Assembly: GCA_964645795.1 (NCBI GenBank) | Contig: CAZYCL010000001.1 | Location: 287,194-351,193, forward strand | From: an uncultured Planctomycetales bacterium | GTDB taxonomy: Bacteria; Omnitrophota; Gorgyraeia; Gygaellales; Profunditerraquicolaceae | Reading direction: 5' to 3' | Length of the DNA stretch: 64,000 bases | Shown: in pieces, positions 1 to 64,000 of the stretch | Layout of the letters: each line of letters opens with the position of its first letter | Position numbering within the stretch: position 1 is the first letter of the stretch | Translations under genes and position numbers: made by a program | The notes under the pieces: model-generated | What the model saw: the letters and a program-made list of their open reading frames with translations, nothing else | Databases searched by the model: none | Told to the model about the DNA's origin: nothing

Positions 1-940
1 CTGCCAGGTTCTTGTCGCTTAAGCCCGAGTAAAGCTTTCTGATCTTAAGGCCGATGTCGATCTCGCCGGAAAATTTATTCTGCCATCTTCTCTCGTAATC
101 GTTTATGCGGTTTGAAAGGATGCACTCGGCGAGGATCTCGGCGCAGCGCATTCCATAATAGATGCCGCCGTGGCTTATGGGTTTGACCTGGCAGGCGGCG
201 TCCCCGACGAGCATCAGCCTGTCTTTATGAACACAGCACCTGCCCAAAGGCACGGCGCCGGCGAACTTTTCAAGGATCTCGCCTTCGATGCGGTAGGCCT
301 TAAGGAAATTAGTGAGGTCCTGATAAGGGTTATCGGAGATGATCCCCGCCCGCACGATGCCCTTGCGCTCCGGGATCACCCAGGCAAAAAAAGGCTTCTT
401 CAAATACACCTGGACGAGATTGTCGCCGGAGTTCTCGTATTTCATCCTGAACTGGACCCCGCGCAGATACTTTATATCTTCGCCGAAACCCGCGACCCTG
501 CGCAGCGTCGAGTTTGCCCCGTCGGCTCCCACCACCACGTCCGCGTAAAACTCCCCTTTATCGGTCTCGACCAAATACCCTTTTCCTTGTTTTTCCAACC
601 CAACAAACCTGGTATTCAGCGCTACGTTAAGGCCCAGCCCCAGGCTATAGTCGAACTTTTCCCGGTCGATAACCACCGCGACATCTTTTCGTTCTATCTT
701 AAAACTGTCATCCTTGAGGAATATCCGTGCGCCGTCTATCCTGTTCAAGATTGTAGCGGTATCGAGCTTTAGTTTTGCCTGGTCAAAAACATCCCTGCTG
801 ACAAGCCCGGCGCAATGGACGGGCTTACCGATCTGCCCATGCTCTTCGATCACTAAAACTTCGAACTTATCCTTCCTGGCATTCAGAATCCTGGCCAGGT
901 AACAACCTATGGGGCCGGCCCCTACTATTAATACTTTCAT
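1..940 (-). CDS. Geranylgeranyl reductase family FAD-dependent oxidoreductase. The 3' end is cut by the window edge; the start ATG is at 938-940.
   Basis: Minus-strand translation from 940 begins MKVLIVGAGPIGCY (Rossmann GxGxxG) and continues with GG-reductase-like motifs. It is absent from the ORF track because the ORF runs off the window edge. Confidence 0.7.
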   Translation of the reverse strand, partial: MKVLIVGAGPIGCYLARILNARKDKFEVLVIEEHGQIGKPVHCAGLVSRDVFDQAKLKLDTATILNRIDGARIFLKDDSFKIERKDVAVVIDREKFDYSLGLGLNVALNTRFVGLEKQGKGYLVETDKGEFYADVVVGADGANSTLRRVAGFGEDIKYLRGVQFRMKYENSGDNLVQVYLKKPFFAWVIPERKGIVRAGIISDNPYQDLTNFLKAYRIEGEILEKFAGAVPLGRCCVHKDRLMLVGDAACQVKPISHGGIYYGMRCAEILAECILSNRINDYERRWQNKFSGEIDIGLKIRKLYSGLSDKNLA

Positions 941-1062
941 GCGCAACTGTCCTTTTTTATAAAACGGATATTATGACGATAGTTTTAAATTTGATTACAA
1001 TGATTCAAAACAAAATGCTTTTATATCTCAATCCGGGTAATCTGTTTTTTAAATCCGCGTGG

Positions 1063-1770
1063 TCATTTTAACAAATCTTCTTTTCCGATCTCCTTAAAAT
1101 AGGCGCAGACCATATCGCCTAAAGGCCCTCCTCCGCGAAGGCTTGCATTATACAAAAAAACTACTTTATCCAGATGCCTGCCCGACCTTTGCTCGTTTTG
1201 GTTGCGGTCCCAATACCGGGCAAGGAACAACTGGATGCTGACGTTCTGAGGATCGAGCTTCTCGGCACAGGAAAACTCCTTCTCGGCTGCATCCCGGTCT
1301 CCCATCAAAGAATAAACCCTGCCCAGCGACAAATGATACACGCCGTTGAACGGATCGCGCCTGATCGCCTTGCGGTAGAAACGCACCGCCTTCTCAAGCA
1401 GCCGTCCTCCCTTGCCGTCATCTGCCTCCTGGACAAATATCGCCCTGAGATCCCCGTCCCCCTCTATCTGAACCAGCGCCTGGGCGTATTCGTAATAAGG
1501 CAGGGGGTTGTGCCTCTGCCAGGCTATGGACCTGTCAAGATTTCCCAATAGCTGCCGCCATGCCATTGACCTCTTTACCAGCAGGGCGCGGTTCAGTGTG
1601 CCGATGTAAGAAAGCCGGCTGCGCGCCTTTCTTAAATAAAAGTCGCTGGCCATCCCGGCAGCCGCCAGATATGCCAGGGATAAAGACAGCGCCAGGCATA
1701 AAACCAGTAATGCGCGGGCCGGCCAGGCGCCGATATCGATTTTGCGCTTATCCAAGTATAGATCGGTCAT
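1063..1770 (-). CDS. Membrane-anchored TPR repeat protein
   Basis: One N-terminal TM helix followed by TPR-like repeats (LGRVYSLMGDRDAAEKEF, AVRFYRKAIRRDP). It overlaps the upstream Wzy-like gene by 23 nt. Confidence 0.55.
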   Translation of the reverse strand: MTDLYLDKRKIDIGAWPARALLVLCLALSLSLAYLAAAGMASDFYLRKARSRLSYIGTLNRALLVKRSMAWRQLLGNLDRSIAWQRHNPLPYYEYAQALVQIEGDGDLRAIFVQEADDGKGGRLLEKAVRFYRKAIRRDPFNGVYHLSLGRVYSLMGDRDAAEKEFSCAEKLDPQNVSIQLFLARYWDRNQNEQRSGRHLDKVVFLYNASLRGGGPLGDMVCAYFKEIGKEDLLK

Positions 1771-3076
1771 CTTTAAACCTGCTGTATGCTAGCCTGTAAA
1801 CCAGGCCCATGATGGAAAAAAACATGATGGCGTTAGAGGGTATATGCAAGTTAAAATCCAGGAAAGAATACAGGATGGTAACAAAAACCGAAGTCAGCCC
1901 CCCGAGGGACAAGCATATCGCGTAGCTGCTGTGGCGCTTCATCCATTCCCCCATAACGGACCTGAAGAACCGGTATACAAAAAGGACGCCGATACCTAAG
2001 CCTAACACCCCCGTCTCCGATAACAGCTGGAGCGCGTCATTATGGGCGTAAGTAAAAAAGCTTTGCGCCGGAGTCGTTTTGTAGAGGGCGGACACGCCGC
2101 TGAAAGTCCCCAGGCCCGTGCCGAAAACCGGAAAATCCATCCACATCCGGATGATATCGGACCAGGGATAACCGTGCCCCAGGAAAAGGAAGTTATCCCT
2201 GCTATAAAGGGTGGAAAGCCTGGCAAGTATCGGCCTTGCCTCCAGAAAAAATACGGTAAGTATCAGTGCGCAGGCCAGCCCCACCCATAAAAGAAAGCTC
2301 TTTTGGCGAAGGATGCCTTTTACCCTGGAAAGGAAAAGGAAAACGCACATGCCCATGCCAAAGACGATAATACCGGCCCTGGAGAAGGAAAGAAAAAGCG
2401 CCATGCACATAATCGCGCAACAACACAGGTATACCGCCCTTTTAGAGAGAGGCATCCTCACCAGCGAATACCCCAGGGACAGCGGAATGATCATGTTGAC
2501 GTAACCGCTGAAGTTATTGCGGTTGACGAACGGCCCGAACGAGGCGCTCGGGTTTATGCCCTGCACAAACCAAGAGAACCTGTCCGCCGAGGCATACCTT
2601 TGCGCTATACCCAACAGGCTTATTATCACGCCCAAGACGATAATGACATTGAGCAGTATATCCAGCTGCCGCCTTGTCTGGACGCCATTGACGATCACCG
2701 CGAATATGCCGATGTAAGAGGCGACCTTTAATAGCTGCTCAGAGCCCATCCAGGGGTTTATGCTCAAGCACTGCGGTCCGTACGACGAGGCAGCGCATCC
2801 CTGAAAATAGGCGTTGATCCCCGGGGAGAAAAACCTGATCATGGGAAGAGGCAAAGGGATAAGCTGAAAAACGGCAAGACAGAAGAACAGGAGCAGGGGC
2901 GTCGTGAGGGAGGTCTTTACAAATAAAAGCTGCCTTCGCAAGCACATCCGGGCCATCCACGCAAAGATCATGATGGCCGCGGCTATCTCGATGACCCCGG
3001 AGGCAAAATGAGTTACGCCGCCTGAAGATATGCTGCTAAATATAATAAGAAAGACCAGGAGCGCTTGAGCAACCAT
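1748..3076 (-). CDS. O-antigen ligase/polymerase (Wzy/WaaL) family polytopic membrane protein
   Basis: 442 aa with about 10-12 hydrophobic helices and a large loop, typical of the O-antigen ligase domain. It sits in a Wza/Wzc context. Confidence 0.65.
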   Translation of the reverse strand: MVAQALLVFLIIFSSISSGGVTHFASGVIEIAAAIMIFAWMARMCLRRQLLFVKTSLTTPLLLFFCLAVFQLIPLPLPMIRFFSPGINAYFQGCAASSYGPQCLSINPWMGSEQLLKVASYIGIFAVIVNGVQTRRQLDILLNVIIVLGVIISLLGIAQRYASADRFSWFVQGINPSASFGPFVNRNNFSGYVNMIIPLSLGYSLVRMPLSKRAVYLCCCAIMCMALFLSFSRAGIIVFGMGMCVFLFLSRVKGILRQKSFLLWVGLACALILTVFFLEARPILARLSTLYSRDNFLFLGHGYPWSDIIRMWMDFPVFGTGLGTFSGVSALYKTTPAQSFFTYAHNDALQLLSETGVLGLGIGVLFVYRFFRSVMGEWMKRHSSYAICLSLGGLTSVFVTILYSFLDFNLHIPSNAIMFFSIMGLVYRLAYSRFKDDRSILG

Positions 3077-3098
3077 AGCGAAGGCGGGGCAGGCCTAA

Positions 3099-4958
3099 CT
3101 AACCCTTCTTCTTAGTGGGATCATCGCTGGAATAATAATAGTGGTAGTAATAGTATGAGTCCTCTTTTCTGACGTTTACGTTATTCAGTATCACCCCGAC
3201 TATCCTGGCCTTGGCCTCGACCAAACGCTGCCTGCCTCTGAGTATCAGATCGATGTTCTGGAAGCTGGCCCTGACTACGTCTATGACGCCGTCCACCTTA
3301 TTGGCCAGTATCGCGCTGTCAGCCACAGTAAGCACCGGGGAAGAATCGAGCAACACGCGGTCAAATTTTGTCTGCGCCTCTTCTATAAGCTGACGGGCCT
3401 TGCTTGAAGTCAGGAGCTCCGCGGGGTTCGGGGGACGCGGACCGCTGGTCATGATAAAGAGATTCGGGATGAATGTCTTCTGGACCGAAGATTCAAGATC
3501 GGATGTGCCCGCAAGGTAACTGCTCAAACCCAGGGGGCTTTCCAGGCTCAGGGATTTACCGATGCGCGGCCGGCGCATATCGGCTTCGATGACCAGCGTC
3601 TTTTCGTTTGCGGAAGCAAAAACAATGCCGAGGTTAAGAGAAACCGTGGTCTTGCCCTCCTCCGGAGTGCTGCTGGTAATGAGTATGGACTTCAAAGGCT
3701 TGTCTTCCGTCGAAGAAAAGATTATGGAGGTCCTGATGGAACGGTAAGCCTCAGCGACGCGCGACTCCGGCAATTTAGAGCAGATCACGTCAATTTCCTT
3801 GCCGGTCTTGACGTCGTTCTTGGCTGAAGGCACGTATCCCAAGAACGGCAGCTTGACGTAGGCTTCAATGTCCTCGGCGTTCTTGACCGTAGAATCGAGG
3901 TACTCTATAAGAAACGCCAGGCATATGCCGATAAAGAAACCGATGGCCGCCCCGGTATAAATGTCTCTTTTTCTATTGGGACTGAAAGGCCCCTTGGGCA
4001 CATTGGCCAGATCCACGATGGTTATGTTTGTGGTCTGAAGGTCGGTGGTAACTTCGGTCTCCTTTATTCTCCTGAGCAGTGACTCATACAGGAACCTGTT
4101 GGACTCCACTTCCCTCTTAAGCACCCCGTACTGCACCATCTTGGCGTTCAACTCCAGGAATTTGCCCGTTTCGTCGGAGATGCTCTGCTCCAGGGCGCTT
4201 ATCTTGCTGCGCAGCGAGATCATCGTCGGGTGCTTCGGCTTATAGCGCTTGCCAAGCTCGGAGACCTGGTTTTCCAGACTTATCTTTTCCTGTTTTAACC
4301 TGTCGATAGAACCCTGGACCTGGTGTTCGACATTGGTGACCGAGACGATCTTGTTATTGAGCAGGTAATCGTTAAGGGCGTTCTCCGAGCTCTCCAGCTT
4401 CCCCTTCAGGCTTAACAGCTCTTTTTCGAGCCAGCCGGTAGCGGTCTTGGTAGCAGCCGTCCTTTTTTCTATGTCCTGGCGGATATAGGTGTTGGTAAGC
4501 GCGTTAGCGTATCTGGAGGCCTTGACCGGATCCGGAAAAATGTAAGCGATGTTGAGTATATTGGAGCCGGGGGTCGGATAAACATTTACTCCCCCCAGGA
4601 AGCTTAACTCCGGCTCGCCCCTGTTCATAAACGTGGTATCTCCGGAAGAGGTCAGCTCCTTAAGCACTTCCCTGGCCAGAGACCTGGAATACAGGATATC
4701 GATCTGATTCTGTATGAACTCCCTGTCGATATAGTAAGGGCTGGAGTAGACCTGCTGGATATTCGGGGCGATCTGAGGGGTGCTTCTTTCGATGAGTATC
4801 TTGGCTATCGCCTTATAGAGCGGCACCTTGCGCATGGTCTGAATGGTAGAGATCGTGCCCACGATAAAGAAGCAGGCAAAGATTACCCAGGCCCTCCTTT
4901 TAAGGATAACCAGGTAATCCTTGATGGTGACATCTCTTAATTGCGACGAAGGTAACAT
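3099..4958 (-). CDS. Polysaccharide co-polymerase / tyrosine autokinase (Wzc/EpsB, BY-kinase)
   Basis: N-terminal Wzz-like domain with TM and a coiled-coil periplasmic region. Walker A GKTTVSLNLG. The C-terminal tail YYYYHYYYSSDD is tyrosine-rich. Confidence 0.8.
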   Translation of the reverse strand: MLPSSQLRDVTIKDYLVILKRRAWVIFACFFIVGTISTIQTMRKVPLYKAIAKILIERSTPQIAPNIQQVYSSPYYIDREFIQNQIDILYSRSLAREVLKELTSSGDTTFMNRGEPELSFLGGVNVYPTPGSNILNIAYIFPDPVKASRYANALTNTYIRQDIEKRTAATKTATGWLEKELLSLKGKLESSENALNDYLLNNKIVSVTNVEHQVQGSIDRLKQEKISLENQVSELGKRYKPKHPTMISLRSKISALEQSISDETGKFLELNAKMVQYGVLKREVESNRFLYESLLRRIKETEVTTDLQTTNITIVDLANVPKGPFSPNRKRDIYTGAAIGFFIGICLAFLIEYLDSTVKNAEDIEAYVKLPFLGYVPSAKNDVKTGKEIDVICSKLPESRVAEAYRSIRTSIIFSSTEDKPLKSILITSSTPEEGKTTVSLNLGIVFASANEKTLVIEADMRRPRIGKSLSLESPLGLSSYLAGTSDLESSVQKTFIPNLFIMTSGPRPPNPAELLTSSKARQLIEEAQTKFDRVLLDSSPVLTVADSAILANKVDGVIDVVRASFQNIDLILRGRQRLVEAKARIVGVILNNVNVRKEDSYYYYHYYYSSDDPTKKKG

Positions 4959-4976
4959 ATTTTCTAAACAAACGGC

Positions 4977-5858
4977 CTAAAAAAATGATTCGGGGACCAC
5001 TATCACATCCTCCGCCTTCAGTGAAACCTCCTTGGAAACAGACTCGCCTTTCATGATCCTCGACACCGGTACCGATATGACCCTCTTCTGCCCCCCCTCC
5101 ACCCTTATGATCTTGGTGCCGTTCTGGGCGGCAGTAGGGCTAAAACCTCCTGCCATGCTTATGGCATCGATGATGCTGAGTTTTTTCTTTAATTTATAAA
5201 TTCCGGGCTTGGCAACCTGGCCGACAACCGAAAAATTTCCGTACTCTCCGACTATTATGGTATCATTGGGCCTTACCTCGATATCCGGGGCCTGCTTGTT
5301 CATTATTTTGTCCATATCCACTATCAGCGTTTCCTTTTTGTTGTCAACTACGCGCATTATCTTGATCTTGCTCACGTCAGCCTCTTCGGTAAACCCGCCG
5401 GCAACAGCCATCACCTGAGTAAACGTCATCCCGCCTTTCATCTGGTAAGAACCCGGGATCTTTACCTGACCGAGTATCGAGATCTTGCCGTACTCCTTGA
5501 TTATTACGTTGACCTGAGGATTCACCAGGTAGTCCTTCTCCAGCAAGTACGATATCCTGGCTTCAAGCTGCCTGGCAGTCAGCCCCGAAGCTTTTATATT
5601 GCCCAGGAGCGGATAGTTTATTGTCCCGTCGCGGTTTATCCGGATCTCCATGGAAAGGTCTTCTTCCCCGTAGACGTTCACCTGCAGAAGGTCGTCCACC
5701 GAAAGCAGGTACTCTCTTTCCCTGGCTACCGGCGCCTGTGAATCATTGACCGCAAGAATCGGGCTGACGGCCGAGAAGAACGCCAGCGCCAGCAAGGCCG
5801 GGAAAAAACACCCTTTAGAACCTGGCCTGCGTAGAAAGCCGGACGGTATGCGTGCCAT
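4977..5858 (-). CDS. Polysaccharide export protein Wza (SLBB domain). The start is taken at the internal Met 5858 that gives a Sec signal peptide.
   Basis: NPQVNV / ISILGQV motifs of the Poly_export/SLBB fold. MARIPSGFLRRPGSKGCFFPALLALAFF looks like a signal peptide. The ORF-track start 5936 adds 26 atypical residues. Confidence 0.7.
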   Translation of the reverse strand: MARIPSGFLRRPGSKGCFFPALLALAFFSAVSPILAVNDSQAPVAREREYLLSVDDLLQVNVYGEEDLSMEIRINRDGTINYPLLGNIKASGLTARQLEARISYLLEKDYLVNPQVNVIIKEYGKISILGQVKIPGSYQMKGGMTFTQVMAVAGGFTEEADVSKIKIMRVVDNKKETLIVDMDKIMNKQAPDIEVRPNDTIIVGEYGNFSVVGQVAKPGIYKLKKKLSIIDAISMAGGFSPTAAQNGTKIIRVEGGQKRVISVPVSRIMKGESVSKEVSLKAEDVIVVPESFF

Positions 5859-7197
5859 AATCGTCGAGATCATAATTATAATCGTATCTGGTGTAATCGT
5901 AACCCAGGGAAAAATCCAGCCATTGCCTGAAGGCATAAGCCAGGCCTAACCCGATGTTGCGCGTCTTGGTAATATCGGCCGGAAATACCGTCTTCGGATA
6001 AACCGTGCGGGTGATCCCGCAGTCAAAAGAAATCCTGAGCCTGGGATTGAAGATCAACCGATGGTTGCCGGACAGCGCCAGAGAAGTTGAGTCGTAATTG
6101 CCGGCCGACTCGGGCTCATTATGATGGCTGTAGCCGAAAGAGAACTGCAGGTCGCTGCGCTCCGAAACGATATAGCTTAAAGCCGAACTAAAGCCTATGC
6201 TCTTGGGGATGCCGTAGTTACCCGGATAATGATTGGTAGAGTAACTAAGGGACGAAGAGCCGGTGAGTTTATGAGAAAGAATGTTTGACAGGCCCAGCGA
6301 ATAGGAGTTTGCGTAAGTGTCGATGTTGTCTTGCGTCTGTTGAAGATAATTTGTGCGGTTATGCCGCCACTCCATCGATGCCGTGGTCTTTGGGGCGAGT
6401 TTCAAGTAGCTGGTCAGGGAAAAAGAATCATAGCTGTGGCCGGCGCCTCCGGGGAAACCTCCCGGCTCCACCGCGTTCTCGCTGTCCTCGACCACATCGA
6501 CGTTACGCTTGTAGTTGGTGTCCGTGCGATCGTAGCCCAGGCCGAACCCGAAACGGTTGAACCTTCCCGACAGGGAAGTGGAAAAAGTATTCCTCCAAAA
6601 ATAATTATACTCCTTCTCGTCTATGCCCAGGTCAGTCCCGGCTACATAGTTAGTGAAATAATTATCCGCGAAGGTAAGCGTGTACTTATTGAGTATGAAG
6701 CTGGAAAAAAAGTTAAAGCTCGCAGAGTCCGCGTTGCCGACAGATCGCTGGGCCTCCCTGAAGTCAGTAAATGCAAGATCTATATTCATAAACTTGTCCT
6801 TGCCCAGGAAGTTTATCTTGACTCCCGGGGTATTGCTGAACCCCAACACGGAGTGTTTATCTCCTATGTTGCTGTTCTTGTCGGTGTAAAACGTGGAGCT
6901 GCCAAAATACGGATGCACTTTGGTGATAAACTTCGGAAAAACCCTCTTTGGTTTTGCCTGCTTCCTTGCCAGCGCTTCTTGCGCCTGCACCAGCTGCATC
7001 TCCAGGACCACATCTCTTAAAGAGGAGTCTTTCTCCCGGGCCTGGTTAAGGGTAGCGACCATCATCTGTTCCCGGGGGCTCAAATACAACTCCTGCGCGA
7101 ATACGCCGGCCGGATTGAAGGTAAACGACAAAAGCAGGATCGTTGCTGCCCTTGCCACAACCTTTATGATTTTAGCCTGCCTCCCCTCTTGCCTCAT
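5815..7197 (-). CDS. Outer membrane beta-barrel protein linked to polysaccharide export
   Basis: N-terminal signal peptide, alternating beta-strand pattern rich in Y/G/S/N, and a C-terminal ...STQARF ending in aromatic F. Its start ATG overlaps the PilZ stop (ATGA). Confidence 0.55.
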   Translation of the reverse strand: MRQEGRQAKIIKVVARAATILLLSFTFNPAGVFAQELYLSPREQMMVATLNQAREKDSSLRDVVLEMQLVQAQEALARKQAKPKRVFPKFITKVHPYFGSSTFYTDKNSNIGDKHSVLGFSNTPGVKINFLGKDKFMNIDLAFTDFREAQRSVGNADSASFNFFSSFILNKYTLTFADNYFTNYVAGTDLGIDEKEYNYFWRNTFSTSLSGRFNRFGFGLGYDRTDTNYKRNVDVVEDSENAVEPGGFPGGAGHSYDSFSLTSYLKLAPKTTASMEWRHNRTNYLQQTQDNIDTYANSYSLGLSNILSHKLTGSSSLSYSTNHYPGNYGIPKSIGFSSALSYIVSERSDLQFSFGYSHHNEPESAGNYDSTSLALSGNHRLIFNPRLRISFDCGITRTVYPKTVFPADITKTRNIGLGLAYAFRQWLDFSLGYDYTRYDYNYDLDDYGTHTVRLSTQARF

Positions 7198-7586
7198 TTG
7201 CCAGGTTTGGAGAAAATCCGGGACAGGAAGTTCTTCTTGCTGGCAACCTTGTAAACGGTCTTTATTTTATCGTCGATCAACTTCTGCATGCTCTCGTCGA
7301 TCTCTATAAATTGAGCGCCTATGTCATAAAGGCGGGAATTTTTGCGCTGCCGTATCCAGACGATTTTAGCCAAGGCAGACATGGTAGTAGAGATGCCGGG
7401 GAAATTGAATTTAAGAACGATGAGGGTGGAAGCGGGGAGGTTCTCTTCGGCCCTGAAGCATACCCCACCGGCCCCGATGTCCTTGAGCGCCGTAAGGGTA
7501 AAAGGCTTGTCCTGCGGGTCAGTGACCTTCTTGTATTTGATAAGATGGTAAACCTGCAGACGTATATATTGCCGCTTATTTTTCAT
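7194..7586 (-). CDS. PilZ domain protein (c-di-GMP receptor)
   Basis: RQYIR (RxxxR) and DIGAGGVCF (DxSxGG) motifs in a 130-aa protein. Confidence 0.7.
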   Translation of the reverse strand: MKNKRQYIRLQVYHLIKYKKVTDPQDKPFTLTALKDIGAGGVCFRAEENLPASTLIVLKFNFPGISTTMSALAKIVWIRQRKNSRLYDIGAQFIEIDESMQKLIDDKIKTVYKVASKKNFLSRIFSKPGK

Positions 7587-7684
7587 ATATTTTTAGAGCT
7601 TTTTTTAAATTATCACAAGCCCGCTTCAATGTCAAGAGAAATTCGGGAAGGGCCGCAGCCCATTACTCTTTGGCAGCCAAAGAT

Positions 7685-8863
7685 TTAAGAGCTGCCGGAG
7701 CGGCGCGCTAAGGGCTTTAATAATCTTTTTAAATAAATAAAAGGGAGCCTAAAAATAGAGCCGCAGCCATAATAGCTTGAGACCTCGGCCGCAGAAATAA
7801 ACACCCTCCTGGCCAGAAGCAGGCAAGCTGCCAACAGGTGCGGGGTGAGAAGATAGCTTACCACCGGATACCTCCAGGCATAGCTGGAAGCAAGGATCTC
7901 TCTTTTATCCAGAACATTGTCCAGAGTAAGCCATTTGCCGCATATATAAAGTTTGAGCCTCTGCGGCCTGAAATACTCGAGCGCCGCTTCTGATATCGGG
8001 CTTAAGAATACCTGCCGGGAAAGCAAGAGCGCAAAGTACACCGCCGCTCCCAGGCCGTACTTTTTGGCCTGCGCCCAGACCCTTTCCCAATCCAGCGAAT
8101 GCGCAAAAGAACAGATCAGGCCGTGGAGATCATGGATATACTTAAGCTGGACGAAATCATAATCCGAGCAGGCGCTCAGCGATAAGAATAACAGAAGATC
8201 TTCCGGCGAAGGCACGCTTACCTGACGCCCGGATGAATCGGCGTTAACTGCGAAAGACCAGGTCTCCTCAAGATTGGCGCGCAGGAACCTGTCCCTGAAC
8301 CCCCAATGCAGGTCCAGGTTCACGACATCCTCCTCGGATTCGCTGCTGGCAAACATGATGCTGTTGCGGAACCTGAAGAAGAAACCGGGGCTTAACCCGG
8401 CCCCGCGGTGCTCGAAGCCGTATCCTTTTAGTATCTGCGCCGCCTTTTCTTTGTCCTCGGGCCGGATAAGGATATCGATATCGCATGATGCCTGCCTCAG
8501 AGACGGGTCTTTATGCAACATGCGTGCCATTACCGCGCCTTTCAGCGAGATCGCGGCTATCCCGTCATCCCTAAGGCGGCAAAGCAGGGAAACGGACTCC
8601 TTTTCCAGCCTTAAGCTATTCTTAAGATTAAAGAGAAACAGGCTTTTGAACTCGTCTGTTACCTGGGCGGGAAGGCCGGCAGGATGAAGCCGGCAGGCAT
8701 TCGAGAAAAAAAGCGGGAATAACCCTATTTTCCAGGAGAAATAAAAAAGCTCCCTCCAGTCGCCTGCCGAAAATCCCGCACACCTATCCTCGACTGACTT
8801 CTTATCGGGGATATCGGGCAATAAAGACAGGAAGAGCTCTTTGAACTGTAGCGGGATAGCCAT
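7685..8863 (-). CDS. Uncharacterised nucleotidyltransferase family protein (PF14907-like)
   Basis: Minimal nucleotidyltransferase signature LKGAVMARMLH...CDIDILIRPED (G..x..DhD). 392 aa. Confidence 0.45.
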   Translation of the reverse strand: MAIPLQFKELFLSLLPDIPDKKSVEDRCAGFSAGDWRELFYFSWKIGLFPLFFSNACRLHPAGLPAQVTDEFKSLFLFNLKNSLRLEKESVSLLCRLRDDGIAAISLKGAVMARMLHKDPSLRQASCDIDILIRPEDKEKAAQILKGYGFEHRGAGLSPGFFFRFRNSIMFASSESEEDVVNLDLHWGFRDRFLRANLEETWSFAVNADSSGRQVSVPSPEDLLLFLSLSACSDYDFVQLKYIHDLHGLICSFAHSLDWERVWAQAKKYGLGAAVYFALLLSRQVFLSPISEAALEYFRPQRLKLYICGKWLTLDNVLDKREILASSYAWRYPVVSYLLTPHLLAACLLLARRVFISAAEVSSYYGCGSIFRLPFIYLKRLLKPLARRSGSS

Positions 8864-8919
8864 ATATTCGGATAATCATTCTATCACAGCAAAAGATTTT
8901 TGCAATAAGGCTGGCTTTT

Positions 8920-9663
8920 TTAGGCGTTTTGCCCGCGGCAAAGCGAGAGGGGTTTTTCAAGGCTGCTGGCGGAAAGCAGCTCTTGATCCTGGAGGAGCTC
9001 GTTGGTAATTCCGTCTGCCGTGACGCAGCCGCGGTGCAGCACGATAGTGCGTTCACAAAGGTCGAGTGCCATATCCAGGTCATGGGTAGCGATTATCTTC
9101 GTGTGCCGGAAGGTCTTGAGCAGTTCGATCAGCCGCCTTCGCGAACGGGGATCAAGGCTTGAAGTAGGCTCATCCATTACCAGGATATCCGGCGACATGA
9201 CCAGCACCGTAGCGATGGAAACAGAGCGCTTTTCTCCCTGAGATAGCTTATAGGGCGGCCGCTTCGAAAGGTGAGGCACGCCGACGGTCTCAAGCGCCCT
9301 GGCCACAGCCTGCTTGACCTCTCCCTCCTCCATGCCGAAGTTCAGGGGGCCGAAGGCGACATCGTCGAATACCGTAGGCATGAATAGCTGGTCGTCCGGA
9401 TTCTGAAAGACCATCCCCACGCTGCGCCGCACGGCGTTGAGGTTCTTTGAGGTCAGGGTATAATCGCCGACCCTGACCGAACCGCGGGACGCAAATAAAT
9501 ATCCGTTTAGATGCAGCAACAGTGTTGATTTGCCGGCGCCGTTCTCCCCGACTATCGCTACAGACTCTCCGTGAGAGACGCGAAACGACACACCCGCCAA
9601 TCCCGGCGTGCCGTCTGGATATGAATAATGGAGATCGGCAACTTCTACGATATGATGGCTCAT
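8920..9663 (-). CDS. cbiO: ECF transporter ATPase (CbiO/NikO)
   Basis: Walker A GENGAGKST, LSQGEKRSVSIA signature, Walker B ILVMDEP. It follows cbiQ. Confidence 0.85.
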   Translation of the reverse strand: MSHHIVEVADLHYSYPDGTPGLAGVSFRVSHGESVAIVGENGAGKSTLLLHLNGYLFASRGSVRVGDYTLTSKNLNAVRRSVGMVFQNPDDQLFMPTVFDDVAFGPLNFGMEEGEVKQAVARALETVGVPHLSKRPPYKLSQGEKRSVSIATVLVMSPDILVMDEPTSSLDPRSRRRLIELLKTFRHTKIIATHDLDMALDLCERTIVLHRGCVTADGITNELLQDQELLSASSLEKPLSLCRGQNA

Positions 9664-9665
9664 TT

Positions 9666-10472
9666 TTAAAACCCTGTAACTAATTTCCCCAGCCCAAGAG
9701 AAAGGTCAAAATACCTAAAGCATGCGAACGCAGACACCCAGAATAAAACAAAGATCGTCTCCCGCCATCCTATGCCCATGGGCCTGACGACGCGCATGCG
9801 CCCGTCAAAGCCGCGGCAGCACATCGCCAGGTAAATGCGCTCGGCCCGGTCAAGCGTGCGCAGCAGCAAATGATTTATCAGCGAGACAAAGACATTAAAG
9901 CGGACTGCCCCGCAGCCTGGCGAGCGCATCGTCCTTGCCCGCAGCATCCGTTCTGCTTCATCGGTCAAAACCCATATGTAGCGGTAAAAAAACAGGAGTT
10001 GCGTCACAAACGGCCGGGGTACGCCAAACTTCAACAGCGAATCGCAAACGGCGTTGAAACCGGTCAGGGCTATCAAAATAAAAGCTGCCGTTACGGTCAA
10101 GAAAAAACGTAGCAATATCGAAAAAAACGACACCCATCCCCCGGATACCTCCATGGGGCCGACCTGCATCAGTATGTGACTGTCCATAACGGGGTTGAAG
10201 ATGCCGACCAGTATCGCAAACGGAGATACGGCCAGTGTTTTTTTTAGAAGATAGCCTGCCGGCAGACCCGCGGCAGAGATCAGGAAAACCGGATAAATAA
10301 CATAAGGCGCCAATGCAAAAATCGAATACTTATCAAAAGAAACTACCGTAATGATGAATGCCAGGGTAGTGACGAGTTTGGCTCTCGGGTCCAGGCGATG
10401 CAAAAAACTGTCTTGGGCAGCCAATGTATCCATAAACCGGATATCGAAAAGATCCCTGCTGCCGATATTCAT
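9666..10472 (-). CDS. cbiQ: ECF transporter transmembrane component CbiQ
   Basis: 268-aa polytopic protein between cbiM and cbiO, with CbiQ-like length and topology. Confidence 0.75.
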   Translation of the reverse strand: MNIGSRDLFDIRFMDTLAAQDSFLHRLDPRAKLVTTLAFIITVVSFDKYSIFALAPYVIYPVFLISAAGLPAGYLLKKTLAVSPFAILVGIFNPVMDSHILMQVGPMEVSGGWVSFFSILLRFFLTVTAAFILIALTGFNAVCDSLLKFGVPRPFVTQLLFFYRYIWVLTDEAERMLRARTMRSPGCGAVRFNVFVSLINHLLLRTLDRAERIYLAMCCRGFDGRMRVVRPMGIGWRETIFVLFWVSAFACFRYFDLSLGLGKLVTGF

Positions 10473-10478
10473 AATCGC

Positions 10479-11516
10479 TTATCCTTGCGCCGTGGCTTTC
10501 CTGCGCCTAAGCCCCAGGCCTGTCAAAAAAGCCGCCGCTAATACGAGTAGGCTGCCGACCAGGCCCGAAACAGAAGTACCGGGATCGATCGCCGGGTAAG
10601 CCGTAGCCGCAGCGGCTGCGTCTTCCCCGCCTTGAGTTTTCTTAAAACCGTAATCCGGTAAAAAAGCCGTCTTCTCCTGGATGCCGGCCAAAGAGGCGTG
10701 CATTTTCTGGTCTGTCTTTACTTCCTCTTTGCCGGAAGCCTTGAATATTGCCCACTCCAGTCCGTCGGGATTGGCGGATGCGAACCAACTGAATACCCCT
10801 CCTACAATCGCAGCTGACGCCAGAAATCCCAGAACCAGCTTTCTGATGCCGTTCTTCCCGGCCAGGGCAGGCTGGCCGCAGATATTCAAGACCTCAGGCC
10901 GCATTCTCCAGACAAAAGTGACCACGCCTGCCGTGACTAAACCTTCCACTATGCCTATAGCCAAGTGTATCGGCTGCATCAAAAGAATGAAAGTATCGAA
11001 CGGCAACTCCGATATCCCGGAGAATACCGTTTCCAGCACCACGCTGAAAGCCCCCAGCTGCAGGGCGGCGACTGCGGCTATTATAGAACCGAGCATTATC
11101 TTCATCCGTGTCGGATTTCTCCCGGCGATCCTGCGGTAAACCAGCGGATAGGTGATAAAACAGGGGAAAAACCCCATATTAAAAATGTTGCACCCCAGGG
11201 CCAAAAGGCCGCCGTCGGCAAAAAACAGCGCCTGGACAATCAGGACCGATGCCATGACCAGGAATGCGGCATAAGGTCCGAGCAGTATCGCAAGGATCAA
11301 GCCCCCTCCCAGGTGGCCGCTTGAACCTGTGGCAGGGATACTGAAGTTGATCATCTGCGAAGCAAAGATAAAAGCTCCCAGCACCCCCATAAGCGGCACT
11401 TTACGGTCGTCCCCTTGCTCTTTTACTTTTTTGGCGCTGTAACCGATGAGCCCGGCCGTAGTCGCCCACATGATCCCGCCGACAGCCGGAGATATCAAAG
11501 CGTCTGCCATATGCAT
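10479..11516 (-). CDS. cbiM: CbiM/NikM substrate-capture component with a fused C-terminal PDGLE-type domain
   Basis: N-terminal MHMADALISPAVGG (CbiM metal-binding N-terminus), 7 TM helices, then NPDGLEWAIFKAS (PDGLE motif) and a terminal TM. Confidence 0.75.
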   Translation of the reverse strand: MHMADALISPAVGGIMWATTAGLIGYSAKKVKEQGDDRKVPLMGVLGAFIFASQMINFSIPATGSSGHLGGGLILAILLGPYAAFLVMASVLIVQALFFADGGLLALGCNIFNMGFFPCFITYPLVYRRIAGRNPTRMKIMLGSIIAAVAALQLGAFSVVLETVFSGISELPFDTFILLMQPIHLAIGIVEGLVTAGVVTFVWRMRPEVLNICGQPALAGKNGIRKLVLGFLASAAIVGGVFSWFASANPDGLEWAIFKASGKEEVKTDQKMHASLAGIQEKTAFLPDYGFKKTQGGEDAAAAATAYPAIDPGTSVSGLVGSLLVLAAAFLTGLGLRRRKATAQG

Positions 11517-11529
11517 GGCTTACCTCCAT

Positions 11530-12888
11530 TTAAAAATCTATTTGCGTCCTGAATCCGTACACGAAAATATTATCGTCATCATCGATAACATCCCTGCCAA
11601 AAGGGTTCCAGATATACTGGATATCAGGGCTAAGGCTAAGGTAGTCATTGAATTGTATCTTGTAGTAGGCCTCGATGCGGCCTTCTTTTTTAGCCAGCCT
11701 TTGAGGATCAAGCTCTTGCCCGGCCTGCCTATAATCTTTGGACGCAATATTCTGGCCGACTGCCATGCCCAAGACGTCTTTCTCCCGGCCCCAAGGCATG
11801 CCTTCCAATTGCAGCCCCGCGCTCCAGGCCTGCTCCAGTGAATAATTCAGGTCTCCTGCCGTAGTAAACTCTGGGTCATATACGCGGGGGTTCTGCCAGC
11901 TGTAACGGCAGAACAGGGTAAGCGCCCGGTTCATTCTCTGGTCAAAACTTAAAGCAAAACCGTAGCTGGACCTCTTATCCTGTTCTGGCTCCATCCACTT
12001 GGTGTGATAACCGTCATTCTTCCAGGCGCTAAAACGGTAATTTCCCTCCAGGCCTAAAATATTGGGCTTAAAGTTCATCTCCGCTATATTAAACAGGTTA
12101 TCGCCCATCTTTTCCCAATCTCCGTCAGCGTCAAGAACCCCGTAGCCCAACTCCAGCCACCGGTACGCAGAATACCCCAGGCGTATGCCGGCGCCGTTAG
12201 AAGGAAAATCTATGGCGGCGTTATTTACGAACATGTGCGCCAGGAATTGGCTGGTCTCGTCATTTGCGATATTATTATTATCGAAGAACGAAAGCGGGTC
12301 CAGTTTTCCGAAAGTCAACACAGCTTTATCTTTCAAAAGCTTTTGTTCATAGTAAAACTCGGTCACGCCTACATTCTCATCATCCGAGGCGTCGTCATTT
12401 ACGTTGCTGTAAAGGCTCAGATCATTATTAAGGCCGTCCGACCTTCCCGCGTTTAAATGCAGGTATGCCAGGCCGCCGGTGCCTTCGAACTCTTTTTCGA
12501 TCGTCACATCGGCCGTATATGAGCCGTCCAGACGGGATTCTTTTTTGGTCTCTGTGGCGTTGGTGTTGTCTGTGCCCTGGACCACCATCGTGCCCCAGGC
12601 GCCGATCTTGAAGCCATCGCTAAGAAACGACGCCGGTCCGGCTTCTTTATGCAGCCTTTCATCGAGCTTCGATATCCGGGATTCATACTCTTGAATCTTG
12701 GTTTTTTGGTCAATGATACACTGCTGCTGATCATGAATGCATTTGTCCTGCTCGAAGACTCTTTTTTCAAGCGCCCCTATGCGGTTTTCCAGCTTCTTGA
12801 GCCTTTCTTCTACCGCGGGTGTATCGGCATAAGAAACAGAAGCCCACGATAATAAGAACATTGCCAATCCTATCGAGAAAAAACGCAT
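11530..12888 (-). CDS. Outer membrane porin with an N-terminal coiled coil (OprB/carbohydrate-porin-like). First gene of the cbi operon.
   Basis: Signal peptide, heptad-rich LKKLENRIGALEKRV...ESRISKLDERL, then beta-barrel-like segments, ending in ...RTQIDF. Confidence 0.5.
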   Translation of the reverse strand: MRFFSIGLAMFLLSWASVSYADTPAVEERLKKLENRIGALEKRVFEQDKCIHDQQQCIIDQKTKIQEYESRISKLDERLHKEAGPASFLSDGFKIGAWGTMVVQGTDNTNATETKKESRLDGSYTADVTIEKEFEGTGGLAYLHLNAGRSDGLNNDLSLYSNVNDDASDDENVGVTEFYYEQKLLKDKAVLTFGKLDPLSFFDNNNIANDETSQFLAHMFVNNAAIDFPSNGAGIRLGYSAYRWLELGYGVLDADGDWEKMGDNLFNIAEMNFKPNILGLEGNYRFSAWKNDGYHTKWMEPEQDKRSSYGFALSFDQRMNRALTLFCRYSWQNPRVYDPEFTTAGDLNYSLEQAWSAGLQLEGMPWGREKDVLGMAVGQNIASKDYRQAGQELDPQRLAKKEGRIEAYYKIQFNDYLSLSPDIQYIWNPFGRDVIDDDDNIFVYGFRTQIDF

Positions 12889-12919
12889 AATGCCTCCTTC
12901 CTGTGTTACGATTTAAATA

Positions 12920-12947
12920 ATTGTAACACCAATGCATTTCTTGTCAA
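12920..12947 (-). promoter_or_regulatory. Sigma70-like promoter of the porin-cbiMQO operon (TTGACA-16-TACAAT)
   Basis: The minus strand reads TTGACAAGAAATGCATTGGTGTTACAAT, followed by AAGGAGG and then the ATG at 12888. Confidence 0.45.
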
Positions 12948-13031
12948 GGATTATTGCAAAAATGGCGAGAAGACAAGCCAAGGCAGGACCCGCTACTGAA
13001 ACACTCGATTAGCGGGTGACGCCGTGAGGCA

Positions 13032-13427
13032 TCAGAATCTATCGGAGACGGAGAACCTGCCCGCTCCCAGCAGGATAAGCGCCACGCATACCGCGGCGAT
13101 GATAAAAGCGTACTCGAAGCCGCCCTGCATCATGAAAAAACCGTTCTTAAGGTGCACCTTGTAAGCGGCAACCGCGATCAGGATCAACAGGGCTGCCGAA
13201 GAACTCCTCACGCCTAAACCGATGATCAGCAAAAACCCCCCGACAAGCTCGGTATAAGCGGCCAGATACGCCCAAAACGACGCCGGGGCAAACCCCAAGC
13301 CCGAGAGCATCTTTGAGAATCCGGGTATACCGGAACCGCCCAGAAGGCCGAACGCCTTTTGTATTCCGTGCAAGCAGAACATGATGCCCAGTGATATTCG
13401 CAATAACAGTATCGCTATATCCATCAT
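13032..13427 (-). CDS. DoxX family membrane protein
   Basis: 131 aa, four TM helices, N-terminus LLRISLGIMFCLHGIQK typical of DoxX. Confidence 0.7.
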   Translation of the reverse strand: MMDIAILLLRISLGIMFCLHGIQKAFGLLGGSGIPGFSKMLSGLGFAPASFWAYLAAYTELVGGFLLIIGLGVRSSSAALLILIAVAAYKVHLKNGFFMMQGGFEYAFIIAAVCVALILLGAGRFSVSDRF

Positions 13428-14560
13428 CCCCGGCCTCCTTGCTTAAACGCCAGTTCCCTAAACACCCCGATCTTGTTTTTAATCCCGCATGACCTGTAAA
13501 TACATATCAGGTAATGAAGGAGCGTCGCCAGCCTTCCCTTGAGATCCGCTCCCAGCACCCTGCCGCAGGAAAGGTTATTGGCCATCGGTATGATATATCC
13601 GAAATCGAACGGCCTGTATCCGGCTAAAGGCAGCCCCTTTATAGACCTGATGACGTTTAGCGCCGCGCAATCACCCTGCGTGCGGGCGAACTGCACGGCC
13701 ATCCTTAAATATTCGCCTGCGCTCTTAAAATAAGCGCAGTCTCCTGCCACAAAACAATCCCTGCCTATACCCAGGTATTCGTCGACCGCGATCCTTCCCT
13801 GCGGGTTCTTCTCCAGGCTTAATCTTTGTATGAAATCCGGGGTCTTTACCCCCGCAGTCCAAACTACCATAGCCTTGTCAAACTCCTGCCCGCCACAAAG
13901 CCTTACCTTTTGGCCTTCTATCTTCTCAATCGCGCAATTAACCATAACGCGGATATTCATTTTGCTAAGATTGCCCTTGACATGCTCCTTCACCCATCCC
14001 GGAAGCGGCCCAAGGATGGAAGCGGCTTTTTCCACAATGACGATGTTGGCGCTGCGCTTATTCTTTCTGGCAAACAGCCAGATATTTCCTGCTGCTTCTA
14101 TGCCGGTATAACCGGCGCCGCTGACGATAAAATTCTCGTATCCACCCGAGCTGACTGCCCTGGACAGCCTTTCGGCATCAGAAACGCTGTCGAACCTGAA
14201 GGCGTTATCGCTGGCGTTTTGGTTACCGTAAAAGTTAGTTTGCGCCCCGCAGGCGATGATCAGGTAATCATAGGAGAGGCTTTCTTTTCCTCCTGCCACT
14301 ATGCGCTTATCAAGATCGACCTGGCCTACCTCAAAGGCGCAAAACCCCGCCCCCAACTTTGAGCATACGCGCGATATATCGCAGGAGAGCTGCCTGCCGG
14401 ATAAGCCTCTTCCGATGATATCGGGCAAAAGGGGAAGGAAATCCGAAGTGGGCCTTTTGTCTATAAGCCTGATATCCAGGCCGAGGCCTGAGCCTGCCAG
14501 TCGCCGCAACGCGCACAAACCTGCAAAACCCCCTCCTATTATGATCACTTTCTCAGTCAT
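13424..14560 (-). CDS. NAD(P)/FAD-dependent oxidoreductase, type II NADH dehydrogenase (NDH-2)/SQR family
   Basis: VIIIGGGFAG dinucleotide fold, a second GAGYTGIE fold, and an overall NDH-2-like arrangement. It is translationally coupled to doxX. Confidence 0.65.
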   Translation of the reverse strand: MTEKVIIIGGGFAGLCALRRLAGSGLGLDIRLIDKRPTSDFLPLLPDIIGRGLSGRQLSCDISRVCSKLGAGFCAFEVGQVDLDKRIVAGGKESLSYDYLIIACGAQTNFYGNQNASDNAFRFDSVSDAERLSRAVSSGGYENFIVSGAGYTGIEAAGNIWLFARKNKRSANIVIVEKAASILGPLPGWVKEHVKGNLSKMNIRVMVNCAIEKIEGQKVRLCGGQEFDKAMVVWTAGVKTPDFIQRLSLEKNPQGRIAVDEYLGIGRDCFVAGDCAYFKSAGEYLRMAVQFARTQGDCAALNVIRSIKGLPLAGYRPFDFGYIIPMANNLSCGRVLGADLKGRLATLLHYLICIYRSCGIKNKIGVFRELAFKQGGRG

Positions 14561-14608
14561 GGCCGGATTTTGTTTGCATTAACCATGCCCCCATGTTAAC
14601 ATAAATCC

Positions 14609-15649
14609 ATGATCAGTGAAATAAAAATCAAAATAGAAAAAGAGATCTGCGGCTACCTCGGGTTTATCAACAAAGCTTACTCTCTAAAGAACATCTGCCC
14701 GATGATGGTAAGCTATATAAAAGAGTTCATCTGCCGCAGCGGCAAACGCGTCAGGCCCATCCTTTTTGTCCTGGGGTACCTGGGCTTTTCTAAAAAGGCG
14801 GCTAGCGGGCTTTACCGCAGCGCCATCTCCATCGAGCTTTTGCATGATTTCATGCTCGTGCATGACGACATAATCGATAAATCCGATACGCGCAGGGGAA
14901 AGCCCTCGATGCACGCTTTGTTAAACGGCCATCTGAAAAAATACAATAACATAAAGTTCGGCGGGCAGGACCTGACCATAGTCATAGGAGACGTGCTTTA
15001 TGCCCTGGGGTTAAAGGCGTTTTTGGCCATCAAAGAAGACAAGACGCGCAAGGAATCTGCGCTTAACATACTCATAGAGGCGGCGCTTTACACGGGGGCC
15101 GGGGAATTCGTAGAGTTACTCTACGGCGCAACCGATATTAATAAGCTGCAAAAATGCGATATCTACAAGATATATGACTATAAGACCGCTTTTTACACCT
15201 TTGCCGCGCCACTGGCTATCGGAGCGGTGCTGGCAGGGGCAGGCCGGAAAGAAAAGAATAAGCTTATCCGTTACGGGATAATGCTGGGCCGGGCCTTTCA
15301 GATAAAAGACGATATATTAGGCATGTTTGGCGAAGAGCATGAAATAGGCAAATCCGCCCTTACCGACCTGCAGGAAGCCAAAAAAACAATACTTATCTGG
15401 CATGCCTTTAACCACTGCAGCGCCAAGGACAGGGCCATCATAAAAGAGCTCTTCAGCAGAAATACGGCTTCAAGGAAGGACTTGATTCGCATGCGAGGGA
15501 TCATATCGGAATCCGGAGCGCTTGATTTCGCCAGAAAAGAAGTCCGGGATTCAGCCGTTCAGGCGCAACGGCTGCTTGGCTCCTGCCGCATGCGGCCGGA
15601 TATAAAAACCGCCCTTAAGCGCTACTCCGAGAAAATCCTGGACCTCTAA
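14609..15649 (+). CDS. Polyprenyl (geranylgeranyl) diphosphate synthase, CrtE-like
   Basis: FARM LVHDDIIDKSDTRRGKPS and SARM FQIKDDILG motifs. Confidence 0.8.
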   Translation: MISEIKIKIEKEICGYLGFINKAYSLKNICPMMVSYIKEFICRSGKRVRPILFVLGYLGFSKKAASGLYRSAISIELLHDFMLVHDDIIDKSDTRRGKPSMHALLNGHLKKYNNIKFGGQDLTIVIGDVLYALGLKAFLAIKEDKTRKESALNILIEAALYTGAGEFVELLYGATDINKLQKCDIYKIYDYKTAFYTFAAPLAIGAVLAGAGRKEKNKLIRYGIMLGRAFQIKDDILGMFGEEHEIGKSALTDLQEAKKTILIWHAFNHCSAKDRAIIKELFSRNTASRKDLIRMRGIISESGALDFARKEVRDSAVQAQRLLGSCRMRPDIKTALKRYSEKILDL

Positions 15650-15651
15650 GC

Positions 15652-16509
15652 TTAATTGCAGATAAAAAGACACTTGCCGCCTGTAACATCCTCTAACAGC
15701 TCGTTGCCGGGATCGATACTTCTGGCCTTCTCAAGATACTCGCGGTATTTTCCATCATCCCCCGAAGCTTTGTATGCCTGGGCAAGCCTTACGTAAGCGT
15801 CGGCAAGCAGCGGATCATTTTCAACCGCTTTATGCAGATAGGGCTTGGACCTTTCGGGATCCCCTCCGATTACGCCCGGCGCAAAAAGATAAAACACCCC
15901 AAGCCCCATAGCCACAAAAGCCGAATCGGGATCGAGCCTCTCTGCCTTCTTAAGGGCAGGCAAGACCGCTGTCCCGTTGATGGCTTTTGAAAGCGGCCCG
16001 GCGTGGTGGGCGATCATCCCTTTAGAGCCGCCGTAGATGACCAGCGCCCGCACGTAATTGGCGCTGTCGACGTTTTCCTTATCGCTTAACACCTTTATCG
16101 CCAGGCGGCTTGAGCTGTTGAAATCACCGTGAAGGTAACGGACGGAGGAGATCGTTAGAAGCGCCGGGTAATATTTGGGGTCGCGCTTTATGCAATCTTT
16201 GAGCGCCTCCTCGCTCTCTTTTAACCGATGCCTGCGCCGCATTACTTCGGCCATTCCCCATTTGGCGTAAACCGAGGAGGAGTCAAGCTTAAGCATCCTC
16301 TTAAAGAGAGCCTCGGCCTCATCGTTCTTGTGATATCTTAATAAAACCAAGGCGCCAACGTAAAGCTCTTCTTCGCCGCCGGAGACCCCGATATTTATTT
16401 CCTCCGGCTTCATCCGGCTCGCTTTCTCGTTAAGCCTGACCCAATCCATGGCCCAGCCGCAGCGGGCGCAAAAAACAAATATTAACAGTAAAACCAATGC
16501 CCTTTTCAT
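15652..16509 (-). CDS. Secreted TPR repeat protein
   Basis: Signal peptide MKRALVLLLIFVFCARCGWA followed by multiple TPR-like helices. Confidence 0.5.
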   Translation of the reverse strand: MKRALVLLLIFVFCARCGWAMDWVRLNEKASRMKPEEINIGVSGGEEELYVGALVLLRYHKNDEAEALFKRMLKLDSSSVYAKWGMAEVMRRRHRLKESEEALKDCIKRDPKYYPALLTISSVRYLHGDFNSSSRLAIKVLSDKENVDSANYVRALVIYGGSKGMIAHHAGPLSKAINGTAVLPALKKAERLDPDSAFVAMGLGVFYLFAPGVIGGDPERSKPYLHKAVENDPLLADAYVRLAQAYKASGDDGKYREYLEKARSIDPGNELLEDVTGGKCLFICN

Positions 16510-16814
16510 GACCTGCCGGATGATTTATCTTTCTTAAAATACTCCCAGAACACGATGCTAAGCGTGACCATGCTGAAGCCAAAAAGAAAATCTTCTGCGG
16601 GAATGCTGCCGAGCCTGAAACCCATAAAAAAATCCGGATCATACCGGACGATACCGGCAGCGGTCAGGTAGCCGTTGACCAGCAGCTTGAAGGCCAGGAT
16701 AAAGACGATAAAAAAATAAAACTCCCTCTTTTTGAGGAGCCTGGTCTTAAGAACGGCGTCCGCCAGGATCGTCACTGCCACCGATAGAACAGCAAGCAGG
16801 GTATACTCTTTCAT
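16506..16814 (-). CDS. Lycopene cyclase domain protein (heterodimeric cyclase subunit, CrtYd-like)
   Basis: 102 aa, 3 TM helices. It is paired and coupled with a second ~100-aa paralogue, the CrtYcd architecture. Confidence 0.65.
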   Translation of the reverse strand: MKEYTLLAVLSVAVTILADAVLKTRLLKKREFYFFIVFILAFKLLVNGYLTAAGIVRYDPDFFMGFRLGSIPAEDFLFGFSMVTLSIVFWEYFKKDKSSGRS

Positions 16815-17116
16815 CCTTTGCGCCTCAGATACCTTAACGCCTCCCAGCTAAAAATACAGCAGAACGGTATCACCACGAAAAACATGACCTCCTCTAACGG
16901 CAGGTTAATGAAGCGCACGCCCCCTACTCCTGCGGGATCAAAATACCAGTGGCCGCGCCAGGTAGCAAAGACATCCCAGCCCCCGAAAATGAACACTATC
17001 AAAAGAATGCTTAAAGCAAGGCTTTTGGCATTACGGTAGAACTTAAGGGGCGGCCAGAAGCTGCAGATAAAGGGGATAGCCGCAGAGCAAACTAATAGCA
17101 TGGCGTATTTGGACAT
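16811..17116 (-). CDS. Lycopene cyclase domain protein (heterodimeric cyclase subunit, CrtYc-like)
   Basis: 101 aa, 3 TM helices. WDVFATWRGHWYFDP resembles the lycopene cyclase domain motif. Confidence 0.65.
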   Translation of the reverse strand: MSKYAMLLVCSAAIPFICSFWPPLKFYRNAKSLALSILLIVFIFGGWDVFATWRGHWYFDPAGVGGVRFINLPLEEVMFFVVIPFCCIFSWEALRYLRRKG

Positions 17117-17186
17117 GGGTTCATTTTACAACATAAAACAGAATCAGTAAAATACAAATATTGGGACCGCGCGGCTACCATACTTC

Positions 17187-17214
17187 TTGATTTACGCTCC
17201 TACGGTTGTAAAAT
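17187..17214 (+). promoter_or_regulatory. Candidate sigma70 promoter (TTGATT-16-TAAAAT) placing the crtB ATG at the TSS, i.e. leaderless
   Basis: TTGATT at 17187-17192, TAAAAT at 17209-17214, ATG at 17222. No SD is present. Confidence 0.35.
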
Positions 17215-17221
17215 ATAGGTT

Positions 17222-18103
17222 ATGGAAAAGCTTGACCCTCTGCTGACTAAGGGTTTTGATGAGGCGCGCAAGATCACCAAAAAATACGGCCGCACCTTTT
17301 ATTTCGCCTCCCTCTTCCTGCCCGACGCAAAGAAACGAGCCGCTTACGCGGTCTATGCAATTTCCAGGCTAAGCGATGAGTCGGTAGACTCTCCTGGCTC
17401 AGAGCCAAAATCAAGCCTTGAGGAGATAGAAAAAAGGATCGCTATCTGCTTCTCCAAAGACAAGCTTAGCGACCCGTTGTCAGCTGCCTTCAGGCATACC
17501 GTCGAAAAATACGGCATCCCGCGCCAGGAGTTTGACCAATTGATGCAGGGCATGCGCATGGACCTGACCAGGGACCGCTACGCCGATTTCAGCCAGCTCT
17601 ATGATTACTGCTTCAAGGTAGCCGGCGTCATCGGGCTGATCATGATAAGGATACTGGAGACCCGCTCTGCACCCTGCAGGGAACAGGCAATAAGCCTGGG
17701 CATTGCCATGCAGCTTACTAATATCATCCGCGATATAGGCGAAGACCTGGACAGGGGCAGGATCTATGTGCCTGCCCAGGAGCTAAGAAGCTTCGGCGTC
17801 AGCGAATCCGATCTGAAAAACCGCCTCCTTACTGATAACTTCAGGAGGCTGCTCGATTTCCAGATCAGGCGCGCCCGTAAATATTACCGGGATTCGCAGA
17901 AAGGCATCGATATGATCCGCGATTACCGCTGCCGCCTGGTGGTCCGGACGATGAAGGAAAATTACTCCAAGATACTTGATAAGGTCGAAAAAAACGGCTA
18001 CGATGTCTTTAGCCGAAGGGCCCGAACCGGCATAATCGATAAGATAATCTCCGTGCCGCAGGCCGCCGCAAGGTCTCTTTACCATGAAAATAAATATCGC
18101 TAA
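17222..18103 (+). CDS. crtB: Phytoene synthase
   Basis: Squalene/phytoene synthase family motifs YGRTFYFASLFLP, YCFKVAGVIGLM. Confidence 0.85.
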   Translation: MEKLDPLLTKGFDEARKITKKYGRTFYFASLFLPDAKKRAAYAVYAISRLSDESVDSPGSEPKSSLEEIEKRIAICFSKDKLSDPLSAAFRHTVEKYGIPRQEFDQLMQGMRMDLTRDRYADFSQLYDYCFKVAGVIGLIMIRILETRSAPCREQAISLGIAMQLTNIIRDIGEDLDRGRIYVPAQELRSFGVSESDLKNRLLTDNFRRLLDFQIRRARKYYRDSQKGIDMIRDYRCRLVVRTMKENYSKILDKVEKNGYDVFSRRARTGIIDKIISVPQAAARSLYHENKYR

Positions 18104-18923
18104 ATCCGCCGGTTTCTGCTTCGGGGTCAAACGCGCCATCAACATCGCCCTCGACACCGCATCAATCGGCAAACAGGTATACATGCTCGGGGATATCGTG
18201 CATAACGAAACGGTCGTAAACAGTATCCGCGAGCGCGGGATCAAGAAGATCGCCAGGCTTGGCAACGGTAAAAACAAGATCCTCCTGATCAGGGCTCACG
18301 GCGCCTCCAAAAGGCTGATATCAAAGGCAAAAAAACAAGGCTACGGGATAGTAGATGCCACCTGCCCCATGGTCAAAGAGATACACCGGATCGCCAGGAG
18401 CATGGAAAAAAAGTGCGGCCGGATCATCGTCATCGGGGACAAGAAACACGACGAAGTCCTCGGGATCATCGGGCAACTGAAGAAGCCGGCAGTGGTCATC
18501 GACGACTTAAAACGCATGCCCTTGGCCCGGATAAAAAGGCTTTCCAGGGCCTGCGTGGTAGTGCAGTCTACCCAGAATTCCGAGAAAGTCATGCGTATCG
18601 TGGAAATACTCAAGCGGCATATCAAAAAACTTATCTTCTTCAACACGATCTGCAAACCGACCAGGTTGAAACAGGAAGAGATCAAGCGCATGCCCCTTGA
18701 GAACGACCTGATGCTCATCATCGGCTCTAAAAACAGCGCTAATACCAAGAGGCTTTACGAGATATCCAAATCCCTCAATAAAAACAGCTACTGGGTCAAT
18801 TCTTGCTGCGATATCAGGAAAGATTGGTTCAGGAGAGCAAAATCGGTAGGCCTGACTGCCGGGGCATCAACCCCTAAGGCGATTATCCAAGAAATCATCA
18901 AATACCTGTCTTCTATCGGTTGA
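18084..18923 (+). CDS. ispH: 4-hydroxy-3-methylbut-2-enyl diphosphate reductase
   Basis: N-terminal AGFCFGVKRAI (conserved Cys), three conserved Cys, LytB-like length. Confidence 0.85.
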   Translation: MKINIAKSAGFCFGVKRAINIALDTASIGKQVYMLGDIVHNETVVNSIRERGIKKIARLGNGKNKILLIRAHGASKRLISKAKKQGYGIVDATCPMVKEIHRIARSMEKKCGRIIVIGDKKHDEVLGIIGQLKKPAVVIDDLKRMPLARIKRLSRACVVVQSTQNSEKVMRIVEILKRHIKKLIFFNTICKPTRLKQEEIKRMPLENDLMLIIGSKNSANTKRLYEISKSLNKNSYWVNSCCDIRKDWFRRAKSVGLTAGASTPKAIIQEIIKYLSSIG

Positions 18924-20397
18924 CCCTCAAACCCCCTCTTTTGTCCCTGGAGATGAAATTAGCCACTATGCGCGAGCCCGCGATGACCACCGGCAGGCCT
19001 CCCCCGGGCTGAGTGCTGGCGCCCACATAATAGAGGTTCGGTATCTGCAGCCCGAAATCGGGAAGATCGATATTGGGGGGTCTAAAGAACGCGCTCTGCA
19101 TGAGCGTATGCGAGAGGCCGAATGCCGCCCCGAATTTAAGGTTGTAGCGCTTCACAAAATCATGCGGGTAGAATCTGTGCTCTACTTCTATCAGATCTTC
19201 AAGGTTTAAACCGCATACCTGTTTTATCCGCTCGAATATCCGGCCCCTTATCGCCTGCTCGTAATCATATAATTCTGCCTGCTGCCGGTCAAGATTAGAG
19301 ACCGGCACCAGGATGTAAAGGATATCTTTGCCTTCCGGGGCCAGCGATGCGTCGGTATGGGTAGGCACGTGCACATAAAAAGACGGGTCATCCAGCGCAG
19401 TCTTATTCCTGAATATATCCCGCAGATTCTTTGCGAGATCGGCCGAAAAGAAGATATTGTGGTGTTCAAGCCCCTTGACCTTCTTCTTAAGGCCCAGATA
19501 AATAAGATAGGCCGAGCATGAATAATCGTAGCGGGGGATCCTGCGGCCTAAAAGCGCGCTTTGGGCGTAAGCGTAATCGGCGTTAACTACCGTCTTTGCC
19601 GCCTCAAACTCCTCCTTGCCAAAGCATAGCCGCAGCATGGTGCGATTCTGGCGGATAGAATCTATGGGCGTGCGGTAATGAAACTTAACCCCCATCTTGC
19701 GGCAGAGCTTCTCCAGCGCTAAGGGTATCTGATACATGCCGCCCATGGGATGATGGATCTTTTTGGCATGGTCAAGGTAGGTGATTATGCTGTAAAGCGC
19801 CGGGGCGTCGAAGGGAGAGACGCCAATGAACATGGATTCAAAGGTAAAGGCGTTAGAGAGCTTGTCGTTCTTGAATATCCTGCGCACGAAATTCCAGTAG
19901 CTCTCCATGGCGCTTAACCTGTTCAAAAGCAGCCAGTAAACGGGGTTTAGCAGCGTCGAGGGAGTGAAACAGCGGTAGAGCATGGGCTTGACCGTATCGT
20001 ATATGCGGCCGGACCTCTCCATGAATCTGTCGAAGGCGCTCGCAGCGCCTTTTTCTATTTTTTCCAGCTCTTCTCTCGTGCGCCGGCTGTCCTGGAATAT
20101 CGTCAGCGCCTGTCCGTCGGCATAAAATATCTTGTAGCTGGTCTCAAGCGGCACCAGCCTAAGATGATCGTTTATATCGCAGCCGCAGTAAGAAAACAGC
20201 TCTTCAAAAAAATCAGGCATCAGCACAAACGAAGGCCCGGTGTCGAATTTAAAACCCTTATCCTCGATGATGTTACACCTGCCGCCGCAGCCATCCAGCT
20301 TCTCGAAGACCTCGACCTTGTGTCCGCGATAAGCCAGCCGCGCTGCAGACGCCAGCCCGCCGATCCCTGCGCCTACAATGCCTATACTCTTAGCCAT
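18913..20397 (-). CDS. crtI: Phytoene desaturase (CrtI family)
   Basis: N-terminal GAGIGGLASAARLA FAD fold, 494 aa, CrtI-like C-terminus. It converges with ispH. Confidence 0.8.
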   Translation of the reverse strand: MAKSIGIVGAGIGGLASAARLAYRGHKVEVFEKLDGCGGRCNIIEDKGFKFDTGPSFVLMPDFFEELFSYCGCDINDHLRLVPLETSYKIFYADGQALTIFQDSRRTREELEKIEKGAASAFDRFMERSGRIYDTVKPMLYRCFTPSTLLNPVYWLLLNRLSAMESYWNFVRRIFKNDKLSNAFTFESMFIGVSPFDAPALYSIITYLDHAKKIHHPMGGMYQIPLALEKLCRKMGVKFHYRTPIDSIRQNRTMLRLCFGKEEFEAAKTVVNADYAYAQSALLGRRIPRYDYSCSAYLIYLGLKKKVKGLEHHNIFFSADLAKNLRDIFRNKTALDDPSFYVHVPTHTDASLAPEGKDILYILVPVSNLDRQQAELYDYEQAIRGRIFERIKQVCGLNLEDLIEVEHRFYPHDFVKRYNLKFGAAFGLSHTLMQSAFFRPPNIDLPDFGLQIPNLYYVGASTQPGGGLPVVIAGSRIVANFISRDKRGGLRVNR

Positions 20398-20410
20398 GAC
20401 CGCCTCGCTT

Positions 20411-20884
20411 TTATAACCTTGTGATCTTTAATATCTTGTATTTAAGAGAGCCTGCCGGTATCTGGATGTCGACGACCTCATTCTCCCGCCGGTTAAGCAG
20501 GCCTTTGCCTACCGGGGAATCAACGGATATCTTACCCTGCTCATAATCCGCTTCCAGCTCCGAAACCAGCATATACTCAAGCTCCTCATCGGTGAGCATG
20601 TCTTTTAACCTGACCTTCGCCCCGATCAGAACCTGGTCTTTGGGCATATCGGTATCATCTAAAATACGGCACTGCGAAAGCTTCTCTTGAAGCTCGGCGA
20701 TCTTTTTTTCGTTGTGCGCCTGGGCGTCCTTGGCGGCGTCATATTCGGCATTCTCGCTGATATCGCCGTGCGCGCGGGCCTGGGCGATGGCCTCGGAGAA
20801 CTGGCGGCGCTTTACTTTTTTCAAATGCTCCAGCTCTTCGATAAGCTTTGCATAACCGTCTTTGGTCAGATATACTTCTGTCAC
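20411..20884 (-). CDS. greA: Transcription elongation factor GreA (GTG start)
   Basis: GreA motifs begin at VTEVYLTKDGY. GTG at 20882-20884 is preceded by AAGGAGG. The upstream 77 codons in the ORF track look non-coding. Confidence 0.8.
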   Translation of the reverse strand: MTEVYLTKDGYAKLIEELEHLKKVKRRQFSEAIAQARAHGDISENAEYDAAKDAQAHNEKKIAELQEKLSQCRILDDTDMPKDQVLIGAKVRLKDMLTDEELEYMLVSELEADYEQGKISVDSPVGKGLLNRRENEVVDIQIPAGSLKYKILKITRL

Positions 20885-20901
20885 AAATGCCTCCTTAATT
20901 G

Positions 20902-21681
20902 CTATTTCCCGTCCGCGATGTCGCTGGCCCTGACCTCGGGATGCCTGTAACGCCTTCTGCCGACCGTGCTCTTGCCGTACTCTATGGCCTGCTTGGGACA
21001 CCAGTGGAAACAGGCGAAACACTGTTCGCATCGATGCAGCCACCTGGGCCTTGAGCTCTTTAAAACAATATTGTCCGCGGGGCAGACCTTGGCGCAGATG
21101 CCGCAGCCGTCGCAATTATCGGTTGACCGGAAATCCTTATCAAGATACGGGATCTTCGGTGCGCCGAACTTATAAACCAAACCCAGCAACGAATTAAGTA
21201 AGGCCGGGCTTTTGTCAAAATGCTCCCTGCGCTCGTTGACCATGCCGGCGATCTCCTTGACCTTGAGCTTCTCCCCGGAAAAAAGCTTCTCCTGCTTCTG
21301 GTGCCCGGCGGCTTCGTAGAGCGGAGTATAATTACCCGGCATGGGGACCAGAAACCCCGCGGACAACTTCAATCCGCGGCGCCTTAACTCTCCGGCAGCC
21401 TGAGCCAACGCCGGACCGGCCGTCCCCCCCAGCGTAGCTACGGCGAAGATATACGTGCCGGGCTCGGCCTTTATCCGCTTTATAAACCGTGAAACGATCA
21501 GCGGAATTCCGAACATGTAAACCGGGAATACGATCCCCATGATCCCTGTGCAGATGATCTCTTCCTGTTTGATCACCTTGGGTATACTGGTGATGCTGGA
21601 CTGGGGGATTTCTTCGGTCAGGTCCCTGGCGACTTTCAGCGAATTCCCGGTACCGGAAAAATAAAAAATTTCAGTCTGCAT
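20902..21681 (-). CDS. EFR1-family protein: flavodoxin-like domain fused to a 2x[4Fe-4S] ferredoxin
   Basis: N-terminal YFSGTGNS flavodoxin-like start, C-terminal CDGCGICAKVCP and CEQCFACFHWCP. Confidence 0.6.
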   Translation of the reverse strand: MQTEIFYFSGTGNSLKVARDLTEEIPQSSITSIPKVIKQEEIICTGIMGIVFPVYMFGIPLIVSRFIKRIKAEPGTYIFAVATLGGTAGPALAQAAGELRRRGLKLSAGFLVPMPGNYTPLYEAAGHQKQEKLFSGEKLKVKEIAGMVNERREHFDKSPALLNSLLGLVYKFGAPKIPYLDKDFRSTDNCDGCGICAKVCPADNIVLKSSRPRWLHRCEQCFACFHWCPKQAIEYGKSTVGRRRYRHPEVRASDIADGK

Positions 21682-21712
21682 AAAGATCTTTCCTGTAATA
21701 TAAGAGTTGCAA

Positions 21713-22174
21713 TTAGCTTAATAATTTGATTCTGGCCTCTTCGGGCAGGGGCATAGAATGCATCTCTTTATTTACGCAAGCCCAGACAGTCATGGCCCTG
21801 ACCAGAAGAAGTTCGCCTTTCTTTATTTCCTGCTTAAAGTGGATCGAAGAATTACCGATTTTGTCTATGCGCGTAAAGATCCTGATGATATCGGCATAGC
21901 GCGCCGGGGCCTTATACTCGAGCTCCAGGCGGACGACCGGAAACTGCACCCCTTTTTCAGAAAGCTCGGCCAGGTTAAGCCCCTTCTTCAAAAGATACAG
22001 GAACCTGCCCTCTTCAAGATGCTTTAAATAATTTGCGTAATAGACCACGCCGCCGCAATCGGTGTCGTGATAGTAAATCCTGTTCTCGGTGATAAAATCG
22101 GGGTCTTGCGTATTCGTCATATTCCCTGTAGCCTTCCAGGCATATTTTACCATAGAGGAATCCTGAATCAACAA
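21713..22174 (-). CDS. Acyl-CoA thioesterase (YbgC/4HBT hotdog fold). The true start may be an internal Met near 22120.
   Basis: YYHDTDCGGVVYYANYLKHLEEGR is the classic YbgC active-site region. Confidence 0.65.
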   Translation of the reverse strand: MLIQDSSMVKYAWKATGNMTNTQDPDFITENRIYYHDTDCGGVVYYANYLKHLEEGRFLYLLKKGLNLAELSEKGVQFPVVRLELEYKAPARYADIIRIFTRIDKIGNSSIHFKQEIKKGELLLVRAMTVWACVNKEMHSMPLPEEARIKLLS

Positions 22175-22296
22175 TATTAGGAACCTTGAGGCGTACTTTG
22201 GGGACGGTCCTCTTAAGCGCTTTTGGGACGGTTCTCGTTAGGAGTCCTTCCCCAAAGTCAAAGCAACGGTAATCGTAAAAAACTCCCAAAAAAATA

Positions 22297-24254
<1,958 letters not shown>

Positions 24255-24258
<4 letters not shown>

Positions 24259-25202
24259 CTTCTGCGCGGCATAAAAGGGTTTGAGCCGGCGCTGGCTTTA
24301 GGCAAAGAGTACTTCTTGGTCTTGATGATCGCCGTTTCTTTTTCGCTCACCCCGGAAATGATCTCCACGTTTTTCTGGTCGGATACACCCAGCTCTACTT
24401 TGCGCCTCTGAGGCTCTCTGCCTTCCTCTGTTTCTATCAGGACCCAGGCGCCGTCATTGTCTCTCTGGACCGCCTCCTGCGGCAGGAGAAGGATGCCGCT
24501 TTTACTCTTTACCTTAAGCTCTGCAGTCGCGTTCATCCCCGAGCGAAGGAACGCCGGAGGGCTTTCCAACTGCAGGTCCACCTCGTAAACCGTGACGTTA
24601 TTAACGGTCTTGGATTCGTAATATATATGCTCGACCCCGGCCTTGATCTCGGTGTCGGCGTAAGCATCAAGGCTTACCAGCGCCGATTGGCCGAGCCTGA
24701 CCTTGGCCATATCTGTCTCGTCAACCTGGGCCCTGACGATAAGCTGATCGGAAAGGACCAGTATCGGATCGGATGTAGTGACGGCCTGGCCCGGCTGGGT
24801 CTTGGATACGATCACTTCGGCATCGATGGGAGAGATCAGGGGGATAGGCTTGTAGACCTCCTGCCAGTACTTAAGCTCTCCCTCGCCTTTACCGCGCGAG
24901 GCATCAAGCAGCGCGGCGCGCTCAGTCGAGCTCAACCAGGCCAGATTCTGCCCTGCCTTTATGCGCTCCCCCTCTTTTACCAATACGCTTTCTACCCGGC
25001 CGTTAACAGGTGGCTTGATCTCCAGCCTGTTCTTGGGCAGGACCGTAGCGGTAGTGGATATCGTCTCTTCAATATTGCCGCGAAAAGGCCTCATCTCTTT
25101 TATTGTCTCGCCTTCCTTTTTCGCCAAACCGCTCTTGAAGATAAAAAAGGCGGCCGCGCCGGCGGCCAATAAAACCAGAAGTATTATTATTTTATTGCGC
25201 AT
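24255..25202 (-). CDS. macA: Periplasmic adaptor subunit (MacA/HlyD family)
   Basis: Signal anchor, coiled-coil and beta-barrel regions. It is coupled to macB. Confidence 0.7.
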
Positions 25203-26478
25203 ATTCCAGCGTCTCTCCTTTCGCCAATATCCAGCCGGCCTCGGCCAAAAGCGAATCAGCCTGGCTTTCCAGAAAACTTCTTTTCGCGCTTACCAGATCG
25301 TTCTCAATGATTATCCAATTGTCAAATGATATGAAGCCTACCGAGTACTGCCCCTCTGCTATCCTTGAGCGCTCCTCAGACGCCTCCAGGGACTTGCGCT
25401 GCACATCTACCTTTTCAGCCGCGTCCTGCAGGCCTGCCCAGTATTGCCGCAGATTGACCATCGCTGCCTCCCTTATGCTTCTTTCGCTGGAGGCGGCCTG
25501 ATTATAGAGCGCCCTGGCCCGGGATACCTGGGCAAACTTTAAACCGCCCTCAAATATAGGCAAACTTACCCCCAGGGCCATATCCCACTGACTGTCCTTA
25601 GGCGGCCAGCGCGAACTTGACTTGTTCGCCCCGGCAGAAGCGGACAACTCCGGGAAAAAACTTGCCTGCGCCGATTTAAGGCTGAAGGCTTGAGAGTTGG
25701 TTTTGGCAGCGGCTGCCAGCACCGAAGGATTATTATGGATCATTTTCTCGAAATCCGGATCATCCGCAAGCGGCTCCGTTAATTCGAATCCTGCGGCAAC
25801 GCTTATCGGGCTGAACTGCTTTCTGCCCAATTGCCTGGAAAGGGCGTATTGACTGGTCTCCAGGTTTCTTTTGGCCTGAGAGAGCTCAAAATTAGCCTGG
25901 GCAAGATTTGCCTGCGCTGCCAATAATGCCCCCTTATGTTCTAATCCGGATTCATAGCGCAGGGTTATCAAAACGAGGTTATCGCGCCTTATCCTTACTA
26001 TATCTTGTGCTACGCGCACCATCTCCTGTGCCCTTAAGAGGCCGATGAAGGCGGCGCGTAAATTATACCTTACCTGCGATGAGGTATAGCGGAAATTCTC
26101 TCTTGCGCCTTTTACCTCTTCGGAGGCGGCCTTCATCTCCTGGACGGTCTTGAGGCCGTCGAAGATGAGCTGCGAACCTGAAACTCCGTAAGAATACGAA
26201 TCCCTGGTCGTAGTAGTCTCTTTACCTGAAGAGCTTGTCGTAGTTTTGGCGCGCGATGCATCCACGGAGGCGTTAATTTGAGGGTAAAGGCCGCTTGCCG
26301 TAACAGACTTTGCCGCCTTTTTCTCCTTGACCCCTTCTGCGGCATAGATCAGGTCAGGATGGTTCTTCTTTGCCTCAAGGATGCAATCCTGCCAGGAAAG
26401 CGTCTCTTCGGCCAATATCCGCTGCGGCATAAGGCAAAGCAACCATAAAATTATAATGATGGGCCTGCCGGATCTCAT
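25192..26478 (-). CDS. TolC-family outer membrane efflux protein
   Basis: Signal peptide and two repeated helical/beta halves. 428 aa, leading macAB. Confidence 0.7.
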   Translation of the reverse strand: MRSGRPIIIILWLLCLMPQRILAEETLSWQDCILEAKKNHPDLIYAAEGVKEKKAAKSVTASGLYPQINASVDASRAKTTTSSSGKETTTTRDSYSYGVSGSQLIFDGLKTVQEMKAASEEVKGARENFRYTSSQVRYNLRAAFIGLLRAQEMVRVAQDIVRIRRDNLVLITLRYESGLEHKGALLAAQANLAQANFELSQAKRNLETSQYALSRQLGRKQFSPISVAAGFELTEPLADDPDFEKMIHNNPSVLAAAAKTNSQAFSLKSAQASFFPELSASAGANKSSSRWPPKDSQWDMALGVSLPIFEGGLKFAQVSRARALYNQAASSERSIREAAMVNLRQYWAGLQDAAEKVDVQRKSLEASEERSRIAEGQYSVGFISFDNWIIIENDLVSAKRSFLESQADSLLAEAGWILAKGETLEYAQ

Positions 26479-26705
26479 TATTTCTCTTTTAATTTCGAAA
26501 GCATTTTAGTAGCCTGTTCCAGGAACTCGCTGAACTGCGAAGCCGGCAGAAAGCCTATCGGCCCTCCTGCCGGCTTGGCAAAAACGATGAGCTTATCTCC
26601 GGTCTTTATCCCGAACATCTTGCGAAGCTCGGCCGGAACAACCACCTGCCCGCGCTCTCCTACCGTAACCGCCCCGAACATCTTAGGCATGGCAAACTTT
26701 TCCAT
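26478..26705 (-). CDS. AbrB/MazE/SpoVT family DNA-binding protein
   Basis: VTVGERGQVVVPAELRKMFGIKTGDKLIV swapped-hairpin motif. 75 aa. Its start is coupled to tolC. Confidence 0.6.
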   Translation of the reverse strand: MEKFAMPKMFGAVTVGERGQVVVPAELRKMFGIKTGDKLIVFAKPAGGPIGFLPASQFSEFLEQATKMLSKLKEK

Positions 26706-26727
26706 TGATCCCCCTTTTGGTTTGATT

Positions 26728-26774
26728 TACATGAATTACATGATAAGTATAATATAACATGTTAATCATGTCAA
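26728..26774 (-). promoter_or_regulatory. Promoter (TTGACA-17-TATACT) overlapping a cluster of four ACATG half-sites
   Basis: Plus strand TTACATGAATTACATGA...ACATGTTAATCATGT. On the minus strand, TTGACA at 26774-26769 and TATACT at 26751-26746. Confidence 0.4.
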
Positions 26775-26869
26775 CGTTTTAATTACCAATGGCAATGCGA
26801 CCGGTTAAAGAACGGGCGGGCAAAAAGAAAGGGGGTTTTTAAAGCGGCCGGGCAACCGCCTTCTTAATG

Positions 26870-27835
26870 CTACCTTGCCCCCTCCAGGGATTTCAAGTAT
26901 TTGAAATATTCGCTATCGGTGCTTAAGACCACCGTGGAATTGGCATCGATGGTCTTCTGATAGGTTTCCAGCGTCTTCAGGAACGAGTAAAAATCAGGGT
27001 CGCGGGAGTAGGCGTTCGCGTAAATATTTATTGTCTCGGCGTCGGCCTTGCCTTTTAAGATCTGAGCCTGGCGGTAGGCCTCGGAGGTGATAAGCTTCAA
27101 CTCCTTTTCGACCTGGCCCGAGATCTCGGCGGCCTTGCCATGCCCCTCGGAGCGGTATTTTTCGGCGGCGCGCTTCCTTTCGGCGATCATCCGGTCATAG
27201 ACTTTGTTGCGGACCTCGTCCACATAGTTTATGCGTTTAATACGCACATCTATCACCTCTATCCCGTACTGTGGCGCCAGGACTTTGGCCTTCTCCAGGA
27301 TAGAGCGCGTCAGGTTGAACCTGCCCGCCGCTATCCTCTCCAGGGCATCCTCGCCTACGATAGCGTCCTCCCCAAGTTCTTTGGTCTCGAGGATCCGGTT
27401 GGTATTCCTTACCGCATCTACCAATAGATGGCCGGTGATGGCGTCACGGGTAGCGGAGTTGATGATATCATCCAGCCGGCTCTGAGCTATAAGCTCATTG
27501 CCTACGGACTGCAGGAATTTAAGCGCATCGACTATCTTCCAGCGGGCCATCGTATCTACCCAGATATACTTCTTATCTTTGGTCGGGATCTGGTTCGGGT
27601 CGCCGTCCCAGTCCAGTATCCTCTTTTCAAAGTAGTGCGCCTCCTGGATGAGCGGCGTCTTAAAATGCAGCCCGGCATCGGTTACCGGCCTGCCCACGGG
27701 TTTGCCGAACTGAGTGATAACTACCTGCTTGGTCTCATCCAGTATGTATATCGCCCCGGTCATGAATGCCAGAGCTATTACGATGACCAGGAATACGATT
27801 ATGCCTGCAATAGTGCCTGGGGCGCCCTTTATCAT
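26870..27835 (-). CDS. hflC: HflC (band-7 protease modulator)
   Basis: SPFH domain, paired with hflK. Confidence 0.8.
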   Translation of the reverse strand: MIKGAPGTIAGIIVFLVIVIALAFMTGAIYILDETKQVVITQFGKPVGRPVTDAGLHFKTPLIQEAHYFEKRILDWDGDPNQIPTKDKKYIWVDTMARWKIVDALKFLQSVGNELIAQSRLDDIINSATRDAITGHLLVDAVRNTNRILETKELGEDAIVGEDALERIAAGRFNLTRSILEKAKVLAPQYGIEVIDVRIKRINYVDEVRNKVYDRMIAERKRAAEKYRSEGHGKAAEISGQVEKELKLITSEAYRQAQILKGKADAETINIYANAYSRDPDFYSFLKTLETYQKTIDANSTVVLSTDSEYFKYLKSLEGAR

Positions 27836-28830
27836 TGTTTGCCTCCTTCCCGGTTAAGATACAACAATGGCAAAGCCGAGGCGCCCTTAGAATCCATAAT
27901 GAACTTCTCCTTGGCCTTCGGAAGGACATCCATCAGCGTCTCCAGATATAGCCTCTTTTTGGTTATGGCCGGGGCTTTTTTGTACTCTTCGACCCTGGCC
28001 AGGAACCTGTCGGCTTCGCCTTTTGCGCGGTTAACCTTGTCCAGGGCGTAGCCTTCCGCCTCACGGATGGTCTTCTCCGCTTCGCCTCTGGCCCTGGGAA
28101 TTACTTTATTATATGCCTCCCAGGCCTGATTTATCATCTTCTCCTTCTCCTGCTTGGCTTCGTTGACCTCGTTAAAAGCGGGCTTGACCTTTTCCGCGGG
28201 ATTGACGTCAAGGAGCTTTACCGTGATGATCTGAACGCCGGTCTGATACTCGTCAAGCACCTGCTGCATCTCTGCCTGGGCCAGACCGTCTATCTCCTCC
28301 CTCTTGTTAGTAAGCACCTCGTCCACGCTGTAATCGCCGACCAAACGGCGCATCACCACCTCCGAGATGTCGCGGATGTTATTCAGCGGATTCCTTACCG
28401 CGAAAAGCAGCTTTACCGGGTCTTTTATCCTGAACTGCACGATCCAGCGCACGTCGAGGATATTCAGGTCTCCCGTAAGCATCAGCGACTCCTCTTCATG
28501 CCTGCCGCCTCCCAAATACCTGCCTCTTTCCTGTCTCAGGCTCCTTGCGCCAAACTCCTCCTTGAATATCTTCTCCACTTTTATCGGCGTCAACTTGTCA
28601 ATGCCAAAAGGAAGCTTCAGATGGAGGCCCGGAGGGCTAAGATAGAGGTATTTGCCGAACCTTTGTATCACCCCTACCTCATCCGGCCCTATCGAGTAGA
28701 TAGTGCCTTTAAGCCCCAAAAGGACCAGCAGTATCGCCAGGGCCCAGGGCAGCATGTTCGAAAACCCGCCGAACTTTTTCTTGCCTACATCGATGATCTC
28801 TTCCGGAGTGGGGATGTTTTGCCATTCCAT
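27832..28830 (-). CDS. hflK: HflK (FtsH modulator)
   Basis: SPFH domain, TM anchor, coupled to hflC. Confidence 0.8.
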   Translation of the reverse strand: MEWQNIPTPEEIIDVGKKKFGGFSNMLPWALAILLVLLGLKGTIYSIGPDEVGVIQRFGKYLYLSPPGLHLKLPFGIDKLTPIKVEKIFKEEFGARSLRQERGRYLGGGRHEEESLMLTGDLNILDVRWIVQFRIKDPVKLLFAVRNPLNNIRDISEVVMRRLVGDYSVDEVLTNKREEIDGLAQAEMQQVLDEYQTGVQIITVKLLDVNPAEKVKPAFNEVNEAKQEKEKMINQAWEAYNKVIPRARGEAEKTIREAEGYALDKVNRAKGEADRFLARVEEYKKAPAITKKRLYLETLMDVLPKAKEKFIMDSKGASALPLLYLNREGGKQ

Positions 28831-28845
28831 TGACCTTCCTCCTTT

Positions 28846-29454
28846 TTAGACGGTAAACGTTGAATAAGGCGAAATGATGCCGCCGGAAATTATGAACTTC
28901 AGCGCCTGGTCTACCGACACATCCAGGACCTTTATCTTTTCCGGCGGCAATAAAAGCAGTATGCCTGAAAACGGGGTCGGGGCCAAAGGCACGAATACGC
29001 TTACCAGGTCATCTTCGGACCTGGGGCTTAGGATCCCCACGTTATCGTTAGTGATGAAACCTACCGCGTAAGAGGTATCTGTCGGATACTGCACCAGGAC
29101 CGCCTTTTTGTATTTGCCCCCGGCGCCTGCATCAAAAAAGAACTTCGACAGCTGCTTGGCCGCGGGATACACCCCTGCCACAAAGGGGAGCTTCATCAGG
29201 GACCTCTCCAGCAATGGGACCAGCTTCCTGCCGATGACGCGGGTCGAGACCAGCCCTACGGTAAGGATAAACAAGAACAGGATCAACAACCCCAGCCCCG
29301 GTATCCTGAACCCGAAGTTCTGCCATAAGTAGGAGTTGATATGCTTTCCCGCAAGGTTGTCCGCCATACGCAAAAGCATTATCCCTATGTATGTCGTGAT
29401 AAAGAACGGCAGGATCACTCCGGTCCCGGCTAACAGATACCTTCTTATCTTCAT
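28846..29454 (-). CDS. DUF502 family membrane protein
   Basis: Two TM helices plus a conserved cytoplasmic domain. 202 aa. Confidence 0.5.
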   Translation of the reverse strand: MKIRRYLLAGTGVILPFFITTYIGIMLLRMADNLAGKHINSYLWQNFGFRIPGLGLLILFLFILTVGLVSTRVIGRKLVPLLERSLMKLPFVAGVYPAAKQLSKFFFDAGAGGKYKKAVLVQYPTDTSYAVGFITNDNVGILSPRSEDDLVSVFVPLAPTPFSGILLLLPPEKIKVLDVSVDQALKFIISGGIISPYSTFTV

Positions 29455-29535
29455 GGCGTCCTCAAGTATTATTTTAATATAAAAGATTAAAGATAGGATG
29501 AAGAGAAAATTAATTTTTCTTAATCTTCGGGGAGC

Positions 29536-30813
29536 TCAGATATTGGGTTTTACTTCATCGATCTCTTTGCCGATCTCGATATCGATGTATTTGGATTTCT
29601 TTATCGCCAGTATCTGAGAGGGGTAGACGCTCCTGTGGCCGGTGATAAGGAAGCTGATAACGCAGGAGATGGCCGCGTATGGGGCGATCGCCGGGCCAAA
29701 AAGCTCTATGGCCATGATGCTGGCGGCGATGGGGGTATTGGCGGCTCCCGCCAGCACCGCCACGAAACCAAGGGCAGAGAACATCACGATGTTCAGATCG
29801 AATAACTGGGCCAGGAGGTTTCCGGCGCTGGCCCCTACGAAAAATATCGGAGTGACTATCCCGCCGCTGCCACCGAAATTAAGGGTGGCGCTGGTGGTCA
29901 GGGATTTTAGTATCACGGCATACCAGGGCGCGGCTGCTCCTTCAAGATAGGACTCGATGGAATCCAGGCCCAATCCCAGATAGTCCCTGGACACCAGCAG
30001 CGCCACTGCAATCAGGACGGCTCCGCCTATAAGGCCCTTTAGCGGCTTCCATATCTTTATCTTCTCCGAGAGATACTTACCTAATTGCAGCATCTCGATC
30101 AGGAAAAATGAGCAGATACCGAAAAATATCCCCGAAAGGACCACCTGATAGAAAAGGACCGGAGAAAAATTGAGCCTGGAGGACAAGGCGTGATGGAAGT
30201 AGCTGATGCCCAGCCCCGAAGAAACGTTATAGCTTATTACCCCGGCGATGAAAGACGGCAGCATCACGTCATAAAGCATGCTGCCCACAAAAAGCACCTC
30301 GACCCCGAATATCGCTCCGGCTATCGGGGTACCGAAAACGGAGGCGAAGCCCGCGCTGATACCGCAGATCACCAGCTTCCTGCGGTCATAGGCGTCAAAC
30401 CTGAAGACCCTGGCAAAAAATGATGCCAACCCCGCCCCGATCTGCGCGCAGGGCCCCTCTTTTCCGGCTGAACCCCCAAAAGCGATAGTGATCACCGTTG
30501 CTACAAGTTTTACCGGTACGACCATCAATTTAATCTTGGAAGCGCGCCGGTGAATGGCCTCTATCACTTTCTCGGTGCCGTGGCCTTCGGCGTCCGGGGC
30601 AAGCAGCCGGATCACCAGGGCGCTGGCAAATAAGGCCGGCGGGACAAACAGAAAATAATAGTTGTTGGCGCCTGCTGCCGAAGAGGCCCAGTTCAGGGAC
30701 TTCAGAAAAAACGCGGTCGCCGTGCCCACGATTATCCCGATGGCGGAAGCCAAAAATACCCACTTAAGGACGCTGTAAAATATTATGCTTGTCTCTTTTA
30801 ACCGTCTGACCAT
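29536..30813 (-). CDS. ClC family chloride channel / H+-Cl- antiporter
   Basis: GSGGIVTP, GKEGP, GASAGN selectivity-filter motifs. Confidence 0.8.
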   Translation of the reverse strand: MVRRLKETSIIFYSVLKWVFLASAIGIIVGTATAFFLKSLNWASSAAGANNYYFLFVPPALFASALVIRLLAPDAEGHGTEKVIEAIHRRASKIKLMVVPVKLVATVITIAFGGSAGKEGPCAQIGAGLASFFARVFRFDAYDRRKLVICGISAGFASVFGTPIAGAIFGVEVLFVGSMLYDVMLPSFIAGVISYNVSSGLGISYFHHALSSRLNFSPVLFYQVVLSGIFFGICSFFLIEMLQLGKYLSEKIKIWKPLKGLIGGAVLIAVALLVSRDYLGLGLDSIESYLEGAAAPWYAVILKSLTTSATLNFGGSGGIVTPIFFVGASAGNLLAQLFDLNIVMFSALGFVAVLAGAANTPIAASIMAIELFGPAIAPYAAISCVISFLITGHRSVYPSQILAIKKSKYIDIEIGKEIDEVKPNI

Positions 30814-30870
30814 AAGAAATTTAGGGATTAGGTCCTGAAGGAAGAATGAACCGTCTTTACGAAGGGGCTT

Positions 30871-31284
30871 TTATTTATTGCCGGGCTTATATAATGCCGC
30901 GACGATCAAACCGGCTATGATGAACTCGGCCATGCCGTATAAAAACCACTCAAGCGCCAGGCCAAAAGGTATGGGATACATCACATACTGGCCGAATGAG
31001 CCTATAAAATTCATAAAAAGCCCCATAATGAGGCCGAACCTTACCCCCTCCGCCAAACCCTTTTTTTCGTATCCCTTGCCGAAGATATACACGAACGCGA
31101 CCGACATCACCAGCCCCGAGAGCGTGAATATCCACATCTTTTCCTGCATATCCGGCCTCCAGATATGCGCCAGCTTTTCATAGGCCGGCATAAGGATTAT
31201 GCCGTGGATAATGTAATCCATTATCTGAAACGCGGCAAAAACCGCTGCCGCCGCTAAAACCAGCCTGTTCATTTTAGTCTTCAT
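30871..31284 (-). CDS. Hypothetical 4-TM membrane protein
   Basis: 137 aa, hydrophobic helices, no recognisable motif. Confidence 0.4.
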   Translation of the reverse strand: MKTKMNRLVLAAAAVFAAFQIMDYIIHGIILMPAYEKLAHIWRPDMQEKMWIFTLSGLVMSVAFVYIFGKGYEKKGLAEGVRFGLIMGLFMNFIGSFGQYVMYPIPFGLALEWFLYGMAEFIIAGLIVAALYKPGNK

Positions 31285-31388
31285 CGTTTCTCCTTTGCTT
31301 CTATTCTATTCCAACGCCCGGTTCTAAGCAAGTTATATTTGAAATGGATTAGCTTTTAATTCCGCCTGTTATATAATATAATAAAATA

Positions 31389-33557
31389 ATGAGAAACCCG
31401 GCCAAGATTACTCCTGCTATCGAATGGTGGTTTGCCCAAGGTTACTTCCAGGGCGGCCCTTGCGACAAACGTTTCTTCATGGCCAGTATCTTCAAGGCCG
31501 ATACCGCGCCTAAGGGCAAGCCCTCCAAACCCGGCTTTACGCTGTTGCTTTCCCTGCTGGATCCGCAGACAGGAGAAAACCATAGCTTAAGCCAGACAGA
31601 CGCCGCCACATTAGAGCTTTTGTGCCGGACAGGGAAAGACCGGCGTTCATCGGGCCTTGACCCCGTGATGGTCAACTCCTACCTCGACGAACTAAGAGAG
31701 TACGGCCCTGCCCTGCCCATAAAACTGCAAAAAACTCCGGTATCATTTGAAAACGGACCGCTAAAGATAAAATGGGATCATTTTTCACTGTCAGAGTCCG
31801 GGGGATCTTTCCGCCTCTCTTTTCGTCAGCCTCATAACGGCAAACAATGTTCATTCGAACTTACTCCGCAATGCCAGCGCATCACCATAGAAGGCTCATC
31901 CGGCCGCTTTAAAGCACTGGATTACGTTACCTTTCCCCGGCTCAAGCTTAAAGGTAAATCAGGAGGCTCTCCTGTCCGCGGAGAAGCCTGGCTTGACCAC
32001 CAATGGGGAGATTTCGGCGGCTGGTTCATTGACCGCCCCGGAGGCAACAGGCTCCTTGGCTGGGACTGGTTCGGGATAAACCTCGATAACGCAGATGACC
32101 TGCTGGTCATGACGCACCGCGATATGCAAAAGGACATCCCCGTAGCGCAGTTCGCGCTGCTTTCCAGAAAAAAGGAGTACCCGCGCCTGTTAAAGGATGT
32201 AGAGCTCCGGCCAATAAGGTATTGGGAGAGCAAAACCACTTTTATCAGGTATCCTATTGCCTGGAGTATAAAAATACCTTCGCTTAAATGCGAGCTTGTC
32301 TTTGAGCCTCTGGCAGACGACCAGGAGATAAAAACCATCGGATTCATGCGGGCGATCTGGGAAGGCGCGGGGACGGTCAAGGGCAGGCTGGAGGGTAAAC
32401 GCGTATCCGGCAGGGCCAGGCTTGAACTCTTTGGCTATGGTTTCATCTTTGATTACAAGGACTACGCCCAAAGGCTGATAAAGCGCATTGACAAAAGCAT
32501 AGAAGATTTCCTGCCTAAAGAGATCGGGCGAAAGCATCTAGCAAAGTATGCCGGACCGGACTGCCGCAGCTGTGATCCCTCTGTTTATACCCGCACGCTT
32601 TCGCTGCCGCTCTGGGACCTGATGTCGCGGCCGGGAAAACACTGGCGTTCTATTTTTAACGCCCTCATGCTGGAGGCGCTGGGAAAATCCTTCATCCCCT
32701 ATGAATCCCTGGTAGCTGTGATCCCGGAGCTCACCCACGCCGGCTCCCTAATAATTGACGATATCGAAGACGGCTCAAAGCTGCGCCGCAAGAATAAATG
32801 CATACATTTGCGTTATGGGCTCGATACTTCCTTAAATGCCGCCAATACTGCCTACTTCCTTCCCTACCTGGTCATCAGCGACCACCCGCTCCTATCGGAT
32901 AGCCAAAGGCTGGAGTTATTCCGCATCATGGTGCGGCAGTTCTCCCGCGCGCACCTCGGGCAGGGCCAGGACATTTTCTGGTCCAAAAACATGAATATAA
33001 ACAATCTGAATCGCTGGCTAAACAATAAAACCCGCGGCCAGATCCTGCAGATGTATGCCTATAAGACCGCGGCAATCGTAGAGGGGATAGCAGAATCCGC
33101 AGCAGTTATCGCGCAGGCCGATGCTGCTGTGCGCAAGGCCTGCGCTTCTTTTGGGCGCAAATTGGGGGTGGCTTTTCAGATCATCGATGACTTAAACGAA
33201 CTTTCGGGCCTGGATAAGGACAACGCAGCCCCCGGCGAAGACATCTTTTCCGGAAAACTAACTTATATAATGTTCACTGCCCTGACGAAATTAAAAGGCC
33301 GCGATAAAAGACGCCTGCAGATGATCGTCTGCTCGAAAAAACCCTCGCTATCGCTTATTAATGAAGGGCTCAGGTTGGTGCGGGCCTCAGGCGCCATAGA
33401 AGAATCCCACAGGTTTGCCAAAAATCTGGTAGAGACTGAATGGCGAAGCTTATCAGCTCATCTTGCCCCTTCGGAGCCAAAGACGATGCTTAGGCTATTA
33501 TGCACCAAGCTTCTCCAGATAAACGCAACCTCATCAGACAAAAAACACGAGAGATAA
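31389..33557 (+). CDS. Two-domain fusion. The N-terminal domain is CrtC/AttH-like (lipocalin-like carotenoid 1,2-hydratase family). The C-terminal domain is polyprenyl-synthase-like (isoprenoid synthase fold).
   Basis: N-terminal IEWWFAQGYFQG and GEAWLDHQWGDFGG (the EWWY and WxDHEW motifs of CrtC/AttH). C-terminal IIDDIEDGSKLRRK (FARM-like) and FQIIDDLNELSG (SARM-like). Confidence 0.55.
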   Translation: MRNPAKITPAIEWWFAQGYFQGGPCDKRFFMASIFKADTAPKGKPSKPGFTLLLSLLDPQTGENHSLSQTDAATLELLCRTGKDRRSSGLDPVMVNSYLDELREYGPALPIKLQKTPVSFENGPLKIKWDHFSLSESGGSFRLSFRQPHNGKQCSFELTPQCQRITIEGSSGRFKALDYVTFPRLKLKGKSGGSPVRGEAWLDHQWGDFGGWFIDRPGGNRLLGWDWFGINLDNADDLLVMTHRDMQKDIPVAQFALLSRKKEYPRLLKDVELRPIRYWESKTTFIRYPIAWSIKIPSLKCELVFEPLADDQEIKTIGFMRAIWEGAGTVKGRLEGKRVSGRARLELFGYGFIFDYKDYAQRLIKRIDKSIEDFLPKEIGRKHLAKYAGPDCRSCDPSVYTRTLSLPLWDLMSRPGKHWRSIFNALMLEALGKSFIPYESLVAVIPELTHAGSLIIDDIEDGSKLRRKNKCIHLRYGLDTSLNAANTAYFLPYLVISDHPLLSDSQRLELFRIMVRQFSRAHLGQGQDIFWSKNMNINNLNRWLNNKTRGQILQMYAYKTAAIVEGIAESAAVIAQADAAVRKACASFGRKLGVAFQIIDDLNELSGLDKDNAAPGEDIFSGKLTYIMFTALTKLKGRDKRRLQMIVCSKKPSLSLINEGLRLVRASGAIEESHRFAKNLVETEWRSLSAHLAPSEPKTMLRLLCTKLLQINATSSDKKHER

Positions 33558-33559
33558 AT

Positions 33560-34678
33560 ATGAATCTCCTTTCATTCCTAATTAAGGACCTTCTGCGCCG
33601 CAAGCTGCGCATCCTGCTTACCATCGCGGGGGTGGCGGTGGGGCTGGCTGCCTGCACCATAATGCTGGGCTTAAGCCAGAGCATCCGCGATTCTTTCCGC
33701 CTGGCCCACTCCAACCGCAATATCGATATCATCGTATTTGAAAAGGACGGATACAACATCCTCTCCAGCAAAGTAGACGAAGCGATAATCCGGCAGCTAC
33801 AACGGCTGCCTGAAGTGGAATCCGCTGCCGCAGCCATCCTTGACCTGCAAAAGTTCGATAACCGGTATCTGCCGCTGTTCGGCTGGGCCCCCGGCTCACT
33901 GCTCTATGACCAGATAGTGATCAGCTCCGGGAGAAAACCGGCGCAAGCCGCCAATGAAGTGATCGTCGGCGATCTCTTTGCCCGGGCATCGGAGAAAAAG
34001 ATCGGGGACAAACTCTCCATAAAGGGGCAGCCTTTCGAGATCGTAGGCGTCTTTAAAAGCCAGGTGCCGTTTGAAAGGTCGGCACTGGTCATTTCGCTGG
34101 ATATGCTGCAGAGGATAAAGAATACGGGTGCTACGGTAGCGGCAGTGCACCTGCGTTTAAAAAGCGGATACAGAAACAAAGATACCGTTGATGCTGTATC
34201 CCGCAGGATAGAAGAGCTTTACCCTAAAATAAGCGCCCAGCCCGCAGATATCTTTATGAGCGAAAAGACCCGTCAGATAATCTTAGGCGAGAAGTTCTCC
34301 CTGCTTATCGCGATAGTCATAATCGTGGCAGTGGTGCTGGGCCTTTCCAATACCATGATCACCACGGTATTTGAGCAGAGAAAGCTCATGGGCGTGCTTA
34401 TTGCCCTTGGCTGGCAGAAAAGCGACGTCTTAAAGCTGGTATTTTCGCAGGCCCTGCTTCTGGTCTTTTTTGCCGGGGCCATCGGCGCAGGGATCGGTTT
34501 CTATGCCACCGCAGGCGTATTCAGGATGATGGAGATAAGCGTATTTGCCCCGGCGCAAGACTTCATATTTATCTTAAAGGTCGCCGGGATGATCCTTGTC
34601 TCGGGCCTGGCCGCAGCCTTGATCCCTGCCTGGATCATCATCAACTTAAACCCCGTCGAGGTGATCAAAAGTGAATAA
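33560..34678 (+). CDS. ABC transporter permease (FtsX/MacB-LolC type). Start taken at the internal ATG 33560, directly after the upstream stop.
   Basis: N-terminal TM helix, ~200-aa periplasmic domain, three C-terminal TM helices. The ORF-track N-extension overlaps the upstream gene. Confidence 0.7.
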   Translation: MNLLSFLIKDLLRRKLRILLTIAGVAVGLAACTIMLGLSQSIRDSFRLAHSNRNIDIIVFEKDGYNILSSKVDEAIIRQLQRLPEVESAAAAILDLQKFDNRYLPLFGWAPGSLLYDQIVISSGRKPAQAANEVIVGDLFARASEKKIGDKLSIKGQPFEIVGVFKSQVPFERSALVISLDMLQRIKNTGATVAAVHLRLKSGYRNKDTVDAVSRRIEELYPKISAQPADIFMSEKTRQIILGEKFSLLIAIVIIVAVVLGLSNTMITTVFEQRKLMGVLIALGWQKSDVLKLVFSQALLLVFFAGAIGAGIGFYATAGVFRMMEISVFAPAQDFIFILKVAGMILVSGLAAALIPAWIIINLNPVEVIKSE

Positions 34679-35351
34679 ACCGGGCGATGATATACTTATC
34701 CGTTGTCAGGGTTTAAGCAAAACCTATCCCAATACCCGGACCAATGCCCTGCGCCAGGTCCAGCTTGACATCCGCCGCGCTGAATTCATAAGCATTACCG
34801 GCCCCAGCGGCAGCGGCAAATCTACCTTCCTTAATATTCTCGCCGCGCTTATTGAGCCAACAGAAGGAGAAGTGTCCTTCAGGGGCCGCCCGTACTCAGA
34901 GATAAAAAATAAACCACTTTTCAGGCGCGAGAATATCGGCTATATCTTCCAGGACTTCTATCTCTACCCCGGTTTCAGCGCGCTGGAAAACATCCTTATC
35001 GCCAGTGCCTACAGCCTCCTCAGGCCGCGCTCACTTAAAGACCGGGCCTTAGAGCTCCTCTCCTATCTTAATCTGGGCTCAAAAGCATTACTTAAGGTAA
35101 ATACGCTTTCTGCCGGAGAGCGCCAGAGGGTTTGTATCGCCCGGGCCCTCATTCACCAGCCGGCGCTGATCCTGGCGGATGAGCCTACCGGCAGCCTCGA
35201 CAGCAATAACGCAAGGGCCATTATGGATATCTTAAAGGTAATCAACGCCGAGAAGGAAGCGACCATTATCATGGCTACCCATGATATGCGCATGGCCGGC
35301 TATGCCCACAGGAACATAGCAATTGAGGATGGGGTCCTTAGGAGATCTTAA
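34671..35351 (+). CDS. ABC transporter ATP-binding protein (LolD/MacB-ATPase type)
   Basis: [35 protein letters not shown]. Confidence 0.85.
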   Translation: MNKPGDDILIRCQGLSKTYPNTRTNALRQVQLDIRRAEFISITGPSGSGKSTFLNILAALIEPTEGEVSFRGRPYSEIKNKPLFRRENIGYIFQDFYLYPGFSALENILIASAYSLLRPRSLKDRALELLSYLNLGSKALLKVNTLSAGERQRVCIARALIHQPALILADEPTGSLDSNNARAIMDILKVINAEKEATIIMATHDMRMAGYAHRNIAIEDGVLRRS

Positions 35352-35640
35352 CGGAAAATTGCATTATATGAATGGTCAGAATTGCCACGCCCAGCGCAAT
35401 ACGCAGGCACCGGTATAGCTGCTGCCTGGCAGAGCTCTCCCTGTGCCTGAAGATATCTACCCAGCCTTCCAAAACCAGAAACCCTCCCATGATCAGGGCC
35501 GAGACATCCACCGTGACCGGGTCAAGATAGCTGCAGCCGCGCACCTCTTTATTGGCGCTGCTCTGAATAAGGAAAGCGCCGACAAAGGCTAAAAGGCTCA
35601 AGAGCCAGGCCTGGATCTCTGTCTTGTTTATGTTATTCAT
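35338..35640 (-). CDS. Small hypothetical membrane protein
   Basis: 100 aa, 3 predicted TM helices, last gene of the iron-locus transcription unit. Confidence 0.35.
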   Translation of the reverse strand: MNNINKTEIQAWLLSLLAFVGAFLIQSSANKEVRGCSYLDPVTVDVSALIMGGFLVLEGWVDIFRHRESSARQQLYRCLRIALGVAILTIHIMQFSVKIS

Positions 35641-35651
35641 GAAGATTTCTG

Positions 35652-36527
35652 TTAAACCTCGATCCCGAACACATTCCTTATCGCCAGCCCGATGAGAAAG
35701 TTAATCGCTGCGACGCTAAGGCTTATCCCGGCCATCTCCAGGAACCTTTTCCTGAAATCAAGCCCTTTAGCCACCGAAATGTAGTAGGTAAAGCAGAATA
35801 TCAAAATAAGCGAAAAGGCGACTACCAGGCCCAGGCAAAGAAACATATTATCAAACAATAAGTAGGGAAAGACCAAAAGCGCTACGGTCCCGATATAGGC
35901 GCTTCCCGTATAGATACTGGCCTTAACGGGGTCCTTGTCCGTCTCTTCGTGCTTGGTAGAAAGGTACTCGGAGGCAGCCATAGACATGGCAGCGGCAATG
36001 CCGGTGATCAGCCCCACGACGGCAATAAGCTTTGTCTTCTGCAGTGCAAGCGTAAACCCGACCAGGGCGCCGCTTAACTCTACCAGGGCGTCGTTAAGGC
36101 CCAGCACCATGGAGCTGACGTACTTTAGTCGCTCCTCGTCTATCAGGCTGATCAGTTCGTTCTCATGGCTCTTTTCGTCCTTGATCACCTCTTCTATTTT
36201 AGGCGAAACTTCTTTAATCTTTTCATAGGCATCCTGGGCCAGGTCCTCGCCGTTTTCCATGAGCTTTAAGCCGAAGTTCAGGCCCAAGATCTTAGAGATA
36301 GCCACAAAGATAAGGATCTTGCGCTTATCAGGGGAAACCTCCTGACCGGTAAGGGTTTTGAAATAATCGTAATGCGCCAGCTCTTCGCCGGCTATCCTCT
36401 CCAGGATTTCGGCGTGCTTTGAGGCCTTTACAAATCCGGCCAGCTTCTTATAAACCACATGCTCGGTGATCTCATTCCTCTGCGCCCGCAGGGCCTCTCT
36501 TCTCAAGCCAGGGCTTAATGGATCCAT
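35652..36527 (-). CDS. MbfA-like membrane-bound erythrin-VIT1 iron exporter (ferritin-like N-terminal domain plus VIT1/CCC1 domain)
   Basis: N-terminal E...ExxH ferritin-like helices (EELAHYDYF, DEKSHENEL) followed by VIT1-type TM helices. Confidence 0.7.
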   Translation of the reverse strand: MDPLSPGLRREALRAQRNEITEHVVYKKLAGFVKASKHAEILERIAGEELAHYDYFKTLTGQEVSPDKRKILIFVAISKILGLNFGLKLMENGEDLAQDAYEKIKEVSPKIEEVIKDEKSHENELISLIDEERLKYVSSMVLGLNDALVELSGALVGFTLALQKTKLIAVVGLITGIAAAMSMAASEYLSTKHEETDKDPVKASIYTGSAYIGTVALLVFPYLLFDNMFLCLGLVVAFSLILIFCFTYYISVAKGLDFRKRFLEMAGISLSVAAINFLIGLAIRNVFGIEV

Positions 36528-36552
36528 CTTTAGCGCCTCTCTATTCCTCGGC

Positions 36553-36852
36553 CTACCTTTTTCTTATTTCTTCCTCTACCTCTTCTGCGCCCTCATCGTA
36601 GAACTTCTGCTCATCAGGGGCCAGCTCCTTTAAGAGCCTCAGGAACTCTCCTGCATGCACTTTTTCTTCATCCGCGATATCCCTTAAGACTTCCTGCGAC
36701 AGTTTATGGTCGGTTGACTCCGCAAGCTGCATATAAAGCTGTATCGCCTCGTACTCCGCGGCGATCATGAAGCGGATAGCGCGGATAAGCTCCTCTTTGG
36801 CGATCTTCTTATCCCTGGATAGCCCTGAAAACGGCGTGCAAAATTCCGGCAT
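36553..36852 (-). CDS. Two-helix erythrin/half-ferritin-like protein (single E...ExxH diiron half-site)
   Basis: AAEYEAIQLY on helix 1 and ADEEKVHAGEF on helix 2. 99 aa. SD AGGAGG. Confidence 0.5.
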   Translation of the reverse strand: MPEFCTPFSGLSRDKKIAKEELIRAIRFMIAAEYEAIQLYMQLAESTDHKLSQEVLRDIADEEKVHAGEFLRLLKELAPDEQKFYDEGAEEVEEEIRKR

Positions 36853-36871
36853 GACAAACCTCCTTTATTGT

Positions 36872-37000
36872 TTAACCTTTGATCTTTACCATCGGCTGCT
36901 GGCAGCAGACCAGCTCCCCGCCGCCTGCCTTCTTAACCTCCACGACATTGCCGCAGACTTCGCACTTATATACTTCTCCCTCTTTTTCTACTCTTGCCAT
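36872..37000 (-). CDS. Desulforedoxin-like small protein (42 aa). Not in the ORF track.
   Basis: Minus strand: [42 protein letters not shown], with CxxC...CC spacing like desulforedoxin. AGGAGGGGG SD lies 6 nt upstream. Confidence 0.6.
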
Positions 37001-37021
37001 ACCCCCTCCTGTCCAAAGATT

Positions 37022-37765
37022 TTATTTTACTTCCACCGTAGCGTTAGAGTCAAAAGGATTGGTCCTGGCTGCCAGCGAAAAAAGATACGGGTAATCGTGT
37101 TTTAGGTACTTCATATGATCCAGCCACTGCAGGATAAGCCCGTGGTAGGCCCTCTTTATGTCTCCAGCCAGATGCTGATAATCCGTATCCGGCAGCTTCT
37201 TTAAGTCTGCGCGGTGCGCCAGCTCATCGGTCAGGTGGAATACCGCCCAAAGCAGATTGGTAAATGACTCGTGCTCCAGCATATTGGGGTTCTCCAGCAG
37301 CCCGAGCATGAACTGCCTTTTGGAAACCAGGAAATCCTTTACTTCTGCCAAGCCCCCCTTTTTGCTGTCAACCCCTATATCGAAGCCCTCTATCTTCTTG
37401 CGCGCAGAGATAAACTCCTTATCCGACCAGTCTTTGGTCACTACCAACTGCGCAGCCAGCCTTGAAAGCTCCGGGGCAAACTGCGAGCACCTCTTCAAGA
37501 GCTCAGTGCCCACTTCGCTGAAAAAAGTCCCGATGACCATGTTCAGCTTCTTCATGATCGTCTGTTTCTCCCGGTATTCAAGCAAGCGGTGCAGGACCAG
37601 CATCACGATCAGCACATCCAAAAAAAGAAAAGCAATGTCGCCTACAAGATAAAGGAATATATGGTGGGCGTCCCTGAATATAAAATAGTGGATAAAATAG
37701 AAAAGCGCCGAGAGAAAAACCAGGATGAGCGCCAGTATGAGCTGCCAGCTGCGAATAAGCTTCAT
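37022..37765 (-). CDS. Hypothetical membrane protein (3 TM helices plus a cytoplasmic domain)
   Basis: 247 aa, no recognisable motif. It is the first gene before the desulforedoxin gene. Confidence 0.4.
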   Translation of the reverse strand: MKLIRSWQLILALILVFLSALFYFIHYFIFRDAHHIFLYLVGDIAFLFLDVLIVMLVLHRLLEYREKQTIMKKLNMVIGTFFSEVGTELLKRCSQFAPELSRLAAQLVVTKDWSDKEFISARKKIEGFDIGVDSKKGGLAEVKDFLVSKRQFMLGLLENPNMLEHESFTNLLWAVFHLTDELAHRADLKKLPDTDYQHLAGDIKRAYHGLILQWLDHMKYLKHDYPYLFSLAARTNPFDSNATVEVK

Positions 37766-37779
37766 TTACCTACCTCTTT

Positions 37780-38592
37780 CTAGCCGAATGCCACATCCAG
37801 TATCATCATCGCCAAAAACCCTAAAATCGTACCTGCCGTAGCCAGGTCAGTATGGCCGTTGCGTTGTGATTCGGGTATGACCTCTTCGACTACGACGAAT
37901 ATCATCGCCCCTGCGGCAAAACCCAGGGCATAAGGAAGCAATGGCCTGGCCCATAAAACCGCTGCCGCGCCTAATACTGCGGCAATGGGTTCAACAATCG
38001 CGGAAAGCTGGCCGAACCAAAAACTCCTGAACTTGGACATTTTTTCGCGGCGAAGCGTTATCGATACGGCGAAGCCTTCAGGTATATTCTGGATGCCTAT
38101 ACCAAACGAAAGCACTATTGCCGCAGCCATTGTGGCTTCCGGTAAACCTAAAGCCGCCGCCCCGATTGCCACTCCCACAGCCAGGCCTTCCGGAATATTA
38201 TGCAACGTTATTGCCAGTATCAAGAGCACGCTTCGGCGCCAGGAAGTTTTTAGTCCTTCGGCCTCGGAAACGGAAAACCCCAGATGCAGATGGGGTAATA
38301 CCTTATCGATAGACCTTAAAAACAGGGTCCCTAAAAGGAGGCCGGCAGCGGCAGGCATCCAGGGGATCGTCCCGGCGTGATACGACATCTCGATCGCCGG
38401 AGAAAGCAGCGACCAGAAGCTTGCCGCCAGCATCACCCCGGCGGCAAATCCGAGCATGGAATCAAAGACCTTCTGGCTAAAATCTTTTGTGATAAATATG
38501 AAGGCAGCGCCCAAAGCAGTAAGCAGCCAGGTAAAACCGCCCGCTGCCAGCGCCTGCAATACGGGATGATAATTCTCGATATTAACGCTCAT
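37780..38592 (-). CDS. ZIP family metal (Zn/Fe) permease (ZupT-like)
   Basis: HNIPEGLAVG and QNIPEGFAV motifs. 8 TM helices. Confidence 0.8.
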   Translation of the reverse strand: MSVNIENYHPVLQALAAGGFTWLLTALGAAFIFITKDFSQKVFDSMLGFAAGVMLAASFWSLLSPAIEMSYHAGTIPWMPAAAGLLLGTLFLRSIDKVLPHLHLGFSVSEAEGLKTSWRRSVLLILAITLHNIPEGLAVGVAIGAAALGLPEATMAAAIVLSFGIGIQNIPEGFAVSITLRREKMSKFRSFWFGQLSAIVEPIAAVLGAAAVLWARPLLPYALGFAAGAMIFVVVEEVIPESQRNGHTDLATAGTILGFLAMMILDVAFG

Positions 38593-38658
38593 ATGTTCGT
38601 ATTATACCAAGTCCGGGGGGCGCCTGCAACAGAAACAGGCGCCCCCTTGACAGCCGTT

Positions 38659-39210
38659 TTACTTCAGGAACTTAGAGACAAAAGGCGACGTCTCGCCGCG
38701 GCGCATAAAATGCCCGGAAGGGCCTTCGCCGAGGAATTCGGCAAACCAGGACTCGTGCTCGATCTCTTCGTTAAGTATGGCCAGGACCAGATCGTAGGTG
38801 CGGTGGTCTTTGCCAGCGGTCATATTGCATATCTCGGTGTAACCCTTGACCGCGCATCTTTCCGCGTTAGCCAGGACCTTCAATATCCCCTCGACATCTT
38901 CGGGCGACTTCGGAAGATTCGCCGGCGGACATGCAGAAAGGTCATGGAACTTCTTCATGCAGTCCGGAAGCTTGCCTCCCAGCTCATAGATACGCGGGAC
39001 CAGCGCCTCAAAGTGGTTGCGGTCTTCGATCCTGGCGGTCTCGGCTATTTCCTTGACCCCCTCGCCCTTTAAACCAATTAGGTTGGCACGCAAGATCGTA
39101 TAATAGTAATAGGTGGTGATCTCTGCCGACGCGTTCTTTATCAACAGGTCCAACAACTTATCCAAATCCACTCCCGACTGTTTAACCATCTCGATCGCTA
39201 CTTTTGCCAT
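38659..39210 (-). CDS. Ferritin-like diiron protein (bacterioferritin/DPS-like family)
   Basis: Four-helix-bundle ligand pattern: SAEITTYYYY, IEDRNHFE, ANAERCAV, LNEEIEHESW. Confidence 0.6.
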   Translation of the reverse strand: MAKVAIEMVKQSGVDLDKLLDLLIKNASAEITTYYYYTILRANLIGLKGEGVKEIAETARIEDRNHFEALVPRIYELGGKLPDCMKKFHDLSACPPANLPKSPEDVEGILKVLANAERCAVKGYTEICNMTAGKDHRTYDLVLAILNEEIEHESWFAEFLGEGPSGHFMRRGETSPFVSKFLK

Positions 39211-39290
39211 TTTTCTCCTCCTGTTTTAGTATAGCAGCTTAAGTTTCAACTCTTTCTTTTGCAAAGCCTGCATTCCCTCCTTTCATACTT

Positions 39291-39306
39291 ATTACTAATT
39301 AGTAAT
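39291..39306. promoter_or_regulatory. Perfect 16-bp palindrome ATTACTAATTAGTAAT (candidate Fur/PerR-type operator) upstream of the ferritin-like gene
   Basis: Read directly. It lies between the fur 3' end and the ferritin-like gene start, followed by a third half-site TATTACTAA. Confidence 0.4.
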
Positions 39307-39335
39307 TATTACTAACGTTAAACCAAAAAAAAATT

Positions 39336-39779
39336 TTACTTCTTCTTAGCGCACTGCCCGCAGATGCCCTCTAAAACCACTTTCTTGTTTAAAATATTGA
39401 ACCTCGACTTTATCTCTTCGGGTATTTTGATATTATCGTAGTATTCGTTATAAAAATCCACTATCTTATGGCACCTGGCGCACCTGAAGTGGTGATGGGT
39501 TCTTGTGTTGGGGTCAAAACGCTTGGACCCTCCGTAGCCCTCCACTATATTGATCAGCCCTATATCGGAAAGCGAGATGACCGTCCTGTATACGGTATCG
39601 AATGATATATTGGGAAAGGCCGCTTTTATCCTTTTCAGTATCGCCTCAATAGAAGGATGGTCTTCTGCCTTCACCAGCTCCTTGTATATTTCGGTGCGCT
39701 GCGGCGTAAGCTTAAGCCCGCGGCTGCGGCAGGCCTGCCTGAAGCGTTCCATGGCCTCCTGAACATCTGTTTTATGCAT
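39336..39779 (-). CDS. Fur family transcriptional regulator (Fur/PerR/Zur)
   Basis: Winged-helix N-terminus, HHHFRCARC and CGQC metal sites. Confidence 0.85.
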   Translation of the reverse strand: MHKTDVQEAMERFRQACRSRGLKLTPQRTEIYKELVKAEDHPSIEAILKRIKAAFPNISFDTVYRTVISLSDIGLINIVEGYGGSKRFDPNTRTHHHFRCARCHKIVDFYNEYYDNIKIPEEIKSRFNILNKKVVLEGICGQCAKKK

Positions 39780-39782
39780 GTT

Positions 39783-39814
39783 ATTATTATGTAATAATTA
39801 TTCTTATCTGTCAA
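39783..39814 (-). promoter_or_regulatory. Promoter TTGACA-17-CATAAT, 6 nt before the fur ATG (leaderless), overlapped by the inverted repeat ATTATTA-TG-TAATAAT
   Basis: The minus strand reads TTGACAGATAAGAATAATTATTACATAATAATAACATG. The inverted repeat is at 39783-39798. Confidence 0.4.
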
Positions 39815-39868
39815 GGTTTTTTTTACCAAATCTCGGCCAACCGCCGCATCCCTTCGCCGGCAAAAGCA

Positions 39869-41038
39869 TTACCGGGCCGATATGGCAGGGCCGGCATCCC
39901 TAATCAGGTACTTATACATCCTGGCGGCTATCATCCTGCTTGCCTTCCTGCTGGGATGCAGGCCGTCAAGACTGTAGTCGTTTAGGTTCCTTATCTCAAG
40001 GACGACGTATTGCGCAATATTGCTCAGTGTCTCTACCGGGTCGAATAGATTAAAGCAAAAGATGGCTTTAAACCACCCTCTTCCAAGAAATGGCCTGCTC
40101 TTAAGCCAAAACCTGCTTTTTATCGCTTTATTGTATATATTTTCGTACTTCTGGGCATAAAGCTCTTCATGGAACGCCAGGTAGTCTATCCCCTGCTCTT
40201 TCAGGAACTCTTCCAGCCGGGGGTCTTCGTCGAACAGCATAAAGACCAGCCTGATGCGGCGTTCCCTGGCCAGCTTATTCATCTCTAAGATCGGGATCTC
40301 CAGCAATACCCTTCGGAACTTCTCCCTGCCTTCCAATGCCTCATAGATCTCCCAAACCCGGCAAGCACTCCGCAAGATTGATATCAACTGCCGGGCAGAC
40401 CTCGCTTCTTCGGCGGACAAAGCGTGTTCCTTGCCGCTCAATAACCCGTTGAGATAACCGATGTATATCTGCCTCAGGTTCGTGAAAGGGTCCTCGGTAG
40501 GAAGGAAATCGTTGGAACAGTAGCTGACCAGGACCACGTCTGGAGAGTAGCGGACGGCGTACTGTTCAAAATATACCCTTGTCTGATAAGCGCCATAGCC
40601 GACGACCCCGGCATTGATCACCTCAACCCCGGGCACCCTTTGCCGCAGGAGCTTATCCAGAACGCCCAGAAACGAATCTTGCGCGTTCAGCAGGCCGCCC
40701 TCCATGATGGAATCTCCGATACCCATAATGCGGTAAGTGCCTGCCGGCTTCTGCGGTAAAAACTCCCTGTAAGAGCGCAATCCCTGGCTGTTGGTCCGGC
40801 ATATGAGACGGCCGAATTCACGGTTGGAGAAATCGGGCTTATTCCTGTAGCCCAGCAAGGGGTCTTTGACCCAGTAAGCCGGGCGCGGTTCGCAGCAACC
40901 CCTACCTTCGATGTCAGCGCCAAGGAGGTGCTCGCAACCCCTAAGGAAGAACAAGGTGAGTGTAAGCGAAAACCAGGCCAGGCCGCAGCCAACAAAGATC
41001 CTTTTCAGGCATCTCGGAAGTTCAGGGGATATGCTCAT
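39869..41038 (-). CDS. Membrane-anchored SGNH/GDSL hydrolase-family protein (paralogue 1 of 4)
   Basis: GIGDSIMEG (GDS block I) and DGLHPS (block V DxxH). N-terminal TM. Confidence 0.6.
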   Translation of the reverse strand: MSISPELPRCLKRIFVGCGLAWFSLTLTLFFLRGCEHLLGADIEGRGCCEPRPAYWVKDPLLGYRNKPDFSNREFGRLICRTNSQGLRSYREFLPQKPAGTYRIMGIGDSIMEGGLLNAQDSFLGVLDKLLRQRVPGVEVINAGVVGYGAYQTRVYFEQYAVRYSPDVVLVSYCSNDFLPTEDPFTNLRQIYIGYLNGLLSGKEHALSAEEARSARQLISILRSACRVWEIYEALEGREKFRRVLLEIPILEMNKLARERRIRLVFMLFDEDPRLEEFLKEQGIDYLAFHEELYAQKYENIYNKAIKSRFWLKSRPFLGRGWFKAIFCFNLFDPVETLSNIAQYVVLEIRNLNDYSLDGLHPSRKASRMIAARMYKYLIRDAGPAISAR

Positions 41039-41092
41039 TCGGGTATCTGCGGGTCTGGAGCGGCCATCGAAGAAAAGACCGGCTTCTAGGGG

Positions 41093-42307
41093 CTATTTAT
41101 TATCGCGCATATATTTTTGCTTTGCTTCCAGGATGTTCAAAGTCTTTTCATCCATATATCCTGCGCAGTAAAGGGTATTGAATGTATGGTAGATGCGGTT
41201 ACTGCGCAGCATATGAGCCAACCCGTTAAATCCGTATTTGAGGAGGATATTTTCCAGATCGTTAAATGCAAATTTATCGGCCCTTGCCGCCAAATAGTCC
41301 TTCTCAAAGTACCGGCCGGGCCCCCAAGAGGTTACCTGAGGCTTGAACCTGTCCTTGCTCTGTTGAAAGGTATAGACTGAAGAAAATTTCGGAGGATAAA
41401 ATGACTCTGTTTTCTTCGCTGCATCATAGACTTCGCTTAAAAATCTGGTGTAAGCGTTCTGCTCGATGCCATCCAGCCTGGATCCTTCTTTTTCAAGGAT
41501 GTCCAGGCACATTAACCCGTATTCAAACTGGTTAAAGACCATCGAGATAAAAGCAAGCTTGGCAAGCATCTCAGGGCGCTTCTGGTTGCTGCCTATGCCC
41601 CTGTTTTTCCTGCCCTTTTTTATTTTCTTCAGAAAAAGGGCATCCGCGCTGCACTGAAAGCCTTCCGCGCGCAGCCCTATGGGCTTACGACAGGGAGAGT
41701 AGTCGTCGTGCATTGAAGTAAATTTGACAAAATAAAAATCTTTTGCCTGCATCAGCTTCATTATATCGCTGAATAGCTTCTGGTTCTTCCGCAGGGGAGA
41801 GAATGCCACTTCGGCGATGACGCCAAGTATACAGTCATCCAGAAGACGGGATGCGCCCTTTAATATCGGATATTCGTAGCCCTCCACGTCGAGGGACAAG
41901 AAATCCGGCGCGGGGACGCCGGTCTTGCCTTCTCGATAAAGCTGGTCAAGGGTGACCAGCTTTACGGGTATGGTCTCCATCGGCTTCATGATATCGGACA
42001 TTAAGCATTCGTAGCTTACGTAAAAGAGGGAAAAATCGGCAAACTCCTCGTTTAGAGGCAAAAGCGAGCTGTTGTAGGTGTCGTAGGTGATAAAAAACTT
42101 GGATGTAGAGGATTTTTCGCCGATGCAGTATGGTAAAACATGGGTGGTGGACTGAGGCTGCGAACTGTATGCCTGTTTTATCTGCTCGATACAGGCAGCA
42201 TCGGCATCGTAAATGACGTTGATAAGATCCGCCTCAAAGGCAGAAAGGCACGGAAACCCCTTTGAGCCGCCTCTGCCGCCGATGTGGTGCAAAGATAATT
42301 TTGACAT
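41093..42307 (-). CDS. FkbM family methyltransferase domain protein
   Basis: LSLDVEGYEYPILKGA matches the FkbM signature. 404 aa. Confidence 0.5.
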   Translation of the reverse strand: MSKLSLHHIGGRGGSKGFPCLSAFEADLINVIYDADAACIEQIKQAYSSQPQSTTHVLPYCIGEKSSTSKFFITYDTYNSSLLPLNEEFADFSLFYVSYECLMSDIMKPMETIPVKLVTLDQLYREGKTGVPAPDFLSLDVEGYEYPILKGASRLLDDCILGVIAEVAFSPLRKNQKLFSDIMKLMQAKDFYFVKFTSMHDDYSPCRKPIGLRAEGFQCSADALFLKKIKKGRKNRGIGSNQKRPEMLAKLAFISMVFNQFEYGLMCLDILEKEGSRLDGIEQNAYTRFLSEVYDAAKKTESFYPPKFSSVYTFQQSKDRFKPQVTSWGPGRYFEKDYLAARADKFAFNDLENILLKYGFNGLAHMLRSNRIYHTFNTLYCAGYMDEKTLNILEAKQKYMRDNK

Positions 42308-42382
42308 AAAATAATGATAACAAGAAATTAAACCCTAGGCAATGCTTATCTGGAGCTCATGGTTGTAAAAATTGCGCAATCC

Positions 42383-43219
42383 CTATTCAACCATGTAAAT
42401 ATTCTTTCCGCATCTGCATGCCTGGCATACTGCTTCCTTGAAAACCCCTTTTCGCAGGTCATTCCTCAGCTTCCTGTAATAAGGCTTGTTCCAGATATCT
42501 AGCAATCTTTCATTCTTTATATTGCCCAATTTAACGGTATTCAGATAATCCTCGCAGCAGAATATCACATCCCCATTACAATTGATGTAAATAAGGCTTA
42601 GGGGGAACATGCAGTTTTTGGGACGCCCCGCTTCGCCGTCCAACTTTATTAACCCGCCCCTGCTGCCGATATATTCCAGGCTGTTGTAAATTAACTGGAC
42701 GCCTTCATTGCCGTGCTCTTGCCGGTATTTTTTCAGCTCGGCGATTGTCGCCAATTCTTCCTTTTGATGCAGGGAAACGGCAAATGACCTAACCCCTGCC
42801 CTTACCAGCTTGTCATACCTTTCGATTGTCAGAAAATCACCGTTGGTAGCGATACTGATAACGCAGCCGGGCAGCTTTGCCCTGGCATATTCGATAAACC
42901 CCTCCAGGCGTTGGTCCAATAAAGGTTCGTTATAAAAATCAGGGTGGATCTGCCCTACCCACTTAAGCCCGGATAATTCGTCTATGACCTTGCGAAACAA
43001 ATCCGGCTCCATTTTATCTTTGCCGGTAACAAGCCTCCTGTCATATTTTGAGTTAGGGCAATACGGGCATTTTCTATTACAGGCAGAAGAGGTTTCGATG
43101 CCGATACTGGAAAATATGTTGAAAATGTCGTGCCTCAGGAAGGATAATTTAAATTTGATTGCCAGCGGCAAGCGTTGCTTGAGAAAATTGAATAAAGGGA
43201 AAACAAGATTATTCTTCAA
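42383..43219 (-). CDS. Radical SAM protein with a C-terminal Cys-rich (SPASM-like) region
   Basis: CNRKCPYC (CxxxCxxC) and C-terminal CNGDVIFCC...CQACRC. Confidence 0.65.
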   Translation of the reverse strand: MKNNLVFPLFNFLKQRLPLAIKFKLSFLRHDIFNIFSSIGIETSSACNRKCPYCPNSKYDRRLVTGKDKMEPDLFRKVIDELSGLKWVGQIHPDFYNEPLLDQRLEGFIEYARAKLPGCVISIATNGDFLTIERYDKLVRAGVRSFAVSLHQKEELATIAELKKYRQEHGNEGVQLIYNSLEYIGSRGGLIKLDGEAGRPKNCMFPLSLIYINCNGDVIFCCEDYLNTVKLGNIKNERLLDIWNKPYYRKLRNDLRKGVFKEAVCQACRCGKNIYMVE

Positions 43220-43371
43220 ATGTCGGCTCGTCAGGATTATGCGGCATCTGCAGCGCGTAATGATGGGGCTTTATGGCCCTATTATAGCAAAGACAATGGA
43301 AAGCGGCAACATCAGGATTGCCTGCCTTTCTACTCCCGCTCCTGCCTCCCTTTACCTGGCCTGCTTTTATC

Positions 43372-43399
43372 TTGACTGGTATGCCAATTAGTGTAAAAT
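43372..43399 (+). promoter_or_regulatory. Candidate promoter TTGACT-16-TAAAAT for the tRNA-Asn gene
   Basis: TTGACT at 43372-43377 and TGTAAAAT at 43392-43399, about 34 nt before tRNA position 1. Confidence 0.4.
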
Positions 43400-43432
43400 A
43401 TCTACACATATTGTTCTTTTAAATACCGGAAT

Positions 43433-43749
43433 TCCCCCTTAGCTCAGTCGGTAGAGCGAGTGGCTGTCAAATCCCGCCAGTGGCGGGATTTGTGCCTAAC
43501 GCAGAGGCGTTCGGCACAAGAGGCAGCTTCCTTGGGAAACCAGGGTTGAAACAGCGGGCTAATTCAGGGAAGTCCCGAGAGATCGGGATAATCCTGAGCT
43601 AAGTCTCCAGTTTAAGGAGTAAATGCGCAGAGACTATACACCCGCCTCCTAAAGCGAAAGCTACGGAGAAGAGATAGTCCACTTCCGGAAGTAATTCCGG
43701 GTCAAGTGTAACCACCAGGTCCGAGGTTCGAGTCCTCGAGGGGGAGCCA
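43433..43749 (+). tRNA. tRNA-Asn (anticodon GUU) interrupted by a group I intron. Exons are 43433-43467 and 43709-43749, including the encoded CCA.
   Basis: Joined exons give TCCCCCT-TA-GCTC-AGTCGGTA-GAGC-G-AGTGG-CTGTTAA-CCACC-AGGTC-CGAGG-TTCGAGT-CCTCG-AGGGGGA-G-CCA. The acceptor stem is 7 bp, U1-A72, G73, the canonical Asn anticodon loop CUGUUAA, a T-loop TTCGAGT, and an Asn-like D-loop. Confidence 0.7.
43468..43708 (+). other. Group I self-splicing intron (~241 nt) between anticodon positions 35 and 36 of tRNA-Asn
   Basis: R-like CAGAGACTATACA (43629-43641) and S-like AAGAGATAGTCC (43669-43680) form P7 (GACTAT/ATAGTC). There are three GNRA-capped hairpins (GAAA, GAAA, GTAA), a terminal omega-G (43708), and the 5' exon ends in U. 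It is too short to encode a homing endonuclease. Confidence 0.65.
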
Positions 43750-43757
43750 TCTTTAAC

Positions 43758-43788
43758 AAATGCCTTACTCATATGAGTAAGGCATTTT
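43758..43788. terminator. Perfect 30-bp palindrome AAATGCCTTACTCATATGAGTAAGGCATTT with flanking T/A runs, directly after the tRNA
   Basis: Read directly. It could act as a bidirectional terminator. Confidence 0.5.
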
Positions 43789-43944
43789 GCTTGCAGATGG
43801 TTTTTTTACGAATTTACGGCATGTTCATAAAACCGAACTTTTTGAAATAAGTTTTCGATAAATTTATTAACATCCTTTTTTTGTTCTTTAATAGTATAAT
43901 GAGCTTCGGGTCTTGATTTAATTTCGGAGGAGATAAAAATAGGC

Positions 43945-44415
43945 ATGAAGGAAGAAGGCCTTGGTAAAGCTCTTTTGAGCGTCTTGGTCGTGTCGGTTGT
44001 GGTGGTTGGTGTTATTGCTTTTATTTTCTATCGGGTGAGGCTGATTGGGCCTGTAATTGTTGTTTTGGGTTTTGTTCCGTTGATTCCTTTGAAGCTGTCT
44101 GGCAGGTCGGTTAAGTCAGCTGGTGCAGACATTATTTTTGGGGCTATCGATACAGGTCTCTTGGGAGTTGCTGCCCTTATTGGGGCGAGTTTTGCTGGAG
44201 TGCTCGGAGCTATTGTCGGTGGTGCTGTCGGGGATTCGATTACTGATGGGTTGGCTGGCTTGTTTGAGGGAAAGATTGCTGAGCGTTTGAGAAAGCTCGG
44301 GATTGATGAAGCACGGACTCCTCTCAGTTCTTCAATGGGGAAGATGAGCGGTTGTCTATTTGGGGTTGGAGTTGTTTTAACAATTGCTTGGAGTATAATC
44401 GGAATAAGTATGTAA
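43945..44415 (+). CDS. Gly/Ala-rich hypothetical membrane protein (AT-rich island)
   Basis: 156 aa, three or four hydrophobic helices, lower GC than the flanks. Confidence 0.4.
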   Translation: MKEEGLGKALLSVLVVSVVVVGVIAFIFYRVRLIGPVIVVLGFVPLIPLKLSGRSVKSAGADIIFGAIDTGLLGVAALIGASFAGVLGAIVGGAVGDSITDGLAGLFEGKIAERLRKLGIDEARTPLSSSMGKMSGCLFGVGVVLTIAWSIIGISM

Positions 44416-44520
44416 AAAAACGGTTATGAAAATATCGTTTGCCACCTACAGCCTTTTCTTACACTGCTTAGTCCTACAAATATCGTAATAGAAAAGTTCG
44501 GATTTTTGGGGGGACGTGGG

Positions 44521-44571
44521 GAGTTTGACTTCCTAACCCTCTGCGATATAATATATTGCAGAGGGTTTTTG
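44521..44571 (+). terminator. 51-nt repeat module ending in a terminator hairpin CCCTCTG-N-CAGAGGG plus TTTTTG (copy 1)
   Basis: A near-identical second copy lies at 46108-46158. Confidence 0.5.
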
Positions 44572-44609
44572 CTTTACAGTTATTCGTTAGGGACAAGTAT
44601 TAAATTAAT

Positions 44610-45617
44610 ATGGCTAAGATAAATAAGCTACTTAGAACGTTACCAGTGCTAATATATTGGATTTTTGCATTATTGGTACTTTTTGAAATAGGAGTTCGGT
44701 TTTGGGGTTATTCCCAACATTATATTTACGACCCAATCTATAAAGAATTTGACAAGAGTAAAGATTTGCCTTATATCCATAAGCCAAATCTTAAAAATGC
44801 TCGAGGGCGCGGATTGACTAATGTCAATACGGATGTTCTGGGTCTGCGTTCAAAAATGCCAGGTATTAAATATGGACCGAAGAAAGAGAATGATTATAGG
44901 ATCGTAATATTAGGCGATTCAGTGGCCTTCGGAGAAGGCGTAAAGATGGAGGAAGACACTTTTGCTCAGGTGCTTGAAGATATTCTTAACACAAAACAAC
45001 ATTCCTTTGTCGTTAAGGTATTCAACTATGGAGTTTCGGCGTACAGCATTAAGAATATGGTGGCAACCTTACAATATAGAGCGCTGGATGTAGAGCCGGA
45101 TTTGGTCCTTATGACGGTCATTCCTGACGACTTTCGGATTGACAGAACGGTTGTTGTAGACAAGTTCGGGTACACCTTTAATAAACGTTTATCCGGTTTC
45201 ATGAATAAGGATTCCGCTATAAAGCGTTTATTACGGGAAGTGCATTTAGTATATCTTCTTAGGGATATAAAGCATTTTTACATTGATCGGATCCGAAATA
45301 CAAAAGACATGGGCCCATCAGATTCCTTGGATGATTATGCTTATATTGTAAAATTTAAAGAGATCTCAACGCAGCATGGCTTGCTTTACGCGGTAGTGCT
45401 TTTACCAGATCTCGCTGAAGATTTTAAAAGTTTGTTAGCAAAATTAAATCAAGATGAAATAGTCTCTATCGACCTCTCGTTTCTTAAGAATGAATTTACT
45501 CCTCGTGAATTTATGGCGAGTAAGTTTGATAGACATCCTTCGGCAATTGTTCATAGAAGAATAGCCAGAATGCTTTCGGAATACATTATAAGCAATCAAT
45601 TGATACCCAAGAAATAG
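44610..45617 (+). CDS. Membrane-anchored SGNH/GDSL hydrolase-family protein (paralogue 2, AT-rich)
   Basis: LGDSVAFGEG (block I) and DRHPS (DxxH). N-terminal TM. Confidence 0.6.
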   Translation: MAKINKLLRTLPVLIYWIFALLVLFEIGVRFWGYSQHYIYDPIYKEFDKSKDLPYIHKPNLKNARGRGLTNVNTDVLGLRSKMPGIKYGPKKENDYRIVILGDSVAFGEGVKMEEDTFAQVLEDILNTKQHSFVVKVFNYGVSAYSIKNMVATLQYRALDVEPDLVLMTVIPDDFRIDRTVVVDKFGYTFNKRLSGFMNKDSAIKRLLREVHLVYLLRDIKHFYIDRIRNTKDMGPSDSLDDYAYIVKFKEISTQHGLLYAVVLLPDLAEDFKSLLAKLNQDEIVSIDLSFLKNEFTPREFMASKFDRHPSAIVHRRIARMLSEYIISNQLIPKK

Positions 45618-45766
45618 CCTCGGAATCTATCTTTAAAAAGGGATCGAAAGGGTTTCTGCATCGAGAAAAATTCGCGGGCATAGATTTGACCATTAGAAAA
45701 ATAAATTCTTAATGACTTAATTTTTTTATAAAACAAAGCCCAACACGACAAGTTTTAATTCCTACT

Positions 45767-45850
45767 CCCCCGTCATACACCAGTTGCAAAACTCGTCCAA
45801 GAGGCGGAGCCAAAATTAGCCCGGCACGAAAGTGCTGGGCTTTTTTATTT
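45767..45850 (+). repeat. Conserved ~60-nt 3' module (CTCCCCCGT..GTTGCAAAACTC..AGGC..AGCCA) followed by a hairpin terminator 45818-45850 (copy A)
   Basis: It aligns with 47240-47300. The terminator is AGCCCGGCAC-GAAA-GTGCTGGGCT plus T6. Confidence 0.45.
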
Positions 45851-46017
45851 TCGCGCCCTCTCGAGAAAAGGGGGATTTTAAGGGGAAAAGACCGTTTTCC
45901 CCTTAAGGTTGAAGTCTTTTGATTGCTAAGGAAGGGATGACACCCGCCACGCTTTTTGGCGGGGCCATAGGGGAAACCATTGGGTTTCCCCTATGGGGAG
46001 CGAGCGCAAGCGAACGA

Positions 46018-46038
46018 CAGGTCCGCAGGTTCGAGTCC
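46018..46038 (+). other. 21-nt near-copy of the tRNA-Asn variable-loop/T-arm segment (CAGGTCCGCAGGTTCGAGTCC), set in a hairpin-dense non-coding stretch
   Basis: It matches tRNA positions 43716-43735 with one inserted C. There is no acceptor-stem match. Confidence 0.4.
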
Positions 46039-46107
46039 CTAAGCGGCCAAGGCGCGAAGCTCCGAGGGAGCGCCGGAAATGCTCTGCATTTCCGGCGCCC
46101 CGAGGCG

Positions 46108-46158
46108 GAGTTTGATTTCCTAACCCTCTGTGATAGAATATATTGCAGAGGGTTTTTG
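46108..46158 (+). terminator. 51-nt repeat module with terminator hairpin (copy 2)
   Basis: GAGTTTGATTTCCTAACCCTCTGTGATAGAATATATTGCAGAGGGTTTTTG, about 92% identical to 44521-44571. Confidence 0.5.
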
Positions 46159-46200
46159 ATTGGATAAAGCGGTTATCCCGTTGGATGATTATTTAATCTA

Positions 46201-47160
46201 ATGATGTTACAAAATAAAAATAGGGCAGATAATTTAAGAAAGAAAATACTTTTGGTGCTGTTAGGGGTTGTTGCGGCGTTGATTCTTGTTGAATTGTTAT
46301 TGCGGATATGCGGTTTTGTCTACAAAAGCATCTATAGTCCGAAGCAAAAAAATTTAGGTAATTATACAATATTTTGCCTGGGCGAATCTACTACATGGGG
46401 AGTTGGAGCAAGGAATCCATCATTGCAGAGTTATCCGAGGCAGTTGGAAGGAAAATTAGCTGTCATGTATAAGAGTTTGGGTATAAAAGTCATTTATGAT
46501 CAAACAATAGGCCAGAATACTTCCGAAATTTCAAATAAACTGCCGTTTTATATTGAAAAATACCGCCCGCAAATAGTAATAATCATGTGCGGCGCTAATA
46601 ATTTCTGGAACTTAGATAAAAGTAACATATTGTTATTTAATAAGAATAAATATATTGCCGATACCGCATTGAATATTTTAATGTTTTTGGATAAATTCAG
46701 GATTTGGAAATTATATAAATGGCTGAGTTTGAATTCTGGTTTTTATAAACATAGATGGAATTATTATTATCCGTATAGTTACCCCTGGTATGTTTTGTTG
46801 AGAGAAATGGAGCGGGAATATAACGGGATGGGTATTTTTTATAAAATTGCGGACTACGATATAAGAGAAATGGTAAAAACCTGCAAACGAAACGGGATTA
46901 AGCTGATTATCTGTAATTATCCGGGCGGGGTAGGCGCGCCCCTTGATTCTTTACAAAAGAAGATTGCTACGGATTTTCAAGTTGTTTTCGTAGACAATAA
47001 GAAAATTTTTGGTGAACTTCCTAATGCCAAAGATTATTTTTCCACAGACAAGTGGCATCCTAATGAAGAGGGATATGGGATTTTGGCTGAAAATGTATAT
47101 GATGCTATAGTCAAAAACAAGCTGTTGCAAAAAAGCAACAATGGCAATACCCTCCCGTAG
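46201..47160 (+). CDS. SGNH hydrolase-like protein (paralogue 3; block I reads GES not GDS)
   Basis: FCLGESTTWGVG and DKWHPNEEG (DxxH). N-terminal TM. AT-rich. Confidence 0.5.
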   Translation: MMLQNKNRADNLRKKILLVLLGVVAALILVELLLRICGFVYKSIYSPKQKNLGNYTIFCLGESTTWGVGARNPSLQSYPRQLEGKLAVMYKSLGIKVIYDQTIGQNTSEISNKLPFYIEKYRPQIVIIMCGANNFWNLDKSNILLFNKNKYIADTALNILMFLDKFRIWKLYKWLSLNSGFYKHRWNYYYPYSYPWYVLLREMEREYNGMGIFYKIADYDIREMVKTCKRNGIKLIICNYPGGVGAPLDSLQKKIATDFQVVFVDNKKIFGELPNAKDYFSTDKWHPNEEGYGILAENVYDAIVKNKLLQKSNNGNTLP

Positions 47161-47239
47161 TTGATACCGAATACTTAGCTTTAATTTACTGAGCCGCTTA
47201 ATTTAATAAAGCCGGCTCTGGGTATGGTTTTTTCGCCTC

Positions 47240-47327
47240 CCCCCGTAATTAACCGGTTGCGAAACTCCTCCGATAAAGGCAGCCATACTTAGAATAGCCC
47301 TACTCATATGAGCAGGGCTATTTTTTT
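47240..47327 (+). repeat. Conserved 3' module (copy B) followed by the hairpin terminator AGCCCTACTCATATGAGCAGGGCT plus T7 (47294-47327)
   Basis: It aligns with 45767-45826. The hairpin centre CTCATATGAG is the same as in the palindrome at 43758. Confidence 0.45.
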
Positions 47328-47606
47328 GACAAATTACCTGAACTGTCGGGTTTGCCGCTGCCCCCATCCCCCGAAAAGCCGGATCTTATTTAATTGTATC
47401 TATTCCGGGGTATTTGTGCTAGACTGTAAATAGTCAACTATCCTTGCACCTCGGTAAAACGAGACAGTCCGTACCCGGCACGCCCTGAAGATCCTTCGCG
47501 TATTCCACCCCAATCAGGCTGTTTTATTTTTCCCTCACGGTTGACCGTTTAGTTCCAAAAATCACTTACTGCGCATCCCCGGCATTTTTCAGGAAGATAA
47601 CGTCAA

Positions 47607-48788
47607 ATGGTAAAAATGAGTAAAAAGATCAATGTGCTCCATGTAGCGACCCTGAACCGGCCGATCAGGCAGGACCTGGGTTACGGCCCTATCGAAACGG
47701 TTATTTATAACATCGATAAGGGCATCCACGCATTGGGCTACCGTTCGATCGTCGCCTGTTCCGGCGATTCCCGCGTTGCCGGAGAACAGTATACCACTAT
47801 TGAAAAAAGCTTCAGTGAATACTGGAGCGAAAATACGCGCGCGCAGCAACGAAATATGCGCAGGCATCTTGCCATGTCGCTTGGAAGGGCAAAAAAAGGC
47901 GACATCGATATCATCCACATGCATGATGCCATTATGGCAGAATATATTTTTAAGGGGGTCTTTAAAAGCCCGGTCCCTATCGTAATGACGCTCCATGTGC
48001 CTGCTGAGGAAAAAGGATCGTTCAAGCGCTGGAATGAATCGCTCGCTTCTTCTTCCGCCGCGTATTTTGTCCCGATCAGCGAATACCAGAGAAGGCAGCA
48101 TCACGGGCTGGTCAACGCGCAGAAGGTCATCCATCACGGCATCGATGTAGAGGGCTACCCGTTCAAAAGCGGCCCCGCAAAACACGACTATCTGTTCTCG
48201 ATCGGCAGGATCACTCAGGATAAAGGCCAGGATAAAGCCATCGAGATAGCGAAGAAAACCGGCTCCCGGCTCATACTTGCCGGCAATGTCCAGAACAAAG
48301 CAAAAGACCGGGCATTTTTCAAAAGATTAAATAAGTCCATCGACCTTGTGACTGACGCCGGAAAGCCTTTTACCGGCAGCGATTATTATGAGAAGGTAAT
48401 GAAACCCATCCTGGATTCGGGCAAGCAGATCATCTATATCGGCGAAGTTGACAGGGACCAGAAAAAACTGTGGTACCTGCACGCGCGCATGACCCTCTTC
48501 CCTATTCAGTGGGGCGAACCGTTCGGGCTCGTGCTGATCGAATCCATGGCCTGCGGCACTCCGGTGGCCGCCTTTCGCAAGGGCTCGGTGTCCGAAATCG
48601 TCATTCACAAAAAAACAGGTTTTGTCGTGGATTCGATAGATGAGATGGCTGAGGCCGCGAGGGCAAGCCGCCTTATCGATCCCAACGACTGCCGCAGGCA
48701 CGTTGAAGATAATTTCTCGATTGCCGTTATGGCCGGGAAATATTCACAACTATACCGGTGGATCTTGACGAAAGGACTCCATGCCTAA
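47607..48788 (+). CDS. Glycosyltransferase family 4 (GT-B, RfaB-like)
   Basis: Conserved EPFGLVLIESMACGTPV (EX7E region) and the GT4 C-terminal domain. Confidence 0.75.
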   Translation: MVKMSKKINVLHVATLNRPIRQDLGYGPIETVIYNIDKGIHALGYRSIVACSGDSRVAGEQYTTIEKSFSEYWSENTRAQQRNMRRHLAMSLGRAKKGDIDIIHMHDAIMAEYIFKGVFKSPVPIVMTLHVPAEEKGSFKRWNESLASSSAAYFVPISEYQRRQHHGLVNAQKVIHHGIDVEGYPFKSGPAKHDYLFSIGRITQDKGQDKAIEIAKKTGSRLILAGNVQNKAKDRAFFKRLNKSIDLVTDAGKPFTGSDYYEKVMKPILDSGKQIIYIGEVDRDQKKLWYLHARMTLFPIQWGEPFGLVLIESMACGTPVAAFRKGSVSEIVIHKKTGFVVDSIDEMAEAARASRLIDPNDCRRHVEDNFSIAVMAGKYSQLYRWILTKGLHA

Positions 48789-50742
48789 AGACATACCGGT
48801 AAGTAACGGGTCTTTTCTTTTGAATTTCGATCCGGATTATCAGATCCGGGATGTTTATTTCCCTTTTATCGGCCAGGAAAACCATTCCAGCGGCCATCCC
48901 TTCCGCTTCGGCGTATGGGCTGATGGCAAATATTCATGGATGGGCCCGGATTGGGAAAAAGACCTGAGATACCATAACGAGAGCCTGGTCACGGATGTCT
49001 TCTTAAAAAATGAGGCCCTGGGCCTGGAGCTGCGCTGCTCGGATGTGGTGGACCTGGATCTTAACATCTACGTTAAAAAGATCGAGGTAACCAACCTGCA
49101 TGATAAGGCGCGGCAGGTCCGGCTTTTTTTCAATCATGATTTTTACCTTTATGGCAACGATGTCGGAGGCACGGCCTATTTTGATCCGCGCAGCTGTTCG
49201 ATCATCCACTACAAGATGCACCGGTATTTTCTTATCAGCTGCCGGGAGCATGGCAATTGGGGCGTCAAACATTTTACCTGCGGCAGGAGAGGGAACCCGG
49301 AAAGCCCAACTGCCGGCAAAGACGGCGAAAACGGGGAGCTTGACGGCAATCCGTCCGCGTGGGGCTCTCCGCATTCTACCCTCGGCATTTGGCTGGAATT
49401 GCCGGCCAAGGGGAAAACAGACGCCTATTACTGGATAGCGGCGGGCACTACCTATCCGGAAGTCGCAAAGCTTAATTTGGAGGTCCATCAAAGATCGCCG
49501 GAAGAGCTCATCAGGCGCTCGTCAAAATATTGGACGACCTGGGTGCATAAACAAACCCTTAAAATAAAGGGGCTGCCAAAATCGATAACCGATGTTTTCA
49601 GCCGCAGCCTCCTTATCCTGAGAACGCAGATCGACAACCATGGCGCCATTATCGCCGCCAACGATTCCGATATCGTCCGTTTCGGAAAAGATACTTATTC
49701 GTATATGTGGGGCCGGGACGGCGCTTTTGTCGCCGCCGCTTTAGCGAAGGCCGGGTACTCCCATGTATGCATGAAATATTTTGATTTTTGCGCCCGCGTC
49801 CTGTCAGAAGAGGGCTATTTATTCCAGCATTATAACCCGGACGGGTCCCTTGCCAGCAATTGGCACGCCTGGCTGGTTGACGGTAAAGAGATCCTTCCCA
49901 TCCAGGAAGACTCGACCGCTTTGACCCTCTGGGCGCTCTGGATACACTACCAGAGCCTGAAAGACGTGGAATTTATCCGACCCCTCTACGGCACGCTCAT
50001 TAAAAAAGCCGCGGATTTCCTGGTCGGTTACCGGGACCCTCAAACCCTGCTGCCGCTGCCTTCCTATGACCTTTGGGAAGAACGTTACGCGCTGCACGCC
50101 TATACGGCTGCGTCCGTGGTCGCAGGCCTCAGGGCCGCAGCTGATTTTGCCAAGCTCTTTCAGGATACCTCCCTGGCGAAAAAGTATGACCTTGTGGCGG
50201 ACGAAATTGCGGCAGGCGTCAGCCAACACCTTTATCATGCCGGACTAAAGCGATTTGCCCGTTCGGGCTCCAGGGTAAACGGTGGTTACAAGCTTGATGA
50301 GGTCATCGATATCAGCCTGTTAAGATTGGCGTCTTTTGGGGTCCTAGACCCCAAAGATCCGCGGATGATCGAAACAGCCAGAGCCGTACGCCAGCAGCTG
50401 TGGCTTAAGACTCCTGTTGAAGGCTGCGCCAGATACCAGGGCGATATCTATCAGCGAGTGGAGAACAGCCCAAAAGACATCCCCGGCAATCCCTGGTTTA
50501 TCGCAACCCTTTGGCTGGCGGAATACTTCATCGACCTGGCAGAGGACCAAGGACAGCTTCAAGCAACCCTTCCTTACCTTGAGTGGTGCGGGAAAAACGC
50601 GCTCCCTTCCGGCGTGCTTGCCGAGCAGGTGCATCCGGTAAACGGCTCACCTCTTTGCGTCTCGCCTCTTACCTGGAGCCATTCCGCTTTTGTCTGGACC
50701 GTCCTGCGCTACACTGAAAAGGACAGGGCGCTTAAAAAATAA
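48781..50742 (+). CDS. Glycoside hydrolase family 15-like protein (glucoamylase/glucodextranase/trehalase clan)
   Basis: (alpha/alpha)6 catalytic-domain motifs YSYMWGRDGAF, LWEERYALHAYT, NPWFIATLWLAEY. 653 aa with an N-terminal beta domain. Confidence 0.7.
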   Translation: MPKDIPVSNGSFLLNFDPDYQIRDVYFPFIGQENHSSGHPFRFGVWADGKYSWMGPDWEKDLRYHNESLVTDVFLKNEALGLELRCSDVVDLDLNIYVKKIEVTNLHDKARQVRLFFNHDFYLYGNDVGGTAYFDPRSCSIIHYKMHRYFLISCREHGNWGVKHFTCGRRGNPESPTAGKDGENGELDGNPSAWGSPHSTLGIWLELPAKGKTDAYYWIAAGTTYPEVAKLNLEVHQRSPEELIRRSSKYWTTWVHKQTLKIKGLPKSITDVFSRSLLILRTQIDNHGAIIAANDSDIVRFGKDTYSYMWGRDGAFVAAALAKAGYSHVCMKYFDFCARVLSEEGYLFQHYNPDGSLASNWHAWLVDGKEILPIQEDSTALTLWALWIHYQSLKDVEFIRPLYGTLIKKAADFLVGYRDPQTLLPLPSYDLWEERYALHAYTAASVVAGLRAAADFAKLFQDTSLAKKYDLVADEIAAGVSQHLYHAGLKRFARSGSRVNGGYKLDEVIDISLLRLASFGVLDPKDPRMIETARAVRQQLWLKTPVEGCARYQGDIYQRVENSPKDIPGNPWFIATLWLAEYFIDLAEDQGQLQATLPYLEWCGKNALPSGVLAEQVHPVNGSPLCVSPLTWSHSAFVWTVLRYTEKDRALKK

Positions 50743-50787
50743 CGACCGTTAAACGGGAAAAAACCGTTATTTTAACCTTGAAGAAAA

Positions 50788-50821
50788 GCCTCTGCAGCAA
50801 GATATGATGCAGGGGTTTTTT
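50788..50821 (+). terminator. Rho-independent terminator CCTCTGCAGCAAGATATGATGCAGGGG plus T6 after the GH15 gene
   Basis: 8-bp stem and a T-run. It belongs to the same hairpin family as 44521 and 46108. Confidence 0.55.
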
Positions 50822-50874
50822 ATTACTATTTTTTATTGTAATGGTATAATTAAGGAAAAGGAAAAGGAGCGGCG

Positions 50875-51102
50875 ATGGGCAAACTTATTTTAATTCTGAT
50901 ACTACTGGTTATCGTAACGATAATATATTACGTATTCAAGACAGATAAAGCAAGGCAGGCGGAAAAAAACGGCCAGAAAGATGCCCGCTCTAAGGCGAGC
51001 GAAAGAATAATGGGCCCGGAAAGAAAGCTCCACCGGGAAGAGAAAAAACGCTGGGAAGACGACTACTGGAAACGACAGGAAAAAAGAGACCCCCAGGCCT
51101 GA
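50875..51102 (+). CDS. Small single-TM protein with a Lys/Arg/Glu-rich tail
   Basis: AAGGAG SD 5 nt upstream. 75 aa. Confidence 0.45.
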   Translation: MGKLILILILLVIVTIIYYVFKTDKARQAEKNGQKDARSKASERIMGPERKLHREEKKRWEDDYWKRQEKRDPQA

Positions 51103-51120
51103 TCCGTCCCGGGATTACGG

Positions 51121-51753
51121 CTAAAGGCGAAAGCTTTTGAACGCCTTCTCGATCCTTGATAAAGACGCGGGATCTATGTAAATTTCCCTTTTCTCCAAAG
51201 GGCCGCCCGCATAGGCCTCCCTTACCTCGTAATGCAGGATCTTTAAAACGAACGCGCCGTTAAGAAAATAAGTGACGTGCAAACAGCTGCGGCGGCCTTT
51301 CTCTTCTTTCTCTTCCAACCAACTCTGGGCCTTTACCATTCGCTCATACGCATCCCGGGCGCTGGACGCGTCATAATACCTTTGCGCGATCAGATTTACT
51401 GAGTCGACACAAAGGTTTGCGGTTTCAACGGGTTCTTTTCGGGAGGACGCGTGCGCGCCGGGCCGGGAAATAGCCATATCTTGCCCGCGTTTCCTCATGG
51501 CCTCTCTTGTTGCCTGCCTTGCTTGAGCGTACCGGCTGTCTTGAAGCTCACGCTGCCGGCTTCTTTCCAGCGCGTCTTCCATGCCCTGGGGATAAGACGG
51601 GCCTTGCTCTGTTGCTGCAAGCCCTGCCGCGCGAAAATGCCGCAAGAGAGAGTCGATTGTTGTCCCGGATGCGGCTTGAAGAAGGCCGGCCTGGGCGCAC
51701 AATGAGAAGAATGCCGAGATAAAGATTAATATCTTACGAATATCCCGCTTCAT
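51121..51753 (-). CDS. Secreted hypothetical protein (start moved to the Met with a GGAGGG SD)
   Basis: Signal peptide MKRDIRKILIFISAFFSLCAQA. The ORF-track start 51774 would contain the SD. Confidence 0.4.
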   Translation of the reverse strand: MKRDIRKILIFISAFFSLCAQAGLLQAASGTTIDSLLRHFRAAGLAATEQGPSYPQGMEDALERSRQRELQDSRYAQARQATREAMRKRGQDMAISRPGAHASSRKEPVETANLCVDSVNLIAQRYYDASSARDAYERMVKAQSWLEEKEEKGRRSCLHVTYFLNGAFVLKILHYEVREAYAGGPLEKREIYIDPASLSRIEKAFKSFRL

Positions 51754-51834
51754 AATCCCTCCTATCCAAGTCAACTTCTATAGTAAATATCCTATCAGGA
51801 AAACTGCAGCTATTTCCCGTAAACAGGGATACCT

Positions 51835-52953
51835 TTAAGGAGCCTGCCTGCTCCCCAACCACTCCTCTACCATTGGATAAAGGGCCTCTGCCGCAAAAAT
51901 GTGGCCTGCGGGGGTGTAATGGTCATAATCCATGAAATACCTTTTCCAGACCCTCTCTCTCCCATCCACCCCTGCTTCTCTGCGGGCCTCATCTTCAAGC
52001 AGTCCTAAAAGCTCCAGGTACCCCATATCATTGCGCCGGGCAAAATCCCGCAGCATCTCTTGCGTGCGGCTCTGGGCCGGACCGAAGAACTGGAAACGCG
52101 CCGGCGACACCATCAGTATGCAGCCGATCCCGTTTTCCCGGCATAGCCTCACCTCTTTCTGCAGCCATTGAAAACATTCTTGCCGGGCGCTGCGCAACTT
52201 CTTGTCATCTAAGGCGAGGCTGTCCGCCTTCTCGCACAATTCAACCTCCCGCTGCAGCGCTTCATAAGGCAGGGCCTTGTCGCCGAACACCCCGAACCTG
52301 ATCTTAGCCGCCGCTCTGCTCAAGAACAGGTAAAACCTGCTTTTCTCTCTTAAGAAATAATGCCAGCGGCACCAACCAGTCATCTCATGGTAATCGCTCT
52401 TACTGCCGCCGTACTTGCGGCAAACCAGGTATGGCTCTATGACGTCGTTGAGCGCAAATTGAATGATCACGATATCGGGGCTAAAGGCCAGGCCGCGCTT
52501 CAGGTCGATGTATTCCTGAAAAGGGGAGTTTCCCGGCACAGCCGTATTGATGACCTCAAAACGGGATTTTTTATTTTTCCTGTTCAAAAGCCGCTCAAGG
52601 ACCCGGGGGTAAGCGTCATCTGCGCCAACGGCGTGACCGAAACTGATGGAATCCCCCACGACCAGTATCCGGACAACGCCCCTGCCCTTCTCGATGGGGA
52701 TCTGCGGGCTCCTGTAGCCGAAAGAGTTTGTCTCTACCGGCTTGCCGGCGAACTCGCCGTCTTTGAGGTTCTTTTTCAAACGGTATATCTTTTCTTCGTC
52801 GTATTCAAATATGAATTTCCCGGGATCCTGCGCCGGATGATACCAAAGGCGGCAGGCAAACTCCGCCGCGCCGAAGAATACGGCCAGAAAGAATACGGCC
52901 AACGCGATATTGCCGCAGATATTGCTTATCCGTAACCTGCGCCCCTTAACCAT
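51835..52953 (-). CDS. Membrane-anchored SGNH/GDSL hydrolase-family protein (paralogue 4). Its start overlaps the upstream stop by 8 nt.
   Basis: VGDSISFGHAVG and DHYTPAGH. TM anchor NIALAVFFLAVFF. Confidence 0.6.
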   Translation of the reverse strand: MVKGRRLRISNICGNIALAVFFLAVFFGAAEFACRLWYHPAQDPGKFIFEYDEEKIYRLKKNLKDGEFAGKPVETNSFGYRSPQIPIEKGRGVVRILVVGDSISFGHAVGADDAYPRVLERLLNRKNKKSRFEVINTAVPGNSPFQEYIDLKRGLAFSPDIVIIQFALNDVIEPYLVCRKYGGSKSDYHEMTGWCRWHYFLREKSRFYLFLSRAAAKIRFGVFGDKALPYEALQREVELCEKADSLALDDKKLRSARQECFQWLQKEVRLCRENGIGCILMVSPARFQFFGPAQSRTQEMLRDFARRNDMGYLELLGLLEDEARREAGVDGRERVWKRYFMDYDHYTPAGHIFAAEALYPMVEEWLGSRQAP

Positions 52954-54250
52954 GGAGCGCCGGATTCCCGGAAATGAATTTGCCGACATTCAGAATACAC
53001 TCGTCCATGTTTAAATAATCCCAATTACCGCTCCTGCCTACAGTAAAGATATTATGTCCGTTGAGGATACCGCAAACCTCTCCCCGGGCCTGCTCAAGGC
53101 CTACCGTGGGTATAGGATAGGTGTATTTTACCAATCTTGTCTCGGTTAAAGCGATATCATCACAGGAAGCCACAATGCCAAGGCGAATAAGCTCCTGAAC
53201 CACCAGCTCGCTGATCTCTTTTTCGCTCCTGCCCGGAGAATCTTTCTTACGGGTCACCTCCGCTACTAACGCCGGCGCAAACTCCGGGCTGAAATTATGC
53301 ATCATGGTGAAGCGGTAAAATATCTCGTCCTCCTTGAAGAATGCCCAATGGCAATCCGCAAACATCTTGAAACCGCAGCCCCTTTTAAGTCCGACCAGGG
53401 TAAAAAAGGTGTCGTTCCAGCTAAACAGCCTCTCTTTTCCTTTAAGCCCGTCAAGCGGGAGCTTTCCGAAGAGCTCTACGAGCGGGATCGTGGAGAAGAT
53501 TACATCCGCCTCATAGCTTTTATCTTTGGCCATTACCAGCCACCTGACGCCTTTTTTCTCCAGCCTTTTCACCTCGGAATCCAGCATTATCCTGTCCCGG
53601 ATGCCCTGCGTCAGGTGTTCGATAAAGCCCTGTATGCCCTCTCTCGGATAAATGAACCTGGCCTGATGCTTCCTGCCGGAGTTCTTTAACCCCAGAAGAA
53701 ACAGGATAAAATCCAGGGTCGATGACGGCTCGATTTTAGAAGTCACCAGCCTGCTGGATATGCGCGAAAGCGGGCAGTCCCATATCTTCTGATTATAAGG
53801 CGTCATGAAATGCCGCGCGATCCCCGGGCCCAGATAGCGATCGATCCAATCCTGAAGACTAAGACATTGACTGCCGCAGCGCGAGCGTCCGAAGAAATAA
53901 CCACGCAGACACTCCAGCTTATCCTCCAAAGGCAGCTCCCGGATCCCCAGCTCAAAAGGGTAGCGAAGGAGGCGTTTTCCGCCATTCCTGTCCGAATGCA
54001 GGATCCTGACCTTCCTGTCCAGAACCGAATAAGCCAGCGGCAACGAATGGAAATAACCCGCCATCTCCTTGTGCCGGCTGTACAAGGCGTGAACGGAGAA
54101 ATCCCAATGGTACTGCCCGGTCTTATTGGTCCGGCACAATCCTCCGGCCTGAGGCTCTTTCTCAAGGATAATGAAATCCTTGCCCATATCCTTGAGCCTC
54201 CTGCCCAGCTCTATACCGGTGACTCCGGCGCCCAGTATGGCGAACTTCAT
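52946..54250 (-). CDS. FAD-dependent oxidoreductase of the UDP-galactopyranose mutase (Glf)/amine-oxidase-like superfamily
   Basis: N-terminal ILGAGVTGIE FAD fold. C-terminal GRSGNWDYLNMDECI resembles the Glf C-terminus. Confidence 0.55.
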   Translation of the reverse strand: MKFAILGAGVTGIELGRRLKDMGKDFIILEKEPQAGGLCRTNKTGQYHWDFSVHALYSRHKEMAGYFHSLPLAYSVLDRKVRILHSDRNGGKRLLRYPFELGIRELPLEDKLECLRGYFFGRSRCGSQCLSLQDWIDRYLGPGIARHFMTPYNQKIWDCPLSRISSRLVTSKIEPSSTLDFILFLLGLKNSGRKHQARFIYPREGIQGFIEHLTQGIRDRIMLDSEVKRLEKKGVRWLVMAKDKSYEADVIFSTIPLVELFGKLPLDGLKGKERLFSWNDTFFTLVGLKRGCGFKMFADCHWAFFKEDEIFYRFTMMHNFSPEFAPALVAEVTRKKDSPGRSEKEISELVVQELIRLGIVASCDDIALTETRLVKYTYPIPTVGLEQARGEVCGILNGHNIFTVGRSGNWDYLNMDECILNVGKFISGNPALHG

Positions 54251-55035
54251 CTTTTATTGCCCCGCAACTCGCTGCTTAATCTCCAAAGCCCAAACATGAC
54301 CTTAAACATGATCCGGGGCAGGCCAACGGCAGAAAAAATCCTGCTTTTTCCCTTAGCCGGCCTGGCGCGGTGCGAGACGCAAACCTCTCCGATTGCGAAA
54401 CCCGCCCGGCGGGCCCTCAGCATAAACTCCGTCATCACGCAATAGTCAAGGAGCCGGACATCGTTTAGCACCGCATCGATCACTTCTTTTCTTATCAGCT
54501 TGAACCCGGAATTGATGTCCCTCATCCCGATCCCGAATAGCGCGCGGACCAGGAAGTTATACGCCGCGGAAATTATCAGCCGGTGCCGGGGGTCAAAACG
54601 CCGGCACCTTCGGCCGCTTACGACATCTTTATCTTCCATGGCCGCCAGCAGCTTAAAGAAATCGCCCGGATCGTGCTGGCCGTCCGAATCGCTAAAGAAT
54701 ACAAGCTCGCCATCCGCCGCCTTTAATAGATCCTTGAATGCCCGGGTATAACCCTTTCGCACACCTGAGCTGACCATGACAAAAGGTATCTTTTTATTCA
54801 AGGCGACAAGCACCTCTTTTGTCCCATCGGTACTGCCGTCCTCGGCGATCAATAACCTTGAACCGTTGTATTTCTTGACTACCTTTTCGTAGAAATCCTC
54901 CAGGGTTTGGGCGATGGTGGCGGCCTCGTTATAAACAGGGATAACCGCGGTAAGGCTTAAACTCCCGCCCTGAGCGCTATTTTTTATCTGCATAGGTATA
55001 ATCCCAGTACGAAACTTCCTGGCGGCCGCGGACAA
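54247..55035 (-). CDS. GT2 glycosyltransferase, polyprenyl-phosphate sugar synthase (DPM1/ArnC-like). The true start may be Met 54993.
   Basis: VIPVYNEA, EDGSTDGT and DSDGQHDP (DXD) motifs. Confidence 0.75.
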   Translation of the reverse strand: MSAAARKFRTGIIPMQIKNSAQGGSLSLTAVIPVYNEAATIAQTLEDFYEKVVKKYNGSRLLIAEDGSTDGTKEVLVALNKKIPFVMVSSGVRKGYTRAFKDLLKAADGELVFFSDSDGQHDPGDFFKLLAAMEDKDVVSGRRCRRFDPRHRLIISAAYNFLVRALFGIGMRDINSGFKLIRKEVIDAVLNDVRLLDYCVMTEFMLRARRAGFAIGEVCVSHRARPAKGKSRIFSAVGLPRIMFKVMFGLWRLSSELRGNKR

Positions 55036-57112
55036 GATCCTTAATCACTATCCTGCCGCCTATAAAATCCACATCCACTATGGCTTCCGGTCGGAAGCCG
55101 GCGAAGTAAGGCAGCGTCGATAGCTTTCTGGAGCGGTTCTCCACATAGACGTGTTCAACGCGCATTGCCTTGTTACCGTCCTTGAGTATGACCAACAAAG
55201 GATACTCCCACCAGTCCTTCTTTAAAACCAGCCCGACGTTCTTATAACCTTTTTCCCTTATATAACGATCAACCCTGCGGTATTCGTTTTCGATACCGGG
55301 CGATAATAAGAAATATTGGCTGAACCGCGTTCCGGAGAATATATTATCTTTACCCGCAAGCCTCCTGGTCCCGTTGAAAAACACCCAGGGCAACGCAAGA
55401 ATGAACAGCGTGACGCAGATGATGACCGGCGCCTTCAAATTCGAACGATAACGCAGCGCCAGCAACGCTAAGATGAAAAAACCCGCAAAGACATTAAAGG
55501 TGCCGCCAAAGAGTAAACAGGCGATCCTATCCAACGGGACAACCGGACCGTTACGCATCAACGCTTCGGTCAGGACCCCGCCGAAGTAAAGATACGCCAG
55601 GAATACCCCTGCAAGCAGCATAAATGTTTTCAGCGCTCTTCGGAATGCGGTTTTAGCGCGCAAAAATCCGGTGCCCTCTCCTGCCGGGGATAGCGCCGCT
55701 GCTACCGGAGCAGACCAGAGCACAAATAAAGGCAGGTGCAGACGGCTCTGCCACGGCGTCCATTTCAACAGCAGAGAAAATAACATAAATGCGCACGTCA
55801 TAGCCAGGAAATAGTGCTTCAAGCAAGCCGCTTGCCCCTTACGCAAGATCGCGATCCCCGCCGCCATTATTAATAACAGGTGCGCAAAATTACCGGCATG
55901 ATCCTCATAAAAGGAGAGCTTTATGTAATACTGCCAATAGGCAAAGGTGGTGCGCGGATCGCTTATATCCACGCCAAGGAGCCGGTGGACAAAGATCAAC
56001 GCCTTTTCCGTGAAGGCATTGAGAGCATCACCGGGCATCCCCAGGTGCAGGCCGATCTGTTTTAAAACGCTGGAGGCAAAGAGTGGCGGGGTAAAGGCGC
56101 TGTTAAGCTCCCTGCCGGTCCCGGCCAGGATGTTCCCATAGAGGAAGAGATTGCGCGTATAATGCCCCAGGTTAATAATGAGGGCGACCAGGAGCATGAC
56201 AACCACAGCCCTCCATAACCGCGGCCTGTCCGCAAAACGAGTAAATGAAGACAACCCAAGCCAGGCCATGAACGCAAGGGCGCAGATATAGGCCTGATGC
56301 TTGGTAAGAACAGCCAAACCAAGCGCTGCCCCGGCCAATAAGGCGTAGGTAACGCGCGGCGAACTTTTTAACAGCAGAAGAGTATAAACAAAACAAACCA
56401 ACCAGAAGCTTACGGCATAGTCATTAAGCGTGCCCGAAGACTGCAGGATGCCCATAGGTATGGTGGCAACCACTACGCCGGCAAAAAGCTGCCCCTGGCT
56501 TGCGGCCCCAAGCCGGCGCGCGATAAGCGATACGCCGATGATGCTGCCTATCATGCTCAGCCACTGGACGAAGCCGGCGAAACGGTCAGAGCCGCTTAGT
56601 ATCTGCAGATGCAGGATAGCAAACTCCGCCAAGGGATTACGGTGCAACTGCCTTTCGACATGCGTAGGATAATGCGCTATATTGCGGTCCTGTATCCAAT
56701 GGGATACCCTGGCCATATGATACGCCATTGAATCCCAATCATTAGGGGCACAGGTATAAGCGATGAGCGCCGTGGCGGCAACGATAAAAACTAAACAGCC
56801 AAGCAGCAAGACCGAGGATGGGCGTAGTTTAGAAGCTTTGAACCGGATAGCGGGTTTTTGCCTGCGGGCCAATATTGCCAGGAAAACGGACAATAACAAA
56901 CAGAGCGCGCCCCACGATACGGATAAACCGGGCAAGGTTATCAGGTTGAATAAACTCAAGAGCTCGGTCATCGCAGCCAACAAACACCCGAATGTCACGG
57001 CGCAAAACAGGAGGTTTTCGCGCAGGGATAACGCAGCGCCGCGGCCCGAGCTAAATGCGTTAAGTATCATGAAGATCAACAGAAAACAAAACAGTGGTAA
57101 GATCAATAACAT
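54977..57112 (-). CDS. GT-C fold membrane glycosyltransferase (ArnT/PMT, GT39/GT83-like), 711 aa
   Basis: About 13 TM helices and a C-terminal soluble domain. It is coupled to the GT2 gene. Confidence 0.55.
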   Translation of the reverse strand: MLLILPLFCFLLIFMILNAFSSGRGAALSLRENLLFCAVTFGCLLAAMTELLSLFNLITLPGLSVSWGALCLLLSVFLAILARRQKPAIRFKASKLRPSSVLLLGCLVFIVAATALIAYTCAPNDWDSMAYHMARVSHWIQDRNIAHYPTHVERQLHRNPLAEFAILHLQILSGSDRFAGFVQWLSMIGSIIGVSLIARRLGAASQGQLFAGVVVATIPMGILQSSGTLNDYAVSFWLVCFVYTLLLLKSSPRVTYALLAGAALGLAVLTKHQAYICALAFMAWLGLSSFTRFADRPRLWRAVVVMLLVALIINLGHYTRNLFLYGNILAGTGRELNSAFTPPLFASSVLKQIGLHLGMPGDALNAFTEKALIFVHRLLGVDISDPRTTFAYWQYYIKLSFYEDHAGNFAHLLLIMAAGIAILRKGQAACLKHYFLAMTCAFMLFSLLLKWTPWQSRLHLPLFVLWSAPVAAALSPAGEGTGFLRAKTAFRRALKTFMLLAGVFLAYLYFGGVLTEALMRNGPVVPLDRIACLLFGGTFNVFAGFFILALLALRYRSNLKAPVIICVTLFILALPWVFFNGTRRLAGKDNIFSGTRFSQYFLLSPGIENEYRRVDRYIREKGYKNVGLVLKKDWWEYPLLVILKDGNKAMRVEHVYVENRSRKLSTLPYFAGFRPEAIVDVDFIGGRIVIKDLVRGRQEVSYWDYTYADKK

Positions 57113-57194
57113 TATCGCTCCACGCCCGCCAGGTACGCCGCGCTAACCGAGCGGCACCCTGAATAAACACGCCGGCCCGGGTTTGCCGGCCGAT

Positions 57195-58754
57195 TCATTG
57201 TTGCCTGACGTAAACATGCCATCCGGCTAACTCCTCGATATCTATTCTTTTTGAGAACTCCGGCAAATAGCGCAGCACGCTTGTTGACCTCTGCAGGGCC
57301 TCATTTTCCGGCAGCACGACCATCGCCAGGCGCGGGGGAATATGCCTGAAGAACTGCTCCCTGCCCACCCGGTCACCGGCCAGCTCCCTATCCGCTATGG
57401 CGTCCGAAAAATGATAGGCCTTGCCTTCAACTGCCAGATGCAGCAGCGGATTTCCGGGAAAATAAACCTCTCCCTTATGCCGCTCAAGGAACCGGCAGGC
57501 CGGCGCATAGGGCTCCCTTAGCGACATTGAATCATCATAAGAATGGCTGAACAAATAAGGTAGGTTCACCAGAAGGAAAGCCGCGACCATTATCCTGGCC
57601 AGCGCAGGCATGCCCCGTCCTCCCTTGTCTGCAGTATCGGAAATAACGCCGGCCAAGGCGGCTGAGGCAGCGATGAAAAAATAGTAAGTGATAAAACTAA
57701 GGGTATTCAGCGCGCCTCCGGCCTTCAGCTTTGTCAAAACCGACACAGGCATCAAGGCCAGGCTTAAAAACAAGAATATCAGCCAACGGTCTTGCCGCAG
57801 CATCTGCCTGATCCCGAAAGCCTTGCCGCAAAAAATAAGCCCTGCCAAGGCCAAAGAGATAAACACGAATAGCCCGCAGCCAAGCTCCCTGGTCAAAAGG
57901 TATCTTAAGGGGTAGGTAAAGTAAGGGCTGAAGGGATGTTTCATAGGCATGAGGAACAGGTTATAAAACATGGCTTCCGGATCGAAGAAGCTGAAAAACA
58001 CCAAAGCTGTGACGGCGCTCCAGGCCAGAAGATAGATTACATAGCGCAAGAAAACTTTTCTGCCCCAAGCCAAATATAAGTAAAACGGCAGGGCCAGGAT
58101 CCCCGCCAGCATTACCTGTTTAGTCCAGCAGGCCAATACAGCCAGAAGGCTTGAAGCCGCCAGGAGAACCCTATCCCGGTCGTCACGGAGCCGCAAAAGA
58201 GCTAATCCCGCCAGCGCCCCGAGCCCCAAAGCCGGGGCATCGGCGTGGATGGAAAGGAAGGTGTCTTTGAGCGAATCCGCCCCGGAGGCAAAACAAAAAA
58301 AGACAAAAAAAGCGGCCCAGGCCGTAACCCGCCTGTGCGGACCGCCGGATGCCGAGAAAATAATGAATAAAACCGGCAGCAATGCAAAGCCTGCGGATAA
58401 CCAAAGGCCGCAGATCAACGCCCCCTTTAGAGAAGGAAAGATAACCGCGGGCAGATAGGCTGCCGCTGCTAACGGCCCGTAGATGTGGCCGGAGATCACG
58501 CCCTCGCCAGGCAGGGTATAAAGCGCAAAGCCCTTTGCCAGCATGAACGACGGAGCCAGCCTGCAGCAGTTCCATTGCGAAAGGCTATATTGCAGTGATA
58601 TCCGGGAGACGATAAAGAGAGCCGCGGCAAACCCCATGAGGATATTCGTAAAAACCAGCAGCTTCACCGGGAACTCGCAACGGGAGAACTTGAGGGGGAT
58701 ATAAATCGAAAGCGCTAAAGCGATGAGGAAATAGCAGGATATGAAGAAAAGCAT
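57195..58754 (-). CDS. Large polytopic membrane protein, possibly a second GT-C-type transferase
   Basis: 519 aa, about 12 TM helices and a C-terminal soluble domain. It is the first gene of the operon. Confidence 0.4.
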   Translation of the reverse strand: MLFFISCYFLIALALSIYIPLKFSRCEFPVKLLVFTNILMGFAAALFIVSRISLQYSLSQWNCCRLAPSFMLAKGFALYTLPGEGVISGHIYGPLAAAAYLPAVIFPSLKGALICGLWLSAGFALLPVLFIIFSASGGPHRRVTAWAAFFVFFCFASGADSLKDTFLSIHADAPALGLGALAGLALLRLRDDRDRVLLAASSLLAVLACWTKQVMLAGILALPFYLYLAWGRKVFLRYVIYLLAWSAVTALVFFSFFDPEAMFYNLFLMPMKHPFSPYFTYPLRYLLTRELGCGLFVFISLALAGLIFCGKAFGIRQMLRQDRWLIFLFLSLALMPVSVLTKLKAGGALNTLSFITYYFFIAASAALAGVISDTADKGGRGMPALARIMVAAFLLVNLPYLFSHSYDDSMSLREPYAPACRFLERHKGEVYFPGNPLLHLAVEGKAYHFSDAIADRELAGDRVGREQFFRHIPPRLAMVVLPENEALQRSTSVLRYLPEFSKRIDIEELAGWHVYVRQQ

Positions 58755-58879
58755 GAATTTAAACTATATCCTTTTTTCCCAACGCCGGCTGGAGCTGAGC
58801 GGTCAGCGGCAGGAATGCATACTTGAAGATCAATTTTAACATAGATAAGGACCCCGTTCAATCCATTTATAAACGGGGG

Positions 58880-59209
58880 TTAAACCCTGCAGCCGCAGTT
58901 CTTATTACGCAATATCTCGGCCTGTCTCTTTGGGGAATCGACAAATTCAGATTGTTTCCTGGCGCCCAGGGCAAACCTTTTCTCAAGCCTGCTGTTATGC
59001 CGATAACCTCTCCTGAGCAGCTCTTTAACAAGCAAGCCGTGCCTTGAATACAGGGCTGCAAGCTTGCCCTTCCATCGCAGGGTTTCCGGATGCCGGCAAT
59101 AGCCCTTTTTGTCCTTTGTCAAGACGCTCCATACCGCGTGCACCTCCCTGTGCTCTCCCAACAGGTGATTGCGGCATAGCTTCTCAGGCGCAATATCCCA
59201 GACCCTCAT
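58880..59209 (-). CDS. Pyrimidine dimer DNA glycosylase (T4 endonuclease V/Pdg-like) family protein
   Basis: MRVWDIAPEKLCRNHLLGEHRE...GYCRHPETLRW resembles the MRLWSLHPKYL...HPQ N-terminal region of Pdg-like proteins. Confidence 0.45.
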   Translation of the reverse strand: MRVWDIAPEKLCRNHLLGEHREVHAVWSVLTKDKKGYCRHPETLRWKGKLAALYSRHGLLVKELLRRGYRHNSRLEKRFALGARKQSEFVDSPKRQAEILRNKNCGCRV

Positions 59210-59215
59210 GCCTGC

Positions 59216-61147
59216 TCATATTATCTTCGCCTCAAGGCCTCCTATTTCCAGCCTTAGCAAAGATATCTCCTTGCCTATTTCCTTGATGCGCCGGCCGTAC
59301 TCTTTGGCCTTTTCTTCATCGTGGTAGAACTTGGGGTTTGAGAGCGAACGCGCCTTGGCATAGCTCTCAAGCTCTAGCCTCTCTATCCGGACCTGCAGCT
59401 TATTGATCTGGTTGCGGATCTGGGCATTATAGGCCTTGCGCTGTTTTTCTTCGGTCCGGCGCCTCTTCTCCTCTTCCCTGTCCCTTTCCCTGGCCTCTTC
59501 TGCCTTCTTTCTTTCGGCCTCATGCAATGAAAGCTTCTTAGCCGGCTGGATATCCGGCATGGATTTGCGCTTTTCAAGGTAATAATCGAAGGTCCCCGGG
59601 TATTTACGGACTGCGCCGTTCTTTACTTCATAGACGACATTGGCCAGGGAACGCACAAAATGAATATCGTGGCTGATAAAGACGACCGTCCCCTGGTATT
59701 CGCTTAGCGCCCTGATCAGGGCGTCAACGGCGTCAACATCCAGATGGGTTGTCGGCTCATCAAGTAAAAGGAAGTTGGGAGGATTTATTAAAAGCTTTGC
59801 CAGGATCAGCCTGCTCTTCTCTCCGCCCGACAATACTTTTACGCTCTTGTCCGCGTCATCGCCGCCAAACAGGAACGCGCCCAGGATCGTGCGGATCGCC
59901 TCTTCCGCCATAAATCCCGGTGCCGCAGTGTAGGCCTCGCGAAGCACCGTATTCTCAGGATTCAACACATCCATCCTGGTCTGAGAAAAGTAGCCTATTT
60001 CGACGTTATAACCGACGGTGCGCTCCCCGGAATCTACCGGGACTACTCCGGCCAGGATCTTAAGCAGCGTGGACTTGCCTGCCCCGTTCTCGCCTGCCAG
60101 GACGGCTTTTTCGCCTTGCGTTATCTCAAAATCAAAATCCTGATAAACCCTGATATCTCCGTAGGACTTGGCGATCTTGTCCAGCTTCATCACCCTGTGG
60201 CCGCTGCGCCAGGTCTGAGGAAAACGGAAATCGTTTATACTGCGCCGGATATCCGGCGGCAGCGCCACCTGCTCTTTTTCCAGCCGCTCCAACTGCGTGC
60301 GTTTGGCCCGCACTGACTGGGCCTTATTGGGCTGGGCGTGGAAACGGCTGACAAACTCCTCAAGCTGCTGGCGCTTCTTCTCCTGCTCCTTGAACTGTTT
60401 CTCCAGATGCAGCCGTTTCTCTTTTTTTATCTGTTCGTAATGGGTGTAATTTCCGTGCACCTTGAAGATTCCGCCGTTCTCAAGGACAAGGGTGTAGTTG
60501 GTCACCTCATTCAGGAAGGCCTTGTCGTGGGAGATCATCAGAAAAGTGCCTTTGAAGCCGGCAAGGTAATCCTTAAGCCAAAGCGCGGCGCCCAGGTCAA
60601 GATAGTTGGTAGGCTCATCCAGGAGGAGCAGGTCGTAGGGATAAGTGAGAAGCTTGCCTAAAAGCGCGCGCATCTGCCAGCCGCCGCTTAAATTCGATAT
60701 CGGACGGCCGAAGTCGCGCTCTTTAAAACCCAGGCCGGAGAGTATCTTTTTCGCCTTATGCTCAAGCTCAAAGAACCCCATCGACTCCAGCTCGTGAAGT
60801 ATGTCGCCGTAACGAAGGCTGTCCGCCTGATCGCCCTCTTCAAGGCGCTGCTTCTCCTCTTTCAGGCGCATTATCCGTTCATCGCCTTCCGTGAGCTCCG
60901 CTAAAACCGAGCGCTCTGAATGAAAGCTTGACTCCTGGGCCAGATGGCCGATATGGGTATTCTTTATTACCGTTACCTGTCCGGATGACGGCTCTACCTC
61001 GCCGAGGATCAAGGAAAACAAAGTGCTCTTGCCGGCCCCGTTAGGGCCGATAAGGCCTATCTTCTCTCCCCGGTTTATGCTTAAAGAGATGTCCCGGAAG
61101 AGGATCTTTTGTCCGTAGTTTTTGGAGAGGCTGCTTATGCTGATCAT
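59216..61147 (-). CDS. ABC-F family ATPase (two tandem ABC domains, C-terminal coiled coil)
   Basis: Two Walker A motifs (GPNGAGKST, GENGAGKST), two LSGG signatures, no TM domain. Confidence 0.8.
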   Translation of the reverse strand: MISISSLSKNYGQKILFRDISLSINRGEKIGLIGPNGAGKSTLFSLILGEVEPSSGQVTVIKNTHIGHLAQESSFHSERSVLAELTEGDERIMRLKEEKQRLEEGDQADSLRYGDILHELESMGFFELEHKAKKILSGLGFKERDFGRPISNLSGGWQMRALLGKLLTYPYDLLLLDEPTNYLDLGAALWLKDYLAGFKGTFLMISHDKAFLNEVTNYTLVLENGGIFKVHGNYTHYEQIKKEKRLHLEKQFKEQEKKRQQLEEFVSRFHAQPNKAQSVRAKRTQLERLEKEQVALPPDIRRSINDFRFPQTWRSGHRVMKLDKIAKSYGDIRVYQDFDFEITQGEKAVLAGENGAGKSTLLKILAGVVPVDSGERTVGYNVEIGYFSQTRMDVLNPENTVLREAYTAAPGFMAEEAIRTILGAFLFGGDDADKSVKVLSGGEKSRLILAKLLINPPNFLLLDEPTTHLDVDAVDALIRALSEYQGTVVFISHDIHFVRSLANVVYEVKNGAVRKYPGTFDYYLEKRKSMPDIQPAKKLSLHEAERKKAEEARERDREEEKRRRTEEKQRKAYNAQIRNQINKLQVRIERLELESYAKARSLSNPKFYHDEEKAKEYGRRIKEIGKEISLLRLEIGGLEAKII

Positions 61148-61153
61148 CTAGAG

Positions 61154-61753
61154 CTAGATCGCGCGGCGGGCCTCAAGGGCCTTGGAAAGGGTGGAAGAAT
61201 CCGCGTATTCGAGGTTTGAGCCGACGGGAATGCCCAGGCCTATGCGGCTGATATGCACGCCGTAGGGCTTGAGCATCTTATTAAGATATATGGCGGTGGT
61301 TTCGCCCTCGGTATCGGCGTCGGTGGCGATGATGACTTCTTTTACGTTGCTTTCTTTGAGGCGGCTGACCAGGCCTTCGACCTTGAGATCCCCCGGCCCC
61401 CTGCCTTCCAGCGGCGAGATAGAACCCAGAAGCACATGATATATCCCGTTGTAATTGCCGGCTTTCTCAAGCGCCGTGACGTCGCTGGGTTTCTCTACTA
61501 TGCAGATGGTATCCTTGAACCTGCGCACATCCTGGCATATCCTGCAGAACTCCTCTTCGCTCAGGTTGTTGCAGGCCTTGCAAAAACGCACCGTATCTTT
61601 TACGCGGGATATGGACTCGGAGAGGGCCTTGGCCTCGGAAGCAGACGCCCCCAGGATGTGGCCGACGATACGCTCAGCGCTCCTCCTGCCTATACCGGGC
61701 AGCTTGGTAAGGCATTCGATAAGCTTTTCTATGGACTCGGTATATATCGACAT
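61154..61753 (-). CDS. recR: Recombination protein RecR
   Basis: HhH LPGIGRRSAERI, zinc finger CxxC..CxxC, Toprim domain. Confidence 0.9.
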   Translation of the reverse strand: MSIYTESIEKLIECLTKLPGIGRRSAERIVGHILGASASEAKALSESISRVKDTVRFCKACNNLSEEEFCRICQDVRRFKDTICIVEKPSDVTALEKAGNYNGIYHVLLGSISPLEGRGPGDLKVEGLVSRLKESNVKEVIIATDADTEGETTAIYLNKMLKPYGVHISRIGLGIPVGSNLEYADSSTLSKALEARRAI

Positions 61754-63396
61754 TATCCCTCTCTTACTACCCTGCCGCCGAAAAGCTCGATGGCGGACTT
61801 CAGGAACTGGCTATCTTCCTCCTGCCTGGCAGGCGTATCCGATGAAAGGATGAAGTTCACTCTCATTTGGGCGTTACATGACTCGCACAGGCACTTTTCG
61901 ATAAGCGCCCGGTTCTCCCGCGACTCCAGCGACTCCTTATGCAGGGAATAGGTTTTGGGGAATGATACCGTCAGGACATTGCCCTGGACCTTCAACGGCT
62001 GGCCCTCGCTCAAATACGTAGAAGTCGACATCTTGACCTTGGCAAGGCTGTCGATCATCTTCTGCCAGGCGCCCTTTATCAGCTCCAGAGAAACGCAGCA
62101 GGCATCCTTGGCCGGCTGCGCATCCATACCTTGCACTTCCGGGCCATTCTCTTTCTTGGGAACAGGAGAAAATATCTTCTCCCTGATATCGGCGGCGCTC
62201 AATAACTGCCCTTTAGAAAACTGTTTTTTCTGGGCCGTCTCGCCAGCCTGCGGCTGAGGCTGTGCCGCAGGGGCATTCTCTCGAGGTTGGGGCCTTTGCG
62301 CCGGCTGGTCTTTTGTTATGGTAAGCTTTATAAGGCTTACCTCCAGAGGTATGCGCAGAGAGTCTATCCTCTTGGCCATCTCCTGCGCCGAGACCAGGGT
62401 GTTGAACGCCAGGAAAATCTCCTCAAGGCCCATCCTGCGGCTTTGCTCCAGGAGTTTTTCGCAAATCTCCGCGGGCAGGTCCACGAGCTTCGGGTCTCCG
62501 GAGCTTACCCTGGAGACCATAAGGTTGCGGAAATGTTCGATAAGGCTGGCCAGGAATACCGACATGTCCTTGCCGTTATCGATAAGGCGGTTAAACAATG
62601 CCAGTGCCGCGCGGGAGTCTTTGCGGATGATCTGCTCCGTCAGCTCAAACAACGCCTCCTGATCGACTAACCCCAGCATCGAAACCACGTCATTTAATAC
62701 CAGCCTGTCTTTGGAGAAAGAAACCAGCTGATCCAGGACGCTTTCGGCGTCGCGTAGAGACCCGTCGCTGGAGCGGGCGAGAGCGTAGAGCACCTCTTTG
62801 TCGACATCGATCTTCTCGGCAGAAGCTATCCTCTGCAGCTGTTCAACCATCTCCAGCACGCTGATGCGCTTAAAATCAAAACGCTGGCAGCGGGAAAGTA
62901 TGGTCGGGATGACCTTATTGGGATTGGTCGTGGCGAATATGAACTTGACGTATGGCGGAGGCTCTTCCAGCGTCTTTAAAAGCGCGTTGAAGGCCTCGGT
63001 AGTGAGCATGTGCACTTCATCGATGATATATATCTTGAACTTCCCGCAGACGGGGGCGAATTTAACGTTCTCGCGCAACACGCGTATCTCATCTATGCCG
63101 CGGTTGGAAGCGCCGTCTATTTCGATAACGTCCAGGCTCCTGCCGTCGTTTATCTGACTGCAGCCTGAACAGGCATTACAGGGATTATCTGTTGGTCCGT
63201 TCTGGCAATTGAGGGACTTGGCCAGGATCCTGGCCGTGGTGGTCTTGCCTACCCCGCGGGGTCCGGCAAAAAGATAGGCTGAAGCTATCCGGTTCTTCTG
63301 GATCGCGTTCTTGAGGGTGAGGATTATGTGCGGCTGTCCGACGACCTCGTCAAAATTCTTCGGGCGCCACTTGAGGGCAAAAACTTTATAGGGCAT
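61753..63396 (-). CDS. dnaX: DNA polymerase III subunit gamma/tau
   Basis: GPRGVGKTT Walker A, the zinc module CQNGPTDNPCNACSGC, and a tau C-terminal region. Confidence 0.9.
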   Translation of the reverse strand: MPYKVFALKWRPKNFDEVVGQPHIILTLKNAIQKNRIASAYLFAGPRGVGKTTTARILAKSLNCQNGPTDNPCNACSGCSQINDGRSLDVIEIDGASNRGIDEIRVLRENVKFAPVCGKFKIYIIDEVHMLTTEAFNALLKTLEEPPPYVKFIFATTNPNKVIPTILSRCQRFDFKRISVLEMVEQLQRIASAEKIDVDKEVLYALARSSDGSLRDAESVLDQLVSFSKDRLVLNDVVSMLGLVDQEALFELTEQIIRKDSRAALALFNRLIDNGKDMSVFLASLIEHFRNLMVSRVSSGDPKLVDLPAEICEKLLEQSRRMGLEEIFLAFNTLVSAQEMAKRIDSLRIPLEVSLIKLTITKDQPAQRPQPRENAPAAQPQPQAGETAQKKQFSKGQLLSAADIREKIFSPVPKKENGPEVQGMDAQPAKDACCVSLELIKGAWQKMIDSLAKVKMSTSTYLSEGQPLKVQGNVLTVSFPKTYSLHKESLESRENRALIEKCLCESCNAQMRVNFILSSDTPARQEEDSQFLKSAIELFGGRVVREG

Positions 63397-63515
63397 TGCA
63401 ATATATTTGCTGCCGGCTTTCTGGCTTGCGCGGCGCGACTCGTCAACGTAATTCTTGTTTTATAATACCACTAACGCGTGCGGTTTTCAAGGTATTTGTC
63501 TTATATTTAGCGCCG

Positions 63516-64000
63516 CTACGCGCGGTCTGCGAACGCCAGGGACCGCGCGTCGCGATAGGCCATATAGAAGAAAAGAACGGTATCCAGGAACAACAGCTCG
63601 TAGCGCCTGGCGACGACGTCTTCCTTGACAAACCGCCAACTCTGCTCTTTAAGATGCTCCCGGAAGGCGCATTTCAGGAAAGATGCGAGGTCTTTCTTTG
63701 CGTAAATGCTTTCGAAGTTGGCGGACCACCAGTAACGGTAAGCCGTCTTTAGTATAGAGGCAAAGCTATCGCGGCGCAGGTGCTTTACCACGGCGGCAGG
63801 TTCGTACATTAGCGAAAAACCGCAGGCGCCAAGGCGCCTTGAAATGTCCACGTCTTCTCCGTTAGTCCTATAAGTTTCGTTATACCAGCCCGCCTTTTCA
63901 AGGGCGCTTTTTCTGACGAGCCCGTCGTGGCCGAAGATGAACTCGGGGTCGCGCCGGGGACTTTCTCCCCAGTGCTGACACATGTGCGCCGCACGCCAGC
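63516..64000 (-). CDS. GT2 glycosyltransferase, C-terminal part (the 5' end lies beyond the window)
   Basis: The ORF is open to the window edge. GT2-like C-terminal region. Confidence 0.5.
   Translation of the reverse strand, partial: WRAAHMCQHWGESPRRDPEFIFGHDGLVRKSALEKAGWYNETYRTNGEDVDISRRLGACGFSLMYEPAAVVKHLRRDSFASILKTAYRYWWSANFESIYAKKDLASFLKCAFREHLKEQSWRFVKEDVVARRYELLFLDTVLFFYMAYRDARSLAFADRA

Follow-up and report, generated by a model that had tools for sequence, protein, structure and literature searches.

A split tRNA-Asn(GUU) gene

The locus analyzed here lies in a 64-kb stretch of DNA (the window) and consists of a tRNA-Asn(GUU) gene whose anticodon is interrupted by a group I intron. 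Its parts are as follows.

43433-43749, + strand: split tRNA-Asn(GUU) gene, comprising a 35-nt 5' exon, a 241-nt intron and a 41-nt 3' exon
43433-43467, + strand: 5' exon, tRNA positions 1-35, ending in U35 (the -1 U); from direct reading and in-silico splicing
43468-43708, + strand: group I intron, 241 nt, without an ORF; identified by Rfam RF00028, bounds from identical intron-less genes
43708, + strand: omega-G, the terminal guanosine preceding the 3' splice site; from the ends of homologues and the junction in uninterrupted genes
43709-43749, + strand: 3' exon, tRNA positions 36-76, CCA encoded; from direct reading and in-silico splicing

ARAGORN reported zero tRNAs in the unspliced 64-kb window. 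Because the program is blind to this tRNA in the raw sequence, the exons were joined by hand: all plausible pairs of ends were spliced in silico, and each product was rerun through ARAGORN. Joining 43467 to 43709 gave a 76-nt cloverleaf identified as tRNA-Asn(GTT), with a single mismatch, A27/C43, closing the anticodon stem. The 5' exon reads UCCCCCU UA GCUC AGUCGGUA GAGC G AGUGG CUGU, and the 3' exon reads UAA CCACC AGGUC CGAGG UUCGAGU CCUCG AGGGGGA G CCA. The spliced molecule carries U1-A72 and G73, which have a role in tRNA-Asn identity.

A covariance-model search for a group I intron, named as a check in the original prediction, was positive: Intron_gpI (RF00028) matched 43488-43701 over the full model (83.9 bits, E = 6.9e-20; gathering score 50), and it was the sole match in the 64 kb when all Rfam families were scanned at their gathering thresholds. 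From this match we conclude that the observation is real and far beyond chance. When homologues were searched without requiring a terminal G, 41 of 41 true introns nevertheless ended in G, as does the intron in the window. A check for coding content found no ORF, the longest stop-free stretch being 44 codons, and the intron is therefore not mobile by itself.

The original prediction, made from the sequence before these searches, thus described the gene well. A tRNA-Asn(GUU) split by a 241-nt intron is supported by ARAGORN on the spliced RNA, by the Rfam match and by the identical uninterrupted genes described below, while direct reading recovers U1-A72, G73, the D-loop AGUCGGUA, the anticodon loop CUGUUAA, the T-loop UUCGAGU, the final U of the 5' exon and the terminal G of the intron.

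Uninterrupted genes fix the junction at 35/36

To place the junction, we relied on metagenome contigs that were scanned for uninterrupted anticodon and T arms of the window tRNA; uninterrupted tRNA-Asn genes with these arms were found on 72 contigs (L123-L194). The predicted spliced RNA equals such genes at 76 of 76 positions on 10 metagenome contigs, the 5' exon being identical to their 5' part, and 13 further metagenome contigs carry a tRNA-Asn gene at 75/76 identity. The uninterrupted genes read GGCTGTTAACC, which is the product of the 35/36 junction. Because 10 uninterrupted genes are identical to the predicted Asn product, the junction is fixed between positions 35 and 36, where it had been predicted, and a Thr(UGU) junction at 33/34 is excluded. 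A group I intron thus splits tRNA-Asn(GUU) at 35/36.

The Thr(UGU) reading, with the intron two bases upstream, the splice after U43465 and a terminal G43706, deserves mention because its junction (43465/43707) likewise has a U at -1 and a terminal G, because ARAGORN assigns the resulting 76-nt cloverleaf to Thr(TGT), and because the Asn/Thr ambiguity is itself on record in the literature, ARAGORN and tFind having recurrently misannotated 35/36 tRNA-Asn genes as Thr(UGU) (PMC13011429); however, it is already contradicted and has a vanishingly small probability, since uninterrupted genes with matching exon sequence show GGCTGTTAACC and not the GGCTTGTAACC that it would yield, U35 makes a U.G wobble in P1 with an invariant guide G while U33 faces an A, and the tRNA body has U1-A72 and G73, its best full-length matches in E. 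coli genomes being annotated tRNA-Asn (a weak match, 72.5% identity, E = 2). In shared conserved neighbor genes, the metagenome contigs are only ~65-74% identical to the window at the nucleotide level, so that the 72 contigs provide no closely related pair with and without the intron.

Core helices are intact and covary

The secondary structure of the intron from P2 onward comprises the following elements, with pairing given for the alignment of homologues.

43530-43545, + strand: P2 hairpin CCUUGG-GAAA-CCAGGG; 98.6% of cells paired, 6/6 pairs changed on both sides
43554-43558, + strand: P3 5' strand GCGGG, pairing with 43641-43645; 100% paired, 4/5 pairs double-changed
43564-43597, + strand: P4, UCAGGG 43564-69 with UCCUGA 43592-97, around P5; 97.9% paired, 4/6 pairs double-changed
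43573-43588, + strand: P5 UCCCGA-GAGA-UCGGGA; direct reading, aligned poorly among homologues
43598-43626, + strand: P6, GC 43598-99 with GC 43625-26; 100% paired
43605-43619, + strand: P6a, CUCC 43605-08 with GGAG 43616-19; lengths vary among homologues
43630-43637, + strand: P7 5' strand G-(A bulge)-GACUAU; 98.6% paired, A-U to U-A swap in 10 sequences
43641-43645, + strand: P3 3' strand CCCGC; homologue alignment
43646-43668, + strand: P8 CUCC-UAA-AGC-GAAA-GCU-AC-GGAG; outer helix 100% paired, 3/4 pairs double-changed
43674-43680, + strand: P7 3' strand AUAGUCC; homologue alignment
43684-43701, + strand: P9 hairpin UCCGGAA-GUAA-UUCCGGG; direct reading and Rfam P9, 6/7 pairs double-changed, alignment loose

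For covariation, 24 homologues were aligned with MAFFT after excision of the P1 loop. Across this set 88.9% of cells pair, compared with 70.9% in shuffles, and 36 of the 55 pairs changed on both sides; the observed values were reached by none of 500 shuffles, and pairing fell to 34-48% in controls with slid partners. P2, P3, P4, P7 and P8 are 97-100% paired in the 24 homologues, and the lower scores of P5, P6a and P9 reflect variable lengths and a loose MAFFT alignment of these helices. The P3/P7 pseudoknot and the core helices P3-P8 are present and supported by covariation in the 24 sequences, and the core elements that are invariant across the homologues are all intact in the window intron.

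P7 pairs GACUAU (43632-43637) with AUAGUC (43674-43679), in agreement with the R-like and S-like segments from which it had been predicted to form. Within this helix, G43632-C43679 is the presumed guanosine-binding pair, judging from what is known of group I introns in general, and the segments AGAGACU and AGUCC are invariant in 24 of 24 sequences. Only ACA (43638-43640) lies between P7 and P3', and a P7.1/P7.2-like insert is absent. P8 carries CCUAAA/UACGG, a variant of the 11-nt GAAA-tetraloop receptor that most relatives have in P8 in its canonical form, CCUAAG/UAUGG; we refer to this element as a putative tetraloop receptor. GNRA loops cap four hairpins (L2 GAAA, L5 GAGA, L8 GAAA and L9 GUAA); the original prediction was right about such hairpins, the P9-like one included, but had counted three.

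P1 and the internal guide sequence

Three elements make up the 5' domain of the intron.

43462-43468, + strand: P1 5' strand, exon GGCUGU plus intron C43468; pairs with 43522-43528, splice after U43467
43469-43516, + strand: P1-loop insertion with two stable hairpins (43470-43490 and 43491-43518); fold
43522-43528, + strand: internal guide sequence (G)GCAGCU, P1 3' strand; homologues and fold

P1 forms between the last exon bases, GGCUGU, and the guide GCAGCU (43523-43528), so that U35 (U43467) lies opposite G43523. An unconstrained fold of 43460-43550 recovered P1, both loop hairpins and P2 (z = -6.3), with P1 gaining one further pair, C43468-G43522. The U.G pair at the splice site is present in 24 of 24 aligned homologues, and GCAGC is invariant and immediately 5' of P2 in all 48 sequences compared (the window and 47 homologues), where the guide is followed by a hairpin mostly capped by GAAA, then by UGAAA and P3. 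Furthermore, tRNA position 30 covaries with the sixth base of the guide (GU in 18 sequences, GC in 3 and CG in 3).

This assignment replaces the guide candidate of the original prediction, 43543-43555, which the homologues do not uphold, as they place GCAGC before P2. That segment, which is complementary through ACAGC to GCUGU and through GGUUG to UAACC, consists of the P2 3' strand, J2/3 and the bases just before P3, and its pairing at the splice site would be U-A, not U.G. The true guide had escaped notice because a 55-nt P1-loop insertion parts it from the splice site. The fold of the insertion reaches -32 kcal/mol (z = -6.15), with C43468 and A43469 unpaired. Its first stem can be extended by sequence to 43468-43492; this hairpin was considered as an extended P1 and rejected, because U35 would face U and the hairpin lies inside the P1 loop. 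No further copies of the P1-loop hairpins were found within the 64-kb window. The Omnitrophota locus L003 has an equal two-hairpin layout with a different sequence in the second hairpin, and among the loci listed the P1 loop of relatives ranges from 6 to 364 nt.

As for P10, many relatives have GUUA before the guide, complementary to UAAC of the 3' exon. No convincing P10 pairing was found in the window intron, where only U36.G43522 is possible, so that this helix is essentially absent.

Flanking signals and gene neighborhood

Signals that could delimit a transcript lie on both sides of the gene.

43372-43399, + strand: putative sigma-70-like promoter TTGACT-16 nt-TAAAAT; consensus match only, 10/12
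43758-43792, + strand: terminator-like hairpin with a 13-bp stem and loop AUAU, then UUUUGCUU; -19.9 kcal/mol, z = -5.16

Between the promoter-like element and the 5' end of the tRNA lie ~34 nt. The terminator-like hairpin is absent from the list produced by the consensus scan and was found by folding. Together, the two signals fit a transcript that covers this gene alone.

In relatives, the tRNA-Asn gene adjoins ABC-F, recR and dnaX, genes that occupy 59216-63396 of the window, and here 15.5 kb (43750-59216; glycosyltransferase, GDSL-lipase, GH15 and related genes) part it from them. The GC content falls to 0.41 at 44-48 kb, compared with about 0.52 elsewhere in the window. No repeat of the tRNA 3' end was found as the border of an integrated island.

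Related introns in other bacteria

Species-representative genomes were scanned for the tRNA-Asn D-arm pattern followed by CTGT and a non-T base, which gave at least 120 matches. Among the first 120 of these, at least 48 other bacterial genomes have a complete tRNA-Asn interrupted after U35 by an insert of 188-576 nt. By label, and among the matches listed, they include at least 12 Clostridia, at least 8 Nitrospirota, at least 6 Omnitrophota, at least 4 Planctomycetia/Planctomycetales and at least 4 Patescibacteria, with a dozen other groups represented once or twice each, a tally that is no measure of enrichment by phylum since the scan demanded one D-arm variant and excluded, for example, the printed Patescibacteria gene. 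Intron_gpI scored above the Rfam threshold in 25 of the 38 loci tested. The nearest introns among the matches listed are those of L003, an Omnitrophota MAG (76-77% identity), and of L061, labelled Planctomycetia (72-76%); the neighboring ABC-F protein shares 70-73% amino-acid identity with those of Omnitrophota and Planctomycetia-labelled MAGs.

In place of the two hairpins of the window copy, the P1 loop of some relatives contains an HNH-like endonuclease ORF. In these tRNA-Asn introns of ~550 nt, the ORF shows CxxC...HH...CxxCH motifs and its 3' end runs into the guide and P2. The carriers are L018, L021 and L057 (Nitrospirota), L046 and L078 (Omnitrophota), L026 and L099 (labelled Planctomycetia/Planctomycetales), L032 (labelled Gammaproteobacteria), and L070 and L073 (Patescibacteria). 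An ATG-started frame of 96-108 aa is present in five loci (L026, L032, L046, L073 and L078), and in L018, L021, L057, L070 and L099 the ORF was recognized from the DNA or read in part. Against Pfam HNH, these ORFs score 17-20 bits, just below the cut-off of 21.4.

A separate branch of the tRNA-Asn intron comprises L013, L015, L043, L048, L053, L074, L079, L107, L108, L112 and L121, all Clostridia MAGs and several of them from the gut. 5S rRNA lies directly upstream of the tRNA-Asn gene where it was found, in L013, L043, L048, L108 and L121. The branch fell below the RF00028 gathering score in the 8 loci scanned (L079 not among them), and four loci tested at E <= 0.01 gave no match; it aligns over P1-P9, with a canonical 11-nt P8 receptor and a 4-bp P10.

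Two loci hold additional intron-like sequence. L020 has a second Intron_gpI at 4681-4887 (+ strand, 56.4 bits), ~1.6 kb from its tRNA-Asn intron and near another tRNA. L038 (Nitrospira sp. CG24E) has two tRNA-Asn 5' halves with intron-like sequence 1.6 kb apart; the 3' exon is recognizable for the second half only, and the sequence after the first starts like an endonuclease ORF. BLAST of the locus against phage genomes gave no match, and a search of viral contigs with the exon pattern (L195-L314) found no group I introns; the hits there were only tRNA-Tyr(GUA)-like genes with introns of 8-59 nt after the anticodon, many of them on giant-virus MAG contigs.

A member of the tRNA-Asn 35/36 class with an IC3-like shape

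The original prediction held that a group I intron at this site of tRNA-Asn would be new. The literature refutes this: Asn.4Ug has been in the catalogue of such introns since 2020, and in 2026 self-splicing in vitro was reported for members from Patescibacteria. Williams 2020 (bioRxiv 10.1101/2020.01.27.920355) raised the number of known tRNA intron settings from the four classical ones to 21, and Nakagawa et al. 2026 (PMC13011429) credit the Asn.4Ug setting to that work. Nakagawa et al. found 28 introns at 35/36 among 4,934 complete genomes (19 in Patescibacteria, 3 in Cyanobacteriota, 3 in Nitrospirota and one in each of three other phyla), and name Patescibacteria and Nitrospirota as carriers of such introns in tRNA-Asn. 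They observed precise GTP-dependent self-splicing in vitro for one tRNA-Asn and one tRNA-Asp intron, and an omega-G to C change prevented the exons from being ligated (PMC13011429). In the Patescibacteria genomes that they tested, the intron-bearing gene is the sole tRNA-Asn copy, and in their survey of complete genomes endonuclease genes in 35/36 introns occur in Patescibacteria only (PMC13011429). The survey text does not name Omnitrophota or Planctomycetota as 35/36 hosts, and the one Omnitrophota row found in the accessible part of the published table is a tRNA-fMet intron at 33/34, not one in tRNA-Asn (PMC13011429).

The window intron is a further example of this known, experimentally validated class, in another bacterial lineage. 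It shares with the Asn.4Ug members the host tRNA, the insertion site, U(-1), the terminal G and the risk of misannotation as Thr(UGU), and with the published sequences (Table S5) the guide GCAGCU and a P2 with a GAAA loop followed by UUGAAA. Its identity to the Nitrospira intron of GCF_900169565.1 is 61% on shared core columns. It differs as follows. First, the published Nitrospira and Patescibacteria members have a P7.1/P7.2-like insert between P7 and P3', amounting to about 45 extra nt in Nitrospira-type relatives, whereas the window intron has none. Second, the window intron has a two-hairpin P1-loop insertion. Third, its host appears to be related to Omnitrophota or Planctomycetota.

The first of these differences bears on the subgroup. 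Among the published 35/36 introns, 25 of 28 are labelled subgroup IA (PMC13011429), and the tRNA-Asn introns whose subgroup is readable in the published table, three from Nitrospirota and one from Patescibacteria, are all IA1 (PMC13011429). The P7.1/P7.2 elements between P7 and P3' that mark subgroup IA are lacking in the window intron, which instead has an IC3-like organization, namely P1-P9 without P2.1, P5abc or P7.1/7.2 and collinear with Azoarcus. The Azoarcus pre-tRNA-Ile(CAU) intron (IC3) is likewise small and located in a tRNA anticodon loop, and in both introns P2 is capped by GAAA and P9 by a GNRA loop, while P8 is receptor-like (CCUAA.../...GG). P2-P9 are collinear one for one and without extra domains, at 52% identity over 178 aligned positions. 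The Azoarcus sequence was taken from PMC8890501, with its seven randomized positions filled in. Azoarcus differs in the host tRNA, the site (36/37), the guide (GUG) and the P1 loop, which has 8 nt (PMC8890501) compared with 55 nt in the window intron.

The original prediction also noted a segment recalling the IC3 introns of tRNA-Leu(UAA), and this resemblance is real: J5/4-P4'-P6 of the window intron, UAAUCCUGAGCUAAGUC, is similar to CAAUCCUGAGCCAAGCC of the cyanobacterial intron (published supplementary table), and the P7 segment GCAGAGACU of the window intron likewise resembles that of the cyanobacterial and plastid introns. The tRNA-Leu(UAA) intron nevertheless differs in its site (34/35), its core-column identity (48-52%) and its longer P9 with extra helices. 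The likeness to IC3 therefore holds for shape and not for sequence. It fits the shape because only three bases lie between P7 and P3' and the helices are collinear with those of Azoarcus; in sequence, it shares 56-76% of the core columns with the tRNA-Asn introns but 48-54% with IC3 introns from tRNA-Leu, tRNA-fMet and tRNA-Ile, and a neighbor-joining tree without support values places it among the tRNA-Asn introns. We give about an even chance to the reading that the window intron represents a branch of the tRNA-Asn 35/36 family that is compact and IC3-shaped, lacks P7.1/P7.2 and resides in Omnitrophota- and Planctomycetota-like hosts.

Proposed splicing pathway and alternatives

We consider it highly probable that the locus is a single tRNA-Asn(GUU) gene, cut in its anticodon between U35 and U36 by a compact group I ribozyme and spliced to a standard tRNA. 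Group I introns splice by a two-step mechanism initiated by guanosine. The elements needed for this mechanism are all present in the window intron and invariant in the family. On this basis, the gene would be transcribed alone as a ~320-nt precursor, and the intron would fold into P1-P9, with the GGCUGU/GCAGCU pairing putting the U35.G43523 wobble at the active site. A free guanosine docked on the G-C pair in P7 would cleave after U35; G43708 would then replace the free guanosine, the 5' exon would attack the 3' splice site, and exon ligation would give the standard 76-nt tRNA-Asn. By analogy with Azoarcus, tertiary contacts may involve the P2 GAAA loop with the receptor-like element in P8, and the GUAA loop that caps P9. 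Transcription, catalysis and splicing in the cell are thus predicted from the architecture of the locus.

Two alternatives bear on this pathway. Some group I introns need proteins, and the intron may be real but require a protein cofactor or an RNA chaperone for splicing in vivo. Without a P10 and with so large a P1 loop, folding or the choice of the 3' splice site could be weakened, and an insertion of this size could slow folding. We nonetheless consider a dependence on proteins unlikely: the helices match one for one those of the Azoarcus IC3 intron, which is used as a protein-free ribozyme (PMC8890501), members of the class with the same insertion site self-splice without protein (PMC13011429), and the intron itself encodes none.

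Still less probable is a decayed or inactive intron in a tRNA pseudogene, with another tRNA-Asn copy outside the 64-kb window serving translation. Signs of decay could be seen in the lack of P10, in the non-canonical tetraloop receptor of P8, in the 55-nt P1-loop insertion and in the missing endonuclease ORF. Against this, every core element invariant in the 24 homologues is intact, the core helices are all paired, the exons equal functional-looking uninterrupted genes, and both flanks carry promoter-like and terminator-like signals. ARAGORN finds no other tRNA within the 64 kb, and such genes are the only tRNA-Asn copy in the Patescibacteria genomes tested (PMC13011429).

Implications

The window intron opens no new kind of biology. 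To a class for which self-splicing has only lately been demonstrated, it contributes a compact variant and a host outside Patescibacteria, in a lineage that is not among the 35/36 hosts named in the published survey. For annotation, since ARAGORN is blind to the gene, tRNA-Asn would be counted as missing and the genome rated less complete than it is, and intron-aware tools reportedly miscall such genes as tRNA-Thr. The relatives suggest that the class is broader, and HNH-like ORFs more frequent, than the survey of complete genomes reported. If the window intron does belong to a compact, IC3-shaped branch, its two P1-loop hairpins would mark the site of a lost endonuclease gene, HNH-like endonuclease copies would be present in several phyla other than Patescibacteria, a Clostridia branch beside 5S rRNA would be escaping the Rfam model, and the family would be far more widespread beyond Patescibacteria than the complete-genome survey suggested.

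Follow-up and report, generated by a model that had tools for sequence, protein, structure and literature searches.

Repeats lie downstream of tyrT in the rtT region of Escherichia coli, each with the 3' end of tRNA-Tyr; these short units carry no genes, are nearly identical to each other and probably come from unequal recombination. Integron arrays are clusters of attC sites, imperfect palindromes with RYYYAAC/GTTRRRY cores, and CALINs are such clusters without an integrase. For islands integrated in tDNAs, a sublocation scheme has reportedly been proposed by Williams. The ends of these islands are marked by a regenerated tDNA and a displaced fragment, and the Islander survey, which counts an island only where both an integrase gene and a tDNA fragment are present, lists 125 tandems of at least two and 4 of at least three at one tDNA (PMC4383910). 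At the asn-tRNA hotspot of Enterobacter hormaechei, the tRNA 3' end is repeated six times in direct orientation, delimiting two islands (HPI/ICEEh1 and EhGI1) and three integrase-less modules (EhGM3-5); the repeats are perfect 17-mers, the modules measure 10-60 kb, at least one P4-type integrase is present and circular excision products have been demonstrated (PMC2801613). Here, we analyse a 64-kb stretch of DNA, referred to as the window, and argue that its positions 43750-47330 are probably a mosaic islet that was acquired horizontally and lies at the 3' end of an intron-bearing tRNA-Asn(GUU), stacked by serial site-specific capture (Table 1).

Table 1 Features of the islet and its flanks, in window coordinates.
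Feature	Position	Strand	Description
tRNA-Asn(GUU) exon 1	43433..43467	+	acceptor 5' strand, D arm, 5' half of anticodon arm
Group I intron, 241 nt	43468..43708	+	in anticodon loop; Rfam RF00028
tRNA-Asn exon 2, incl. encoded CCA	43709..43749	+	presumed att; resembled by all island junction repeats
T1, terminator hairpin after tRNA	43758..43793	+	centre CTCATATGAG at 43768-43777; homologous to T5
Gly-rich membrane protein, 156 aa, cassette 1	43945..44415	+	4-5 predicted TM helices
J1, weak module-like junction	44477..44524	+	ends in acceptor-like GACGTGGGGAG
T2, 55-nt repeat copy 1	44520..44574	+	15-bp terminator hairpin 44535-44567, then T-run
SGNH1, cassette 2	44610..45617	+	predicted N-terminally anchored SGNH/GDSL-type hydrolase; GDS block; DRH replacing DxxH
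modA (J2)	45760..45815	+	ends in ...AAGAGGCGGAGCCA; family-specific core GTTGCAAAACTCGTCC
T3, intrinsic terminator	45818..45851	+	10-bp stem, 7 GC pairs, then T-run
GC-rich (0.57) noncoding cluster	45852..46107	+	near-perfect hairpins; contains J3
J3, exon 2 copy	46012-46038 + 46100-46110	+	split by 61-nt hairpin-bearing insert 46039-46099
T4, 55-nt repeat copy 2	46107..46161	+	hairpin 46122-46154
SGNH2 cassette gene	46201..47160	+	predicted N-terminally anchored SGNH/GDSL hydrolase; GES block I; DKWH block V
modB (J4)	47232..47290	+	ends in ...AAAGGCAGCCA; homologous to modA
T5, terminator hairpin	47297..47332	+	homologous to T1
Right flank (outside island)	47390..47606	+	promoter and roughly 190-nt leader of GT4-GH15 operon

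Composition, edges and target gene

The GC content is 0.29-0.43 across 43.75-47.4 kb, except at 45.80-46.10 kb, where a noncoding patch reaches 0.57. GC3 is 0.41, 0.37 and 0.38 in the genes for the Gly-rich membrane protein, SGNH1 and SGNH2 (43.9-47.2 kb), compared with 0.644±0.039 (minimum 0.556) in the 47 other genes of the window, and their codon bias B is 0.56-0.83 (highest in the membrane protein gene) compared with 0.27±0.06 (maximum 0.42), which places the island genes more than 6 SD off the other window genes in both measures. The AT-rich island that a sequence-only reading had placed 3' of the tRNA is therefore borne out by sliding GC and by the codon comparison with the 47 genes. The flanking genes are host-like in GC3 (rSAM 0.56, GT4 0.63). 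The left edge of the island is the CCA of tRNA-Asn, and the right edge lies between 47328 and ~47390, where the GT4 promoter and leader start; this promoter/leader region is 86-88% identical to L005 and L026 in blastn, enters a six-sequence alignment and is conserved in other Omnitrophota. Among the ORFs of 150 aa or longer, none in the entire window showed an integrase, recombinase or transposase domain, so that the reported lack of an integrase in the island extends to all 64 kb. The proposal of a horizontally acquired insert at the tRNA is supported on these grounds: the segment is compositionally foreign, sits exactly at the tRNA-Asn 3' end and comes without an integrase.

The stretch upstream of the island, at 41-43.4 kb, is somewhat GC-poor too, and the surrounding neighbourhood also holds SGNH genes, FkbM, rSAM/SPASM, GT2, PMT_2 and GT4. 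An island-free (empty-site) variant was not found; the island is present in every contig of the species, from several samples. All of this would suit native, vertically inherited genes of an envelope/glycan neighbourhood, with AT-richness as a local constraint and the repeats as shared regulatory elements (terminators, a common promoter/operator) giving co-regulation, as would the normal occurrence of SGNH2-family genes within such clusters in Omnitrophota and the operator-like look of the palindrome over the -10 box. However, the island GC3 falls far below the window minimum, with steps located exactly at the end of the tRNA and ahead of the conserved GT4 promoter, the junctions carry copies of the tRNA 3' half, the junction elements flank homologous and non-homologous genes in unrelated organisms, and members of the membrane-protein family from Bacteria and Archaea share 70-78% identity. 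We consider native inheritance quite unlikely.

ARAGORN found no tRNA in the unspliced window because a group I intron splits the gene. When 43433-43467 and 43709-43749 are joined, the same program reports a canonical 76-nt tRNA-Asn(gtt), with U1-A72 and G73, resembling an Omnitrophota tRNA-Asn (L013). The intron matches RF00028 along the full length of the model (83.9 bits, gathering score 50, E = 7e-20) and holds no ORF in its 241 nt. In the Asn reading it lies between U35 and U36, the last base of the 5' exon being U and that of the intron G; a splice register shifted by 2 nt would read Thr(UGU). A promoter-like TTGACT-16-TAAAAT is found upstream of exon 1 at 43372-43399. Hence, the tRNA that had been noticed beside the island is a real tRNA-Asn, but the intron splitting it had been overlooked.

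Junction modules and hairpins

The junctions J1-J4 all terminate in acceptor-like GAGG.GGAG, and the tRNA-derived junctions are all on the same strand as tRNA-Asn. Without its insert, J3 matches exon 2 at 33/38 positions (0/60 shuffles reach the score), and with the insert kept no other non-self site of the window matches exon 2 better; its end is CCGAGGCGGAG, the final 4 nt of which begin copy 2 of the 55-nt repeat. The 21-nt near-copy of the T-arm that had been pointed out here is confirmed, with 20/21 bases matching at 46018-46038 and one inserted base. The second-best non-self match is modA (score 13, background maximum 12), and both of these top matches, from the whole window and both strands, are within the island. 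The end-to-end alignment of modA with exon 2 has a score that 0/5000 shuffles reach, and modA appears to be a decayed copy of the tRNA-Asn 3' half. On its own, modB is not significant against exon 2 (1266/5000 shuffles reach the score); its 3' end with trailer and T5 matches the tRNA 3' end with trailer and T1 (0/2000 shuffles). The detection of J1 is weak, as it was found only with a profile that had J1 among its members; it is similar to the L166 module (CGTAATAGAAAAGTTC vs CGTAGCACAAAAAGTTC).

The modules also match each other. The claim that each SGNH gene is followed by the same ~60-nt module and hairpin is supported by an alignment of 45767-45850 with 47240-47327 at ~70% (0/2000 shuffles reach the score), and nhmmer gives E = 3e-11 for modA and 8e-10 for modB. 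With a profile made from the modules, tRNA exon 2 is the best non-member match in 1.8 Mb. The 55-nt repeat and the modA/modB motif occur only at these sites in 64 kb, where 0 matches are expected by chance. The repeats of the earlier reading are thus real, and what it missed is their apparent origin in the tRNA 3' half: from these alignments, the downstream modules are probably worn copies of the tRNA-Asn 3' half, trailer and terminator, with only a weak likeness in J1.

A palindrome centre had been reported to recur at both ends of the island. The hairpins at 43762-43793 and 47297-47328 are indeed 78% alike (T1 fold z = -6.2), although the centre lies ~10 nt to the right of its first placement. 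The likeness of T1 and T5 extends past the tRNA end, which simple att recombination does not predict and which counts against serial capture. The terminator-bearing repeat described as 51 nt in two copies, T2 and T4, extends to 55 nt at 93% identity. It does contain a terminator hairpin, but a nested near-consensus putative promoter had escaped notice: a sigma70-like TTGACT-16-TATAAT in T2 (44525-44552, 11/12 promoter match), 36 nt upstream of the SGNH1 ATG, and TTGATT-16-TAGAAT with a TG extension in T4 (46112-46139), 40 nt upstream of the SGNH2 ATG. On the minus strand at T3 there is a sub-threshold match to Acido-Lenti-1 (28.1 bits, gathering score 37). The GC-rich hairpin cluster has no Rfam match and no family was found for it; 45850-46165 folds at -159.6 kcal/mol (z = -9.4), and an 82-aa ORF in the cluster has no Pfam match.

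The same elements in other organisms

On L166, an unrelated contig with a GC content of 0.33-0.36, the T2 element (31/31 nt) precedes an SGNH1 homologue (74% nucleotide identity) and a module, followed by a T2-like hairpin, a methyltransferase gene and a second module. Modules were found in three further organisms. On L151, three modules are spaced 1.8-2.0 kb apart; one of these closely precedes a gene homologous to that of the Gly-rich membrane protein, and some lie 100-200 nt upstream of genes. On L179, a tRNA-Asn is followed 690 nt downstream by a module on the same strand, and a deaminase gene separates the two. Judging from these contigs, the junction elements appear to travel with genes between organisms.

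The module core GTTGCGAAA.TCGTCC is conserved in at least five organisms with GC contents from 0.33 to 0.58, with 0 indels over 45 nt. It differs from the tRNA T-arm, and the modules must therefore be kept for another reason, perhaps as an attP arm or a regulatory site. This counts against serial capture, as do the far greater divergence from the tRNA of modA and modB than of J3 and the L034 and L151 modules, which have no detectable tRNA in reach. The ~55-nt module could then be a functional element itself, such as a protein-binding site, a 3'-UTR/leader RNA or a small selfish repeat, with a partial or convergent likeness to the tRNA and no integration scar, and the L151 copies upstream of genes would fit such a role. 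However, the copies have no conserved secondary structure in common, no Rfam match and no codon-phase signal, they lie on the same strand downstream of tRNA-Asn in two independent contigs (the window and L179), and the right boundary of every copy is the tRNA-like ...GGAG(CCA) end. We regard this explanation as unlikely.

Island genes

The Gly-rich membrane protein named by the sequence-only reading is real. Its homologues number more than 480, come from both Bacteria and Archaea and are 70-78% identical to it; it has no Pfam domain, and its AF2 model (pLDDT 80) has no PDB match; the gene has its own promoter-like site (43867-43895) and GGAGG upstream of the ATG. A hydrophobic segment is present at the N-terminus of either SGNH protein, and SGNH/GDSL profiles match both. 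For SGNH2 the match is to PF13472 (53.2 bits, gathering score 32.9), whereas the SGNH profile match of SGNH1 is below the gathering score (18 bits), with weak Pfam and NCBIfam SGNH matches and homologues that carry the domain. SGNH1 has homologues at 66-69% identity on other contigs, while those from Acidobacteriota, Nitrospirota and further groups are about 50% identical. Homologues of SGNH2 reach at most 52%; wherever a name is given they belong to Omnitrophota, and their genes usually lie within rSAM/PMT_2/GT clusters. The closest SGNH1 relatives, like the Gly-rich membrane protein, are encoded by genes that stand alone in unrelated surroundings, and the proposed glycan-modification role of the island is only partly supported, through the SGNH2 family. 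The phyletic distributions of all three differ, and the three genes appear to have unrelated histories; the hit lists suggest that the two SGNH families separated long before this lineage arose.

The SGNH genes had been described as membrane-anchored paralogues in a duplicated cassette. Such a local tandem duplication, with an ancestral promoter-hairpin/SGNH/module/terminator unit copied in place and the copies then diverging, would account for the same layout at both genes (the 55-nt promoter-hairpin 36-40 nt upstream, module and terminator downstream) and for two N-terminally anchored, SGNH-type products. The anchoring and the SGNH likeness stand, but the paralogy was overstated: the proteins are 20% identical (pairwise E = 0.003) and of different families with different taxonomic ranges, and therefore form no duplicated pair. 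Joint duplication predicts the opposite of proteins at 20% between noncoding flanks at 70-93%. SGNH1 is, moreover, closer to the upstream SGNH0 (30%) than to SGNH2, and on L166 an SGNH1 unit with the same flanking junction elements stands beside a methyltransferase unit. All these points count against tandem duplication, which we consider very improbable.

Discussion

Under serial capture at tRNA-Asn, the islet would be a stack of 3-4 small cassettes: the Gly-rich membrane protein, SGNH1, the hairpin-rich noncoding piece and SGNH2. A terminator hairpin at the start of each cassette would block read-through from the tRNA or the preceding cassette, hairpins of the T2/T4 type would also hold the cassette's own putative promoter inside the hairpin loop, and each cassette would end in a worn tRNA-Asn 3' half with the acceptor-like GAGG.GGAG(CCA). 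Such a stack could arise if a tyrosine integrase, supplied in trans, repeatedly carried out site-specific recombination at the 3' end of tRNA-Asn: every incoming element would rebuild the tRNA 3' end and bring a terminator, and every event would move the previous 3' end downstream, where it would be left as a scar. The modB and T5 pair, adjoining the native GT4 promoter, would then be the original tRNA end and terminator.

As in rtT, repeated units lie downstream of a tRNA gene, each with a copy of its 3' terminal segment, but the units here enclose different foreign genes and their junction elements are common to other organisms. Integron arrays and CALINs are likewise made of short units, mostly with a single gene each, that all point the same way and are each followed by a conserved repeat of about 55-60 nt resembling a recombination site; they too need no neighbouring integrase. 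The module does not have the form of attC, an imperfect palindrome with RYYYAAC/GTTRRRY cores; the hairpins are intrinsic terminators of the ordinary kind with T-runs, the cassettes have putative promoters of their own, and the anchor is a tRNA gene, not attI/intI. Like Islander islands, the islet combines an intact tRNA gene with displaced 3' tDNA fragments in direct orientation at the ends, in a tandem array, although it has no integrase, is far below the usual island size and has fragments too diverged for exact-match mapping. The E. hormaechei hotspot shares the tRNA-Asn target, the tandem foreign segments bounded by direct repeats of the tRNA 3' end, the atypical GC content and the presence of segments without an integrase. 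It differs from the present locus, where the repeats are degenerate, the cassettes are single-gene and of 0.3-1.5 kb, no integrase lies within 64 kb, a group I intron splits the tRNA and the scars have a conserved non-tRNA extension. The islet would represent a miniature, integrase-less form of the known pile-up of mobile DNA at tRNA genes.

Results

The AT-rich island stands out sharply from the DNA around it. GC content averages ~52% across the window and falls to 0.29-0.43 at 43.75-47.4 kb, except in a noncoding patch at 45.80-46.10 kb (0.57). The GC3 values of the three island ORFs (table) compare with 0.644±0.039 (minimum 0.556) for the 47 other genes of the window, and their Karlin codon bias B is 0.56-0.83 versus 0.27±0.06 for the other genes, the 64-kb window being the only reference in both cases. 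Both neighbours are host-like (rSAM/SPASM gene, GC3 0.56; GT4 gene, 0.63), so the outlier status of the island and its sharp edges are real. The claim of a sharp GC outlier behind the tRNA, made in the sequence-only reading, is thus borne out relative to the window by GC3, B and the host-like flanks. On the left, the tRNA-Asn gene ends with nucleotide 43749 and AT-rich foreign DNA runs from 43750; on the right, the edge lies between 47328 and ~47390, where the promoter and ~190-nt leader of the GT4-GH15 operon start. A second short AT-rich intergenic stretch (39050-39650, GC 0.36-0.44) separates a ferritin-like gene from SGNH0, a further SGNH gene upstream of the island. Among the host-like genes, the FkbM and rSAM/SPASM genes at 41.1-43.2 kb have the lowest GC3 (0.56-0.59), which may reflect older acquisitions.

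Features of the tRNA-Asn locus, the island and its right flank, in window coordinates
Feature	Position	Remarks
tRNA-Asn(GUU) exon 1	43433-43467	read from sequence
Group I intron	43468-43708	241 nt, without ORF, in anticodon loop
tRNA-Asn exon 2	43709-43749, including CCA	read from sequence; 3' end TCGAGGGGGAG-CCA
Gly-rich membrane protein	43945-44415	156 aa; GC3 0.41
Junction J1	44477-44524	3' end ACGTGGGGAG
55-nt repeat, first copy	44520-44574	
SGNH1	44610-45617	GC3 0.37; GDS...DRH blocks
Junction J2 (modA)	45760-45815	3' end AAGAGGCGGAG-CCA
Junction J3	46012-46110	3' end CCGAGGCGGAG
Insert within J3	46039-46099	61 nt; bears a hairpin
55-nt repeat, second copy	46107-46161	
SGNH2	46201-47160	GC3 0.38; GES...DKWH blocks
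Junction J4 (modB)	47232-47290	3' end AAAGGC-AG-CCA
GT4-GH15 promoter and leader	47390-47600	leader ~190 nt
GT4-GH15 pair	47390-50742, including promoter and leader	

ARAGORN reported no tRNA on the window, because a group I intron splits the tRNA-Asn gene. Rfam RF00028 matches a full-length group I intron at 43488-43701 with 83.9 bits (gathering score 50), the splice sites fit ...CUGU/C...GUG/UAA with a U before the 5' splice site and a terminal G in the intron, and exons 1 and 2, once joined, adopt a canonical tRNA-Asn(GUU) fold. Every feature tested for an anticodon-loop group I intron is present. A splice register shifted by 2 nt obeys the same U/G rule and would yield Thr(UGU). Asn identity is favoured by U1-A72, by G73 and by resemblance to a tRNA-Asn from Omnitrophota (L013). 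In the literature searched, group I introns are recorded in tRNA genes for Leu(UAA), fMet, Ile(CAU) and Arg(CCU), with Asn not among them (PMC5733544). The intron-split gene is a noteworthy by-product of the analysis. Owing to the intron, tRNA finders overlook it and the genome would be annotated without a tRNA-Asn.

Four junctions in the island (J1-J4) resemble exon 2 of this tRNA to different degrees, and the acceptor-like GAGG.GGAG ends all of them. In J3, 33/38 positions (46012-46038 and 46100-46110) are identical to exon 2 once the insert is removed; the T-arm near-copy reported from the sequence is real and is part of this fuller copy. The modules modA and modB, two copies of a ~55-nt junction repeat, are homologous to one another. 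modA aligns with exon 2 end to end, from the anticodon loop to CCA, with a score reached by 0/5000 shuffles. The 3' end of modB, with its trailer and terminator T5, aligns with the tRNA 3' end, its trailer and terminator T1 (0/2000 shuffles); the modB body by itself shows no significant likeness to exon 2. When both strands of the window were compared with exon 2, the two highest non-self scores belonged to J3 and modA, the modA margin being small (13 versus a background of 12). J1 is a weaker junction located just ahead of the first 55-nt repeat. The displaced tRNA 3' fragments (J3, modA and the modB trailer) are degenerate rather than exact, and all lie on the + strand in direct orientation. 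A repeated 21-mer lies at both assembly breaks (43720 and 46033); population variants were considered as their cause and rejected, as the repeat itself explains the breaks.

The core of the modules, GTTGCGAAA.TCGTCC, is conserved, common to several organisms and unlike the tRNA, and the modules might on this ground be an independent functional element; we consider this unlikely. Three specific functions were tried and rejected. Minus-strand WLPL.DEFRNWCMT-like peptides in all copies suggested a protein-coding module, as in an SSV-type partitioned gene fragment; stops flank every copy, however, the motif occurs in no longer ORF, and tests for codon phase and synonymous substitution gave no signal (p = 0.18). 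A structured RNA was rejected as no helix is common to the copies and no Rfam family matches, and an integron attC as inverse-core/core pairs are absent and GTTGCRA is unlike GTTRRRY.

The repeats described from the sequence were all recovered, and their nature proved more specific than described. The two copies of the 55-nt repeat are 93% identical and sit 36-40 nt ahead of each SGNH start codon. Each consists of a terminator hairpin of 14-15 bp followed by a T-run, with a predicted sigma70-type promoter in the loop and 5' flank (TTGACT-16-TATAAT, an 11/12 match, and TTGATT-16-TAGAAT with a TG extension). A transcript begun at the nested promoter would not include the hairpin's 5' arm, so that the repeat could shield the gene from transcription arriving from upstream and also drive its expression, a dual role that we infer from these predicted signals. 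Native genes might also share regulatory elements of this kind; set beside the GC3 of the island, we find that origin for its genes improbable. Two further hairpin observations concern the intergenic DNA. Within the AT-rich island, a GC-rich, near-perfect hairpin run at 45852-46107 (fold z = -9.4) encloses J3, the split copy of the tRNA half; it matches no Rfam family, and none of the fetched loci has a homologue. An Acido-Lenti-1 match on the minus strand at 45802-45839, over the T3 hairpin and CUAAUUU, scores 28.1 bits, under the gathering score of 37, and probably reflects the hairpin alone.

SGNH2 matches PF13472 with 53.2 bits (threshold 32.9). SGNH1 reaches only 18 bits, under threshold, and its homologues carry PF13472/PF25182. 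By sequence, SGNH2 thus belongs to the SGNH/GDSL hydrolase superfamily and SGNH1 is a borderline member. SGNH1 has relatives at 66-69% identity in other contigs and at ~50% in Acidobacteriota, Nitrospirota and others, the closest of them outside glycan clusters. Relatives of SGNH2 are at most 52% identical, typically lie within rSAM/B12/PMT_2/GT clusters, and every named one is from Omnitrophota. The two proteins share 20% identity (E = 0.003), and SGNH1 is nearer to SGNH0 (30%) than to SGNH2. On these comparisons they are superfamily relatives and no duplicated pair, and the duplicated SGNH cassette proposed in the sequence-only reading is not upheld. Local duplication as the origin of the array, which the near-identical 55-nt repeats might call to mind, is accordingly a very improbable account.

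The Gly-rich membrane protein has no match in Pfam, NCBIfam or PHROG and none in the PDB by sequence or fold; an AF2 model (pLDDT 80) has 4-5 helices. More than 480 homologues (clusters at 90%), with 70-78% identity, occur in Bacteria and Archaea, the named sources being Actinobacteria, Chloroflexota, Methanobacterium, Methanocellales and Thermoplasmata, and clustering at 50% leaves ~126 representatives, many of which are fragments. The motifs GADIxFGxIDT, GAIVGGxVGDxITD and RTPLSSSMGKMSGC are invariant in the family (loci L094-L165). In 61 metagenome loci the gene stands alone with no recurring neighbour, and it is AT-rich in several mid-GC contigs too. A viral origin was rejected, with no IMG/VR relative and no PHROG match. 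An unannotated membrane-protein family conserved across both domains of life is a second noteworthy by-product.

The junction elements also occur in other organisms. A low-GC contig (L166, Logan SRR12594517, GC 0.33-0.36) encodes an SGNH1 homologue with 67% amino-acid and 74% nucleotide identity, preceded by the island-type promoter-hairpin, inside which the contig begins (31/31 nt match). The gene is followed in order by a module (...AAACTCGTCTACGATGGGGAGCCA), a T2-like hairpin, a methyltransferase gene and a further module. A search with a module profile found three modules on one strand, 1.8-2.0 kb apart, at 182-4089 of a metagenome contig with a GC of 0.58 (L151), where they set apart the genes for a PMT_2-like glycosyltransferase, an ankyrin/beta-lactamase-like protein and a Gly-rich membrane protein homologue, with one module just upstream of the last. 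The same search found one module in a Nitrospirales MAG (L034); in the 1.8 Mb searched, the best non-member match was tRNA exon 2, with an E-value of only 1.6. A viral scan for the full module pattern gave 0 matches, and a scan of IMG/VR for the module core gave 12, of which 11 resemble chance or coding matches and one is a full module (L173/L179, IMGVR_UViG_3300029288_007087), 690 nt downstream of a tRNA-Asn(GTT) on the same strand, with a cytidine-deaminase gene in between. The junction elements are thus portable: in unrelated organisms they turn up again where genes meet, and in two cases, the window and L179, they lie behind tRNA-Asn. In this locus (2909-5024), L179 carries on the 5' side of its tRNA-Asn a tyrosine integrase (4113-5024; PF00589, 1e-24) and phage lysis/tail genes. 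This orientation is unusual for a tRNA-integrated prophage, and the integrase is a candidate for the missing recombinase.

A Pfam search of the island ORFs, and of every ORF reaching 150 aa across the 64 kb, found no PF00589 and no other recombinase, integrase or transposase domain. Contigs retrieved by exact-protein look-up come from the same strain only (99.9-100% identical) and all have the island. The bacterium is probably a member of Omnitrophota represented solely by MAG and Logan contigs. A contig scan with GH15 gave 80 loci (L005-L084), all sharing GT4-GH15 (60-89% identity) and nothing else, with no consistent tRNA adjacency. The pair occurs in many phyla, including Omnitrophota, Nitrospirota, Nitrospinota and Thermodesulfobacteriota, with unrelated flanks. 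In Omnitrophota it has a conserved promoter and leader upstream; the leader matches no Rfam family and is a possible regulatory RNA.

Discussion

We conclude that the island probably consists of foreign single-gene cassettes arrayed in tandem, on a small scale, at the tRNA-Asn 3' end. A terminator hairpin, with or without an added promoter, would open each cassette on its proximal side, and a worn copy of the tRNA 3' half would close it distally. Such an array would match the residue expected from serial integrase-mediated insertion at a tDNA (principle: PMC4383910). The foreign insert at a tRNA proposed in the earlier interpretation stands, without its duplicated SGNH cassette. Of the features of integrase-mediated tRNA islands, an intact tRNA at the start, displaced 3' fragments and atypical composition are found here, and an internal tyrosine integrase is not.

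A more speculative reading, possible at best, is that the modules mark an undescribed integron-like system anchored at tRNA-Asn, with cassettes serially captured at its 3' end. A cassette would then comprise a terminator/promoter hairpin, an ORF and a ~55-nt attachment repeat ending in the tRNA acceptor sequence, and a trans-acting tyrosine recombinase would perform the capture; L179 may show such a recombinase beside a tRNA. Cassettes would pass between distant lineages (an apparent Omnitrophota bacterium, a Nitrospirales MAG and contigs with a GC of 0.33 and 0.58), and the anticodon-loop intron might hinder use of the site or have evolved alongside that use. Compared with integrons and CALINs, the modules are without attC R''/L''...L'/R' cores (GTTRRRY), the hairpins that accompany them are terminators followed by a T-run, and no IntI integrase lies beside the array in the window.

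The locus suggests that island logic can also operate at a much smaller scale. Behind one tRNA of a little-known, uncultured lineage (apparently Omnitrophota), individual genes that each bring their own terminator and promoter would follow one another. Should the ~55-nt module truly be a cross-phylum attachment site, it would be a searchable marker for small mobile cargo that integrase-requiring island finders overlook. At this locus, the cargo would be esterases that modify the envelope, together with an orphan membrane protein of unusual conservation.

In Enterobacter hormaechei, the asn tRNA hosts two islands and three modules without an integrase, with six 17-bp repeats as their boundaries, a direct large-scale precedent for serial insertion here (PMC2801613). 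The present locus differs in its very small cassettes with their own transcription signals, in its degenerate scars and conserved non-tRNA module core common to several organisms, and in having no integrase nearby and an intron in the target tRNA. More generally, tRNA genes are classic landing pads of large islands and prophages. We regard the locus as a small-scale variant of this known tRNA-gene insertion, in which the small scale is what is new.

Follow-up and report, generated by a model that had tools for sequence, protein, structure and literature searches.

What kind of glycosylation system do five closely packed genes encode in a 64,000-nucleotide stretch of DNA (the window) from an uncultured bacterium, probably a member of Omnitrophota, and in which ring form would its sugar be delivered? 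The first-pass annotation proposed lipid-linked glycosylation by a GT-C enzyme, a GT2 enzyme, a flavoprotein resembling UDP-galactopyranose mutase (UGM), and an SGNH enzyme. Our analysis supports this interpretation, and all of its family assignments stand.

Layout of the locus

The genes and adjoining features, in order of transcription, are:

G1, 57195 to 58754, minus strand: 519 aa, polytopic membrane protein, predicted divergent GT-C-fold glycosyltransferase
G1-G2 spacer, 57113 to 57194, minus strand: 82 nt, read directly from the sequence
G2, 54977 to 57112, minus strand: 711 aa, GT-C glycosyltransferase, ArnT/Emb-like
G3, 54247 to 54993, minus strand: 248 aa, GT2 polyprenyl-phosphate glycosyltransferase of the DPM1/GtrB/ArnC type
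G4, 52946 to 54250, minus strand: 434 aa, flavoprotein, predicted sister of eukaryote-type UDP-galactopyranose mutases
G5, 51835 to 52953, minus strand: 372 aa, predicted SGNH/GDSL enzyme with an N-terminal signal-anchor helix
Candidate sixth gene, 51121 to 51753, minus strand: 210 aa, signal-peptide-like N-terminus, GGAGG ribosome-binding site

As first annotated, five co-directional open reading frames (ORFs) on the minus strand occupy positions 51835-58754. The lengths of G3 and G5 are counted from ATG; the longest G3 ORF begins at a TTG at 55035 and the longest G5 ORF at 52989. Products of the same lengths (519, 711, 248, 434, and 372 aa) are called in public annotations of identical contigs. 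Judged by homology, the five are genuine genes and not chance ORFs, because each has many homologues (370 matches for G4, more than 1000 homologues for G2, and 1790 clusters in a profile search for the G1 family).

The genes had been described as all overlapping. Junctions read from the sequence bear this out for G2/G3 (17 nt, ATGCAGATAAAAAATAG), G3/G4 (4 nt, ATGA), and G4/G5 (8 nt, ATGGTTAA), but not for G1/G2, where an 82-nt gap remains: the G1 stop is at 57195, and G2 cannot start any earlier because of a TAG in its frame at 57145-57143. The spacer contains a Shine-Dalgarno GGAG 6 nt upstream of the G2 ATG and a GC-rich hairpin that is in the list of terminator-like sites. The stability of this hairpin is not above that of shuffled sequence (z = -0.07), and terminator-like sites show no enrichment over shuffles.

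The candidate sixth gene starts 81 nt past G5 on the same strand and may be co-transcribed with it. Its product has no Pfam or NCBIfam match and carries an N-terminal hydrophobic helix, and may be a secreted protein; the only homologues found are on contigs bearing the same locus (L001, L003).

Predicted enzymes

By alignment, G4 is a bacterial sister of eukaryote-type UGMs that retains nearly all catalytic residues, and it probably interconverts the pyranose and furanose forms of an NDP-sugar. Searched as a single sequence, it matches the UGMs of A. fumigatus (AfUGM, E = 1.8e-25) and T. cruzi (4.8e-22), and its family profile matches UGM among solved structures at E = 1.6e-73 (251 bits, positions 2-429 of 436). 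The family ranked next in the profile search scores about 1e-15, mostly over the FAD-binding N-terminal part. The first-pass label of a Glf-like flavoprotein holds insofar as UGM is matched end to end, but the type is eukaryotic and not bacterial Glf: Pfam GLF gives no match even at E <= 10, and with TIGR00031 (bacterial Glf) the score is 26.6 and the cutoff 303.75.

AfUGM residues (PMC3624792, Table 3; PMC3322874) were mapped onto an alignment of 26 G4 family members. The equivalents of Y104, F106, Y162, N163, W167, W315, R327, Y419, R447, Y453, and N457 are family-invariant, and that of H63 is kept in 24 of the 26 sequences. R182 becomes K or R (Lys in G4 itself), Asn207 becomes Gln, and the uracil-contacting Gln107 becomes an invariant Glu. 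In AfUGM, Y162, N163, W167, Y419, Y453, and R327 hold the uridine ribose and diphosphate (PMC3624792; PMC3322874). G4 shares full-length homology and the catalytic Arg, His loop, Tyr, and Trp residues with the eukaryote-type enzymes (A. fumigatus, T. cruzi, Leishmania), including W315, which is absent from prokaryotic Glf. It differs from them in these three substitutions, in length (434 aa versus ~480-510 aa), in its bacterial-type C-terminal motif (Y-L-N-M-D), and in being bacterial and encoded by a gene coupled to that of a polyprenyl-phosphate glycosyltransferase.

G3 was taken for a GT2 of the DPM1/ArnC type, and its matches to curated families and its motif agree. It matches Pfam Glycos_transf_2 at 86 bits, and its best NCBIfam matches are PgfS, ArnC, AglJ, a Dol-P-hexose transferase, and PpgS, with scores far below every equivalog cutoff (for the top match, PgfS, 53 bits versus 500). 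PDB matches are DPMS (5mlz, 2.8e-10) and ArnC. The motif FSDSDGQHDP, invariant among orthologues, contains DxDxQ, a hallmark of polyprenyl-phosphate glycosyltransferases (PMC10821137). A single hydrophobic or interface helix is predicted at residues 139-157; G3 lacks C-terminal TM helices, whereas GtrB, ArnC, and DPMS have TM helices.

The assignment of G2 as an ArnT/PMT-type GT-C is also borne out. The protein has about 13 predicted TM helices and a 132-aa C-terminal domain, exceeds the Pfam PMT_2 gathering cutoff (30.7 versus 26.1 bits), and has homologues annotated as GT39 or ArnT family. Its first large periplasmic loop holds the motif PPNxWDSMxYHxxRxxHW, in which D127 is invariant. In a Foldseek search, the AF2 model (pLDDT 83.3, pTM 0.87) is closest to ArnT (5f15, 6.6e-7, TM 0.60), followed by EmbB/EmbA/EmbC, Pmt4, Pmt1/2, OST, and AftB; the likeness to ArnT is at the level of the fold only (13% identity).

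G1, first described only as a membrane protein, is on the evidence of its structural model a second, very divergent GT-C glycosyltransferase. About 11 TM helices and a 117-aa C-terminal domain are predicted. The sequence has no match in Pfam, NCBIfam, or PDB, and six of 49 family members match PMT_2 weakly. For the AF2 model (pLDDT 79.2, pTM 0.83), each of the best 18 Foldseek matches in the PDB is a GT-C enzyme (probability 1.00), and the matches include ALG12 (4e-5), AglB, ArnT (TM 0.52), PglB, STT3, ALG9, AftD, PimE, Pmt4, and ALG3. H170-x-D172 and K212-Q213 are near-invariant and sit at predicted periplasmic helix ends; D172 and K212 align to the invariant D231 and K271 of G2, with equal 40-residue spacing. 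GT-C matches were found for both large membrane proteins.

From its motifs, G5 is an SGNH enzyme that is anchored in the membrane and keeps its whole catalytic triad, as the SGNH assignment had it (Pfam Lipase_GDSL_2, 48 bits). Paralogues and orthologues alike conserve the GDS motif (Ser102), an Asn block, and D342-x-x-H345, and every one of them has a TM helix at the N-terminus. In G5 the N-terminus is positively charged and the helix is predicted at residues 16-34; such a signal anchor would place the catalytic domain on the periplasmic side.

The donor module and the proposed pathway

Genomic context indicates that the GT2-mutase pair is a conserved Omnitrophota module, often translationally coupled. 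Eight further loci, assigned to Omnitrophota or related to it (L004, L007, L008, L010, L012, L013, L014, L035), have abutting G3 and G4 homologues, and L009 has one membrane protein between the two. In a reciprocal test starting from metagenome G3 orthologues, which counted the best-scoring seven loci with enough flanking sequence, a G4 homologue lies within 3.5 kb in six and abuts in four. The adjacency occurs in both gene orders and weakens as G3 diverges; many of the more remote G3 relatives lack a neighboring G4. In other loci, the large polytopic proteins that follow G3-G4 differ (PMT_2, DUF2298, DUF6044, or Pfam-less), as would be expected if the donor module is constant and the transferases vary. 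G1 and G2 orthologues are found elsewhere without the pair. In Omnitrophica RBG_13_46_9 (L007) all five families occur together in a different gene order. SGNH genes lie alongside the module in L007, L010, L012, L013, and L035. In L008 an SGNH gene is found on the other strand at a distance of about 1.25 kb, and L009 has a weak match roughly 1.1 kb downstream of G4.

A UbiA-family gene adjoins the module in four related loci, which points to a lipid-linked-furanose theme in the lineage. The two that were scanned against NCBIfam (L010, L012) exceed the cutoff for decaprenyl-phosphate phosphoribosyltransferase. In other phyla, G4 homologues adjoin a sugar nucleotidyltransferase (directly abutting in Woesebacteria) or Leloir GTs, so an NDP-sugar substrate fits.

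We propose an extracytoplasmic, lipid-carrier-dependent glycosylation system with a donor sugar that is probably a furanose, and consider this whole explanation to have an even chance of being right. It builds on the family or fold of each protein, active-site conservation, gene coupling, and conservation of the G3-G4 module. In the cytoplasm, G4 would turn an NDP-pyranose into an NDP-furanose, with UDP-Galp as a plausible substrate. G3 would then move the sugar onto polyprenyl phosphate, pulling the unfavorable mutase equilibrium forward. We infer the substrate, the order of these two steps, and the furanose on the lipid donor, the last of which is supported because the GT2-mutase adjacency is conserved. 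A flippase would carry the polyprenyl-P-sugar across the membrane, G2 and G1 would transfer the sugar to a putative acceptor at the periplasmic face, and G5 may add or remove O-acyl groups on the product. The presence of two GT-Cs suggests that two linkages are made, or that one enzyme primes and the other elongates.

The second-best structural match of G2, the Emb arabinofuranosyltransferases, use a lipid-linked furanose as donor. Counting against the explanation, G1 is set off from the other four genes by the spacer, G4 fails the curated Glf models and has Glu in place of Gln107, and G3 falls under the NCBIfam equivalog cutoffs and lacks the TM helices of its counterparts. The occurrence of G1 and G2 orthologues apart from the pair, and of remote G3 relatives without G4, also speaks against it. 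Neither the operon nor the whole window encodes a flippase of the GtrA, SMR, MATE, or MprF type, and a search of the literature found no precedent for a lipid-linked hexofuranose donor. If the explanation is true, formation of a lipid-linked furanose via a nucleotide-sugar mutase would be an undescribed route in which each part is a known enzyme type.

G4 could instead be an ordinary UDP-Galp mutase that provides UDP-Galf to cytoplasmic Leloir galactofuranosyltransferases encoded elsewhere, with no lipid-linked furanose; G3 would load a pyranose (Glc, Man, or GlcNAc), and G2 and G1 would add periplasmic side chains as in Gtr-type systems. We consider this unlikely. To our knowledge, all characterized enzymes of the GtrB/ArnC/DPMS type take pyranose donors, the G4 homologues of Solidesulfovibrio (L024) and L016 have Leloir GT2 and GT1-type enzymes as neighbors, and a GT4 and other glycan genes are nearby in the window. 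However, the operon has no Leloir GT, the G3-G4 adjacency decays with G3 divergence, and the ATGA coupling and lineage-wide pairing in either order would be difficult to account for if the two enzymes were not directly coupled in metabolism.

Other alternatives concern the acceptor and not the donor chemistry: ArnT-like modification of lipid A or LPS core (affecting envelope charge and antimicrobial-peptide resistance), or PMT-like protein O-glycosylation. The structural proximity and annotations of G2, the presence of ArnC among the best G3 matches, the top rank of PgfS, and the similar gene content of the S. mutans Pgf cluster all favor such a role, but ArnA-, ArnB-, and ArnD-type aminoarabinose genes are absent from the cluster and G2 resembles ArnT in fold only, and we regard it as improbable.

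It is very improbable that G4 is a redox flavoenzyme (amine-oxidase, protoporphyrinogen-oxidase, or desaturase-like) that oxidizes a sugar or modifies the polyprenyl carrier. Its Pfam matches are Amino_oxidase and NAD_binding_8 only, and its public names are 'protoporphyrinogen oxidase' and 'FAD-dependent oxidoreductase', but the profile matches UGM over its full length and amine and protoporphyrinogen oxidases mostly over the FAD-binding part, and the UGM-specific substrate residues are invariant.

The least probable alternative reverses the order, with G3 making a polyprenyl-P-pyranose on which G4 then contracts the ring, analogous to DprE1/DprE2 action on decaprenyl-P-ribose; known pentofuranose pathways do tailor at the lipid-linked stage (PMC11127046, PMC11194591), L172 has a distant paralogue of G4 immediately upstream of a G2 orthologue and no GT2 next to them, and the uracil-binding Gln107 is replaced, but the uridine-ribose and diphosphate residues are invariant, G4 has no predicted membrane segment, and the Woesebacteria nucleotidyltransferase abuts its homologue.

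Comparison with known systems

Mycobacterial arabinan synthesis (DPPR synthase, DprE1/E2, Emb/Aft) and TfpW-dependent D-Araf glycosylation of P. aeruginosa pilin use lipid-linked furanose donors and extracytoplasmic GT-Cs, as proposed here. The likeness to the arabinan pathway includes the G2 model, which matches EmbA/B/C right after ArnT, and the DPPR-synthase-like UbiA gene beside G3-G4 in related Omnitrophota loci. In contrast to that pathway, the window contains no UbiA, DprE1, or DprE2 homologues, and its donor chemistry differs from the combination of mutase and polyprenyl-P glycosyltransferase that we propose; known lipid-linked furanose donors derive from PRPP, not from a mutase. G1 and G2 have only the fold in common with Emb and Aft (12-15% identity).

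The S. mutans Pgf cluster encodes the GT2 PgfS, the epimerase PgfE, and the membrane proteins PgfM1 and PgfM2. Both clusters combine a GT2 of the polyprenyl-P-sugar synthase type, two large membrane proteins, and a single enzyme that modifies a nucleotide sugar. The modifying enzyme is a UGM-like mutase here and a 4-epimerase in Pgf, and G3 is not a PgfS orthologue, because it scores so far below the PgfS cutoff.

Three-component systems (GtrA/GtrB/GtrC; C. youngae) share with this cluster the cytoplasmic charging of polyprenyl phosphate with one sugar and transfer by a periplasmic GT-C, but here no GtrA, SMR, or MATE flippase gene was found. The C. youngae system consists of PPPRS, a MATE flippase, and GT136 and handles a pentofuranose; it and its relatives deliver furanoses, and tailoring enzymes may be present as auxiliaries (PMC11127046). 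There the furanose comes from PRPP via a UbiA-type phosphoribosyltransferase, whereas the source proposed here is a nucleotide sugar acted on by a flavin mutase and a GT2, and the cluster has two GT-Cs and an SGNH enzyme, unlike that of C. youngae. Read in this way, the cluster would be a variant of three-component glycosylation.

Gene layout and surroundings

We tentatively propose that Omnitrophota and their relatives have an undescribed lipid-linked hexofuranose route. A flavoprotein mutase similar to eukaryote-type UDP-galactopyranose mutase (UGM) and a dedicated GT2 enzyme would make polyprenyl-phosphate galactofuranose (Galf) or a related furanose, and sets of divergent membrane glycosyltransferases with the GT-C fold, the G1 family among them, would polymerize or attach it in the periplasm. 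The candidate genes occupy 51835-58754 on the minus strand and are all in the same direction. In transcription order they are:

57195-58754 (-), G1, 519-aa predicted GT-C glycosyltransferase
(-), G2, 711-aa predicted GT-C glycosyltransferase
ATG at 54993 (-), G3, 248-aa GT2 glycosyltransferase
52946-54250 (-), G4, 434-aa UGM-like flavoprotein
(-), G5, 372-aa SGNH protein

The gene products in public assemblies with identical contigs also have these lengths. The first-pass annotation described five overlapping genes. There are five genes and, read base by base, three overlaps: 17 nt between G2 and G3, 4 nt (ATGA) between G3 and G4, and 8 nt (ATGGTTAA) between G4 and G5; G1 and G2, however, are separated by 82 nt. 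This spacer contains a GGAG ribosome-binding site, and its length is fixed because an in-frame TAG occurs upstream of the G2 ATG. It includes a GC hairpin with a stability not above that of shuffled sequence, and a sequence scan of the cluster region found no enrichment of promoter-like or terminator-like sites over shuffles. Downstream of G5 is an ORF for a 210-aa secreted protein, which may be co-transcribed with the five genes.

Upstream of the cluster are a pyrimidine-dimer glycosylase gene, an ABC-F gene, recR, and dnaX, and the cluster is therefore chromosomal. The pyrimidine-dimer DNA glycosylase (58880-59209, minus strand, 109 aa; Pyr_excise, 2e-25), located between the ABC-F gene and G1, appears to be unrelated to the glycosylation genes. 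The named nearest homologues of G4 and G2 are mostly from Candidatus Omnitrophota MAGs (41-54% identity), which makes this phylum the most likely source of the window. Elsewhere in the window (1748-3094, minus strand), a 448-aa protein with 10 TM helices has a Wzy_C (O-antigen ligase/polymerase) domain, so this part of the genome also encodes functions in polysaccharide assembly.

The GT2 enzyme and its pairing with the flavoprotein

G3 has a GT-A-type GT2 domain (PF00535, 86 bits). Its top NCBIfam matches are PgfS, ArnC, AglJ, Dol-P-hexose transferase, and PpgS, and its matches among solved structures (PDB) are DPMS and ArnC; every one of these is a polyprenyl-phosphate glycosyltransferase. 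Every curated match is far under its equivalog cutoff, so G3 is not orthologous to any named enzyme. The G3 sequence FSDSDGQHDP is an extended DxDxQ (metal and diphosphate) motif, a proposed hallmark of polyprenyl-phosphate glycosyltransferases (PMC10821137), and D102-S-D104-G-Q106 is invariant in 10 orthologues. A crude hydropathy scan of G3 found no C-terminal TM helices of the kind present in GtrB, ArnC, and DPMS; the only helix it indicated, at 139-157, is hydrophobic or of interface type, and the C-terminus is amphipathic. The missing helices are no bar to function, because soluble or peripheral family members exist (PpgS and the catalytic domain of Ppm1).

We scanned 185,579 species genomes for the G4 family, which yielded 388 relatives, and analyzed the best 80. 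G3 and G4 are direct neighbors in eight related loci of the clade nearest to the window (L004, L007, L008, L010, L012, L013, L014, and L035), and one 12-TM protein lies between them in L009. All five families are present in L007 (Omnitrophica RBG_13_46_9), in a different order (G3-G4-G1-G2-SGNH-SGNH), and no further locus among those of the best 80 of 388 G4 relatives has G1 and G2 orthologues. Elsewhere, the genes after the G3-G4 pair encode two to five other large polytopic proteins (PMT_2, DUF2298, DUF6044, or without a Pfam model), and SGNH genes are frequent beside it. Reciprocally, metagenomes were scanned with G3 orthologues. Among the seven loci with the top G3 scores and flanks of 1.4 kb or more on either side, a G4 homologue occurs within 3.5 kb in six and abuts in four; overall, 11 of 32 loci have a G4 neighbor and the association weakens with G3 divergence. 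Both gene orders of the pair occur in the metagenomes. With its conserved adjacency and varied polytopic neighbors, the G3-G4 pair thus behaves like a conserved donor module whose GT-C partners are interchangeable.

In four of the Omnitrophota loci (L010, L012, L013, and L035), genes for a second GT2 with the DxDxQ motif, an SGNH protein, and a UbiA-family protein precede G3-G4, and those for two to five large polytopic membrane proteins follow it. The UbiA-family genes of L010 (6327-7223) and L012 (6298-7197), the two that were scanned, pass the cutoff for decaprenyl-phosphate phosphoribosyltransferase (NF008977; 241-243 bits versus 234), the enzyme that starts known lipid-linked pentofuranose pathways (PMC11127046, PMC11194591). 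Several lipid-linked donors, one of them a pentofuranose, may be made side by side at these four loci. No UbiA homologue was found within the window.

In other phyla, the contexts of G4 homologues are consistent with production of an unusual NDP-sugar that glycosyltransferases then use. The neighbor is a sugar nucleotidyltransferase in Woesebacteria, and a methyltransferase plus apolipoprotein N-acyltransferase (Lnt) or a GT2-Lnt fusion in Elusimicrobiota. In Planctomycetota, 15 loci have a 332-aa GT2 after the G4 relative (~30% identity) (e.g., L050 5040-6422, L076 11334-12332). The Elusimicrobiota Lnt genes come after the G4 homologue (L020 11854-14658; L005 7598-9226), and the L020 protein, with a GT2 domain fused at its N-terminus, recalls M. 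tuberculosis Ppm1, a fusion of Lnt and PPM synthase. Lgt genes are nearby in Elusimicrobiota and Planctomycetota loci. MATE-family transporter genes are near the G4 relatives in 10 Planctomycetota loci; the Citrobacter pentofuranose three-component system uses a flippase of this family (PMC11127046).

Homologues of G4 are near Leloir GT2 and GT1-type enzymes in L016 and in Solidesulfovibrio alcoholivorans DSM 5433 (L024). Such neighbors would suit an alternative in which G4 supplies UDP-Galf to cytoplasmic glycosyltransferases and G3 loads a pyranose onto the lipid, the two feeding one glycan independently. Considering how closely G3 and G4 are coupled in the clade of the window, we regard this as unlikely, though worth keeping in view, and prefer a lipid-linked furanose made by the two enzymes in sequence. 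The L024 homologue (9983-11290, 42% identical to G4) is from a cultured organism, in which the family might be studied genetically.

Membrane glycosyltransferases and SGNH proteins

G2 matches Pfam PMT_2 (30.7 bits, cutoff 26.1) and belongs to a family with more than 1000 proteins annotated as GT39 or ArnT. Its residue D127, in a PPNxWDSMxYH motif, is invariant in 34 sequences and is located in the first large periplasmic loop (60 residues), behind a cytoplasmic loop rich in Lys and Arg. Nearly all top Foldseek matches of the G2 AlphaFold model (pLDDT 83, pTM 0.87) are GT-C proteins. The best is ArnT (6.6e-7, TM 0.60), followed by Emb arabinofuranosyltransferases, PMTs, OST, and AftB. The ArnT and PMT matches leave room for scenarios with an ArnT-like or PMT-like acceptor, which we consider improbable. 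G2 orthologues in Nostoc, Magnetominusculus, and one more genome are not linked to G3-G4, so the G2 family overall is not furanose-specific. In L172, a gene for a 485-aa PRK07208-type flavoprotein (6510-7967) is directly before a G2 orthologue (8001-10145, 44% identity). This flavoprotein is only 24% identical to G4, and the arrangement hints at a wider tie between the PRK07208-type flavoprotein superfamily and G2-type GT-Cs.

Based on its predicted structure, we assign G1 as a second, highly divergent GT-C rather than a generic membrane protein. Searches of Pfam, NCBIfam, and PDB sequences with G1 returned nothing, even at E <= 10. A word-based search found eight homologues, and an exhaustive profile search revealed a family of 1790 clusters at 50% identity for which there is no Pfam or NCBIfam model; six of 49 sampled members match PMT_2 weakly. 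The 18 best PDB matches of the G1 AlphaFold model (pLDDT 79, pTM 0.83) are all GT-C proteins with a probability of 1.00, and the fold matches include ALG12, AglB, ArnT, PglB, STT3, ALG9, AftD, PimE, Pmt4, and ALG3. The GT-C assignment rests on this fold search, because sequence comparisons of G1 with GT-C proteins are not significant: hhalign of the G1 and G2 families gave a probability of only 3-4%, and profile searches of the PDB with each family were empty. In the predicted topology of G1, near-invariant H170-x-D172 and K212-Q213 are at helix ends on the periplasmic side. D172 and K212 align with identical spacing to invariant D231 and K271 of G2, in a profile-profile alignment with an insignificant score, and a G2-family HMM matches G1 relatives weakly in a consistent register, which may hint at a sequence link.

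The G1 family (57195-58754 in the window; homologous proteins P0122-P0128 and P0249-P0394) has the motifs RLAP, IYGPLxAxxYLP, HADAPALGLG, and WTKQ, and its C-terminal domain is also conserved (YFPWNPL...AEGKLYHF). A Verrucomicrobia locus (L091) has a member amid PMT_2, GT87, PMT, GT2, and DegT genes, with prepilin-like genes adjoining. Thus, a large GT-C family (~1800 clusters) without a model has been identified.

G5 matches Pfam Lipase_GDSL_2 (48.2, cutoff 32.9). SGNH blocks I, II, III, and V and the Ser-Asp-His triad are all present, and conservation across 10 aligned paralogues and orthologues covers G100-D101-S102, the N block (ALND), and D342-x-x-H345. A positively charged N-terminus and one TM helix should place the catalytic domain on the periplasmic side. 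The window also encodes three membrane-anchored SGNH paralogues of G5. Two are within a low-GC stretch at ~42-48 kb (0.41-0.45 versus ~0.52), which has other genes listed here and may be a variable glycan island:

39869-41038 (-), SGNH paralogue
41093-42307, FkbM methyltransferase, low-GC stretch
42383-43219, radical SAM/SPASM gene, low-GC stretch
44610-45617 (+), SGNH paralogue
46201-47160 (+), SGNH paralogue
47607-48788, GT4, low-GC stretch
48781-50742, GH15, low-GC stretch

The flavoprotein, a proposed pathway, and known systems

Pfam detects only generic Amino_oxidase and NAD_binding_8 domains in G4, the nearest NCBIfam models are uncharacterized PRK07208 models, and public records name its relatives protoporphyrinogen oxidase or FAD-dependent oxidoreductase. 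G4 is not an equivalog of Glf, the bacterial UGM, because Pfam GLF (PF03275) gave no match even at E <= 10 and NCBIfam TIGR00031 scored 26.6 bits, where the cutoff is 303.75. UGM-type activity is still compatible with failure of the Glf models, because the TIGR00031 match spans only the first ~170 residues of G4. Among solved structures, the sole strong phmmer matches are eukaryote-type UGMs, those of A. fumigatus (AfUGM, 1.8e-25) and T. cruzi (4.8e-22); bacterial UGMs match only partially (3e-14 to 5e-11). A profile of 26 family members matches UGM over positions 2-429 of 436 (1.6e-73, 251 bits), so that G4 has full-length homology to UGMs of solved structure and proven activity. The runners-up (amine oxidases, protoporphyrinogen oxidases, and bacterial Glf, ~1e-15 to 1e-11) match chiefly in the FAD-binding N-terminus. 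On sequence grounds, G4 belongs to the UGM superfamily, in which it is sister to the eukaryotic UGMs.

We mapped AfUGM contact residues (PMC3624792 Table 3; structure-based table of PMC3322874) onto the alignment of the 26 members. The equivalents of Y104, F106, Y162, N163, W167, W315, R327, Y419, R447, Y453, and N457 (AfUGM numbering) are invariant. In G4 these include the essential R327 (R313) and R447 (R406), the diphosphate tyrosines Y419 (Y378) and Y453 (Y412), the ribose contacts N163 (N153) and W167 (W157), and, by structure-based equivalence, the sugar contact N457 (N414). H63 of the His loop (H54) is kept in 24 of the 26. The mobile-loop Arg182 corresponds to K172 (Lys in 18 members, Arg in eight), and AfUGM R182K retains activity (PMC3322874). 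Asn207, which contacts the Gal C4-OH, is replaced by Q196, and Tyr317 and Tyr334 by F304 and F320, both frequently Phe in the family. Gln107, a uracil contact, is replaced by a Glu that is invariant across the family (E100 in G4). This Glu may signal another nucleotide or binding mode. The equivalent of W315 is a eukaryote-type feature and the C-terminal Y-L-N-M-D motif is bacterial-type. The best-supported function of G4 is that of an NDP-sugar pyranose/furanose mutase, for which UDP-Galp is a plausible substrate. A redox enzyme, which the generic domains and public names would suggest, seems very improbable alongside the conserved UGM contacts.

The G4 family (52946-54250 in the window; loci L004-L086) is the closest bacterial relative of eukaryote-type UGMs and occurs in Omnitrophota, Elusimicrobiota, Planctomycetota, Desulfovibrionales, and CPR bacteria. 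It bears on how eukaryotic UGMs, themselves drug targets, originated, and a widespread bacterial flavoprotein family is hereby re-annotated from protoporphyrinogen oxidase to UGM-like. This sister family and the GT-C family without a model are by-products that may be useful alone.

In the preferred pathway, G4 would make an NDP-furanose and the coupled G3, by transferring the sugar onto polyprenyl phosphate, would also pull the unfavorable mutase equilibrium. We infer these two steps from the protein families, the conserved active sites, and the conserved gene coupling. A scheme in which G4 contracts the ring of a sugar already on the lipid is the least probable alternative, with the nucleotide-binding contacts of UGMs largely kept. 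A flippase would then export the lipid-linked sugar, G2 and G1 would transfer it to an acceptor at the periplasmic face, and G5 may edit O-acyl groups as an esterase or acyltransferase; the roles suggested for G1, G2, and G5 rest on fold and topology. There is no GtrA-, SMR-, or MATE-type ORF in the operon. The MATE, MprF-TM, and small 4-TM neighbors of related loci have no homologue in the window, where Pfam searches of multi-TM ORFs were negative.

To our knowledge, extracytoplasmic furanosylation involves pentofuranoses, with lipid-linked donors derived from PRPP, as in mycobacterial arabinan, Pseudomonas pilin D-Araf, and Citrobacter O-antigen Ribf/Xylf. We know of galactofuranose addition only from UDP-Galf via Leloir enzymes. 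In the searchable literature we found no mention of a polyprenyl-, undecaprenyl-, decaprenyl-, or dolichyl-phosphate galactofuranose donor, and the paper on the pentofuranose three-component system does not mention Galf or mutases (PMC11127046). The parts of the cluster are ordinary, and the chemistry we infer from them would be unprecedented. The cluster offers a first handle on the envelope glycans of uncultured Omnitrophota.

The G1-G5 system would work like Gtr-type three-component glycosylation, in which a dedicated small flippase is encoded with the synthase and the GT-C, whereas this cluster has no flippase gene. Its likely use of a furanose is shared with the mycobacterial arabinan, Pseudomonas TfpW, and Citrobacter pentofuranose systems. 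In those systems the furanose originates from PRPP and UbiA, whereas here we propose a flavin mutase and a GT2; the presence of two GT-Cs is a further difference from known three-component and pentofuranose systems. With a module of mutase and polyprenyl-phosphate glycosyltransferase, lipid-linked furanoses would have a second biochemical route, and three-component glycosylation would extend to hexofuranoses. If the proposal is true, the system is an independent analogue of mycobacterial arabinan assembly that uses nucleotide-sugar instead of PRPP chemistry.
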